Assembly: GCA_043228905.1 (NCBI GenBank)
Contig: JBHGNT010000004.1
Location: forward strand, 15,190,001-15,254,000
Reading direction: 5' to 3'
DNA length: 64,000 nucleotides
DNA from: Azolla caroliniana
Taxonomy: Eukaryota > Plantae > Polypodiophyta
Position 1 is the first letter of the stretch. Each line of letters begins with the position of its first letter. Of this stretch, positions 1 to 64,000 are shown piece after piece. The notes beneath the pieces were generated by a model. It saw nothing but the letters and a program-made list of their open reading frames with translations. It ran no database searches and was not told the DNA's origin. Position numbers and translations under genes: made by a program.

Positions 1-415
1 TTTCCATTGCCAATTTTTGGCGCACATGACTCCTCCTGCTTGTGGAAGTTCTGGAACTGCTACTGACATGTCGATTATGCCTATGATTTTGCTCTTGTCG
101 GCCGCCACCATTGCATGTCGATCCACCTCATCCTCCACGACCACAGGGCCGATCCGCCTCCGTGTACAGCATTCGGCTATCCGATTGTGTGCAACTTGAC
201 ACTACCACATGGTTCTTTTTGACCATAAGTATCGATTGCAGGTTGAAAAATGAATGTCGCTTCTGCCTTGTGCAGATAGCCGTCCGTATCACCCCGTACC
301 TCTAAGCTAGACCACCGAGGCAAATCTACACCATTTCATCTTCGTCCACCGTCACATTGATGAACCCCATGGCATCACAAATTTCCTTGATTTTGGTGTT
401 TTAATCTATCACCAT
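1..415 (-). pseudogene. Degenerate Ty1/Copia gag (UBN2-like) fragment
   Basis: Manual minus-strand translation gives KIKEICDAMGFINVTVDEDEMV*ICLGGLA*RYG..FFNLQSILM with in-frame stops. It is cut at 416 by an LTR. Confidence 0.65.
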
Positions 416-1530
416 TGTTAAGCGTTGGGATCACACCACGACCGGTAATGAAGAAGAGCGCACTGACAAGGACGTAGTATGGCTAAAGGACCTACGAAGA
501 CGGAATGGCAAGAGGAAAGAGGACTAAGGGACACCCAAGTGTGAAAGGTCCACACCCTAAATGTAAATGCTATATAAACCACATAGTGGTGGCTTTGTAA
601 GAACCTATCTCCCTATTGAGTAAGAGCTAGAGCTTCCTCTCCTCCTTGTAACCTTTAAGCTTAAGAGAGATTAGTGAAGTGTTTAGTTAGAGAACACTAA
701 TCTCTCTTCCTTGTTGGTGCTAGACCTCTTAGCAAAGAGGGTTAATAAAATATTCATTACTCTTATTGTCTACATTCATTACCCTATTGTCTATGAGAGC
801 GAGCTTGAGAGAGTGAGAGAGATATTGTGCTTAATCATGTACTAATCATTAAGTGAGTGTGAGGCTCGGAGGTGTCCGACAACTACCTCCTCCCGATTCA
901 TCATCAAAAGGGTATACGCCGGTCCGAGCTACGTGAACGACATCGAGGAGTTAACTCCATCAATACATAGATCTTACACATCTATTTGGCGCCACTACCG
1001 GGGATACGACAAACGCTTGAAGCCGACTTCGAGTGGTCAAACACTTGTAGGCAACCCACTTAACGAGCGAAGAAATAAAAAGGAAACCACTATTTGTGTT
1101 AATTAAAATACTCGCTATTTCACATTTTAATTAAGTTAATTTTCTTTTTTTTTAGTTTTAATTTACCCTTCCTTAATCACCCAGACATTAGCAAGCTATT
1201 CGTTCGGTTAACGCTAAGCATTGTTGTGGCGCCAAAAAATTCAAATTTCCCACTCAAAATTCGTCAAAAGATACGAGTTCGATAAAGGAAGCATCCTTCG
1301 ACAAAAGATCAAAGTTTGTCAAACCCACATCTTTCGACAAACCTGCATCCTTCCACGAAAGGTCAAAGTTCGACGAACCCACATCCTTCGACGAACCCAT
1401 ATCTTTCGACGAAAGGTCAAAGTTTTCCAAACCCTTATCTTTCGACGAACCCACATCCTTTGATGAAAGATCAAAGTTCGACGAACCCACATCCTTTGAC
1501 GAAAGATCAAAGTTCGACGAACCCACATCT
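416..1530 (+). mobile_element. 5' end of an Athila/Tat-like Gypsy element: LTR 416-980, PBS 987-1004, 5' leader; truncated at ~1530
   Basis: TGTTA start and ..ACACA end, with TATATAAA at ~571. TGGCGCCACTACCGGGGA follows the LTR and resembles the tRNA-Asp-type PBS TGGCGCCGTTGCCGGGGA. Confidence 0.6.
1260..1530. repeat. 18-bp minisatellite, ~15 units of two interspersed types
   Basis: Units TTCGACGAACCCACATCC and TTCGACGAAAGRTCAAAG read directly. Confidence 0.85.
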
Positions 1531-4512
1531 TTCTATGTCTTCAGTCCTTGATTGAAGTTGTGGTATTCGAACCACAAGTAAATCTTCCCTACTCATTTCT
1601 GATTCCCAAGTCAACACAACCCATGTAGTTATCTTTTCTTCAATTGGCATTATTGGCTTCTGTCCTGTGATTAATTCTGCAGGCATATATCCAGTAACAG
1701 TGCTGTGAGTTGTCCTATCAGCCCATTGTGCATAGGGTAAGGTTTTTGGCCAATCACTAACCTGTCCTCTACATGCCTTTGCCAAAGCTTTGACTATTGG
1801 CCCATGTCCCCTTTCTACCTTTCCATTAGCTTCTGGATTGTACGTCGTTGTCAAAGAAATCCGAATTCCTATTTTGTCGAAAAATCTTGAGCTTCCGCAG
1901 AATTGAGTTCTCCCCTATTTGCCACTATCTTCCCGGTACATCCATATCTACAAACAATGTCCTCCAAGATGAATTGACATACTCCTAATGTCCCTTTTGT
2001 TCGCAATGAACGGCCTTCCACTTGATTTGTTAGATCTTCTCTAGCAAGAACCAAGTATCTCTTTTGTCCTACTCCAAGTGGCATTGTTACCAAATCTATC
2101 ATCCACTTGTAATGCACCACCAGTGAGTATGTTGGGTGTAATTCATCACAAAATTTTACATTTGAATAATATTGACAAGTGGGACAAGTTTCCACATACT
2201 TTTTTATTTGCTCATAGTATCGAGGCCACCAAAATCGTTCTTTAATCTTACTGAAACTGGCCCACACTCCTCGATGACCAGCCCATTCTTTGTCATGCAG
2301 CTCTTTGATTATCTCCTTTCTTTGCCCTTCAGAACCTATTACTCTTTGCGGGTTTCCAGTCTTGGTTTTCGGATGTCGCCATAGATATCCTTCATGCAGG
2401 AAGAACTTATGGGCTTTCTTGCGAAACTGTGCGAACTCTTTCCCAGATCGACCTTTGTACTTGTCATGGGTTTGTAGGTATTTCCCTATTTCCTTGAATT
2501 CTTCTTCATATTCCTCTTTTAGAAACTGCATTCCTCCTTCCCAGGTAATGCTTGTGGTAAGGACTGTTTGTTCTTTGTCCTCATCGTCCGAGTCTGGAAT
2601 CTCCTCTTCCTCATACCTTGCTCTTGATAACATATCTGCTACTGCATTTCTATTCCCAGAGATATGTCAAACTTCAGGGTTGACTGATCTAATATAGATA
2701 CACCATCTTAACATGGTTTGATCTGGAATATCACAATTAGCTATGATACCCAGAATAGGCAAACAATCTGTTTCTATTATTACTTCAGCACCAATTAAGT
2801 AATCTCTGTCAGTCTTTACAGCTGTTACTATCCCCCATAGCTCTCTTTTCAACTATGCATATTTTCTTTGTCGACCACTAAGAACCTTTGCCCCGAATCG
2901 GACTGGATACCTTTCTTCCCTATCTTGTTGGCTTATCACCTATCCAATTCCAATGGGACTAGAGTCTACTGTGAGATATATGGGCCGGGTGTAGTCTGGT
3001 TGCTTTAATGGTGGAGCTTGTGCCAAGTAGTACTTCAATTTCTTCATTGCCTTTGAATGCTCTTCACTCCATTCAAATGTCTCTCCTTTTCTTAGGAGTC
3101 TATATAAAGGTTCAGATAAATGGGCATAATGCGGAATCCATTTACAGTAAAAGACACATACCCCCAGAAACCTTCGTACTTTTGAGATGGATGTACATTC
3201 CTCTTGCATATTTTGAATTGCATTGACCTTGGTTGGGGATGGCTTTCTCCCATACGGGCCACACATATGACCAACTATTAATATCTCTTTTGCCCCAAAT
3301 ATTGACTTCGCCCCTGACAAGGTCAAATGCACTTCTTCCATCCTTGATAGCACCTTCTCACAATCCTTGATATGATCAGCAACAAATTGACGGCAACCAC
3401 TTTCGTCCAATTCCTCGTTCTTCTCTTTCTCCTTGCATCCCTTAATTGGAACATCATCTTAAAAAGGCATTGTAATATGAGGAATAAAATCACGAAGTAC
3501 CTTGTTCATTCCATTCATCATATGTGCCATTGAGTTGGTCGCTCCTTGCGGCAAGGTGCACATCCGTACTAACCCTATAGGTGTCTTGATAGAAGTTATA
3601 TCTCGACTTTTGATAGCAAGTTGAAATTGATCATATCTCGAGTTTCGGATTGTTACCTTATTCACGGGTTGCATATCTTGGATAAATCGGAATCGCCCAT
3701 CTTTCTTTAACACAGTGAACCATCGACTCGAGTAAGGAGTGTTCGATGGTTCCAAGATACCCATCCTTATGTTTTCTTTCAAAAGTTCTAATAGTTGAGG
3801 GATTCTAGCCCTAGGCATGGGTATTGGCTTAAAGTTCCATGGAATATTAGGGATAGTGAATATAACCATGGGCTCCACAATTTCTGGATACACACCCTAT
3901 TTCCTCTGGTTGGAATGCGAACGCCTTTCCATGCCTTTTTAACATCTCCCTGAACTGCTTTTCTTCAGCGGGTAATAGGAAGTCACCCCCTCCAATTTTC
4001 ATCCCTTGTATTGTTTCCGGAGTAAACACATGTCCTTCCTTTTGTGGGTCTCTGATCATTGGCTCTGTGGCTGCTTCTTTGATTGCCTTTTCACTATCCC
4101 CTGGAAGTGGAGCAGCAATAGGAAGAACCTTCTTCTCCACTGTCTTGTACTTTGTTAGTACATGTGCTTCATGATCCTTTCGAGCAACTTCTTCAATGAC
4201 CTTGTACATCTTCATTGAATGGACAGGAACTTGGATTTCGTTGTCTTCTTCCATTGCTTCCAAATGAGTTATTGTATCTTCAAAACTTAATTCTTCAAAC
4301 ATATCCTGAATTTCTTCATCATCATCTATTAATCCAGAACACTTAAAGTACTCGAAAGCATTTTGTATTTTATTATTATTTACTTTTAGTATAAAAGTAG
4401 CACCATTAGATGAGATTGTACAAGGAATATCTTTATTTACATTATTATTTATGGGGTTTTCTTTTATGCTTGGGCTATCACAGCCCCTACCTGTAAAAGC
4501 CCTATCTAAAAA
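1531..4512 (-). pseudogene. Gypsy pol (RT-RNase H-integrase), disrupted
   Basis: ORF pieces 3847-4302, 3459-3893, 2940-3410, 2667-2852, 1869-2633, 1507-1854. Contains stops, frameshifts and an internal RT deletion near 3640. Confidence 0.9.
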
Positions 4513-6395
4513 TCCTGGGAAAACTCTTCATCCACATTACCAATTGTTACCTTCACCCTAGGACATGCTCCGAATAGATCCTCCATAGTCTCTGTGGCAG
4601 CTCTTATTTTCCACCCATGATTCTTGTCGATCGGCCACCATCCTCGAGCGTAAAATTCCGATGACATCATGTTAATCTCAGATCCATGATCGATCAAAGC
4701 AATACATAGAATTTGCTGCTCCCCAATTTTTGTAGGTGCCTCCGTTGTTGCTCGAGCCCAATGGTCCCTTGTATAGTGACTCCTATCCCCTTCATGGACG
4801 CCAACATCATTCTGGTTTTTTACACTTGCAGCATTGATGGTGTCACCATACAAATCTTGGAGTGTTGTTGCACACCCTCCCGTAATTTCCTCCGTCACCT
4901 GTCTCTTCCTTCTTATATTATCTATGATAACTTCATGAAATTCTTTCTTTGCTATACCCAACACTTCTCTTAAAGTAAATTCTACCTTACTATTTAATAT
5001 TCTTGTTTCTAGTACCTTTTTTATATCCGTCGTTGTTTCTATGTCTGAGGCAAGCTTGAAAGATGGGCATGTCTTTCCTTTTACTTTATCAGCTTCCTTC
5101 GACTCAATAGCACCCTTTTCCATCTCCCTTCTCTTTTGTTCTCGTGTCTCATGTCTCTTTGTCGGATCAGCTTCCTTAGCTCTCTTCCGCTTCTCTTCCA
5201 CTAGCACATCTTGTGCATTCACTTGGCCGAATGTTGATAGCGCGTCTACTGGATCATTCCATCTAGTGAAGCTTCGTATTTCATCTCCCGCTCTTTTTAA
5301 TTCATCCACTCGAACCTTCCCTTTTCTTGCATAATCCATCACATCTTGCCAAAAGCCAGATCCACCATATGAGTCTTCTACGCGCAATCCTAAGGTTGCC
5401 ACGGATTGTATTGCTTGAGTCGTTTCTCTCTAGGCATCTTCCATTAGCTTTTTCATTCCTCCTCGCTCGAAGTTGAGTTGAAGTGGTTGTCGAGTCTCTA
5501 TTGAGTCAATCTTGCCATCTTGATAGTAGATTTTATTATGATTCAGAGCATCCCTATGCTCTTGACAATCTTTCTTCTGGTGGTCGATACTATCACACCA
5601 CATACACCTTCGGACCATTCCACCTCCCTGCCTTGATGAAGTTGAGCTTTGTCCCGATTCTAGTTTCGTCACTTTGATCGACAAGTCTTTCATGCCTTTC
5701 ACTAATTCGTGTAAGAGTGATTCTTCTACTTTCTTTTCTCCCGATTGGTTCCCCGTTTCTTCATCATTTCTGGTAGGCAACTCCATAAACCATAACTTTC
5801 TTTTGTAGAAATGGGCGCACGCCCTTTTCACCTCCTCCCAATCTTCGGTAAGTCCACTTGGACTATTCTGATCTTGTAAAAGCATTCCCAAGTCCTTCCT
5901 GTCTTTAATATTAGTAGCTTGTAGAAACAATATTACTTTATCTGGCACTATTATATTTCTATCTCTAACATTTAGTTGCTCAAATCTTTCAGAAAACTCT
6001 TTTAATACTTCCAAAACACTTAAATGTTTATTAGACTCTACCCAATCCATGAACGCTTGCCTTGTCATCCTTGACATATCGTTGAGGTTGTATTCATTGA
6101 GTAATGCTCTTTCGAATGTTGTCCATGTCTAATTCTCCCTTTGGAGCTCTTGGATCCTCTCTTGTAGCCCAATCGCAGCGACTCGACTAAAGCTATTAAT
6201 TTTTGCAGCTTCGTCGACTCCACATTTAAGCATTTCTTCATTGTAAATCTTCAAAAATCTTGTTAAATTTATACCTTCGAGGATTCCTACTCATGCAAAA
6301 ATATTGTCGACGGCTTTGTCGATGCTTGCCATCATCCCTTGCTCTTGCATCATTCGTTCCATCATCGTACACATAAGCCTCATTTGCTCCTCCAT
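4506..6395 (-). pseudogene. Gypsy gag-protease, disrupted
   Basis: ATG at 6395 (MEEQMRLM..), zinc knuckle CMWCDSIDHQKKDC, protease DHGS motif, several stops. Confidence 0.85.
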
Positions 6396-6413
6396 TTCTC
6401 CTTGTCGCCACTT

Positions 6414-6430
6414 TCACGTCGGGTTCACCA
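6414..6430 (-). promoter_or_regulatory. Primer binding site, tRNA-Trp
   Basis: TGGTGAACCCGACGTGA is complementary to the plant tRNA-Trp 3' end. The same motif occurs at 52870-52886 and 61476-61492. Confidence 0.85.
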
Positions 6431-6804
6431 AATGTGTCGAGGTAGTTGTGGTTTGTGCGGCGAAGTCGCGGGGACTAAGGTTAAGGGGAGTTGAAGAAAC
6501 TTAACTTTTAATAAGGCTTGTATGGTGATGATAGAATGGTTAAGGATAGTAAGAAGAAGAGTTACGAGTAATGTGTGTGTGTGAGAGAGAGAGAGAGAGA
6601 CGAGCATAGATAAAAGATAGAGACAATGTATGATTCAAGAAAGAAGATTGAGACAAAGTATGATTCTAGAAAGAAGATTGAGACAAAGTATGATTCAAGG
6701 AACAAGAGTATATGATATAAACATTCAATGTATATTAAAAGTATAATATTTTACCAACTTTACAATCCTTGATCGCAAACTGAACACATTCTCTATCGAC
6801 CCTT

Positions 6805-6862
6805 GATTTGAACCCACGACCTCAACTTCGAAACGAGATGTTCTCCACCCAATGAGCTAGTC
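6805..6862 (-). other. tRNA-like Pol III A-box/B-box cassette within LTR
   Basis: TAGCTCATTGG .. GTGGGTTCAAATC at tRNA-like spacing; no acceptor stem. Confidence 0.6.
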
Positions 6863-7130
6863 TTCTTTACTTGATTATATCATTTTCTCACTCTCTCTTG
6901 ATCGATCTCTTGTTTTCCTTGCCCCTCTTTATATAAGTGTTGGCATGCATATGATAATGTATGGGAGCATGGCATGCATGCAATGCATGAGTTACATGTA
7001 ATGCATGATCGCCATTTGGCGCACATGGATTGCACGTGATGCATGGTAGCCATCATGCTCACTTGAGCTCCCATGTATGAAAATAGATATGGGATAAGTA
7101 TAATAATGAAAACATATTCTAAAATAACTA

Positions 7131-7190
7131 ACCTAGCTTAGTGGTGTATACTTTGTGTTTGGCATACAAGGTTGAGAGTTCAAGTCTCTC
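7131..7190 (+). other. tRNA-like A-box/B-box cassette within LTR (TGG anticodon-like loop)
   Basis: A box TAGCTTAGTGG, arm TTGTG-TTTGGCA-TACAA, perfect T-arm GAGAG-TTCAAGT-CTCTC. Confidence 0.65.
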
Positions 7191-7266
7191 AATTTTACTT
7201 AATACAATATATAGCTTCATTCTTATATCATGAAGCACATTTGTTACAAACTTTTACAAATAAATA

Positions 7267-7326
7267 GCGTAGCCTAGTGGTATGTACATTGTATTTCGTA
7301 TATAAGGATGTGGGTTCAAGTCTCTC
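7267..7326 (+). other. tRNA-like A-box/B-box cassette within LTR (duplicate of 7131-7190)
   Basis: TAGCCTAGTGG .. TTGTA-TTTCGTA-TATAA .. GTGGGTTCAAGTC. Confidence 0.6.
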
Positions 7327-7661
7327 AAATATTATTAAATACAACATTTAAGCTCATTTTTATATCGTGAAGCACATTCTTCACGACAACGCTACCAAAC
7401 ATGACCCTCCCATCGAGCCCAGGAACTAAAGCACCTCTCAACACACCCCCACTACAGGAGAGCCCAATGGCAAATCCACTCAGTGTAGAGCGACACATAT
7501 GGGATGCCGGCCAGGAGTTACAGGTGATAGAACAAGAAATCAATATATGAACGATACAACTCGTGAAAGGAGGACAACCTGTTACTCCTTGGGCTGGACT
7601 AGCCCTAACACAGGGTGCCCCTTAGGACACTTCACCAAAGGGTGGTGCAAGTGGGGTAGTG

Positions 7662-8103
7662 TGTTACCGGCCGGCGAAGAAGGCTTAAGGAGGTCCAAAC
7701 CAGAGTGTGAAAGGAATAGTTATTTGGGAACTATTGTAATTAGTAGTTATAAGAAGATGTGGACGGATGGACCGAAATTGGTATGTTGATCCGGATCCGG
7801 AATGATTCCGTAAAGGTGCCGTTTGGCACCGTTTTGTATTTCGCACCGGAGACCTATATAAAGGCCCGATTACAATGTAATCAGGAGCGGATAATTAATA
7901 AAGCGTATTGTCTTAATCTTCAAGTGTTGATTACCGTTCTGTATTTATTGTTATATCTTACGCGTGTTAATTACAGATGGCTAAGTAATCGATTAAGGTC
8001 TAATTAAGCATTGTGCCGTAAGTCATTCTGTCGTACCACCCTTTGGTGACGTGTCTTAAGTGGACACCCTGTGTTAGGTTGTTGTCCGGCCCTAGCAATA
8101 ACA
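7662..8103 (+). repeat. 5' LTR of element A
   Basis: TGTTA..TAACA; direct repeat of 35695-36136. Confidence 0.95.
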
Positions 8104-8110
8104 CAGTTTT

Positions 8111-8120
8111 TGGCGACCAC
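8111..8120 (+). promoter_or_regulatory. Primer binding site, probably tRNA-Arg(UCG)
   Basis: TGGCGACCAC begins 7 nt after the LTR end. Confidence 0.6.
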
Positions 8121-8154
8121 GATTTCTGCATTATCGCAGTGAACAACGACAAGA

Positions 8155-10667
8155 ATGGATGACTAGGCCAACAGACGACCCGGTTACGGAGAGAGCACGA
8201 AGACTTGCTTAATGGAGACGGCGGCGAGAGGCTTTCCAGCAAGCAGCGGAAGAAATCCGAACGGATCGATCATTTTCCAAAGTGACCCGGAAAGTGGCGG
8301 AGGAGTCGCTCCGTCTGCAACAAAACGCCTACCCGGACGAAGGAAGCTGCTTAAGCAGCCTCCGGGAAGCGGAAACCCTTCTCCAAGCCTTGGACGGAAG
8401 AGACGGCGAATCCGAAGCATTTTCAGCGCTGGAATCAGATTCGAAAGGGGGTTACAGCGTGCATACGAACTATCGCAGCAGTAACGACACCCCAGGAGGA
8501 CCGGAGGACGGGGAGTCGGATACTTTACCGACACCAGAACCAGAGTTGGTAGACCAAGAACCTCCGACACTCGTCGTGGAGCAACCTCCGGAGACGGAAG
8601 TACACCGGCAAAAACTCCAACACCGGAAGTCGAGCCGGCAACACCAAAGGAAGACCGGCAAAGACCTCGGACGCCGGCGGAACAACAGGAAAGACCACCG
8701 ACACCGCTAGGCCGCGTACCGACACCGGACGACGATATGTCATTCCAATACTCCAAGTATCGGGATGACCCGGACGTGGAAGCTCATGTTCACGCATTTG
8801 AACAAACATGGGAAGCAAACCATGTGTCACAACGGTTAACCACGGCAGAAGAGGAACGATCTAAGATAGTTGAATTCGGCGTAACATTAGAAGGACCGGC
8901 CGCCAGATGGCACCAGACGCAGGATCGCAGCACCATCACCACCTTTGAGGACCTGAAAGAAAAATTCTTGCACTTCTTCTAGAAGGAGGTGGATCAACGA
9001 GAAATGGTGGGCTTATTTTATACAATTCGGCAGGACCCCAGCGAGAGCATCCCACAGTTTGTCATCCAGTTTCAACGGATGCACAGTCAGCTTACCCGCG
9101 CACCTCCAGAGGAAGAAACGCGGGCTATATTTTTAGCCGCGCTCCGGGAACCTCTACGAACGGTATGCACGGTCATTGACTTTCGCACAAGCACCGTCGA
9201 CCAGGTCATCGATTGGGTTTGAGAAATGGAGAAAACGAACTCTTGGCTAACAATGGGAGCCCTCCAACGAGCAGTACCAACCGATGAGGATCTCCGTTTC
9301 CGGCAAGCAATCCAATGCACGACCTGCTTGAATTCCGGACACTCGTCACTGGAGTGCACCATGCGGACGCACTGCTTACTCTGCCAATCTACGAGCCACA
9401 CGATGGACCAGTGCGAATATAACTTATTGAATCGGCAAGCTCCACCAGTCCGGCAAATCGAGCCACGTAGCAGCTGAGACGAAGAAGACGAACGCTGGCA
9501 ACGAGAGGAGCGATATCGACCGACACAAGATGTCCGGTACGACAATCGGCGAGACAACTACGACCGGTACAAGAGATATGACAAGTACCGAGATTACAAT
9601 GGACGGTACGAGCATCACAACCGGGATCACTCCCTCGGGTATCACCAACGACGGGAAGATTACAGGAGATATGACGACCAACCCCGGCAAGGGTACCGCA
9701 ACAAAAAGCATTTTAATAAAAAACGGCATTTCAAAAACGGGAGCCACCCACGTGAACCGGAAAAAGGCGCCTCAAGCAGCCAACTAGACTAGAGCCCCGC
9801 GGTTACCACAAGTCCTCCACTGCGTACAGGAAACAATGCCGAATCCAGCAACACCCGGCAAGAAGGACATTATAGTAATCAATGTCCGGCAAAAAGCTAT
9901 GATAAGCGACCGGCAGTAAACATGGTAGTCGCCGAAGTCGCAGACCTCCAGCAGGTCACCACAAGGTCGAAGGGGAAGACTACAGAATGGGAGACACAAG
10001 AGGCCATCTGGAAACAGGCAACGGAATGGGTCAAAAAGTCAAATGAGCAAAACGTAGCAGAACTCGCGCAACAGAAGGAGAACATCAAAGAGCTCGTCGG
10101 CGGCAGTCAGTTTGAAAACGTGACATGGCAGGTATTGCAGGAATGCCAGATCACGTTGCTGTTAGGACGACTCTTGTAGCTAGTACCAAGATTCACAGAA
10201 GGACTCAAGTCCGGCATGACGACAGGCGGAACACCACCGGCTCTGGCATTCTTCTCAAATCCGGAAGAAGGACCGGCCGTGGTGGACACCAACAGTCCGG
10301 CAATTACGGCCATTGTGAAAGGGAAAGAACTCCCCAGCACCATAATAGATGGAGGCTCCGGCGTTAATGTAATCAGCCTTCGGACATGCAATGCTCTTGG
10401 AATCCGAGAGTGGGAGTCATGTCCATTCTGGCTTCGAATGGCGGACACAAGCTCGGTGCGACCGACAGGTTTAATACGGAACTTGGAAGTAACCATCGGG
10501 GGCCACACATTCTGAATCTCAGCCGTAGTTCTCCAGTTGCAAGCAGAAGGAGCATACCCATTATTGTTGGGACGCCCTTGGTTTAAAACGGCACATATCA
10601 AGCAGAACTGGAGGAGGAATATGATTACGTTTCGACGGGGAAAAGCGAAGATATGGGTACCAACACA
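8155..10667 (+). pseudogene. Element A gag and protease, disrupted
   Basis: Retrotrans-gag motifs (FGVTLEGPAARW, TIRQDPSESI), zinc knuckles CTTCLNSGHSSLEC and CLLCQSTSHTMDQC, protease IIDGGSGVN, premature stops. Confidence 0.85.
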
Positions 10668-10899
10668 GGGTCGAAGCACGCTACGGTGTACTAGAAAGGT
10701 GCCACACATTCTGAATCTCAGCCGTAGTTCTCCAGTTGCAAGCAGAAGGAGCATACCCATTATTGTTGGGACGCCCTTGGTTTAAAACGGCACATATCAA
10801 GCAGAACTTGAGGAGGAATATGATTACGTTTCGACGGGGAAAAGCGAAGATATGGGTACCAACACAGGGTCGAAGCACGCTACGGTGTACTAGAAAGGT
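10502..10899. repeat. 199-bp tandem duplication spanning the Gypsy/DNA-transposon junction
   Basis: 10502-10700 equals 10701-10899 with one substitution. Each copy includes the CACA TSD and the left TIR (10668 and 10867). Confidence 0.95.
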
Positions 10900-11411
10900 G
10901 CTGTTTTTTGCCACAAAAATTGTCAGTACTTTCAATACTGTTAGTACTAAATAATTCAGAAAAAAAATTAGAGAAAAAGAAAATCGATTTTGGAGAGTGG
11001 GGTGACTGTAGTACAAGTGTCATTTACTATAGAAGGAGTGGGGGGAACACGTGAGGAGATGTTCTTCCATTTTGGGGGCTATTTTCCCCTCACGTCGATT
11101 TTGGCGCTTCCCCTCACGTCGTTTTGGCGATTCCCCTCATACTGCTCTTCCTCTATCCCTCTGAGCTTTTCATCACAGACATCCATGTCACGTTTCTGAT
11201 TTTCCTTCAATCTAAATCTCAGACATCCATGTCTGGTTGGAGAGTTTGAGTTGAGGATTTCTGATTTTTTTAGGGTTTCTGTTTTTGTTAGGTTTCGGTT
11301 GAGGTATAGAGACTGTTCTGAGGGTTTAGGTAGCAGCCAATAGTCACTTCTTCGACAACGACTTTCTTACTTCCACCGATTGCAGTTGATGTCGTGGTGA
11401 TTTGGGGCTTT

Positions 11412-11575
11412 TTCCACCAAATCGAGGCGGCATATCCAACGCTCCCTCCACCATTGGAGGTTCCTTCCACCAAATCGAGGCTGCATATCCACGCTCCCTC
11501 CACCATTGGAGGTTCCTTCCACCAAATCGAGGCGGCATATCCAACGCTCCCTCCACCATTGGAGGTTCCTTCCAT
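11412..11575. repeat. 52-53-bp tandem repeat x3 upstream of the transposase
   Basis: CCACCAAATCGAGGCGGCATATCCAACGCTCCCTCCACCATTGGAGG at 11414, 11467 and 11519. Confidence 0.9.
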
Positions 11576-11806
11576 CCAATTTTTTATTATCAGTACTAAA
11601 ATGTTTCATTTCTTCATATTTCAGTACTAAATTTTTAGAATTGACATTTGTCATATTTGATATGTAATTCTAATGTTTGAAACAAAATATTTCTCACTTT
11701 GCAGGCCACATTTAAACACATTTGATTGTGTTTTCTTGGTTGAGTCTATATAACATTAACTACTTTCGCAAGACACTTAATTTTTGTGGATAAATCTAGT
11801 GACCGA

Positions 11807-14800
11807 ATGGGGGTTCCTAACGAGAGTGAGTTGTCAAGTAACTCATGCATATCTGAAAGGACTAAGAGACGAGTGGTTCTTCACATAGTCCGTTATTTGG
11901 TAGAAATAACGAAGAGATTTAGTGAAGAGGATCGTAGGGATATTATCTGTAGAGTGTTACACCATCAAAGTTTGAATGAAGACATGGAGAGAATAAAATT
12001 TAGGGACCAATGTGTTTCAGAAGAGATTGTGGAGTCTATGAAGTCATCCCTAGACTTAGTGAAAGGTGTAGAGAGCTTAGACAATCTTGTTGCAAAGAGG
12101 GCAACCCTACACATGGTTGTGAACGGTGCGAGAGAAAAAAAATATAGTGATACTAAAGTTGCCTTAGCCCTGGGTATTCAAAGAAGGAACTTGAGGAAAC
12201 ATCACCGAAATATACACTCAAGCAAATTCAAGTGGCTGGGGTCGGGACGTAGACGACGATGTGATGCCTTATCTCAAGAGATTATTGAGAAAGTGGATTC
12301 ATTTTGGGCCAAAAATACGTGTGTCTCACCAAATAAGAAGGACGTGTGTAGACAACGAATAAGTCAGGGTAAGTACCAGATTCACCCTAGACACTTCTTG
12401 GAGATGACAGAGGTATTCCATTTTTTTATATCAATTCACATTCCATAACTTTGTGTTTTGACCAAGTGTATATTAATGTTTGCTATATATATTGGTTGAT
12501 GTAGGCTGAATTGTACATGAACTTTAAAGACCAACATCCAAGCTTGACTGTTGGATTCTGCAAGTTCCAAGGTTTGAAACCATTTTATGTTAGAAAATTA
12601 AATGAGAGGAATACATGTTGTTGTGTGTACCATGTGAAGATGGACATGTTAAGGCTAGCAGTGAATGCAATGCGTACTGATTCTAAGGGTATACACGGGG
12701 AATTATGTGTCTGCACTTGTGAGATTTGTAGACCAAATGGGGAGGATAATAGGTGTAATGCACGAAACATGACTTATGCATCCGTTTCTGACCTATGGAG
12801 GTCTTGTGTTTGTGAAAAAGAACCATCATGTGAGTGGCATCGTCGTACATGTCTATTAAGAACATGTAAGGTTTGTCCGCCACCATTATTTTGTAGGCAA
12901 GAGCTTGATATGGGAAATAGTCATATCGTGAAATGGAAATATTTGGAGTATGTGACTGAAAATATTGGCAAGGGAGTTGTAACTAAGCGTATCAAGGAAG
13001 TATATAAGGAGACATGTGCTGCTACCCTTGTCTCAGAATTTAAGAAACAACTTGGGGAGTTTATTCCACATAACTTCCGGAGTTATTGGCAAAATTCACA
13101 GTTCAAGGAATGTATTAATAACTTACCAACGGGTGTCATCGTATCCGTTATTGATTTTGTAGAAAACTATACATTTAAAGTTCAAAATGAGGTTCAATCA
13201 ATGCATTGGTACAATGATCAATGTACAATACTTGTACATATTTGCTATTGGAGGCAAGACGGTGAGTTACATAAGAAATCAATATTTTACATTTTAGATG
13301 ATAAAAAGCATGATACACTATTTGTTCAACATTGTTTTAAGCTTCACCATGCAGATTTATTTTCTCTAGGGTTAACCTTTAACCGTCATTGGGTTTGGTC
13401 TGATGGTGCTGCCTCGCAGTTTAAGGCGGCACGATCGTTCTACTTTATCGCCAGGTAATTTTTAATCCATATGTTTAGTACTTATCATGCAATGTGTAAG
13501 GAAGTAATTCTTGTGTTAGTGGATGCATACTAATTATGTTTGTAACTATTAACAAACAGTACTATTCACATGGATGCATACTAATTATGTTTGTAACTAT
13601 TAACAAACAGTACTATTCACATGGATGCATACTAATTATGTTTATAACTATTCGAATCTTGCACTTGTGAATGGATGCATGCATACTAATTTTGTTTGTA
13701 TTATGTTGTACTAAGTAACTTTTAATCCATGTGAAGTGTTCTCCATAGACACATTGTACTATGTTGTGTTTACAGAAGGATGTAAAGTACTCATCTTGTA
13801 CTCATAGTATTGTCCGTCCTTAAAAGAATTGTACTAATTATCTTTTTATCCATGTGAAGTGTTCTCCATAGACACATTGTACTATGTTGTGTGTTGTATC
13901 TGTACTATGTTGTGTTTACAGAAGGATGTAAAGTACTCATCTTGTACTCATAGTATTGTCCATCCTTAAGAGAATTGTACTAATTATCTTTTTATCCATG
14001 TGAAGTGTTCTCCATAGACACATTGTACTATGTTGTGTGTTGTATCTGTACTATGTTGTGTGTATAGAAGGATGTAAAGTACTCATCTTGTACTTAGAGT
14101 ATTGTCCGTCCTTAAGAGAATTGTACTAATTATGTTTTAATCCATGTGAAGGGTTCTCCATATACACATTGTACTATGTTGTGTGTTGGTTCTGTACTAT
14201 GTTGTGTTTACAAAAGGATGTAAAGTACTCATCTTGTACTCATAGTATTGTCCGTCCTTAAGAGAATTGTACTAAGTATCGATTAATCCATGTGAAGGGT
14301 TCTCCATAGACACATTGTACTATGTTGTGTGTTGTATCTGTACTATGTTGTGTTTACAAAAGGATATAAAGTACTCATCTTGTACTTATAGTATTGTCCG
14401 TCCTTGAGAGAATTGTACTAATTATGTTTTAATCCATGTGAAGGGTTCTCCATATACACATTGTACTATGTTGTGTGTTGTATCTGTACTATGTTGTGTT
14501 TACAGGAGGATATAAAGTACTCATCTTGTACTCATAGTATTGTCCGTCCTTAAGAGAATTGTACTAAGTATCGATTAATCCATGTGAAGGGTTCTCCATA
14601 GACACATTGTACTATGTTGTGTTGGTTCTGTACTATGTTGTGTTTACAAAAGGATATAAAGTACTCATCTTGTACTTATAGTATTGTCCGTGCTTAAGAG
14701 AATTGTACTAATTATGTTTTAATCCATGTGAAGGGTTCTCCATAGACACATTGTACTATGTTGTGTGTTGTATCTGTACTATGTTGTGTTTACAAGAGGA

Positions 14801-16092
14801 TGTAAAGTACTCATCTTGTACTCATAGTATTGTCCGTCCTTAAGAGAATTGTACTAAATCAGTATTTACTCATGTTGTACTCATAGTATTGTACTCATCT
14901 TGTACTCATCTTTTAAACACACTGTGTGGTACTGATTTTCTATTAATCAATGTTCAACGTTCTCCATGAACACACTGTATTGTACTATGTGTTGTATCTA
15001 TACTAAATCAGTGTTTATTGGGGGATGTAAAGTACATGTCTTGTAGTACTAATGATCTTCTAAGGAGGGTTGTGTTCTCCGTGGACACATTGTATTGTAC
15101 TATCCCATATTGAACATTTTGTACTATTTATCTGTTAATGGAAGTGTAGTACTCTCAATTGACAACATAGTACTAATTTTGTTGGAAACCTGAGATACCA
15201 AAGCAGGTATTTCTCCTTATTCAATATTCGTATGCAATGGAATTACTTCGGGTCTGGACATGGAAAAGGAGAGCATGATGGCGCGGGGGTTGTGATCAAA
15301 CGTGCCCTTACAAGTGAGCAGTTGGATAATAATGGCGCTAAGTTACAAAATGCACATGATGTTGTGCAGTGGCTAACATGGAAGATGTCAAATGATGGTA
15401 AGAACAGATTTTTTGTTGAAGTTCGCGCTGATGAGGTCGATAGAACTAAATCATATGGTTGTAAAACCGTGAAAGGCACACGCAGCACCCATTGTGTGTT
15501 AGGGTTTAGCCGCAAGGACACAACCCAATTGTTACTCCGTAGTTTATCATGCTTTTGTTCCATGTGTCTAGATGAAGCTTGGGATAAATGCATCAACCTA
15601 TCAATCGTGGAGCCCTGGAAGCTGCAGAAGCTTGAGCCTGAACGACAAGATGATATTGAAGAGGATGTGCATTCAAACGATATTGTATACTACAACCAAA
15701 ATCAAGACTTGGCAGTTTTATTGGAAGTTGGAGATCATTTTGCAATGCTCAAATATCCTCAGAATGAAGATTTAGAAGACTACTACATTGTGGTGTGCAA
15801 GCAAGGAAAGACATTATTGAAAGAAGTGGTGAGGGATGGTTGGGGCAACAATTTCAACGTTGGTGAGTTTGTCGTGTATGGAAACTATTATGCAAAGTTG
15901 CCGCAGTGCAAGAACACATATGCATTACTAAAAGAAGCACCCATCGCAATAATCTACGTTGATGCCATTCTTGCGATCAAATTTAATATGACTCAAGCAA
16001 AGCACAAGGTTAAGGGATACAACACTGTCTACAAGGTCCCCCAAGAGGTTCATGAGCACATATTAGGGGAGGTCTCTCTATTTAATGCTTGA
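11807..16092 (+). CDS. Sola2-type DDD transposase, join(11807..12412,12505..13454,15207..16092), 813 aa
   Basis: GT-AG introns join three ORFs in frame (LEMTE|AELY; FIAR|YFSL). Motifs IDFVENY..QNEVQSMHW, DDKKHD, WSDGAASQFK, WNYFGSGHGKGEHDG, plus Cys-rich clusters. Confidence 0.85.
13520..13660. repeat. 51-bp tandem repeat (~2.7 copies) in transposase intron 2
   Basis: GGATGCATACTAATTATG at 13521, 13572 and 13623. Confidence 0.85.
13710..14857. repeat. 146-bp tandem satellite (~8 copies) in transposase intron 2
   Basis: TCCATGTGAAG anchors at 13726, 13849, 13995, 14141, 14287, 14433, 14579 and 14723. Confidence 0.95.
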
Positions 16093-16329
16093 AAGTCACC
16101 CTATCAATACATTGTACCAGAAAACTGAAAAACGTCCACTTGGAGTTCACTATTAATTTTGATGATTGACAAATGAATTGATATATTTCGTCTTTCTTCC
16201 AAAGTGTTTATGCCTCTCAACCACTTGTACTTATCTTTCATAATATATTAGCTGTTGTCAACAGGACTTGGATTTCTTCATTGCCGATATTGCTCATGTT
16301 TCCTGATGTTATTTGAGCATAGGAGTTTT

Positions 16330-17104
16330 GCAGAGCCATGTTAAAATGAGTAAAAATATTGTATAAGAGTTGGTGTGTCCTCTGTTGGCACATAAATCTG
16401 CTCTTCTTTTGCTACCAAGAGAAGATTGTTAGTTGAATTCATTAAAGACTTTAATATTGTAAGATTTTCTACTGTAAGTTCATTCTTCAAAGGGGGCGAT
16501 GAATTCTGTGAAGACAACAATGAAAATTATTCTCTCAGAATCCTTTTTTGTTTCATGATATGTCTTGTGAAGCCATCTAAGTTTTAACTTCTTGTATATA
16601 AGTCCTGAATATCCAGGCTATGGATTTTAAAGTACAGACCTTCCTTTCCTTAACAAAATAATCCAACTTCTGAAACAATAATTTGTGATAGCTCAAAAAG
16701 GTAAGTGTTTCCTTACTACTGTTAGTGGATTGTTCATCCTTTGGGATGATATCATCAAAATATGGCCCACATTGCTTCAACAATTTGCACACATTCTGGT
16801 TACCCTCCAAATGGGATTGATGAAACAGTCTATACTTCAGTATATCTTCAATAACACCCGATATTTTCTGTTTCTCATCATCAACACCTGAAAACCTAAA
16901 TTTTCCTAGCAAGCTAAGAAGACTTTCAAGCATTTTATCTACAATAGACTGAAAGACTTTGCGAGGATTAGGATCTGATCTCAAAAAAGAAAAAAAACGT
17001 TGTAAAATAAGAATACTTAGATCAAAAAGTATATTCTCATTGTTTTTGATATATGTTGACGAGCAAAATATAGAAGCAATCCTTAAACATGAACTTGATT
17101 TCAC
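16330..17104 (-). pseudogene. Fragment resembling plant URB2/Npa2 nucleolar protein
   Basis: Motifs FLRSDPNPRKVFQSIVDKMLESLLSLL, LFHQSHLEG, SYHKLLFQKL and NSTNNLL..EQIYVPTED recall plant URB2. Recognised from memory, not searched. Confidence 0.55.
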
Positions 17105-17521
17105 ACTGGTATAACTATTTCAGATTCATGAACTGGATTTTTTACATTGGCAATTGAAACAGTATTTTGGTATCCAAATAGTTCAATTTCAGACATCACT
17201 AACAACTAAAGTTCAAGTACAATCGAAAGACAATCAGGCACTAGAGGGTAACTTGGCCGACCTTGTAATGCGCTTGTTGTTGGTGCCAGATTTTTCTGAT
17301 TTTACATTCTTCTTTATCTTAAAGCCTTTAGGTATGAGCTGACTAAGTGGCACTTCATCATCAGAGGCATCAGAGACAGGCGTGGATGCGCGGGCACCTT
17401 GTACTGGTGGCAAGCTTGAGAGAGCAACTATGTTTTCTGCAACTACAATGCTTGTACACAAAGCCACAAAGGTGCTGTCAATAGACAAATTATCACTCAT
17501 CTCCTGAATGCTTGTACTCCT

Positions 17522-18152
17522 TGTTGAGAATCGACGCTTCGATTGACCTTCACCACTCGGCCACAACCGAGTAATCGCGAATCAATGCAGCAGAAAATAG
17601 GAACCACAGAGAGAAACACACGTATACACAGGGATTAACGTGGAAAACCCTAGATGGGAAAAACCACGGGAGTACGAGACTCCAAACCAACACTATACAA
17701 AGAGAAGTACACAATGGCGAGCTGCAAGGCGACGACCTTGGGCTCGTTGTCCTCGCCACAGGCGGCGGAAATACACAGAGGCGTCGTCCTCTTCCTCTCC
17801 CACGCTCTATCTCTCTAACTCTCTCACGGCTGCTCACTCTTCACTCCTCTTGAGTGGAAAAACAGAAAAATGATCAACAACAACTTAACTGTTTGCCCTA
17901 AGTCATATTTATACACATATGACTTTCGGGCTATTTACAAATATAGCCACAAGGGCTCTTGGCAAACATATTCACAAATATGTCTCCGCATCCGTATCTC
18001 TCTCCGGGTACATTCGTCATCCGGCTCTGAAACCGGGGTCTTCATCATCCGGCTCCGTAACCGGGGTCTTCATCATCCGGCTCCGTAACCGTAACCAGGC
18101 TTGCCGTCATTCATCTCCGGACATCCCATCCGGAGGGACCGAAATCCCAACA
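17522..18152 (-). repeat. Copia 3' LTR (631 bp)
   Basis: Matches 22270-22872 except for 2 substitutions and one extra 28-bp unit. Confidence 0.95.
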
Positions 18153-18162
18153 AACTCCCCCT

Positions 18163-21100
18163 TCACTTCGGCATGGGATGTCTCTCCAGTCCGATCCTCT
18201 TCCGGCATGCTTCCAGCTTGTCGGGTGTGAGCACCTTGGTCAGCATATCCGACCCGTTCTCGTCCGTGTGGACCTTCGTCAGCACGAACTCCTTGTCTTC
18301 TATCCTTTCCCGGATCCAGTGATATCTTCGCTGGATGTGCTTCGTCCGGGAGTGATAAGCCGCGTTCTTCGCAAGGTGGATGGCACTCTGACTGTCGCAG
18401 TAGAGTCGGTACTCCTCCTGCTGGATACCGAGCTCTCTAATGAAGTCCTTCATCCATATTATTTCCTTGCCGGCTTCAACAGCCGCCATGTACTCCGCCT
18501 CCGTGGTTGACAACGCAACCGTCTTCTGCAGTCTCGACTGCCACGAAACAGCTCCACCTGCATACGTCATTACATACCCTGATGTGGACCGGCTGGTATC
18601 TGCATCAGCCGACATATCCGAATCGGTAAAGCCGTCGAATTCGGGCTTACCGGAGCCGAATCGGAGGCACACGTTTGCCGTGCCCTTCAGGTATCGGAGT
18701 ATCCACTTGACCGCGTTCCAGTGCTCTTTGCCGGGATTGCTCATGTACCGGCTCACCACTTCAACTGCATATCCTATGTCCGGTCTTGTACACACCATTG
18801 CGTACATTAAGCTTCCGACGGCGGAGGCATATGGTACTTTCATCATATCCTCCTTCTCAGCCTTTGTCTTGGGGCTTTGCTTGCTGGACAACTTGCAGTT
18901 TCCCGGGAGGGTTGACCCGACCGGTCTTGCTTCCAACATGTTGAACCGGTGAAGCACCTTTGTCACGTACTTCTCCTGTGACAGCCACAACTGCTTCTTC
19001 TTCCGGTCCCGGATGATGTGCATCCCTAGTATTTGCCTCGCCGGACCCAGGTCCTTCATTGAGAAGGTTCGGTGAAGTGCTTTCTTCAGCGTCCGTATCT
19101 TGACCTGGTCCCGTCCGACGATCAACATGTCGTCTACGTACAGGAGGAGTATTAGAGAGTCTCCTCCTTCGAACTTCTTCACAAACACGCAGTGATCAGA
19201 CTGCGTTTTGTGGTACCCTTCGTCGGTCATGAAGGAGTCGAACTTCCGGTACCATTGCCGGGGAGCCTGCTTCAGTCCGTAAAGGCTCTTCTTCAACCGG
19301 CATACCAGGTGCTCCTTCCCTTTCTTCTCGAATCCTTCCGGTTGCTGCATGTAGATCTCTTCTTCGAGGTCACCGTGAAGGAATGCCGTCTTCACGTCCA
19401 TCTGTTCTACCTCGAGGTCCATGCTTGCCGCTATGCTCAGCACCGTCCGGATGGAGGTCATCTTCACTACCGGGGCGAATATCTCGTCGAAGTCGACGCC
19501 CTTCTTCTGCTGAAACCCCTTCACCACGATCCTGGCTTTGTATCTCGGGGGGTTTCCGGCATCTCCCGGTTTCAGCTTGAACACCCACTTGTTTCGAAGT
19601 GCCCGCTTTCCTTTCGGCAACTCCACAAGTTTATATGTGTGGTTCTCATGCAGGGAATCCATCTCGTCCTGCATGGCACTCAACCACCTGCGGCTCTTGG
19701 TGTCATGCTTTGCTTCTTCAAAGCTCTCCGGCTCCCCTTCGTCGGTTAGCAGCACGTGCTCTGGTTCCGGAAATCTCCGGGGGGCCCTTCTCTCTCTTAG
19801 AGGATATCTCCGTTTCGGAGCTTCGGTAACCGGTTCTTCCGATTCTTCTTCATCCGAATCCATTTCGGGATCGGGGCCGGTTCCGGTATCATTTTCATCT
19901 TCTTCGGCCGGTTCTGTTTCTTCATAGTCTTCGGCCGGATCCTCGAGTGTTAACCGGTCCCTTGCCGGTCGGGACTGCTCCTCGTAGAGTTGATCCTCAC
20001 CGGTCGACTTGGAGCAGCTCTTCATCTTCTTCTCCGACTCCCAGTCGGCGAGTGTCTTGTCCTCCATGAAGATGATGTCTCGACTCCTGAATATCTTCTT
20101 GTCGACCGGGTCCCATACTCGGTAGCCGAACTCGTCGTCGCCGTAACCGAGGAATATGCATGGCCGGGTCTTTGGATCTAGCTTTCCTCTCCGGTCCTTT
20201 GCCACATGCACGTATGCGAGACACCCGAACACCTTCAGATGCCGGTAGGACACTTCCTTACCGGTCCACACTTTCTGCGGCGTGTCTCCGTCCAAAGGTA
20301 CTGAGGGTGATCTGTTTATCACGTATGTCGCCGTCGACATTGCCTTAGCCCAAAACCCCTTGGGTAATTTCGCATGCGCCAGCATACTCCGGACCCTCTC
20401 CATTATGGTCCGGTTCATCCTCTCGGCCAGCCCGTTCAGTTCCGGCGTCTTCGGCACAGTAAACTCGAGCCGGATTCCCTTCGAGCGATAGTACTCCTGG
20501 AACTGCCCCCGGTATTCCCCTCCGTTATCCGCTCGTATCGCTTTCAGCTTCTTGCCGGATTCTCTTTCCACTCTCGCGTGGAGTTCTTTGAAGACACACA
20601 ACCCTTGGTCCTTTGTCTTCAACGGTGCCGTCCACAGCTTCCGGTTGTGATCATCAATGAATGTTACGAAGTACTGGGCTCCGCCATGTGACTTCGTTTC
20701 TACCTGACACACATCAGTGTGCACTAACTCCAATGGTGCGCCACGTCTCGTCGGTGGCCTTGAGTGGAAAGAGGTTCGGTTCTGCTTACCGGCCAGGCAA
20801 TCGGTGCACTTCTCCAGGTGCACATGCTTCACTGGAATAAGGTTGTCTTCTGCAAGCCTCTTCATCCCCTTCTCACTCATGTGGCACAGTCTCTTGTGCC
20901 ACAGCTCACCGGCAGTGTCGGCTGCCACGTTCAACTCTTCCGGACACAACCGGGCATTCATCAGGTACAGTGTGTTGATCTTCCGGGCCCGAGCCACTAT
21001 CAGGCTCCCTTTGCTGAACTTCATTACGCCGTTCCGGATGCTACCTGTGTAGCCTTCATCGTCTAGCCTCCCGGCCGAAATCAGGTTCAATCGAACCTCC

Positions 21101-22239
21101 GGAACGTGTCGGACATCCTTCAGCAGCATTTTGCATCCGGTCGGGGTTGTCAACCACACGTCTCCTATGCCGGCAATCCGGCACGTACCTTCATTTCCCA
21201 TCCGAACACAGCCATGCTCACCGGCTGTGTAGGATGAGAAGTATCTTCTTTCCGGGGTCAGGTGGAACGACGCTCCGGAATCGACCACCCAGGTCGTCTC
21301 ATCGCCGGCAATGTTTAGTTCACCTTCTTCGGTGATGAGCATGATTTCTTCCTCACTTGCCGCGAGTGCCGTTGTTCCTTTCCGGTCCTGCCCTCGCCGA
21401 TCCGAACCTCTCCGGTCCGTGGCTCCCCGGTATGCACCGTTTCTCTCCGGTGACTTCTTCGAATCGGTGTCGTCGGCTCCGTTGTCTTTTCGGTAATGCC
21501 GACAATTCTTTCGGAAATGCCCCGGCTTCCCACAGTGGAAGCATGTGGGCCTTCCTCTTGACTGCGACCGGGTCCCCGACTTCTCCCGTCTTTGCGGACT
21601 CCGGTTCCAGTGTCTTCCCCGATCCGATTCGGTAAGCAGCGCCTTCGAGTCGGAGACCGGTTCTTTATCTCTCCGACGCGCTTCTTCGTTCAAAATACTT
21701 GTCTTTACCGTTTGTAAGGACAAGTTATCTTCGGTGCAGGAGGTGCTGAGAGTCACCACCAAGTTCTCCCAGCTTTCCGGCAATGTACACATCAGGATGA
21801 TGGCTTGCATTGCATCCTCCAACGGGAACTTGATCGCCGCAAGCTGATTCACGAATCCCATGAATGTGCTTACGTGTTCCACCATACTCTCGCCGTCCCG
21901 GTACTTGAGATTCACTATCTTCCTCATCAGGGAGGTCCGGTTCAACGCATTCTTCCTCTCGTAGAGGCCCGACAGCTTCCGCCACATCTCATATGCGTTG
22001 GTGTCGTTCGCCACATGTTGTAGAACGCTCACGTCGACGTATTGCCGAATGGTTGCAACGGCTTTCCGGTTCAGAAGCCTCCATTCCGACTCAAGTACCC
22101 CTTTCGGTATTTCCGACCTGTCAATCGGTTCGTACAGGTCCCGAACAATCAGAAGATCCTCCATCTTGATCTTCCAGTCGGCGTAATTCTGCGCAGTCAG
22201 CACCATCATCCCCGGCTGCCCGCTGCCGCCGCCTTCCAT
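18163..22239 (-). CDS. Copia Gag-Pol polyprotein, 1358 aa, uninterrupted
   Basis: Single ORF with gag, CFHCGKPGHFRKNC knuckle, VDSGAS protease, GAG-pre-integrase, rve integrase, RT (LLYVDD) and RNase H (GSDMLTK). Confidence 0.96.
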   Translation of the reverse strand: MEGGGSGQPGMMVLTAQNYADWKIKMEDLLIVRDLYEPIDRSEIPKGVLESEWRLLNRKAVATIRQYVDVSVLQHVANDTNAYEMWRKLSGLYERKNALNRTSLMRKIVNLKYRDGESMVEHVSTFMGFVNQLAAIKFPLEDAMQAIILMCTLPESWENLVVTLSTSCTEDNLSLQTVKTSILNEEARRRDKEPVSDSKALLTESDRGRHWNRSPQRREKSGTRSQSRGRPTCFHCGKPGHFRKNCRHYRKDNGADDTDSKKSPERNGAYRGATDRRGSDRRGQDRKGTTALAASEEEIMLITEEGELNIAGDETTWVVDSGASFHLTPERRYFSSYTAGEHGCVRMGNEGTCRIAGIGDVWLTTPTGCKMLLKDVRHVPEVRLNLISAGRLDDEGYTGSIRNGVMKFSKGSLIVARARKINTLYLMNARLCPEELNVAADTAGELWHKRLCHMSEKGMKRLAEDNLIPVKHVHLEKCTDCLAGKQNRTSFHSRPPTRRGAPLELVHTDVCQVETKSHGGAQYFVTFIDDHNRKLWTAPLKTKDQGLCVFKELHARVERESGKKLKAIRADNGGEYRGQFQEYYRSKGIRLEFTVPKTPELNGLAERMNRTIMERVRSMLAHAKLPKGFWAKAMSTATYVINRSPSVPLDGDTPQKVWTGKEVSYRHLKVFGCLAYVHVAKDRRGKLDPKTRPCIFLGYGDDEFGYRVWDPVDKKIFRSRDIIFMEDKTLADWESEKKMKSCSKSTGEDQLYEEQSRPARDRLTLEDPAEDYEETEPAEEDENDTGTGPDPEMDSDEEESEEPVTEAPKRRYPLRERRAPRRFPEPEHVLLTDEGEPESFEEAKHDTKSRRWLSAMQDEMDSLHENHTYKLVELPKGKRALRNKWVFKLKPGDAGNPPRYKARIVVKGFQQKKGVDFDEIFAPVVKMTSIRTVLSIAASMDLEVEQMDVKTAFLHGDLEEEIYMQQPEGFEKKGKEHLVCRLKKSLYGLKQAPRQWYRKFDSFMTDEGYHKTQSDHCVFVKKFEGGDSLILLLYVDDMLIVGRDQVKIRTLKKALHRTFSMKDLGPARQILGMHIIRDRKKKQLWLSQEKYVTKVLHRFNMLEARPVGSTLPGNCKLSSKQSPKTKAEKEDMMKVPYASAVGSLMYAMVCTRPDIGYAVEVVSRYMSNPGKEHWNAVKWILRYLKGTANVCLRFGSGKPEFDGFTDSDMSADADTSRSTSGYVMTYAGGAVSWQSRLQKTVALSTTEAEYMAAVEAGKEIIWMKDFIRELGIQQEEYRLYCDSQSAIHLAKNAAYHSRTKHIQRRYHWIRERIEDKEFVLTKVHTDENGSDMLTKVLTPDKLEACRKRIGLERHPMPK

Positions 22240-22269
22240 TTTCTGCAGCAACCCGCTTTGATACCAGTT

Positions 22270-22872
22270 TGTTGAGAATCGACGCTTCGATTGACCTTCA
22301 CCACTCGGCCACAACCGAGTAATCGCGAATCAATGCAGCAGAAAATAGGAACCACAGAGAGAAACACACGTATACACAGGGATTAACGTGGAAAACCCTA
22401 GATGGGAAAAACCACGGGAGTACGAGACTCCAAACCAACACTATACAAAGAGAAGTACACAATGGCGAGCTGCAAGGCGACGACCTTGGGCTCGCTGTCC
22501 TCGCCACAGGCGGCGGAAATACACAGAGGCGTCGTCCTCTTCCTCTCCCACGCTCTATCTCTCTAACTCTCTCACGGCTGCTCACTCTTCACTCCTCTTG
22601 AGTGGAAAAACAGAAAAATGATCAACAACAACTTAACTGTTTGCCCTAAGTCATATTTATACACATATGACTTTCGGGCTATTTACAAATATAGCCACAA
22701 GGGCTCTTGGCAAACATATTCACAAATATGTCTCCGCATCCGTATCTCTCTCCGGGTACATTCGTCATCCGGCTCTGAAACCGGGGTCTTCATCATCCGG
22801 CTCCGTAACCGTAACCGGGCTTGCCGTCATTCATCTCCGGACATCCCATCCGGAGGGACCGAAATCCCAACA
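22270..22872 (-). repeat. Copia 5' LTR (603 bp)
   Basis: TG..CA ends, adjacent PBS. Confidence 0.95.
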
Positions 22873-24419
22873 CTCCTAGCGATCTTTATTGCCCTATCAT
22901 CATCACCGATGCCTATACACTCGTTCTTATTAGACTCTTGTATGTGGACCGTGGCAGTAGTCATGGTCAACTCCTCTTGTACGGTGGATGTCACCTCATT
23001 CTTAAGACAATGTTGTTCGCTCTGAGTACAATCAGGCCCACCTTCATTAGTAACGTTGTTCACTCTACACTCCTCATGGGATTCTGTACAATCAAGCTTA
23101 TCTTCAGGGAAAGAGATGTTCTTTCCACGATCCTCATGGGCTTCACAAGACACTACTAGCACATTCTCAGTACAATCAAGCTCCTCTTCATTACTAGCAA
23201 TGTTCTTTCCATGATCCTCATGGGAATCTTTAGACAGTACTAGCACATTATCAGTACAATCAGTCTTCTCTTCAACACTTGCCACATTATCAGTACAATC
23301 AGTCTTCTCTTCAGTACTTGCCATATTCTTTCCACACTCTTCATGGGCTTCAATCTTCTCTTCAGTACTTGCCATATTCTTTCCACACTCATACGCTTCT
23401 TTAGACATAGTGTTGTTTGTACATGCCAGCTGCTCTTCACATATGAATGCTTCGTTTTTCTCACAATCCTCTCCTTGCAAAGGTTAATTTGTTTCTGACT
23501 CTGCACTTGTGCTCCATGAAGTTCCCGATTCATTTGATTGCAGTTGGGAATCAGACTGCTCTTGTAAACCTAATTAATGGGATTCCAAAGAATATTGGTA
23601 TCAACTCACATACTCAAAAGTTTGCAAACAATGAACATAGGGTTTAGGGCCACATTTTTACCTAATGTTACATCGTCATACTGTACATCCGTAGATACCC
23701 CATTGCAAGTGGTGGGCTCGGTCATCTTCTCCACAACATCTAGGTGCTCAACAGTGTTGTTATGATCTATAATAACAACAAAAATAGGGTTGTTATGAGC
23801 TAAATCATTGTTTTCAAAGTCTGGCTTTTGACGTGTACCTGGGAGTGTGATAAATTCGTCTTCATGATCAGGTTTTGGACTCGTATCTCCGTCACCAAAT
23901 ATCATTTCATCATCAGCTAGTAACACAAGTACATGGTATTAGACAATGGATTAGGTTGACAATGCTCCAGACAGGTGAGAACTTATATGACTCACCATTG
24001 CATTCAACTTTGCCTTTCTTGCCATTTCCATACAACATTCTTGCAACATTTCTCTTCTTACTGGGCTCTATTTGTAAAGAAACTGCATTTCTCTTCTTAG
24101 TGGGCTCTATTTCTTGATGTTGACCGGAGCTTGGGGAATTTGTTTGTAGAAGCATATGTTCCACTGCTCCAATGGCCCTTCTCATACATTCATCCTCATC
24201 ATAAAAATCATAGGTTATTGGTAATGATGGTCCCTGAACCTTGGAATGTGCAGTAGATATTGAGGGTTTAGGCACAGGGGCTGGTTGTTCCATTACCTTC
24301 CCTGGCGTGGAGTTGCTTGACACTACAACATTCATTGCAAGAAACAAAAAAACCTTGAATGTTAGTACCATCATCTAAAATATATAATGTAGGTCACAAG
24401 AGCTGCTTCCCATTTTACA

Positions 24420-25330
24420 CAATGTACCAATCATGAACAATGTACTACTCACATAGTTCCTAAATTACTGAACTAGTACTAATAAGGAACATTGTACTGC
24501 TCACTTAGTTCCCAATTTACACGATTAGTACTAATCATGCACAATATACACAAGTAGTACTAATCATGCACAATATACTACTCACTTAGTTACCAAATTA
24601 CACAAGTACTAATCCCGAAAAATGTACCACTGACTTAGTCAAATTAATAAGTAGTACTAATCTTGAACAATGTACTACTCACTTATTTCCGAAATCACTG
24701 AACTAGTACTAATCCCGAACAATGTACTGCTCACTTAGTTCCCAATTTACACAAGTAGTACTAATCATGCACAATATACTACTCACTTAGTTACCAAATT
24801 ACACAAGGAGTACTAATCCCGAACAATGTAATGCTCACTTAGTTCCCAATTTACACAAGTAGTACTAATCATGCACACTATACTACTCACTTAGTTAGCA
24901 AATTACACAAGGAGTACTAATCCCGAACAATGTAATGCTCACTTAGTTCCCAATTTACACAAGTAGTACTAATCATGCACAATATACTACTCACTTAGTT
25001 AGCAAATTACACAAGGAGTACTAATCCCGAACAATGTACCACTGACTTAGTCAAATTACACAATTAGTACTAATCCTGAACAATGTACTACTCAACAATG
25101 TACCACTGACTTAGTCAAATTACACAATTAGTACTAATCCTACAAAATGTACTACTCACTTATTTTCTAGATTATTGATCTAGTACTAATAAGGTACAAA
25201 ACTAGTACTAATAAGGAACAAAGTACTACTCAGTTCCCAAATTACAAAACTAGTATTAATCATGAGCAATGTACTAGTAACTTAGTTCACAAAGTACAGA
25301 ACTAGTACTAATCATGAACCATGTAGTACT
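24420..25330. repeat. 52-bp tandem repeat with alternating A/B units (104-bp dimer) in a cargo-gene intron
   Basis: AGTACTAATC anchors at 24757, 24809, 24861, 24913, 24965 and 25017, with degenerate copies on both sides. Confidence 0.9.
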
Positions 25331-25906
25331 TACTAAGTACTAATCCAACAAATGTAGATTGGTATTTTGCACACAAGTAATACTAAACATGATATGTGTT
25401 CTACACACCTAGTTACATAACTTGTACTAATTACACCAACAGTATTAATCTTGAACAGTATTAGTACTAAATGTGATATGTGTTTGACACACCTCATTTC
25501 CAAATTACAATAATTGTACTATTATTCAGCAATTTACTATACACCTTTTTCCCAAATTACATTACTAGTACTAATTCCCAAGTTACACAAACAATACTAA
25601 CAGTCAACAGTGTGCTATAAGTATAGTGTTTACTAAACTAATACTAGGCAAGTTGCAATATAGATTGGACGATGTTGTACCTGGTTCCCTTTTAGTACTA
25701 CTAATTCTGGAAAATATCCCTTCAACTACACATACCAATAATATATTAAGAGTATTGCCAATACTAACCCACATAATTAGGGTTCCACATAATAGTTGTT
25801 AGAGATTACACTAAATTTGAAGTATGAATTGTGGCATACACTAGTTCTAGTCCAAATGTTAATTGACATCATATAATACAAACAATAGAATAGTAGAGCC
25901 ACATAC

Positions 25907-26100
25907 CGTACGGGTGTACTTTTAAACCCCAAGCATAGTACCACTCAGCCGCAATTGTAGTTTTACAGTCCAGACATGTATTCTCTTTCTCAAAATGATA
26001 CTTAGCACATAACACATGATATGTGTGCAAGCATGGTGTAATCAGAACATCCATAGCCTCCAGCTTGAATCCGAGGCCACAAAATATACACTTGGAAGAT
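25907..26100 (-). pseudogene. RING-H2 finger exon of the cargo gene
   Basis: CIFC-x15-CLHTYHVLC-x10-CLDC fits C-x2-C..C-x-H-x2-H-x2-C..C-x2-C. Confidence 0.8.
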
Positions 26101-28188
26101 TGCAAACACAAGTTATAATATATTAGCTGCTCACTTATTTATACCAGAGAAGTAGAAATAAATAACTTTTAAAGCCAATACCGTGATATGGCTATACTAA
26201 TAATGGTACTTTCTATACCACTTGGGTGCTCAATTACAGATGGACACAAAGTAGCAAAACCATTTTGTTTTAAATCCTGCATCAAGCATGCAAGGTTCTC
26301 AGAATGCAACTTTAAGGCTGACAGCTTATTATCTATTTCTTCATGTGCATTCCTGCAAGTATCAAGGTCTCTCATCTGTGAACCTAATTGAGTGCCCATA
26401 TTGTTCAACTCTTTCTTCAACTCCTCTTTCAACACCTCACTTTCTGAATTTTGGATTGTCGATGCAATCCATTCATATGTAGTTTTTATTGAAGAAAATT
26501 TCTTTTCTGCCTATATCTCAGCTGATTTAACTGCTTCCAAATCAGCAAGTAGTGTTTGTATTCTTGAGCTCATAGAAGCTATGCAACGACCATCATCTGT
26601 TCATGCTTTTCAGTCATTGTGGCCCGTACCTTTGCCTCTAGAACTTGGTGGACAGGTGTTATAGCTAGAATATCCACATGAGAGGTTCCAGATGACTTCA
26701 AGCCAGTGTTGGTACTGGAGGACCCTTTGTAATGTTCTGACCGGTGCCGATTAAAATCTTCCCAATTTACGTCAATGCCACCTTGAACTTCACATGCAAA
26801 AGCACGTGCAAAAACAGTACCCACCTCATTGTTAGTGATTTGATTTGTATCATAAACATGTTCGTATCTCGTCTTCAATAAATTCATGTATTCCCTCTTC
26901 AAACCACTTATGTGGAATCCTCGCCTTGTGTCGGGATGTGCTGACCCCCAGGTTTTTAACAACCACTCTCTCAGCTCTGGATAAACGTCAGGTCGTGCTC
27001 GAAGGAAATAATTCCATCCAAGAGGTGTGTCTCGACTGATGGAGTGGTACATCTTCTTTCTTTGTGTTGATGAATTCATCACCCTTTCTCTTGTGGGTGT
27101 CTTCTTGTTTTCTTTCATGGGTGTCCTTCTTCCTTCCTTCACTGGTGTCTTCACTTTCTCTTTCATCAATGTCTTCTTTATGGGTGTCCTTCTCGTCATT
27201 GTCCTAGTCAACACAATTCTCAGGGAATGAATATGCATGTACTAGAAGAAAACTCAAGCAATTACCATCAACACATAGCAAATCATCACATTGCATGTAC
27301 AAACCATGTCAAACACACAATAACCCTAAATAGTCGGAAAAAAACTCATCCATGTCAAACACACAGACAATAAAAACAGACGGATAGGAAAGTCAAAGAA
27401 AACGAAAACATTGTAAATCATCATAGCCAACTCCATCACATCGCATGTACAAGCCATGTCAAACACACAAAAACCCAAAATAGTCGGAAAAACACTCATC
27501 CATCTCAAACTCACACAAAATAAAACAGATGGACAAGAAACAAGAACAAAACAAAAACATAGCAACTCATCATAGCCAACTCCATTTACGTTGCATGTAC
27601 AAACATGTCTAACACACAACCACCTCGATCAAAATATTGTCATACATTTTTAAAAGAAACACAGAGAAACACAGAGAAAACAAAAACATACCAGTTGGGC
27701 ATGCAACACATAGACTATGAATAATCAAACCCTAAAAATGGCCATACACATGCAAATAAAAAACAGACAGACAGGAAACATTCAGAAAAAGAAAACATAC
27801 CAGTTGGGCATGCAAAACAGAGAATACCTGGAGGTCGTACAACTTGCAGAGGTACCACACCGTGTTGATTTCGACAAACGAGGCTGCTGCAGAGGAGACA
27901 AACGAGCATACACAAGGAAGGAAAATCAACAACACATACAACGAGCAGGGGAAACAAAAATCTCTACGTATACAGAGTTCAGAGATCGAACCTGGCACAG
28001 AGGGGAACACAAGAACAGCTACGCGGGGAAACAGAGAATCGAAGGTGGAGTGAGAGAGAGAAACAGAAAGAAAGAAAGAAACAGAGCTTCGAAGGTGGAG
28101 TGAGAGAGAGAAAGAGAGAGATAGACCTGTAATAGATATGTCGTCTTTCTTTAACTTTCTGCCACTGTCTGTCTGACAACTTCGAGAC

Positions 28189-28191
<3 letters not shown>

Positions 28192-28240
<49 letters not shown>
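28192..28240. repeat. (GA)n microsatellite, a CT-rich leader of the minus-strand cargo gene
   Basis: About 24 GA units. Confidence 0.95.
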
Positions 28241-28242
<2 letters not shown>

Positions 28243-28513
28243 CTGAGACTGACCAAATGTCACAATGGATACCTTCTCCAGGTGTGCTTTCGTACAACTC
28301 TACCTAGGAGACTGGGGCAACAATTAATGTATTAAATATGGCCTAGGGACATTTCGAGTGTGACGTATAATATCTTTGTGCATTCGAGTGTGACGTAATG
28401 AATTTGTTTTTTGTTTTTTGAAATTTATTTACAATTTTTAATGTTTATTTTCTTCTTCGATTTAGTACTAAATTTTTGGCCAAAAGTTGGTACACCGTAG
28501 CATGCTTCGACCC

Positions 28514-31500
28514 CACAACCAAGGAAGGGCACCGGCAAGGATCTGACACCGTTATATGCGGAGTGTGTCAATATGCTGGAAGGATTAGCAGATGAAGAAG
28601 AAGAGCAATACTTGCTGGAGAACCCGAAGATTGTACCTCTATTCAAAATTGACGTCGCGGAAGCGGTATCACCCTACTTACTGCATTCGGACGGAACCGA
28701 AGCGGAACCGGATAAAGAAGTAATCCGGGAGTTATAGCATGCGCAGGAGGCGTTGGAAAGGGAAATGGCCGTATCCCAGCGCGTAAAAGCGTCCCAATTA
28801 GAAAAGGTAAATCTAGGAACGGCGGAGGAGATAAAACCGGTGCACATCGCCAAAGAAATGAATGCAGAGAACAAAACGGTGATAATTACACTCCTCAACG
28901 AGTTTCGCGACGTCTTTGCCTGGTCGTACGAGGATATGAGAGGCCTGGATCCTCAGTTGTATCAGCACCAGATACATCTGAGCAAATATGCCAAGCCGGT
29001 AGCACAGCGTCGGTATCGGATGAACCCAAACTACGCCGCCAAAGTCAAGGAGGAGATCGACAAATTATTGAGGGTCGGCTTCATCTGTCCCGTAAAGAAA
29101 TCTACATGGCTGAGCCTGATTGTAGTCGTACCGAAAAAGAACGGCAAAATTAGAGTTTTTGTCGACTACCGGAAGCTCAATGCGTCAACGGTAACGGATG
29201 CATTTCCACTTCCGTTTACGGATGGAGTTTTGGATGCCGTCGCCGGTCATGAAGTCTACAGTTTCTTAGAAGGATTCAGCGGGTATAATCAGATCCGGAT
29301 GCACCCTGAGGATCAAGAGAAAACGGCTTTCATCACCGAATGGGGAGTGTTTGTTGCGGTGGTGATGATGTTCGCGTTGAAAACGGCACCAACAACATTC
29401 CAACGGATCATCATGGAGATCTTTGGCGAATACATACCGGCTTTTATGCAAGTGTTCCTTGAAGACTTCGCCGTCTATAGCAGAGAAGAAGATCATTTGT
29501 AGCATCTCAGACTAGGTCTAGAGAAGTGCAGGGCGTACCGGCTAAGCCTGAACCCAGCGAAGTGTGTATTTGGAGTGTCCAGCGGAACGCTACTAGGGCA
29601 TATAGTGAGCAAGGAAGGCATTGTCGTAGATCCGGACAAAGTGAAAGAAATCCGGGAAGCACTGGCACCGGCAACGGCAAAGGCATTGAGCCGTTTCCTA
29701 GGACAAATCCGCTGGCATAGCCGTATGCTCCGATATTTGGCGGACCTGGCTACACCTCTGCATGCAGCAGTACATCGAACACCGTTCCAATGGACCGGCA
29801 TCGAAGACAAGGCGTACCGGGCACTAAAGTTGTTTTTGTCACAAGCACCGGTAGTGCAGCCTCCGGATTGGAGTAAAGAGTTTCATGTGTTCGTGGACGC
29901 TTCCGATATCGCAATCGGCAGCGCGCTCATGCAACTTACCGAGCCAAGGTGGTACCAGCCAGTGTACTATGCCAGCCGGAAGCTATCCCAAGCGGAACGA
30001 AATTATTCTACCACGGAAAGGGAAGCTTTAGGATTGATCTACAATGTAACAAAATTCAGGCATTATTTATGTTGGGAGACAGGTCCCTCTGGATGGGAAG
30101 GGAGAAGAACAGTGCTGATGAACAAACTCGGCCGAGGCCGATAGGTAAATCTAGCAACCGGATGAGGAGTACCCGGCTACGGAGAGCCGGATGGTGCAGA
30201 CCCGGTGAGAACTGGATGAGGAGTACCCGGCTACGGAGGACCGGATGGTGCAGACCCGGTGAGAACCGGATGAGGAGTACCCGGCTACGGAGAGCCGGAT
30301 GCTCTGGATGAAGAGACATATTCGTAAATATGTTTCTGAGAATCCATCATGGCTATATTTGTAAATAGCTGAAAAGTCATATTAGTATAAATATGACTTA
30401 GGGCAAACTTTTAGTTGTTGTTGTCATTCTTTTTGGTGCAAGGAAAGAGAGAGCGCGTAACTGTGTACAGAGAGAGAGAGAGAGAAAGAGGTCGTTGCCT
30501 CTGTTGTAACCGCCGCCTGTAGCGAGGATCGTGAGCACGAGGTCGTTGCCTCCGTGAACTCACAGTTGTACATTCTAACATAGTGATAGTTTGCAGCCTG
30601 TGGGCTGCCGTGGTTTTTCCCTTAGTTTGGGTTTTCCACGTAAACATCCTGCGTACTCGTCTCTTCTTCGTGTCGTTCATTATTTCCCGTTTTCTGTGTA
30701 TGATTCTAAGCTCGGTTGTGGCCGAGTGTTGCGTATAGGGAGCATGCAGTTCCCGTCAATTTATTGGGAAGAAAGTTCTCCTTCCATGTAGATCATTCGG
30801 CACTCCTCTACCTAGTATCCAAAGCGTCACTTACCGGTAAGTTGGCCCGGTGGACTTTGTTGTTGCAGGAGTTCGAATTCGAGATATTCCACCGACCCGG
30901 CATACAACATGCGGTAGCAGATTATCTAAGCCAGTTAGATTCCGGGGAGACAGGTGACGGAGTACCGAACGAGTTTCTGGATGCAGAGCTTTTTCGAGTC
31001 ACCACGGAAACGGCAACAGATGAAACAGTGGCACAAGAAGATAAGTGGCTAACTAATATGCACCAGTTTCTAAGTACTGGATTGCCTCCGGAGGAGATGA
31101 ACCGGGACGAGAGAAAACACCTTCGGTACAGAGCCGACACTTCTGTTTCTTACAGGACACGCTATACCACAAAGGTGCGGACGGTATCTGGCGATGAGCG
31201 GTGCGCAGCAACAAGAAGGAGGTAATACTACGGGAGGCACACTGCGGAGTCACTGGAGGCCATTATGCCGGAGATGCGACGACAAGGAAAGTATGGCAAA
31301 GTGGCCTATGGTGGCCGACCACATTGAAAGATGCAATCCGGTATGCGAAGGAGTGTGATCTATGCCAACGAATGGGTCAGCCAACGGAACAAGCTCGGAT
31401 GCCACACCAGCCAGTCCTACCACTAGAACCATTCCAGAAATGGGGGTTGGATTTCATCGGGCCATTTAAACCACCGGCAATGAGAACCGGCAACCGGTAT

Positions 31501-32516
31501 GTGATCATCACGACAGATTACTGCACTAAGTGGGTGGAAGCGAAAGCCCTACGAGACAACACCGCGGTGCGGTGTCAACGACAAAATTCTTATACGAATG
31601 CATTTGGTGCTGGTACGGATGCCCCATAGAGCTGATAAGCGACCAAGGAGGGAACTTTCTTGGGCAGGTGGTAGAAAGTTTGATGATGTTCTATGCGGTA
31701 GTACATAAACGAAGCACAACGTACTATCCGCAAGCAAATGGGTTAGCTGAGTCGACAAACAAAACGCTCCAGAATATCCTCCGGAAGATCGTCAATGAAA
31801 ATCGGACAGATTGGGACACAAAGCTGCACAGTGCGCTCTGGGCTTACCGGATAGCGTACAAAACAAGCATCCGGACAACACCGTTCCGATTAGCATTCAG
31901 ATTGGAGGCAGTCATGCCGGTCGAGTTCCAGGTACCAAGCTTACGGATTCAGATTCGGGAACGACTCAATGAGAAGGAATCGGAGGCAATTCGGTTAAAG
32001 GCTCTGTGTGAACTGGAAGAACACCGACTGGCGAGCATTATGCACCTAGAATTGGAACAACGGAGACGGAAAGCATTTGTAGATCGGCACCGAAAGGGAA
32101 ACGAAAAGATGTTCGGGACCGGCAAGCCGGTACTCGTGTTCCAGACACGGATGGGCAAAATGCCAGGTAAACTACGGTTTAGATGGACCAGACCATACTG
32201 GATCACACGCGAGTTCAATGGGTCCTACCAGTTGGGGACACTTGCCGGGGAAGTGCTGGGCAAATGGGTCAACGGATTTAGACTAAAACCATACAAAGGA
32301 CCTATGCCTAAGAACCCATTTGAACGAAAGGCCGCCACCGAATCAGACGCCGGCAGGCCAACCATAACGGCAACCGGTGAAGACGACGGCTACCACCAAG
32401 CCAGTAAGGAGGAGCATGAGCCAGCAACCGAGGAGAGTAGAACGACGGCAAACCGACAAGGGGCCGGCGAGTTGCATGTTTCGGGCAAAGATCCGATAGG
32501 ACCGGAGAAAAACTAA
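28514..32516 (+). pseudogene. Element A pol continuation (RT, RNase H, integrase), disrupted
   Basis: RT 28753-29800 (VDYRKLN; FLED at the YxDD site), RNase H (VDASD, EREAL) split by a solo LTR, integrase (WGLDFIGPF, YYPQANGLAE). Confidence 0.92.
30070..30758 (+). mobile_element. Solo LTR of a Copia family related to 17522-22872, containing a 54-bp repeat x~2.6
   Basis: TG..CA with ATTTA TSD (30065-30069, 30759-30763). Shares ATATGACTTAGGGCAAAC and CTCGGTTGTGGCCGAGTG blocks with the Copia LTR. Confidence 0.9.
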
Positions 32517-32924
32517 CCACACAAGTAAGTTAAAAAAAAAAAAAAGAGAATAAAGGAGCGAATCAAATAAATCATGGAAAGGAGTGGTGGAAACGGCCAT
32601 GCACACGAGGAGTAAAGAGGCACGTCGAAAAGGTACGAGGAGCTATGAATAGGACATTAAACCACCGCCACATGACACGCAATGCTATTATTGTGCACGA
32701 CCTGCACATGCGGAGGCTCGAAAAAGGCGCCAAGATGCAGAGAGAAAAACCCCCACGCATTGAGACCTTCTCCTATCGCAAACCAAGGAGAACAGACGCA
32801 GAGCGACGCGTGAAGATATTATCGTAGAGAGCTCGCACACAAAGAACCCCCTCCCTCAGAACTTTCTCTCTCACATTCTCCCCACCATCAAACCTCTCCA
32901 ACGCTCTCCGACCTCGACGCAGAC

Positions 32925-35640
32925 ATGGACTGCCAAATGCTATCTGAAGCCGCCAAGAAATGGTTACGATAGCACGGTCTGGAGGGTTTCTTAACGATCA
33001 TGGAGGCAGCGCCACACAAGGAGGCCGAGAAGATTATAAAAGAAATCAACACGGAGGTGATCACGGAGGAGGCGATCCGTGCGTTAATAGGCCTTCTGGA
33101 GGGCGGTATCTACACGATCGACAATCCTACCCCCGAGCAACTCTTCAAATATTTCGGTGAGTACTCTCTAGCCAGCAAGGGCTATAAGACACAGGGCGGC
33201 GAAGATATGCTATTCCGGGAAATTGCCCGTGTGCTCCACGAGTTCGGTCACATGTACCCTCGACCCCCAGTCATGCCTCAGAACCGAGTAGGCTTGATCA
33301 TCGCAACGTACGAAGGAGTCAAGGTAGATTGGCTGGTGTTGATTTCCGATGGGCTGTGTACAACCATTGATATAGTAAGGGGAAAGGACAACAAGGAAGG
33401 CCGGAAAATATGGCATGCGGTGACACAATGGCTCACCCTGTTGGCGCCACCAGTCGAGCCCGTCCAAACCAAGAAGCGGGGAAGAGCAACAGACGGCACC
33501 CAGAAACCTGCTTCGAAACGGCAACAATTGTTGGCCTCCAAAGCCACTAAGGGGAAGACTGCCGAAGCAGAGAAGGCGGCGAAGGAGCGCGCCAGCCGGA
33601 AGCGACCGACGGACACGCACGAGAAGACACCGGCACGGGCCTTGAAGAGCCCACTCCACCGACTGGCGCAACAAGAAACGAACACCTTGGCGGCAAGAAT
33701 GAATGCCGGGACTCAGGCGGAAGAGATGGAGGAAGAACCCACGGAGCACCTCCAGCAGCGACCGGTGAAGAGCACCGCAGAATCAGCTGGGAAACTTTCG
33801 GACCCACAGAAGGATGGAACACCCGCAACTCACACGAAGGGAGGTACCGGAACCGGTTCGGATGGAACTGGTCACAGAAGTCCCGGCACAACAGGCAGCA
33901 CCGGCAAGCCCCGTCACCCAAGAGCCGGAGATACAAAGGCCAACCGCCCCAACCGGCCAAGAACAAGCAAACAAGGGGCGACTAGACGAAACACACTCAG
34001 AGCCGGAACGACAAAGTGGTCAGCTGGCAGAACCAGAAGCGCAGCTTGACGCAGAAAGACGGGACCAGCCATCGGCGAGTGAACCCATCAGCCAACTCTC
34101 CGTGCAAGCGCAACAACAGTGCACCAGCAGCCAATGGCTCCGGTGGATAGGAGACCAAATTGCCGGAGTAGTCGGATGCATAGAGGCGGAGGAAAGAGCA
34201 CAAACAGAACGGTTGCTCGTCACAACTAATGAACTGGAGATGGCTCGGTCAAGGATCCGGTGCCTAGAACAAGACTTGGATCGGATCACAAGAGATATGG
34301 CCAAAATGGCCTTAACCACAACGCAGGTCCAAGCACCGGTGACTCCGGTTGATGTACAGAAGAATAAGACCCCGGAGACACAAACTGTCCCGGAGAAAGA
34401 GGCGGCGCAAGCCCAAGAGCTTGCGGAATTACGAGATGAGCTAGCCGCACAAGAAGCATTACGGAGCCGCAAACGCGACTTGAAGAAGGCGGCCGAAGAA
34501 GAATTAAGAAAGACTACTGAGAACCTTCGCCGTGCAGAGGAAAACCTAAGTAAAGGACATCATGCTTACGACCGACTGAAGGAGGAAAAAGAGAAAGTGC
34601 TGCAGGAAAAAGACAAGCTGCGACGGATGGCGGAAACGGAAATCAAGCGGCTGAAGGAAGAGCTCCGGCAACAGAAGGACCGGGAAGACCGCGCGCGCCG
34701 TCAGATAAACCAAAGGCTGAAGCAGAAGACCGATGATTTCGATCATCTGCATCGGGACTACAAGCAGCTGGAAACGGAGCATCAGGAACAGATGGCCGAG
34801 CTCCGGCAAGAGGTTGATAGGGCCACAACGGCACTCGCCGAGGAACGAGCGGAAAGTTCTAGGCTATTGGAGGAAGCGGCGCATGACCGGATGGAGCTCC
34901 ACAAACAGAACCGTGAAGACAAGGAAAGAGCGTCAATGGTACTACAGAGGTTGCAAAAAACATATCAAACTCAATTGTCGCATTATAGGGAGCAGGAGGC
35001 GGACACGGTTCGGATCATCAAGCAGTTGAAGGAAGAGTGACAAGCTGCAGAAAATAAATTACAGATGGGAGCCGAACGGATCCAGTGCATCCTCCGGTCA
35101 TGGCTCACTAAAACCAAAAGCTTGATTGATGACAGCTCTGTGCGTTGGTGGGCAAAATGGGCGCAGAATACCACGGAACTCCAATTGCTTAGGGCGGATG
35201 TTGAAAACCGGCGAAAGGAGGGCGACGACTGTTATATGTTGACCTCGGAGGACTTCACCACCATCAGGGACGAGCTGGTGGAAGATTTCACAGCCCTGGT
35301 AGATGAAAAATTGGTGCAGGTCCGGTAGCTCGTAGCTCAACTGGACGATGATCGGTTCGAGGCTCAAATCCAGTTTGAAAGCTATGAGCGGTCCCGGCTC
35401 CGGGAAGAAAAAGCGCGAAAGGCGGCAACGGTCAACCTTAGTGATGAGGAACCGTCACCGGTGCAAAGACCGGAGGGGGAACAGGCCGGGGTCAGTCAGC
35501 CACAGACAACTCTGACGAAGGAACCAACGACGGAAACACCGGTGCCACAACCACAAACGGAACAACAGCAACAACAAATTCCCGACGAGCCATTGGAAAT
35601 TTTGGAGCAAAGCATTCTGGACATTTTGGACGAAGCGTAA
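32925..35640 (+). pseudogene. Extra 3' ORF of element A (globular N-terminus, low-complexity linker, long coiled coil), disrupted
   Basis: ORF pieces 33000-34049, 33814-35040, 35065-35328, ending at TAA 35640. Homologous to 36569-41456. Confidence 0.8.
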
Positions 35641-35652
35641 AAGGGCCAGATA

Positions 35653-35694
35653 GTGGGTTCGACGTACAAGGTACTGTCCCACGGGCGTGCCATG
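35653..35694 (+). other. tRNA-Arg(UCU) 3'-end-like sequence at the PPT position
   Basis: GTGGGTTCGA..GTCCCACGGGCGTGCCA followed by TG and then the LTR; no purine tract present. Confidence 0.65.
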
Positions 35695-36136
35695 TGTTAC
35701 CGACCGGTGAAGAAGGCTTAAGGAGGTCCAAACCAGAGTGTGAAAGGAATAGTTATTCGGGAACTATTGTAATTAGTAGTTATAAGAAGATGTGGACGGA
35801 CGGACCGGAATCGGTATGCTGATCCGGATCCGGAACGATTCCGTAAAGGTGTCGTTTGGCACCGTTTTGTATTTCGCACTGGAGACCTGTATAAAGGCCC
35901 GGTTACAATGTAATCATGAGAGGATAATTAATAAAGCGTATTGTCTTAATCTTCAAGTGTTGATTACCGTTCTGTATTTATTGTTATATCTTACGCATGT
36001 TAATTACGGATGGCTAAGTAATCGATTAAGGTCTAATTAAGCGTTGTGTCGTAAGTCATTCTGCCGTACCACCCTTTGGTGACGTGTCTTAAGTGGACAC
36101 CCTTGGTTAGGTTGTTGTCTGGCCCTAGCAATAACA
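35695..36136 (+). repeat. 3' LTR of element A
   Basis: Direct repeat of 7662-8103. Confidence 0.95.
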
Positions 36137-36568
36137 GGTGTAGACCATGATACAACATATTCTTTACCGGGTACTAACCGGTGTGGTTAATGATCGTAAT
36201 ACATGAGTAAGATATATTATAGTAAGCACAGAACGGTAATTAACTAAGCTTCCAGGATTAAATTAGATATAGAACAACAACACTTTCATTAATAAACCGT
36301 TATCTCATTACAAACAGACTAGGTCCTTTTATTGGTCACCGGTTTTGGGTACGAACCGGTGCCAACCGACAACCGGCCACAAACCGGTTTGGATCCGGAT
36401 CGGCATACCGATCCCGGGTTCGTCCGTTCGCTTCAATAATTATAGATTAATTCTAAAATAAATATCCCTTCCCCATTTGGGACTTTATCCGGCTTGTCAG
36501 TCTTTGCCAGTCAACACATGGCACGCCCATGGGACATACCTTGTGCGTCGAATCCCACGGTTCGCCCT

Positions 36569-39500
36569 TCAAGCTTCCTCCAAAATGTCCAGAATGCTCT
36601 GATCCAAGGGTTCTAAAGGCTCATCGGGTAGCTACTCTATCCTCTATTGCTGCTCCTGCTCCTGCTGCTTTGCTGCTCCTGCTCCACTAGTCTCTCCGGT
36701 TCTGTTGGTCCTGAGGCTTTCGGTTTTGGTTCTATTGGTTTGGGCTCCTCCTGTTGATGGTTTCCAGTGTGCAAGTTTCCATCCTTCGGCTGCTCCGTCG
36801 TAGTTATGTTTGGCTGGCTTCCCCTAGTTTCAGCTTCATTCAGCGCCTACTCCGAAGACTACTCTTCATTACTGATATTGATCGCCACAATTCTTTTGGC
36901 CACTTCTTGTTGTTGCCGTTTGCGTTCATACCGCTCGAGCTAGAGTTGGATATCCAACTGGTTGTCATCTAGCTGCTCCACCAATCGCCTCACCGCTACC
37001 AATTGGTCCCCGGCTAACGATAGGAAGTCGTCCAACAATTCCTCCCTTATGGTTACAATGTTCTTGTTACTCGTAAGAATATATGGGGAGGCATAAGGGT
37101 ATGTGTAATGATGTGGTTTATGTGTATGTGTAAAGCAAATGAGTGTGTGAGGATGAGTATGTGTATGGACACATGCACAATTATGTGCATGTGTACAAGA
37201 ATGTATAACGGTCTTATTTATAACGGTCATGTAACCGTTACATTAGATGTATTATATAAACCCCCTATGGGGTATGTAATGAGATATACATTTTTCCCCT
37301 CTCATTTTGTGTCATTTTGTATTTGTTTTCTCTCTTGCTCTCTCTCAATCGTAACCCCCTTGGGAGAATGGCTTCACCCCCCACCCCAACAACACTTTTG
37401 GCATGCTTGAAAGGCCGACCCTCCTTTGAGAAGAAATCACATCTCCCTCCCTCACTCTCCTCTCCAGCACTAATCTCTCTCTCTCTCCTTTGTTGTGTGT
37501 TGTTACTATCTATCTTAGAGAGAGTGGTTTTGCGCATAGACCTCTGTATGGTGATCCTTATTATTAAAGGTTCTAGAGATTTAGAGATTTAGTGAGATGA
37601 CTATCTTTTTGCTCTTCCCCCTATCTTTTGTGTGTTGTAATATGTCATTCTTCTTTTTTCCAAATTGACCTTTAACTTTGATTTCAAGAAAGAAACCCTA
37701 ATCTTTCTGTGCTTAGACGTAGCTATATTGTTCTCTCTCTATAGAAAGCAACTATCTACAAAGGAAAGAGAACGAATCTGTGGATATTTGGAAGTTTTGG
37801 CTTCTTCATCAGCGTTATCATTTTCACCATAATCACCATCACCATCATCAGATACCCTCCTCCGGATAGCAGCAACTCCTCTGGTGGGATGGGGGAGATT
37901 GAGGTATGTGGACCAGCAGCTCTGCCATAACCGGTAGCAAATCGGTATGATGGCGGGAATATAAGTTACAATTTCTATGTAAGGGGTTTGTCCTACATTA
38001 ATCTTTCACTAAGAAGTCTGATCTGATCATCCGAAAGTGGAGTAGAAATGGGAGCATGTCTCTCTCACAACATAGATGGAATTGCTAGTACTAATGAATA
38101 TGACTGTGTTGCTTGTTGTGGTGAACATGATCCTTCTCGATGAAGACGAAGAAAATTTAAAGGGAAAGAAAGGAAGAGGCATTTATGGAGATACTCACTG
38201 CTGATCCCATCAAATCGATGAGTACAATGCCACTACCCTCTCCATCAGCATAGATACTATTAAGGATCAGCATGGTTGCTTTGTTAGCAGACCTTCGAAG
38301 TTTGATTTTTCATAAAAGAAGTCCAAGAAGCACAGTGGCGAGAAGAAAGAGTTCAAGCCGCTACAGCCATTCGAGCGACGGTCGAACAATGGCCGGGTAG
38401 TGGTCAGACAATGCCCGAATAGCGGCGGCTGATGCCGAACGGCAGTAGCCGATAGTGGCCGAGTGGTGGCCAGATAGTGGTCAAATGGTGGCTGGAGAGT
38501 GGCCGAATGGTAGTGCAGATTGGTCAGACAAAATATATAAAACTCACTTCACATGAGGAAAGAAAAAATACATAAGCACACAACACGATTTCACGACCCA
38601 TGCCGCAGTGAACTAGCCGATTTGTGTATGATCCAATCGTGCATTGTGCTGACTGAACGAGAAGGTTCGAGTCAAGCAAAGCTCCAATCAAAGTTATCGA
38701 TCGTAGAGCAGTGATCTGGTTGAGGGATTTTCAACCGTTGAGACGACTGATGGAGTTCCGGTCGAGAAGAGTTGCCATGGCGAGTGGGTTCACCATGCAA
38801 TGCACTGTCCCACAGGTGTGCCATGTTTTACCCGTAAGAATATATGGGGAGGCATAAGGATATGTGTAATGATGTGGTTTATGTGTATGTGTAAAGCAAA
38901 TGAGTGTGTGAGGATGAGTATGTGTATGGACACATGCACAATTATGTGCGTGTGTACAAGAATGTGTAACAGTCTTATTTATAACGGTCATGTAACCGTT
39001 ACATTAGATGTATTATATAAACCCCCTATGGGGTATGTTATGAGATATACATTTTCCCCCTCTCATTTTGTGTCATTTTGTATTTGTCTTTCTCTCTTGC
39101 TCTCTCTCTATCATAACCCCCCCCTTGGGAGGGGGGTGAAGCCATTCTTGGCTTCACCCCCCACCCCAACAACAGTTCTCCTCGTCCAGTTTATAGAAAT
39201 CATTGTCATCCTTCCGCCGATTCTCCACATCCGCTCGCAGCAATTGTAACTCCACCACCTGCTTAGCCCATTGAGACCACCATTGAACCAAACTTTCTTC
39301 CACTAGTCTCTTCGTCCGCTCTCTCCTTGTCCGCACTAGATCACGGATCTGCCCCAGCCCCATCTTCGACTTATTCTCCGCGGCCTGTTTTTCGTCTTTC
39401 AATTGTTTGATAAGGCTCGTGGTTGCCACTTCTTGGCTTCTGTAGTGCATGAGTTGTGTCTGATAGGTCGTCTGAACTTTGTTCAGAGCCATTTTAGCGT

Positions 39501-41456
39501 GCTCTGTTGCCTCCAAGTGCCGACGGGTCAGTTCCATTCATTCTTTTGCCACTTTCGCCAGTCTTTTCGTTGCTTCAGACCCCTTCGATTGTTCCTCCAC
39601 CAAGGCCGCCGCAGTCCGGTTAACCCCAGCCCGAAGTTCCCGTAACTTCTCCTGCTGCCGATCACTTTCAGTGATCAATTTCTTGTGTTCCGCATCCAAG
39701 TGTTTGTGATCCTGGTGCAGCCGATCAAATTCGTCTGTTTTTTGTTTCAGACTTTGATTGATCAGACAGCGAGCCCGGTCTTCCCGGTCCTTTTGTTGTT
39801 GGAGCTCTTCCTTGAGTCGCTCGATCGCCACTTCCGTCGAGTGCCGGAGTTTGTCCTTTTCCTGCAATAGTTTTTCTTTTTCTTCCTTCAGCCGGTCATA
39901 TGCTTGATGACCTTTATGCAGGCTTTCTTCGACTCGTCGGAGACTTTCGGCTAATTTCCTTTGTTCTTCCTCCGTCGTCTTCTTCCCTTCACGTTCTCTA
40001 GCCCTTAAGGCCTCTTGGGCTTCCAATTCTTCTTTCGGCATGGCGAGTTCTTGTTCCTGTGCCTTATTCGCATCTGGGACTGTTTCAGTCACTCGGGTCT
40101 TATTATTCTGTACACTCACCGGTGCCACCGGTTCTAATTGTTGTGGTCCTTCGATGACCAACTGAGCCGCCTCTTCTCTGGTCTTTTCCACCTCTTGTTC
40201 CATGCTCCGGATTCTTGACTGGGCCTTCTCTAGTTCTTCGGTTGTGGCGAGCAACCGTTCCACATGTGCTCTCTCTTCTACTTCTATGTGGCACACCACC
40301 CCGACCACTTGTTCTCCTATTGACCGTAGCCATTGGCTACCAGTGCTTTGTTGCCATGCCGGTTCCGGTCGTGGTGTGGCTTCTTCACTCACTAGGAACC
40401 TCTTCTAGGTGGTTAGTGGCAAATCCTATTCTTGTTGCTATTGCTGCGTCGGCGACACCGGCAATTCAATCCCCGGTATTTGAACATCCGGTTCCACTAT
40501 TTCTTGCCGCACAGGTGCTACTAACACCGGCTCTGATTGACCTCCTCGCGGCGGGGCTTTTGTATACTGTCCCTTACCGGACTTGATTCCTCCCCTCTGT
40601 GGCCCTCATCATGTGTCTGCTTGCGACCTACTAGGGGCTCAACAGGTTCTTCTTCCTGCTCCTCTGCTAGGGTGTCACTATTGATTAACGCTGCCAAGGG
40701 GTCTTGCTCCTGTGGTTGTTGTGCCGATTGTTGTTCCGGCTGGCACAACTTAATTTTCAAGGGTCTCACCGGTGTCTCCTTCTCTACCGTATGCTTCCGA
40801 CTAGGCTGCTCCTTCGCCTTCTGTGAGGAACCGGTTGCTTTCCATCCGATCGATTGTTTAGCCATTAGTTGCTACCTTTTTGAAAATTGGTTGGGGGTTG
40901 ATTCAATCAGTCTTCCTCGCTTCTTTGGCTGCATCGGCTCTAACGGCGGTGCTAAAAGAGTGAGCCATTGCACCACCGCTGTCCACATCTTCTTGCCCTC
41001 CTTTACTGAGGCTATGGCCGTGCTCAAACTATCGGCGATGATCACCGGCCAATCCACCTGTACCCCCTCATAAGTCACTATAATAAAACCAGCTCTATTC
41101 TTTGGCATAGCCGGGGGTCCAGGGTGTACATGCCCATACTCATGAAGCACACGAGCAACCTCTCGGAATATGGCGTCCTCGCCGCCTTGCGTGCGGTACG
41201 CCTTGCTGGCCAGGGAGTACTCACCGAAGAACTTCGTGAGCATCTCCGGTGAAGCGTTGTCGATTGAGAATAATCCACCCTCTGGTAGGCCGGTCATGGC
41301 ACAAATGGCCTCTTTTTTTATGACCTCCGGATCGATCTCTTGCACCACTTTCTCCGCCTCGCTGTGTGGAGGTGCCTCGACGATTCTTAGGAACCCTTCC
41401 AAGCCGTGTTGTTTGAACCATTTCTTGGCCGCTTCCGAGAGTGCCATGTGTTCCAT
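36569..41456 (-). pseudogene. Extra 3' ORF of element B, interrupted by a TRIM-like insertion
   Basis: MEHMALSEAAKKW..VQVDWPVII and coiled coil HKGHQAYDRLKEEKEK align with the A extra ORF. Confidence 0.8.
37065..39174 (+). mobile_element. Non-autonomous LTR element (TRIM/LARD-like, 2.1 kb)
   Basis: LTRs 37065-37394 and 38826-39174, TSD GTTCT on both sides, no gag/pol, and the same pre-LTR motif as A and B. Confidence 0.9.
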
Positions 41457-41781
41457 CTCGCCGTCTGAGAGTATGGGACTTGGTAGGAATACTATGTCTG
41501 TGCGTTCCTCTTGCGTTCGTCTGATCACTCTTAATCGGTTGTGTGCGCTTAGTGCTCTGTTCTCGCGAAATGAGAGGGACTCTGTGAGGCGGAGGTTTTG
41601 TCTCTCCATGCTTGGCGCCTTTTCTTGATTCCCGCGCATGCATGTCATGTACTATTATAGCAGTCGGTTGACACATGGTGGGCTTTAATTAGCCACCAAC
41701 CACACCCTCTTCAAAGTGCCTGTTCGCTCCTCGCCTATGCATGACTTTTCTTTTTCTTTTTTCTTTTTAATTAATTAATCA

Positions 41782-44700
41782 TTAGTCCTGGTTTTCTGGT
41801 AACACCGACTCCTCTTGGTTACCAGCCAATTGCTTGCCGCTTCGGGTTTCCATGTTGGTCTCTACCTGATGGAACGGGTTTGGTGGCATGGGCCCGTAAT
41901 AGGGTTTAAGCCGGAACCCATTTACCCATTTGTCTAGTACCTTGCCGGCAAGCGTGCCTAATTGGTAAGAACCGTTGAATTCTCTTGTGATCCAGTATGG
42001 ACCGGTCCACCGGAACCGTAGCTTGCCCAACATCGTACCCATCCGTGTCTGAAATACGAGCACCGGCTTGCCGATTCCGAACAACTTCTCATTGCCCTTC
42101 TGGTGCCTGTCAACGAATACCTTCCTTCATCGTTGCTCTAGTTCCAACTGCATGATACTCGCTATCCGATGCTCTTCTAGCTCACATAGTGCCGCCAATC
42201 GGATTTTCTCTGATTCCTTTTCACTCATTCGATCCCGGACATGTATTCGTAAGCTCGGTACTTGAAATTCAATCGCCATCACCGCTTCTAGTCTGAATGC
42301 TAACTTGAATGGTGTCGACCTGATGCTCGTTTTATATGTCGTCCGGTACGCCCATAATGCATTATGCAACTTCGTGTCCCAATCTGTCTAGTTTCCGTTG
42401 ACGATCTTCCGGAGGATGTTCTGTAGTGTCTTGTTGGTGGACTCGGCCAATCCATTGGCCTGCGGGTAGTACGGAGTGCTGCACTTGTGTAATACCGCGT
42501 AGAACGTTGTTAGGCTCTCCACTACTTGACCGAGGAAGTGTCCACCCTGGTTGCTAATTAATTCGATTGGACATCCGTAACAACACCAGATGTACTCGTA
42601 GAGAAACTTCGTTGTTGATGCCGTGATATTGTCTCGCAAAGCCTTCGCCTCTACCCACTTGGTGCAATAATCCATAGCAACAATGACGTATTTGTTGCCG
42701 GTTCTCATGGTTGGCGGCTTCAATGATCTGACGAAGTCCAGCCCCCAATTTTGAAATGGTTCCAGGGGTAGTACCGGCTCATGAGGCATCCGTGCCTATT
42801 CTGTCAATTGGCCCATTCGTTGGCCCAAATCACATTCCTTCATATATCGGACCGAATCGTTTAGTGTCGTTGGCCACCATATCCCACTGCGCCATATCTT
42901 TCTTGTTGTAGCTTCACCAGCATAGTGTCCTTCGACGACTCCACAATGTGCTTCCCGTAATATGATGTCCTTTTCATCACTCCGCACCGCTCTCCGCCAT
43001 ATTCCATCGGCTCCCTTGTGGTATAGGGTGTCCTATAATAAACAAAAATGTCGGCTTTGGACTGCAAATCGTTTCTGCTCGTCTATGTTCATCTCTTTCG
43101 GTGGTAGTCCCGTGCTTAAGAACTGATGCATGTACGTTAGCCATTTTTCCTCATCCGGAACTGTCCTATCCGTTGTGGTTTCTGCTGTGATTTTAAACAG
43201 TTTGGCATTCGGAAACTCATCTGGTACGCCGTCATTTGCCTAGTTGGTTTCTAACTGGCTCAAATAGTCGGCAACCGTGTGTTGTATACCCGGTCGGTGA
43301 TAAATTTCCAACTCGAATTCTTGTGAGGGATGCCTTAGAGACCAAGTATAACAATTCAGAATGGTCTACGTGAAATGAAAATTTACGGCCCAACAAATAG
43401 TGCCGGAACTTCATGACAGTATAAATCATCCCCAAGGCTTCTCTCTCCATTGTGGAAGAATTTCGTTCCGCTTGTGACAGTTTTCGGCTCGCATAGTATA
43501 CCGGCTGGCACCACTTGGGTTCAGTCAGTTGTATAAGTACGCTACCGATTGCTATGTCTGATGCATCGACGAACACATGAAACTCTTTGGACCAGTCCGG
43601 GGGTTGTACTACCGGTGCTTGCGATAGTAGTACTTTTAGCGCGCGGTAAGCATCTTCCTTTGTAGTCGTCCATTGAAATGTTGTCCGGTGAACCGCAACA
43701 TGCAGCGGTGTTGCAAGATCTACCAAATACCGGAGCATCCCGCTATGCCACCGGATTTTTCCTAAGAATCTGCTTAATGCTTTGTCCGTCATTGGTGTCG
43801 GTGCCTCCAAAATTGCCCTGACTTTGTCCGGGTCTACTGCTATCCCATCCTTGCTGACAATATGGCCAAGAACCGTACCATTAGCCACCCCGAATACACA
43901 CTTTGCCGGGTTCAAGCTTAGCCGGTATCCCCTTGCTGTTTATACACCGCGAAGTTTTCTAGGAACACCTGCATAAACGCCGGGATGAACTCTCCAAATA
44001 TTTCCATGATTATCCGTTGAAAGGTCGTCGGCGCTGTCTTGAGTCCAAACATCATCACTACGGCAAAAAAAACTCCCCACTCGGTAACGAACACCGTCTT
44101 TTCTTGGTCATCGGGGTGCATCCGTATTTGATTGTAACCAGCGACCGTGTCTAGAACTCCATCCGTGAATGGAAGTGGAAAGGCATTGGTCACCGTCACG
44201 GCATTCAGTTTCCCGTAATCGACACGCACCCGGACCTTACCGTTCTTCTTCGACACGACTACTATCGGACTCAACCATGTGACTTTCGTTACCAACCGAA
44301 TAATACCGACTTGGAGTAACTTGTTGATTTCTTCTTTTACCCTTACCGCATAATCAGGGTTCATTTGGTAGCGCCTTTGTGCTAACGGTTTGGCGTCTTT
44401 GCTGAGATGTATCTGGTGTTGATACAGTTGCGGCTCCAGCCCTCGCATATCCTCATAGGACTAGGCAAATATGTCTCCGAATTCTTTCAATAGTGTAATC
44501 ATTGCCGTTTTGTTTTCCAGTGACATTTCTTTGGCAATATGTATCGGTAGTGCTTCCTCTCCAGTTCCTAAGTTTACTTCTTCTAGCTGGGACGCCTTGA
44601 CCCTTTGAGATACCGCCATTTCCTGTTCCAAGGCCTCCTGTGCTTGACGTAGTTCTCTGATGGCATCTTTATCTGGTTCCTCTCTGGCATCTCTCGGTTG

Positions 44701-46096
44701 TGCCATATACGGGGAGATTGCTTCTGCCACATCTATTTCAAATAAGGGTATGATTTTTGGATTATCCTTCAGATACTGATCGACTTCCTCGTCGGCGAGT
44801 CCTTCCAACATATTAACACTTTCAGCGTATAACGATGTTAGCCCTTTGCCAGTTCCGGTTTGAGGATGTGTCGGTACCCGTACTTTGGTTTTGCCTCGTC
44901 GGAACATAATCATGTTCTTCCACCAGTTCTGCTTAATGTGCGTCGTCCGCAACCATGGTCGTCCAAGCAATAGTGGGTAAGCCCCTTGGGTATTTAACTG
45001 GAGAACCACCGTAGAAATGCGGAATGCATGTCCTCCAATTGTTACCTCTAGATCTCGTATTAAACTGGTGGGTCTTACCGAACTCGTATCTGTCATCCGG
45101 AGGCAAAACGGGCAAGGCTCCCACTCTTGGATTCCCAGGGTGTCACAAGTACGAAGGCTTATTACATTGACGCCCGATTCTTCGTCGACGATCGTCCCTG
45201 GTAGCTCGCATCCTTTGACAAGGACAATGATTGCGAGACTGCTTGTGTCTACCACCGCCGGCCCTTCCTCTGGGTTGGAAAAGAAAGTCAGAGCCGGCGA
45301 CGAGTCTGGTGGTGTTATTGCCGATTTCAGCCCGTCCGTGAACCAGGGTACTAATTGTAGTAGCCAGCCTAATGGCAACGTAATTTGACATTCCTATAAC
45401 ACCTACCATGTTGGGTTTTTTGGCTGGAATGTGTCGGTGAGCTCCGCTGGTGCCACCTTTTGTTGTTTGACTTTGGCCGCATTAACTTCGTTCGCCTTCT
45501 CTACCCATTCGGTGGCCTGTTTCCGGATAGCCTCTTGTGCTTTCCACTCCGTCGACTTTCCTTTTGACCTGGTGGTGACTTGTTGTATATCTGTAACCTC
45601 TGCTACCACCATATTGACTATCGGTCACTTTTTGTTACTTTTCACTGAGCATTGGTTGTTGTAATGGCCTTCCTGTTGGCAATAATAACAATACGCTTTC
45701 CGGGTATTGTTGGATTCTGCTTTAGACCTGGTACTTGGTTGAAATCCTGTTGCCAGTCTATTAGGCTCTTTCGTTCGCCTTTGTTCTGGTTGGGTGTCAC
45801 TCAAGCCTCTCTTCGACTCTCGTGGGTATTCCTTCGCCGGTTCTTGACGCTCCTCCTTTCGGTTGTTTCATTTCTTATTAAAACGTCGGTGATTCTTGTA
45901 TCCTTGTTGGAGGTGATCTTCGTAATCCCTGCGCTGATCCTCTCTCCTCCGGTTGGAACTCGGAGAGTGATCGCGATCAGAACGGTCACCATTATAATCC
46001 TGGTACCTGTCGTACCGGTCTCGGTCATAAGTGTCCCTTCTGTCGCTGTACCAGACATCTTGTACTGGCCGGTAACGCTCGTCTCGATGCCAACGT
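41782..46096 (-). pseudogene. Element B gag C-terminus and pol, disrupted
   Basis: Protease 44461-45378, RT 43918-44448, RNase H 43232-43915, integrase 41782-42987; collinear with A. Confidence 0.9.
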
Positions 46097-47169
46097 TGTC
46101 GTGACGTGGCTCGCCTAGAAGCGTAGCGTTGCGCACACAAAGGATAACGTGAAAGTGAGGAAGCAATCACTAGGATTATGGACAGAAGAGACAAAAGAGT
46201 AGAGATGGAGTGAATAGAGATCAATAAGATATGACAAAATAGGATTTTTAAGGAATATAAGATAAGACAAGATAAGATATAAAATAATATATGAGAAAGT
46301 GTATGAAATTTATAATCATTTTCATGAAAGAGTTACAAAATGATTGTACACGTCGTTGAACCTCCGAACTTTGTCTTGCAAGGTAATCGCTCTTCTCTGT
46401 CTTGATCGTAGACCACTACAATCTTCACTTCAATATTTTGATGAAGATAAGGCTCGAACCGCCTCCCTCTTGTTGAGAGTTGACCACCACAACCACCAAG
46501 CTAGAGCTCCACCTTTATGTTAAACTTCTTCTCTTCTTTATCTATTTTTATGGTATCTCTTATGTAATACATAATTTGATTGATATCTCATACATATCTC
46601 TCCTTTTGATCTTCTCTTTCACCCTTTAAATAGGTGCCCCCATGCATATGATGCATTGGAGGGTACACGACATGCATGTGATGCATGATAAACATCTCAC
46701 TCATTTGAGCTTTTATGTATGAAACAATATATGCAATAAGAATAAACATGAAAATATAATCTTAGTGAGAAAGGACCTAGCCTAATGGTAGGTGTGTTGA
46801 CTTTGGTGTATGAGGTTGTGGGTTCGAGTCTCAAAATACTATTGAATACAACATACAACTTTATTTTTATATCATGAAGCAAATCCTTTATGTAATATAA
46901 AGCATATATTTTATGTATATTACTAGTATAGAGTAAATGGTAAGATTTGAGAGTCATAGGGTGGGGTTATTGGTTCAAGTCCTCTTTGTTCGTGTAATAT
47001 AATATATTTATCTATATATATATATATTATTTTTCTTTACATATATATCTAATATTATCATATGTGTTGTTAATATTATCTTTATATATAAAACATTATC
47101 AAATGTTATTTTAGTTACGTATTTATCTTATTGTAGACTTTTAATGTGAAGCTTTCGTACTTCACAACA
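46097..47169 (-). repeat. 3' LTR of element C with three tRNA-like A/B-box cassettes (46450-46505 -, 46773-46832 +, 46926-46985 +)
   Basis: Direct repeat of 52892-53858 with indels. Box pairs TAGCTTGGTGG/GGTTCGAGCC, TAGCCTAATGG/GGTTCGAGTC and TAGAGTAAATGG/GGTTCAAGTCC. Confidence 0.85.
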
Positions 47170-47209
47170 TCCACCCCCTCTAGACCTGCACATCCTCCGG
47201 CATGTGCCA

Positions 47210-50200
47210 CTATCTTTCATCTTCATGTTGATCTATTGGAGGAGGTTCAAACCTTTTCTTAAATACTTTTATCCTCTTTCCAGCTACCACGTTTAGGATT
47301 AGTGTCCCATTCAATTCACTAAGCTTATAAGTAAACTTATCATATACTTTTCTTACTATATAAGGCCCAAACCATCTTTCAACGAACTTGCGGACGATGC
47401 TATGTTGATTATCTAAACTGCTATCATACACGAGCACCCAATCTCCTTCTTCTATTTTCTTAGGTCAAATTCTATGAGTTTTATCAAAACGAATTTTATT
47501 CTTTAGTCGAGCCTCCAATCGTTGGGCTGGTATTTCTATATCTTCAGGTCGACGCTCTAATTGTTGAATTCGCAAAGCAAGTAATTCTTCTCTGCTCACC
47601 TCTTCTCTCCATGGAATAGATATCCATGACATAATTGATTCTTCTATCAGCATGATGGGCTTTTGGCCAAGTATCAATTCAACTGGCATAAATCCTGTTA
47701 CTGAACTATGAGTTGTTCGATCCGCCCATATTGCATAAGGTAGCATGCGTGGCCAATCTCTTATTTTACCTTTACAGCTTTTCACGATCGCCTTAACTAT
47801 TGGGCTATGTCCTCTTTCAATCTTTCCATTGGCTTCTGGATTATACGCAGTTGTAAGTGATAATTTGACCCCTATTCGGCTGAAGAATTCTCTAGCTTCA
47901 TCAGAGTCGAGTTCTCCTCTATCTGCAATTATTTTACCAACCCACCCGTAACGACATATTACATCTTCTAACAAAAATTTACATACAACTCTAGTTGTTT
48001 TTTGTCGTAGTGGTCTTCCTTCTACTTGGTTTGTAAGGTCTTCTCTTGCTAGTACTAAATATCGCATTTGACCTTCCCCAAGTGGCATTGTCACTAGATC
48101 GACCATCCATTTATAATGCATTGATGATGAATATGTTGGTTTTAGCTCATCTCGATACCGGATAGTTGAATACCTCTAGCAAACCTCGCAGGTTTCCACA
48201 AATTTCGTTACATCTTTATACATATGTGGCCACCAATACTTTTCTTTCAACTTCATAAATGTCACCCATATGCCTCTATGTCCTGCCCAAAAACTATCAT
48301 GGAATTCATTAATTAATTTTCTCTTAATGTCATCCTTACAAATGACTCGAAGAGGATTTTCAGTTGGCCCTTTCGGACGCCTCCATAAATGCCCTTCATG
48401 TAAAAAAAACTTGAATGCTCGTCTTCGAAATTCATTTAATTGTTTCTTCGACCATGATGGGTTTGCTTCTTGAGTCTTTAGAAAATTTCCTATTTCTAAC
48501 CATTGACCTTCATACTCCACATCTTTGAACATTATACTTACATTAAACTCATCATGAGGCTTAATAGATACTTGATGAGAAACTTGACGGCTTGTAGTTG
48601 CCCAATTCTTATCTTCAGCTTGCATCACCCTTTCATTTATGAACCTTGCTCTTGACAACATATCTGCGACTGGGTTCTCTTTGCCCTTTATATGCCGTAT
48701 TCAGGGTTCATGGTTCTAATGTATGCAATCCACCGAAGCATTGCAATATTCGGTGTGGTGCAACTTGCTATCATTCCGATGAGTGGCAAACAATCTGTTT
48801 CAACCACTACATCTACTCCGATCAAGTAATCTCTATCTGTTTTTAATGCAGTAAGCAAACCCCACAATTCTCGTCTAACTTGTGCATAGTTTCTGTCTTT
48901 CATTTAATATCTTTGCTCCAAATCTGATAGCATATCTATGTTGGTCTTCATCTTCTTGGTTGATAACCCAACCGATCCCGATTGGGCTAGTATCAAGTGT
49001 TACTATAATTGGTCTTTCACCTTTGTAGTCTGGTTGACGAAGAACTGGTGCTTTCAATAATGCTTCTTTCAGCTGTTGAACAACTTGTGTATGTTCATCT
49101 GTCCAAATAAACTTCTTCCCTTTTCTTAAAAGTTTGTAGAGAGGATCTGAGACATGTGCAAAGTGTGGTAGCCAAATAAGATTAAACACACATGCACCCA
49201 AAAATCTTCTCTCCTCTGTTACCGAGTCACAAACTTCCTTCATAATTGTATTGCGTTAATTTTGATTGGTGAAGGCTTCCTGCCATACCACCCACACATA
49301 TGGCCAACTATTAGAACTTCGTTTTGCCCAAAGCTAGACTTTGTTCCTAATAGTGTCAAATGTACCTGCTCAAGCTTATTTAAAATACTTTCACAATCAT
49401 TAATGTGATCCATCACAAACTTTCTGCAACCATTTCCAACCATAGTCTCATCTTTCTCTCTTTCTAAGCATCCCTTAATAGGAATATCATCTACAAATGG
49501 CATAGTTACCTTTGGGATGTATTCATGTAGAACTTTGTTCATTGCATTCATCATATGAGCAATTGAATTCATCGCACCTTGAGGTAGAGTGCACATTCGA
49601 ACCAACCCAATTGGTGTTTTCATTGTTGTGATATTGCAACTATCAATTGCTAGTTGAAATTGGTTGTATCCTGAATATAGGTCTCCCACAGAGTAAATCG
49701 CTCTTCCAGCAAAGGCTTTCGCAAATTTTTCAACGATCGGTCCGATTCCCGCATTTTGGATTGTGACTTTGTGGACTGGTTGTAGATCTTGAATGAATCT
49801 TAGAGAAGCATCTTTCTTTGGAACTATGAACCATCTATTGGAGTATGGTGCATTTGAAGGCTCTAAAATCTTCATCTTGACTTTATCCTTCAGTAGCTCT
49901 AACAATTGAGGTAATCGAGCTCTCGGTATTGCAATAGGTTTAAAATTCCAAGGAATATGAGGGATAGTAAATATTACCATTGGCGTCACCACCTTTGGAT
50001 CTACACAACTTTAATCTCCTTAGCTTTGAATGCGAACGCTTTCCCATGCCTAAATATCATTTCTTTGAAAGTCACGATCTCTGATTGCAGAAGAAATTCA
50101 CCCCCTCCAATTCTCAAGTTATTTATTGTCTCCGAAGTGAAGTGATGTCCGATCTTCTCTATTGGTCGAAGCATAGGCTCGGTTGTTGCTGCCTCCATCT

Positions 50201-52777
50201 TCTCTGCACTACCAAAAGGTAATGGTACTGCAGCAGGTTTGACCTTTTTATCTATTGTTTTGTATTTTGTATTACATAAACTTTCTATTTCTTCATATTT
50301 ACAATTATACCTATCAACCTCATAATACATATTAATTGAGTTTACATGTATCTTTCTAACATTCTCATCATCTTCTTTCAAATACATTTCTAACTCTTCT
50401 AAAGTATTTGCAAAAGAAATTTCTTCCATAACCCTTTCAATCTGCTCTTCCATTTCAATTACTCCATTATCCTTCAATGCCTGCTGAAATAGATTAACAT
50501 TCTTTTTCAAGTTCCTCTTGCATTCATACATCCTAGTTTCACATATAGCACCACTTTCAGAAACATGAAATGACTTATTCATATGTTGTAATGCCCTATA
50601 TGAGGGTCTTTTAATAATGGGACTATTGCAACCCTCACTTGCCACAGTCCTAGTCAAAAACCTGATTATCAAAATCATCACAATCTTTTGGTATTGAATC
50701 ATCATGAAGCTCTTGCTTGTTCCTCTCATGATTTGGGCGAACTGTCATAAATTGTACAGTTCGTCGTCCATCTTGGATACGGATTTTCGCATAGGCAGAA
50801 CCATTATCGAGGACTTTGGTCTCCATCTGTACCGCTGTAATGTATGGTTGCCCTAGGATTATTGGATAGGTAGATCCTTCCTACACAAAGAAATGTTGAT
50901 CTACCTCTATATCACCAATAGTGACCTTTACATTTGGGCATGCACCAAATAAATCTTCCGTGACTGATGTGGTAGCTTTTACTCGCCAACCATGTTGAGT
51001 ATCAATTGGCCATCTATCTTTCTTGTAAAAATCAGCACTCATTATATTTATTTCAGAACCATGATCAATAAGTGCCATCACGGGGTCTGGAACATTTTCA
51101 ATCTTCACATGATGCTCAGTAGTGGCTCTTGCCTAACATTTGTGAGAGTAATGGCTTCTTACATCTGTTGAATTTATCATTGAGGTTGATGCATGTTGAG
51201 AGTCAACAACGATATTGTTTGACTCGTTGCTCACCACTTCATATGCTACCTTTGGATTTGTCTCTTTAATCTGCTCATTTACTTGCTTCTTTCTTCGCAC
51301 AACATCAATTATTTCATCATGAAATTCCTTTTTTGCAATACCTAACACTTCTCTTAATGTAAATTCTACTCGACTGTCTAGTATTCTTGTTTCTAAAACT
51401 TTCTTTAAATCTGTATCTTTTTCAATATCAGACATTAATTTGAATAAAGGACCTAATTTACCTTTTTCGACCTTTGCATCCATCTCTTTTCTTTTTCTTT
51501 CTCTTGTCTCATGCTTTTTTGTTGAGCCAATCTCATCATCCGGTCTTTTCCTTTTTTCTTCCACTATCAGCTCATGCTCTTGGTGTTCTGCCATCTGAGC
51601 ATAGACCTTCATAGCATGTACTGGAACATCCCATCCAGTGTTTTTCCTTACAGAATCTCCGGCAACATGAAGGTCTTCCATCTTCATCTTTTGCTTTTGT
51701 GCGGTACTTACAACCTTCTCCCAGAATGATGATCGGGATGGCATGTCATCGAGGCGCATTCCTGCCGTTGCCGTGTAGTACATTGCAGAAGCCTTCTTTG
51801 CTTCAACTTCTTCAAATTTAACCTTAACACCACCATCACCAAAGTTCTTTGTAAGTGGACTTTTAGTTTTAGTTAAATAAATGTTACCATTTTTCCAATA
51901 CACCAAGTCTCGATTTTCCATGTCTTTATATTCTTCACAATCACGTAGACGATGTTCGAGACTATCGCACCCCATGCATCGGGGGTCGGAATGGTTCCCT
52001 TGACCTCAAATTTTGAACATTCTCAAGCTTTGCCACTTTAATTGTTAGATCTTTCATACTTTGAACTAAATCATCAAGAAAAGACTCACTCTTAGTTCCG
52101 ATCATTTCGTGTGGTTGATGCACCATTTCGTGTGATGGTTCTCGACCATGGCTTTGAACTTCGATGTTTTGATCAAGCCGATTCATGATTCCCACATGTG
52201 GTATTTGTAGCATTACACCATTCCTTTGCATTCTTTTCATAAATTTATTACAAGCATTTGTTACCTCATTCCAATCTGCCGTTATACCATCCTCGGTATT
52301 TGGCAATTCAAGCATAAATTCCAATTCTTTTCTATATCTCTTGTCAACTGCCTGCAAAACTAAAGCAACCTTTTGCCAAGACAAAGAATTTCTTTCTTCT
52401 GGCTTTAAGTGTCCATACATTCTATCAAACTCTTTTTTTGTGTCAGCCACAGATAACCCTTTATCTTCGTTTAAGATCCATTCATGAAATGAACGCATAC
52501 TAACTCGAGAGAAATCTTCACGAGAATATTCAGACACAAGCGCTTCTTTGAATGCATTCCAATTCAAACTATGCAATGCTTGTATTTCACGAATTCTATC
52601 TCTTAATTCCATTTCCACTAATTTATAAAAGTTTGCTATCATATTGACATCATTCACACCAAACATTTCCATTTCATCATAATATATATTGACATACTTT
52701 GAGATATTTGTGCCATCAAACACACCAATCTTCTCTCGGACTTCTTGTAAGGCATGAAATAATTGATCTTGATTCAA
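47210..52777 (-). pseudogene. Element C gag-pro-pol, disrupted
   Basis: Gag 51133-52777, protease 50881-51108, RT 49240-49992 (FVDD), RNase H, integrase 47210-48661; stops and frameshifts. Confidence 0.92.
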
Positions 52778-52891
52778 TTATTCAATATATAACCTTACCG
52801 GATCCTTGTACTCGTACTTGCCATGTTGATGTTGATCTTTACTTTAGATGTCTCTTCTACTTCCCCGTTTCACGTCGGGTTCACCAAATTG

Positions 52892-53858
52892 TGTTGTGGC
52901 GTGGCTTGCCTAGAAGCGTAGCGTTGCGTAGACAAAAGATATCGTGAAAATGAGGAAGGAATCATTGGGATTATGGACGGAAGAGACGAAAGAATAGAGA
53001 TAGAGTAAATAGAGATCAACAAGATATGACAAGATAGGATATTGAATGATATTTGAAGGAATAAAAGAGATTTATAATTATTTGATGAAAGAGTTACAAA
53101 AGTGGTTGTAAGCATCGTTGATCCTTTGAACTTGGTCTCACAAGATAATCTCTCTTCTCTTTCTTGATAGTAGGCCACAAGAATCTTCACTTCAATATTT
53201 TGGTGAAGATAAGGCTCGAACCGCCTCCCTTTTGTTAAGCTCCACCTTTATGTTGAACTTCTTCCTTTCTTTTTCTATTTTATGGTATCTCTTATGTAAT
53301 ATATATTTGATTGATATCTCATACTTCTCCCCCTTTGATATTCTCTTTCACCATTTAAATAGGTGCCCCCATGCATATGATGCATTGGAGGGTACAAGTC
53401 ATGCATGTAGTGCATGAAATGCATGTGATGCATGATCGCCATCTCGCTCATTTGAGCTTTCATGTATGAAAAAATATATTGCATAAGAATAAACATGAAA
53501 ATATAATTTTAAAAAGAAAGGACCTAGTCTAATGGTAGGTGTGTTGACTTTGGTATATGAGGTTGTGGGTTCAAGTCTCTCAAATGTTATTGAATACAAC
53601 ATGTAACGTCGTTTTTCTGAAGCAAATCCTTTATCTTATATATATCAATAGTATAGAGTAAATGGTAAGATTTGAAAGTCATAGGGTGGGGTTATTGGTT
53701 CAAGTCCTCTCTTGTTCGTGTAATATAATATATTTATCTATATATATATATATGTTATTTTACTTTATCTTTATATATAAATCATTATCAAATTTTATTT
53801 TAGTTTCGTATTTATCTTATTGTAGACTTTTAATGTGAAGCTTTCGTACTTCACGACA
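52892..53858 (-). repeat. 5' LTR of element C
   Basis: Adjacent to the tRNA-Trp PBS; TG..CA ends. Confidence 0.88.
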
Positions 53859-54388
53859 ATGCGAGACTAAACATATCGAAGTGCATTACCACTTCATCCT
53901 TTAGCATGTACAGGCCGGCGAGATCGATCTCCAACATACCGATACAGACCTCCAAGTTGCTGATATATTTACGAAGGCCTTAGGAGTCGACAAGCTCGGG
54001 CAATTTGCATCGGACCTTGGTCTCACGACACCTACATTGCCGAACTTGAGGGGGAGTGCAGGTACAGGCGACATGGAAGGCGACATGGAAGCAATACGCA
54101 ACGATACACAACACAACCGACTATACGAGTCGAAGTACGAACTGAACAACCTTCTCGACAGATAGAAGTTGTGTTTGAAGGGGTGGGTTGAGAGTCGAAC
54201 TCAACTTCCCATAGATAGGTTTCACACTAGCTCATGGACATGTTGGGCTAGTTTTGTAAATAGTAGAAAGGGCACTTGCCCTAGCTTAGTTGGTATATAA
54301 ACCAACGCATTGTAACTTAGTTATAGTTGGATGTTTTATGTTTGATGTATTTTTGGTTAATATACAGTTTTTCTATCTCTGCCTTAAG

Positions 54389-54422
<34 letters not shown>

Positions 54423-54508
54423 TCTGTTGCCTCACACACACACACACACTCTGAATCTTCTTCCGCTGCATTGCAATCATTCTTGCGTCCCATTCCGATA
54501 CACTAACA
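53859..54508 (+). mobile_element. 3' remnant of a Copia element: RNase H end, PPT, LTR ~54186-54508
   Basis: KHIEVHYHFIL*..QVADIFTKALG, then TTGAAGGGGTGG PPT and an LTR with TATA and (CT)n ending CTAACA. Confidence 0.8.
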
Positions 54509-54513
54509 CATAG

Positions 54514-55474
54514 TGTGAAACCACCCTCGAAAAGAAGTAAAATAGTAGTTCAAATAAACTAGTATTGTGAAATCAACTTTATTGGTAGAAAAAATACATT
54601 TTCATTTTCCAAAGATAATTCCTTATATATAAATGGTCAAAGGATTGAACCTTATAATAAATAATGATGAATATTAAGTTAGAGGCGGTTTTCAAAAGTA
54701 GACAAAACTAGAGAAAAAAAAAAGCACACGTGGATATGAGGAGCATAGTAGAGAAAAAAGCTCATAATTTTCCTCGTCAGATGTCCAAATTAGAAAAGAA
54801 AAGATGCATAAGAAAGCTAACCCAAAGAGATTTCCAAAAATATCTTGCATGTGAAATTTGGGGCTAGAAAATAGAAATAGTGAGGGAAAGAAAGTTGACT
54901 CATATAGAGAAGCTCTTTTTTAGGGGAAAAAGTCAAGCAATCCTAAACCTATAAATAAGAGCCTATTCTAGTGAAGAAAGGGGGGAGGGAGAAGGAACGC
55001 GGAAGCTCTACTCAATTGGAAAGTGGAAGAAGAAGGATCAACAACATCAAGATGCATCATCAACAAAGAAACTCCTTCTATACTCCACTCTCTTCTTTCC
55101 TCCACCTCTCTTCCCCCATTCATTTATAAACAATCCTTTACATTCGCATCCAACCCATTGTAACATGATTCTTATATTATAAGAGAATCTATTGTATTGA
55201 TATAAACTAATGTTTTCTTTCATCTACTTGTCTTATGTGTAAATCTTGATTGTGATTATTTGTTATCGTCATTTGTGCTTATTTGTTTGTGTGTCTTGTG
55301 ACAAGGGAGTGTTTCGGGCTTGTCCATGCACCTCTCCTTTCACAAAGGCATTCAAACCTACATGTCTTATATGTTATCGTCGTTTGTGCTTATTTGCTTG
55401 CATGTCTTGTGACAAGGGAGCATTTCGGGCTTGCCCATGCACCTCTCCTTTCACAAAGGCATTCAAACTTACGT
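54514..55474 (+). repeat. Unclassified LTR-like non-coding segment with a 111-bp tandem duplication (55261-55474)
   Basis: CTATAAATA box at ~54949, purine/pyrimidine-rich tracts, duplicated TGTTATCGTC..GGCATTCAAAC. Confidence 0.4.
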
Positions 55475-56300
55475 TGTCGTAGTGTAATTCGCACACTACA
55501 TGAAAATTGCATTTTGGTTCCTTTGGATGGGACAAGGAGGAACCAATAAGGAGAAACGGTGAGAACCGGATGAAGGAGGAACTGGCAAGGAGGACCCGGT
55601 AAGAATCGGATCAAATAGAACCAGCAAGAGCCGGATAAAGCATGCCGGTAAGAGTCTCTCATCGGATGAAGAGACAAATTTATAAATAGAAGAAAAGATT
55701 GTTACATGCATAGGGGAGGATTCAAACCTTGTACCTCCACGTAGACAGAACCCAACCTTACCATTGTACTAACTTATCCTAAGTGTTCCTTTATTTACGC
55801 CTACCTTTATTAAAAGGTAAGTCATGGATTTTTAGAATGCGTGAATACTTTCTTTATAAGAAAAATGTACACCAATAAAAAATTACTCATGCACATCTAG
55901 TGAGCATGAGCACTATATTTAGGAAATAAAAGCATAGTGTAAAAAGCAACTCATGCACACTAAATGTGCATGAACACTTTAGAAAAAGCATGAAGCTATG
56001 CTTAGCCTCTTCCATCCTTATATAAGGAGAGAAAGATGTATGGTGTTGTTAATTATTTTTACAAGGATTGATCAATCTAATAGATTCATGGGATAAACGA
56101 GTTTATCATCAAAATTCTCTTCCTTACAATCTAAATATTGATTAAATACACTAAACACGTGGAATTCACAAGTTTTATTTCTTACTTCTCTTTCTACCTA
56201 TTCATAACTAGTCTTATATTGTATTCTTCTTTCTCCTAGTCCAAAACCTTAGTGGTTCCCACCCGACTCACGCAACGATTCAGAGCCGAAAGGCACGACA
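55475..56300 (+). mobile_element. Solo LTR of the TGTCG..CGACA clade, homologous to 63606-64000
   Basis: TGTCGTAG..CACGACA ends, TATA at ~56018, CATGCA motifs, antisense tRNA-like cassette at 55713-55772. Confidence 0.8.
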
Positions 56301-59300
56301 ACATTACGATCCATCGTGATATGCGTCTTGTGGTGTGAGTTTTGTTTACCAAGTAGAGGAGGGCTTGATGATCTACAAAAAATGAGAAAAGTGACGCAAA
56401 GAGGTAATGTCAGAATTTTTTCATGTTGTAAACCGTGGCCAAAGCTTCTCGTTCTGTCATGGAATAATTTCGTTCCGCAGCATTTAGTTGATGACTAGCG
56501 AAGGTGATCGGTAGGTCGAGTGCCCCTTCGCCGGGTTGAGCTAGCACTGCACCAATCGCGAAGGCGGAAGCGTCGATGTGAACGTGGAATTCTTTGGTCC
56601 AGTCTAGGGATCGGAGGATGGGGGCCTTAGTTAGGCACTCTTTCAAGTGCTTGAATGAGTGGGTGCACTCTTCCGTCTAAGTGTGCTACTTTAGTAGGGT
56701 GTAGCGTGGTCTGGCCTTGTCTGCAAACATCTTAATAAAGCGTCTATAGTAACCTGCATATCCCATGAACCCTTGTAGTTGTTTCTCGTTCGCGGGAGGT
56801 GGCATGTCTATAGTAACTTTTGCTTCATCGGTCGAGATCCCATATCGGGACACAACATGACCTAATATTAGTCCGTGTTTGACCCAGAATTGACACTTGA
56901 GTGGGTTGAGGGAGAGCTGATAGGCCCTGCATTTTTCGAACGCCAAGCGGAGTAGCGCTAGGTGGTCATGCCATTTCAAATGGCAACATAAATTGTCGAC
57001 ATAGGACTCCACCCCTTGTCGTAACCTTCCCGCGAAGATATGGTCCGTTGCCCTTTGATAGTTGCTAAGGGCACTTATGAGCTCGAAAGGCATCTGCTTA
57101 TACGCGAACGTACCAAATTCGGTGGCGAAGGTCGTCTTGTGTTGATCCTCGGGCACCACCGAGATTTGATTGTACCCCGAGAACCCGTCGATGAAGCTAT
57201 AAGCTTTGGCTCCCGCGATTCTTTCGAGTAAGTGCTCGATGTAGGGTATCGGGTAGTTGTCCTTGATGGTGGCTTCGTTGACTTGGCGGTAGTCTACACA
57301 TATGCGGATTTGGACGTTTTTCTTCGGGACGAGTATAATCGGGGAGACCCAAGTGGTTCGTTCGATTGGGTAGATGATGCCCACGTCTAACATTTTGTTG
57401 ATTTCGGCTTTTACTTGTTGGGCGTAGTTAGGGTTCATTGGGCGCAGCCTTTGTTGGATTGGGCGGGCGTCGGCTCGCATGGGGATGCTATGGGTGATGA
57501 CCTCGGCCGGAACACCTTTCATATCTACATAAGACCATGCAAACATGTCGCTAAATTCCGTAAGGAGGGTGATCAAGGACGTCTCCTCGTTCGACTGGAG
57601 ATCTGTGGCTATGAACATTGGTTTGGGGTCCACCCCCTTTCCGAGGTTGAATTCTTTAACCCTTACCAGTTCGTCGCATACCTCGCCTAGGCTTTGAGGG
57701 GTGCGTTGTGGTCTCTTACAAGCCACTGTTCTATTCCCTTGTTCATAAAGTTTTAATTGCTCCGGGAAGTCCACCTATGTCGAGGTCTTCCGAGTGGTCG
57801 CAACCTCATCTTGGCATGTGTTTCGTGTGCTAGGTCTTCGTCTTTTACATCTACTTGTTTTTACTAGGGTACGAGGGTGGTGACATTAAAGCAAGAGATC
57901 GTGTCACTTTGTACCAATGGGATACAGTGCATCGGTCGTGGCAAGAGCATACACCCAATTCATCTCTGATGTATCGGAAGCTACAGATTGGTCTTCTCTT
58001 CCTCTTGCATTCTCCGCCTTAGGATTGGACGATTTTTGGGGGAACAGTTGACCCCTAGGCAAGATCTAAACTGTCTTTGTGGGGTTGCATGCTAGGAGGT
58101 TGGTCTCGAACTCGATGGTTTCTGACCAATCGTACACGAGAGGGCTGCCTTCTTGTTCATGCACTTTTTGTGTGTATGCTTTGATGTGGAAGGTTTTGTT
58201 GTTTTTAGGCATATAGATGGTATCATTCCCAAAATCCATTACTAGGCGGCTTACACGTAGGAATGGTCTTCCTAGTAAGCACTCGTAGGCCACATGATTG
58301 GATGATCTTGTGACGACGAAGGTGAGATTGAACTCGACTCCGTGGATAGTGAAGTGATGTGCAGGGAACATGCCTTCTGGCCGTTGGATGAACCCATCTA
58401 CCATTCGTAGTTTGACATTTGAAGGAAGCATTTCTGGGCTTCCCCACTTACACCAACATTCATAGCTGACTATACTTACCCCTGCTCTGGTGTCAATGAT
58501 TGCATCACACGTCGTACCGTTGACGCAAACGGGGAGAGTGAAACTAGTATTGTCGCTCTCTAAGTGAGGTTCACATATATCGACCGGTGTTCCTTCGGGT
58601 TGTTTGAGGACTGTGGACGTATGCGGAATGTGGGTGTGTGTCTTTTTTCCATAACCTGCTGATAGGCCTCCATTGAGGCGGCGAAGGACGTCGTGCCATG
58701 GTTGGATGTCGAGTTTGAGTAGCTCTTCAAGCGTTAACTCTATTTCCTTGGCGAGTATAGGTCATAGTTGGGGGTTGTCGGCCACGAAGGTGCTAGTGTA
58801 GCTCTGTACTTCTTGTAATGTGAGTCGTAATCTTAAATTTAATATTTGCTGAAGTAGGGCTGTGTTGACCTCTTTGATCGGGGTAGAATGGGAGGTGGGG
58901 GTGTCAGTTGATGTTATGACAAGGGGAGGTGGATCCGTATGTTGGGGTGGAGGGTTTACCCATTCTTCGAGTTGGTCAAAGTTTAAGCTCGGGAGACTAA
59001 GAGATTTTTTGAACTGTTCGTGGCGTATGAGTTTAATGTACTCTTCGACCTCTTGTTTTCCAATCACTAGGTTTGGGTATGCTGCTAGGTGTGCCGATAG
59101 CTCTTGGTTTGGGTTGACGGGTATTTTTTCTACGTCTCCCTCCGGTTCTTGATCCTGCTTTGAGGCCTGCGTGGATGCATTTTTTCTGGATTTTCCTCTC
59201 TTACACGTAGCCGCAGGGAGGCCTTGATCTTGGTATTTTAAGTTATGAGGTACTCTTTGAGCTTGTGTGATGACGTTGGCGCCAACCGTTGATGGTACGA

Positions 59301-60800
59301 TAGATAATAGATTTGCGCCAATCCTTTTCTTTTTTTCTGGGCAATCAGGTACTAAGTGCTCTTTACCACACCCTGGGCATGATGCTTCTCTTTGGAACCA
59401 CTTGATAAGGTCTTGTGACTGTTGGGTGAAACTTTGCGCCGGTGGGTGTAGGGGTATTTCGAGTGAGGGGTGTCATGGTCATTGTGCCATCCGGTTGTAG
59501 TATTCATGTTTGGTTGGGCACTCGCTAACCATATGTGGGCCTTGGCAATTGAAACATTTCAATTCTGACCTCCTTAGACCATTATTGTTGCGATATCCCA
59601 TTGGCGGCCCCCGTTGTTCTCCTCTCAAGACGTACACTGGTATTTGGTCGCCTTCGAAGTCTACAAAGTGGGACAACACCTCTTCTTCAACACCATATTC
59701 TCGGTACGAGTCTTCGTATTCAAGAGAGCTCCCCCCCCGCCTGGGTTTGGTTATCAATGGTATATTCTAGTTCGGCGAGGCGAGTGCCAATACGCGATAG
59801 TGGGGGCTGTTGGGGAAGTATTGCTGGTAGTTGTGGGCGACTAACTGGTGGAGGTGAGCGTGGGTGCTCCACCATTGGTGTTTGGTTATACCTTTCATTT
59901 GGGGCTTGCCAGTAGTTCTCTTGAGAATGTATCACGAAAGCTTTGCACCACTTACAGTATTGCAGTCGTCGTTGGTGGAGGAGGGGGCACTCATGCCCCA
60001 TGTGATGGCCATGGCATACTCTACACCTTACACTTTCTCTTTGGGCGTATGTTTGGGGTCTTTCTATACGGGGTGGTCTTGGTGGCGTGGGTGGAGTGAA
60101 GTCTGAGGGCTTCTCACAGTTGTTCATAGGCGCTTGAGTGGGTATCCGTAACCCGCTCATTGAATCCTCAAAGCTCATCACTACCGTGCAAGCTTTAGTG
60201 AACGATCGGCACATCCTGGCAATCAGGAAATTATGGAGCATCAGATCGAACAACCCATTGATGAAGCGGCTCATCAATTTGTTATCCGACATCTTGTTGC
60301 TCGGGCTACCACGATGGTGCAAGCATATCTAGTCCCTGACCGTCTTGTTCGCTTCTTGCTTGAGGGCGAAAAGTTGGTCGATTGGGTTCCATTTATTCCC
60401 TCAACGAGCAAAGTTTATCAAGAAATCTTCGATGACATACTCGAAGTCCACGACGATGTCCTCATTCAAGGTTCTAAACCAAATTCCGCCTTGGTCATCG
60501 AGTGTAAGTCCAAATGCGGCTACTTTGGTGGTCTCTGTGAGGGGTTCATAAGCGCGATAGATCTGCTTGAACCTCTCGATGTGATCATAGGCATCACCGA
60601 AACCGAGAAAACAGGGCACTAGTTTAGAAATGGAAGCACTCTTCCCGCTATCGTTTCTAGGGTTTCTCGAATGGTCTATGCGCACTCGCTCTTTTTCCAT
60701 CAATGCCACGAGGGTTTGGATGGATTGTAACGCTGGTGCGAGTTCGGCGTTTGGGGGTGTCGAGGCAGTTTGGTCAGGTGTAGGGGTTGTGTCCACACGT
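56301..60800 (-). pseudogene. Gypsy element D internal fragment (gag, protease, RT, RNase H), degenerate
   Basis: Gag with several knuckles, protease AIIDTRAG at ~58490, RT 56686-57774 (CVDYRQVN, YVDN), RNase H (HIDASA, EREALA). Both ends are cut by TGTCG LTRs. Confidence 0.88.
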
Positions 60801-63605
60801 TGTCGTGAAGAAAACCGTCCCCAGGCGCAAACCGTGTATGGTGTGTGTGAACCGGCCCTTACACGTGGGCACGCCCCTTGTTGTATAGTGGATAGGTAGG
60901 CACAAAGGTCAAATCCTAGGTAGCAATATTCTATAGGGGAAATCGAGGAGTATCTCTGTCCGAAAGGACAGAGAATTAATGTGATGTAAACGGGTGAAAC
61001 GACCTCCCTCCTTGAGCTATAAAAGAGAGGGAGACGGGGGAGAGAAGGTATCGTGCGCTAGAGGGGACGAAGTGCTGTCGGACTGGGACCGAGCTCTTCT
61101 TCTCTATCGTTCTCCATAGCTTTCTTTTGCACAGGTTCTCAGGAGGCTGATCCTGCTCCGTGGAACGCCCGTGTGCTTCCGGCAGAATCTCCATCTTGCT
61201 CTCCTGTGTGCGTGGGTGATTAGGCACCAGCATCCATCTCGCCAACCTAGTCGGCTATAACCGTTCGAGTCGTCTGCATACCTTTATATACATACGCCAG
61301 TGTTCTCAACTCGTGCCTCCGGTGTTGTTGGGCCGCGTCCCCGTGCGCTTCTTTGTCTATACGTGAGTGAGCGTCTCTCTCTCTCTCTCTCTCCCTCTTC
61401 TCACCTATTCCTCGGTCCAAGACCCCAGTGGTCCCGCCTTGTTCTCCACGCACGCGTGTAACAACGCGACATATTTGGTGAACCCGACGTGAAGAGGCGG
61501 CAGAGGAGTAGAAGATGAGGGGGTCAGACCTTGCAGAAGCCATGGCTTCGGCTGTGGACGGTATAGTGAGTGCGCGCGAAGGCACCGGCGCCCTTGATAG
61601 GGCTATCGAGGCGGTTGTCGGTACGATCAGCCGGTTTAGTGGGAAGGATGCCACGAGCTACTTGGCGTCCTACCGGGCTGAGATGGTAATGAGGGACATT
61701 CCAGAAGAGACGCGTCTAGCCGGATTCCCTCGAGTGGCTATGTCGGGTATCCATACGGAAGTGCTCGAGGTACGGGCCGAGAGCCGGACCTGGGAGGAGT
61801 TCGAAGGTCAGCTCCTCGAAAAATACGGGCTTGAAGATGCGCTTCGACTTTCGAAGCGGGACTTCATGGAGTGGGTGGAGACCCCTGACAAAGGAAGGAA
61901 CGCATCAGTGCTCCTCCGAGAGTTTGAGGAACGCTTCGCGCGCCTCTCGGTGCTTGATCGGACCGTTCTGGACACAAGCCGTGTCCTATTGTTTGTTAAG
62001 TCAGTTGATGAGCGGGATCGGGAGCATGTAGGCCTCCTATTGGAGACTGATGACGGGCTGACGGCCGACTAGGCCGTGGTGAAAAGGGTCTATGGCCGTT
62101 TCGACAAACGACAGGAATGGGTTGACAAAGGATCGACAGGGGCGGGCTCTGTCACAGCAAGGAAGCTCGAGCCAACGCCACCAACGCGACGGGAAGAGAC
62201 CCGAGATTGGCTCGAGACCGGATCGGCTTCGACCGGCATGATCAAGGGCTCGTCCGAGGGAGCAGCTCTGGAGGAACTGACGCGGATGGTAAAGGATCTC
62301 CAGATCGCCCAGGCACGGAGGGACGGTAGTGAACAGGGCCATGACCGACGACCTCTGGCTGGAAACAGGTGCATGTGGCGTGACACGGTTGGCCACATCC
62401 GGAAGGACTGCGGGGACTTCGCCGAGGCGATGAGAAGCAACGTGGTGTACCTGTGGAACGGTCGGGTGCACGCCAGCGAAACCCGAAGGCCCCTGGACCT
62501 GAACGTCGGGCGAGGGGGTATGAAAAGGCTGATGGAGGAGGCGGCGGCTCGTCACGCAGAGACCGTCCTCTACTCAGCGTCAGCTGGTATTCGGGTCAGA
62601 GGTGGCGAGGCCCCGAAGACGAGCAAAGCCGGGTTTTGGCCGATGATGCTAGAAGGCCTCGCCGGTGCATGACTAAGGAAAGAAGAGGCGGATCGCGCGG
62701 AAAAACGGGTCCGGGAGGTGACCTGGTGGAGTGACCCGGTGGAAGAAAAGACGGGCTTCGTCGAAGCCGCTTGTCAAAACTACGAGGCTCTGGTGGAGGA
62801 CAAGCGGGTAGGGAAAACCGGAGAGGCCGGGCCCTCACAACGATATGAAACTCGATTCGGGCAAAGACGAAATGAGGCCGGTGTAACCGGCGCCCAGGAT
62901 AATCCCAAGAGGGGCAGGTACCGGCTGGGCACAGAAATCGAAAGATCCACGGACCTGCGTAAGGTCCTGGAAGAACGAATCCTCGACAGCAAGGTGGAAC
63001 TGTCGCTGAGGGAAGTGCTCGGGATCGCCAAGAAGGAGTTCCACGACTCCATCGTAGACTTGGTGAAGAGGAAGAGGCTGTCGACGGAGACAGAACTGGA
63101 GAAGCCGGTGGAGGTGCGGACGACGCACATAGAGGACATGGCGCTGGAAGACGAGTTGGCAGAGAGCCACTATTCACGGCCGCACTGGGCCAGAGCGACC
63201 ACGGAGACCCCCGTGAAGATTGGAGATGTTCATGAACCAGTGGTGGCGTTGGTGGACCACATTTCAGAAATCAATTTGATGTCCATGGACTTCTATAAGA
63301 AAGGGAAATGGCCGATCAACACCAAGCACGGGTGGAAAATACGGGCAGCGACGCGTGTCACCGAAGAACTGCATGGAGCCTGCCCAAATGTACGAGTAAA
63401 GATCGGTGATGTCGAGATTGACCAGCACTTCTTCGTGCAGGAGACGTCCTCACATCCGGTTATACTAGGAGAACCGTACATCACGGCAGCACGGATGTAG
63501 ACCAAGGTGTTGGACAACGGCTCGGCCTATGCAAGGGTCAAGAGCCAGGATGGGTGTCACTCGGTTCAGTTCCTGACGGTGAGGCCGAACCATGAGCGGA
63601 ACCGC
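60801..63605 (+). mobile_element. Gypsy element E (tRNA-Trp primed): LTR 60801-61471, PBS 61476-61492, gag-protease
   Basis: TGTCG..CGACA LTR followed by TGGTGAACCCGACGTGA. Confidence 0.9.
61515..63605 (+). pseudogene. Element E gag-protease with premature stops
   Basis: ORFs 61515-62072, 62076-62672 and 62718-63500 lie in one frame. Motifs LREVLGIAKKEFHD and HWARATTE. Confidence 0.88.
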
Positions 63606-64000
63606 TGTCGTAGTGTATTTCGTACACTACGTGAAAAAGTAAAAATAATATAACCGATTTAATTACATATAAATAAATAAAATAAGAATATTAAGATATT
63701 TATCACCAATAAATAAAATAAGAATATCAAGATATTTATCACGTGCATAGGGCAAGATTTGAACCTTGTACCTCCACGTAGCCAAACTTCAACTTTACCA
63801 TTATGCTACCTTATCTTTAGTGTTCTATAAATAGATTTAATAACTATAAGTGCTTTATTTGCGCCTACCTTTATTAAAAGGTAAATCATGTATTTTTAGA
63901 GTGCGTGAATATTTTATAGAAAAACGCAAGCGACTAAAAAGTGACTCATGCACATCTAGCGTGCATGAGCACTATATTTAGCAAATAAAAGCAAGGATTA
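63606..64000 (+). mobile_element. Start of an LTR (family of 55475-56300) inserted in element E; runs off the window
   Basis: TGTCGTAGTGTA start, homology to the 55475 LTR, antisense tRNA-like cassette at 63750-63810. Confidence 0.8.

Follow-up and report, generated by a model that had tools for sequence, protein, structure and literature searches.

What primes the second DNA strand of an LTR retrotransposon whose 3′ LTR is preceded by the end of a tRNA in place of a polypurine tract (PPT)? To our knowledge, LTR retrotransposons and retroviruses are all taken to prime their second strand from a PPT. First-strand priming varies, and whole tRNAs, half tRNAs and self-priming are all in use. The question arises in a stretch of 64,000 nucleotides from Azolla caroliniana (contig JBHGNT010000004.1, positions 15,190,001 to 15,254,000; hereafter the window), where a preliminary description had placed a tRNA 3′ end 2 nt before the 3′ LTR of an element called A and had seen no purine tract there. 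The LTR elements of the window and their parts are as follows.

7662 to 8103, plus strand: 5′ LTR of A, with TGTTA...TAACA ends
8111 to 8120, plus strand: minus-strand PBS of A (TGGCGACCAC), presumably of the tRNA-Arg(UCG) type, after a 7-nt spacer, with only 4 nt in common with the tRNA-Arg(UCU) complement
8159 to 10879, plus strand: gag-protease part of A, broken (tblastn of P0002)
28516 to 32363, plus strand: RT-RNase H-integrase part of A, broken, with an insertion at about 30070-30760
32940 to 35640, plus strand: extra forward ORF of A, broken, stopping 12 nt before the motif described below
35695 to 36136, plus strand: 3′ LTR of A, identical to 7662-8103 at 420 of 442 positions
36137 to 36516, minus strand: first part of the 3′ LTR of element B, the remainder lying at 7661-7580
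37065 to 39174, plus strand: 2.1-kb non-coding LTR element nested in B, with LTRs at 37065-37394 and 38826-39174, the TSD GTTCT and a short PBS from 37399
17522 to 22872, minus strand: copia element with an open 1388-aa frame, the 5-bp TSD CTCCT and a normal PPT
46097 to 53858, minus strand: gypsy element C, with DUF4100, a PBS presumably of the Trp type and a normal PPT; Phygy-like, and used as a control
56299 to 60616, minus strand: a further gypsy element, whose RT groups with several Adiantum proteins in another clade

Element B is a relative of A on the minus strand, and its 3′ LTR lies in two parts because A inserted into it; the 5′ LTR of B was not found within the window. The nested stack spans 7580-46113, with A inside the 3′ LTR of B between imperfect 4-bp flanks (AGTG/GGTG) and the 2.1-kb element inside the extra ORF of B with its 5-bp TSD. 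The gag-pol region of A is in three pieces, and A carries about 18 kb of later insertions, inside which lie tandem arrays of 146-bp units (13609-15005) and 52-bp units (24367-25584). The extra ORF of A matched no Pfam family at cut-off and only unnamed Atlas clusters at 0.90-0.91; its relatives comprised nine matches of about 630-700 aa. The smallest element had been labeled a TRIM, and at 2.1 kb it is above the limit of <1 kb in the TRIM definition (PMC10886601, available in part).

The motif that stands in the place of the PPT consists of these parts in A and has counterparts in the other two elements.

35653 to 35692, plus strand: 40-nt motif of A, adjoining a TG spacer and then the 3′ LTR
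35653 to 35662, plus strand: part 1, nt 49-58 of tRNA-Arg(UCU) (5′ strand of the T-stem and the T-loop up to A58), identical to the tRNA of L029 and L024
35663 to 35675, plus strand: 13-nt insert at the A58/G59 boundary, with a 4-bp hairpin (35664-35667 with 35671-35674)
35676 to 35682, plus strand: part 2, nt 59-65, from the alignment to the L029 tRNA
35683 to 35692, plus strand: part 3, nt 67-76 with the CCA end and without C66, from the same alignment
35693 to 35694, plus strand: TG spacer between CCA and the 3′ LTR of A
36519 to 36558, minus strand: motif of B, followed by a TG spacer at 36518-36517
38784 to 38823, plus strand: motif of the 2.1-kb element, followed by a TG spacer at 38824-38825

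Coordinates and purine counts agree with the preliminary description of the junction in A, and the motifs that it listed for B and the 2.1-kb element were present as well. Within the final 30 nt ahead of the LTR, the longest run of purines was 3-4 in A, B and the 2.1-kb element, compared with 10 in the copia element; both copia and gypsy element C, which are unrelated LTR elements of the same window, have an ordinary PPT, and no motif copy was found near the gypsy element at 56299-60616. A canonical PPT-primed LTR element was rejected as an identity for A, B and the 2.1-kb element, in which the purine tract next to the 3′ LTR is absent. All three motifs run from a CCA end through TG into the LTR, and each lies outside the LTR and occurs once per element. 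A pattern written from the motifs themselves matched three times in the window, compared with no match in 100 dinucleotide shuffles. Of the features thought to unite the three, the terminal CCA and the TG spacer held up, and the GTGGG/CCCAY stem was unsupported as an RNA stem. The spacer length cannot be fixed from A alone, since its 5′ flank happens to end in TG. In the 2.1-kb element, the clean 5-bp TSD GTTCT sets the start of the 5′ LTR at 37065 and excludes TG from the LTR, and the spacer is thus 2 nt; the 3′ LTR of this element begins with TTTT, a decayed TGTT. LTR pairs and TSD together fix the LTR boundary where it had been described. A reversed orientation of the elements was also rejected because the LTR pair, the PBS, pol and the extra ORF all lie on the strand of the motif.

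The motif of A aligned exactly with nt 49-58, 59-65 and 67-76 of the tRNA found at the related-element locus L029, so the element lacks C66 and carries 13 extra bases between A58 and G59. The mirror site thereby holds 17 of the last 18 bases of tRNA-Arg(UCU), 2 nt from the LTR; 18 nt is the usual limit of a PBS, and the A58/G59 break coincides with it. Our reference is an element-borne copy of the mature RNA and not a host tRNA gene: L029:1190-1265 contains a whole mature tRNA-Arg(TCT), CCA included, in PBS orientation (ARAGORN; 71 bits in Rfam). As a template for contig searches, we used L024, a tRNA-Arg(TCT) with the same 3′ end from a prokaryote-genome pattern scan that gave four matches. 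In all four public runs containing A, contigs cover the 3′ 30 bases of the L024 tRNA, the best of them without a difference, and in these four runs the loose ends of the contigs continue as an LTR end in one direction and as the remainder of a TCT-anticodon tRNA in the other. The window itself yielded no tRNA gene with ARAGORN, and positions 35400-39300 no Rfam family at the gathering score. The earlier reading of the motif as an inverted PBS for tRNA-Arg(UCU) is borne out by the occurrence of the same 3′ end in L029 and in the contigs of 4/4 runs. Judged by its sequence, the site has the form of a mirror-image PBS, that is, a sequence complementary to the 3′ end of a mature tRNA, with its CCA, and separated from the end of the LTR by a few bases. 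In L029, the whole tRNA-Arg(UCU) adjoins the tail of the extra ORF without a gap and is followed by the motif and the 3′ LTR. This arrangement looks like a short derivative element in which plus-strand DNA ran beyond A58 to the far end of the primer tRNA before jumping.

Related copies were collected from metagenome contigs with a search pattern made of the motif's 3′ part and CCATG. With 26 of 64 parts covered, the scan returned at least 119 loci and 120 matches, which were divided by contig-name prefix into 61 matches (60 loci, one assembly series) and 59 others. The 61 related copies were picked by the motif 3′ part, and relatives without the motif are therefore invisible in this set. After CCA-TG, itself part of the pattern, TGT follows in 61/61 related copies and TGTT in 57, and TG follows in none of the 59 others. 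C66 is absent from 61/61 related copies even though the pattern allowed it. The T-arm part (tRNA nt 49-58), which lies outside the search pattern, matched at 7 or more of 10 positions in 58 of the 59 related copies with enough upstream sequence, compared with only 2 of the 59 unrelated matches. In the 58 copies, the gap between the T-arm part and the core is 13 nt in 42, 14 nt in 15 and 16 nt in one. The purine run within 40 nt of the LTR does not exceed 4 in 54/59 related copies. The extra ORF was found upstream on the same strand in 23/61 copies and on the opposite strand in none, with no match in 35 and too short a sequence in three. Its conserved end (an ILD-type peptide, then a stop) lies just upstream of the motif in 25/62 copies.

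The 62 copies with enough flank, the three of the window included, fell into 18, 28 and 34 clusters at 70, 80 and 85% flank identity, respectively, and the motif is also kept in non-coding derivatives. Conservation of the motif and its 2-nt spacer across many subfamilies is evident from these copies and their 18-34 flank clusters. Contigs aligned to 35200-36200 point the same way. Summed contig depth peaks over the motif in 4/4 runs; because contig depth cannot rank parts, we used loose ends instead. At least 56, 80 and 47 contigs start at 35653 in three runs, and at least 33 and 46 stop at 35698 in two, so that loose ends pile up at the motif edges and many divergent families have just this stretch in common; tens of contigs match A over 35653-35698 only. 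The feature is real and conserved. Its host range so far is narrow, with three organism labels that are probably ferns. No family with another tRNA at this position was found, a look-alike search in other genomes gave no match, and viral contigs gave no relative by integrase query or RT alignment; pattern scans of viral contigs gave 23 and 3 loci, none with a retroelement match by tblastn.

The site on the other side of the element tells a different story. The PBS TGGCGACCAC is common to A, L061, L092 and L071, and a TGGCAC-type PBS occurs in the small elements and in L055, L059, L069 and L105. The motif is complementary to the TGGCAC-type PBS over 9-14 nt and shares only TGGC, through its complement, with the PBS of A, L061, L092 and L071. 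The duplex between the PBS region and the motif of A was no better than shuffles (426/500, compared with 43/500 for the small element). The minus-strand PBS varies between families and the motif is constant, which speaks against a simple pairing of the motif with the element's own PBS. The minus-strand PBSs are short, about 9-14 nt (8111-8150 in the window; L061, L092, L059, L069 and L105), and by eye a small hairpin comes after several of them, with CGAAC or TGAAC, the T-loop complement, next to it. They may be split in the same manner as the 3′ site.

In 49 distinct rows, 77.9% of cells in the 4-bp insert hairpin are paired, with 24 two-sided changes; no shuffle among 500 scored as high, a count that is not a probability because the rows are related, and slid controls gave 24-66%. 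The two recurrent substitutions in the core, G53>A (13/62 copies, 8 clusters) and T55>C (10/62 copies, 6 clusters), leave G-T or U-G wobbles in a hybrid of tRNA and minus-strand DNA. G67>A, also a wobble, is found in 30/52 distinct motifs, compared with nine in which this CpG carries C65>T. Transitions of the G>A and T>C types are common. Mismatching changes occur as well (C56>T in five clusters, G49>T in five and an unmatched G57 in about 16 copies), and the wobble pattern is thus modest support. Folding of the tRNA end with each minus strand gave three paired segments with C66 unpaired for 49/49 distinct motifs, an outcome that was largely expected from the sequence match and that used RNA parameters as a stand-in.

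For a fold of the element RNA itself, a full acceptor-stem partner lies upstream in 4/61 copies, compared with three in shuffles. G53>A breaks the RNA T-stem with an A-C mismatch in 13/62 copies, and no compensation was seen in the T-stem, a test whose sharpness suffers because some rows are out of register by one base and because the pattern fixes the 3′ columns. An RNA hairpin over the acceptor end, suggested by minimum free energy, has two pairs that are broken in 31 and 29 of 49 rows. On the plus strand, RNAalifold predicted a weak hairpin (-4.2 kcal/mol) that spans the CCA/LTR junction and has no two-sided change in columns that the search pattern fixes. The proposal that the element RNA folds into a tRNA-like primer is thus unsupported, with neither an upstream acceptor-stem partner nor compensated T-stem mismatches, and priming by a second tRNA fits better.

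To place the elements, we compared their domains and RT sequences. A and B belong to Ty3/gypsy, with two LTRs with TG...CA ends, a PBS and the order RT-RH-INT. Pfam identified RT, RNase H and integrase in the scanned open stretches of A and B and in the full-length relatives P0002 and P0005; the same scan found no chromodomain after integrase, which sets them apart from chromoviruses, and no extra archaeal-type RNase H (aRH). The nearest proteins are metagenome sequences with 73-92% identity; the named ones, from Adiantum, Riccia and Selaginella, have about 49-57%. In a quick RT tree of 123 rows, which left out 10 of 133 with a short alignment or none (element C among them), A and B group with one Adiantum protein in a clade of 22 rows (SH-aLRT 99). 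This clade stands apart from Rosaceae, pine and aRH-bearing rows in a tree built without REXdb reference Athila sequences. By their domain content the elements are thus not Tat, and aRH-bearing proteins form a separate clade.

How, then, is the plus strand started? We think that a second host tRNA, tRNA-Arg(UCU), annealed to the minus-strand DNA, probably primes it. After the first strand transfer, RNA at the site would be cleared by RNase H, and the tRNA would pair with minus-strand DNA in three segments (67-76, 59-65 and 49-57), with C66 bulged and the insert hairpin looped out at A58. RT would extend from CCA through TG into U3, after which the tRNA would be removed by RNase H and the 2-nt overhang trimmed by integrase, as at a normal PPT end. 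We suggest ourselves that the C66 bulge, 10 nt from the tRNA 3′ end, could position the RNase H cut that removes the primer; Ty3 RNase H is described as cutting 10-12 bp from a flexible spot (PMC5371799, available in part). The position of the motif and its 2-nt spacing, which mirror those of a PBS, argue for such priming, and the constant loss of C66, which weakens the predicted hybrid, argues against it. That loss would cost nothing if the element's own RNA resisted RNase H at the motif, were cut after CCA and served in cis as the plus-strand primer, imitating a tRNA end that RT accepts, in effect a functional PPT of new sequence. Such a primer would sit exactly at the PPT position and need no new step in the cycle, and several of these families already use this tRNA end as minus-strand primer, so that their RT already starts from it. 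Even so, we consider a cis primer unlikely. It does not explain why the T-arm part and the hairpin, 23-40 nt upstream, are conserved or why changes of the wobble type occur, and no tRNA-like fold accompanies it (acceptor partner, T-stem and acceptor-end hairpin are all unsupported). A primer copied from the element's own RNA has no obvious need for identity with a host tRNA, so the conserved T-arm part counts in favor of the tRNA.

Two further readings separate the motif from priming. One gives it a role as RNA, either in pairing with the 5′ PBS or in organizing the genomic RNA (circularization, dimer formation or packaging), with another primer for the plus strand. The motif-PBS complementarity in families with the TGGCAC-type PBS and the weak junction hairpin would suit this role, and the structural 3′ tRNA-binding sites of Ty3 and Drosophila Gypsy offer a precedent in the parts of the sources available. 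We nevertheless regard it as quite improbable: the PBS of A and its three companions has only TGGC in common with the motif's complement, the A duplex does not exceed shuffles, the junction hairpin shows no two-sided change in its pattern-fixed columns, and plus-strand priming is left unexplained. The other makes the motif a one-time capture of tRNA sequence without present function, or the product of a misplaced LTR boundary. Capture does happen, as this lineage copies whole tRNAs into its DNA (L029). A relic would hardly persist in 18-34 flank clusters and in non-coding derivatives, be all that tens of contigs have in common with A, or contain a covarying hairpin, and the boundaries are fixed by LTR pairs and TSD; conservation largely refutes the relic reading, and we give this pair of explanations very little chance. 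Returning to the second tRNA, we find it reasonably likely that a Ty3/gypsy lineage of non-seed plants dropped the PPT and primes both strands with host tRNAs, in many cases a different one for each, at split sites that mirror each other, and that pairing of the plus-strand tRNA with DNA creates a three-way junction in which the bulge may set the RNase H cut.

Comparison with known systems was made against sources that were each available in part. Canonical Ty3/gypsy elements and retroviruses, which use PBS/PPT reverse transcription (PMC5371799, PMC12789967), resemble the Azolla elements in having two LTRs, a tRNA PBS after the 5′ LTR, the order gag-PR-RT-RH-INT and a conserved signal abutting the 3′ LTR. 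The 3′ signal here, however, is not purine-rich and reproduces the 3′ end of a tRNA in the sense orientation. Ty1, Ty3 and Drosophila Gypsy have a bipartite or second PBS, and the 3′ tRNA-binding sites of Ty3 and Gypsy have structural roles (PMC5371799, PMC1635307). There, too, the tRNA is bound in separate segments that include the T arm, and a tRNA-related site lies near the 3′ end. Those sites are complementary to the tRNA in genomic RNA, serve minus-strand priming or RNA bridging and coexist with a PPT in the text available, whereas the site described here has its complementarity to the tRNA on minus-strand DNA only and extends over the CCA end.

Among the non-chromovirus OTA lineages, Athila, Tat, Phygy and Selgy share with A and B a length of about 10 kb, the lack of a chromodomain, an extra ORF after pol and a non-Met tRNA PBS after an AT-rich spacer of 4-7 nt (PMC6317226; 10.64898/2026.03.20.713144), yet A and B form a separate RT clade with a fern protein. 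Brassicaceae Athila has an Asp/Asn PBS and a conserved PPT junction (10.64898/2026.03.20.713144; PMC6317226) and was rejected by features, as the PBS here is of the Arg type and there is no PPT junction. Tat elements (TatI-III, Ogre, Retand) have the extra RNase H (PMC6317226). Phygy, with a tRNA-Trp PBS and a 4-bp NCGN TSD (PMC6317226), was rejected on the AGTG/GGTG flanks of A, the 5-bp TSD of the small element and the Arg-type PBS. Helenus and TRIMp3 likewise have tRNA-derived sequence in LTR elements, non-autonomous ones included, but theirs is a tRNA-like sequence inside the LTR that acts as a Pol III promoter, with PBS and PPT kept (PMC10886601); they were rejected because the motif here is outside the LTR and neither Rfam nor ARAGORN finds a tRNA at it. 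Set against the lineage table of PMC6317226, the elements match no named group well.

Where the available parts of the sources treat second-strand priming, it is by a PPT (PMC6317226, PMC11963269, PMC10886601, PMC4139406, PMC12789967, PMC5371799, PMC6890710, PMC4408406, PMC1635307, 10.64898/2026.03.20.713144). We found no description of tRNA-primed plus strands or of a PPT-less LTR lineage in the full-text literature, judged mostly by title and abstract and with subscription journals and Repbase reports largely beyond reach, and the route of plus-strand priming proposed from these sequences is likely to be new. Under either leading mechanism, a second tRNA or RNA in cis, a high-copy lineage without a PPT breaks the PPT rule. 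Such elements will be misjudged by annotation filters for which a PPT is decisive, and could end up on the wrong strand in a tool that uses the PBS only. The lineage also offers a direct way to test which properties RT and RNase H require of a plus-strand primer.
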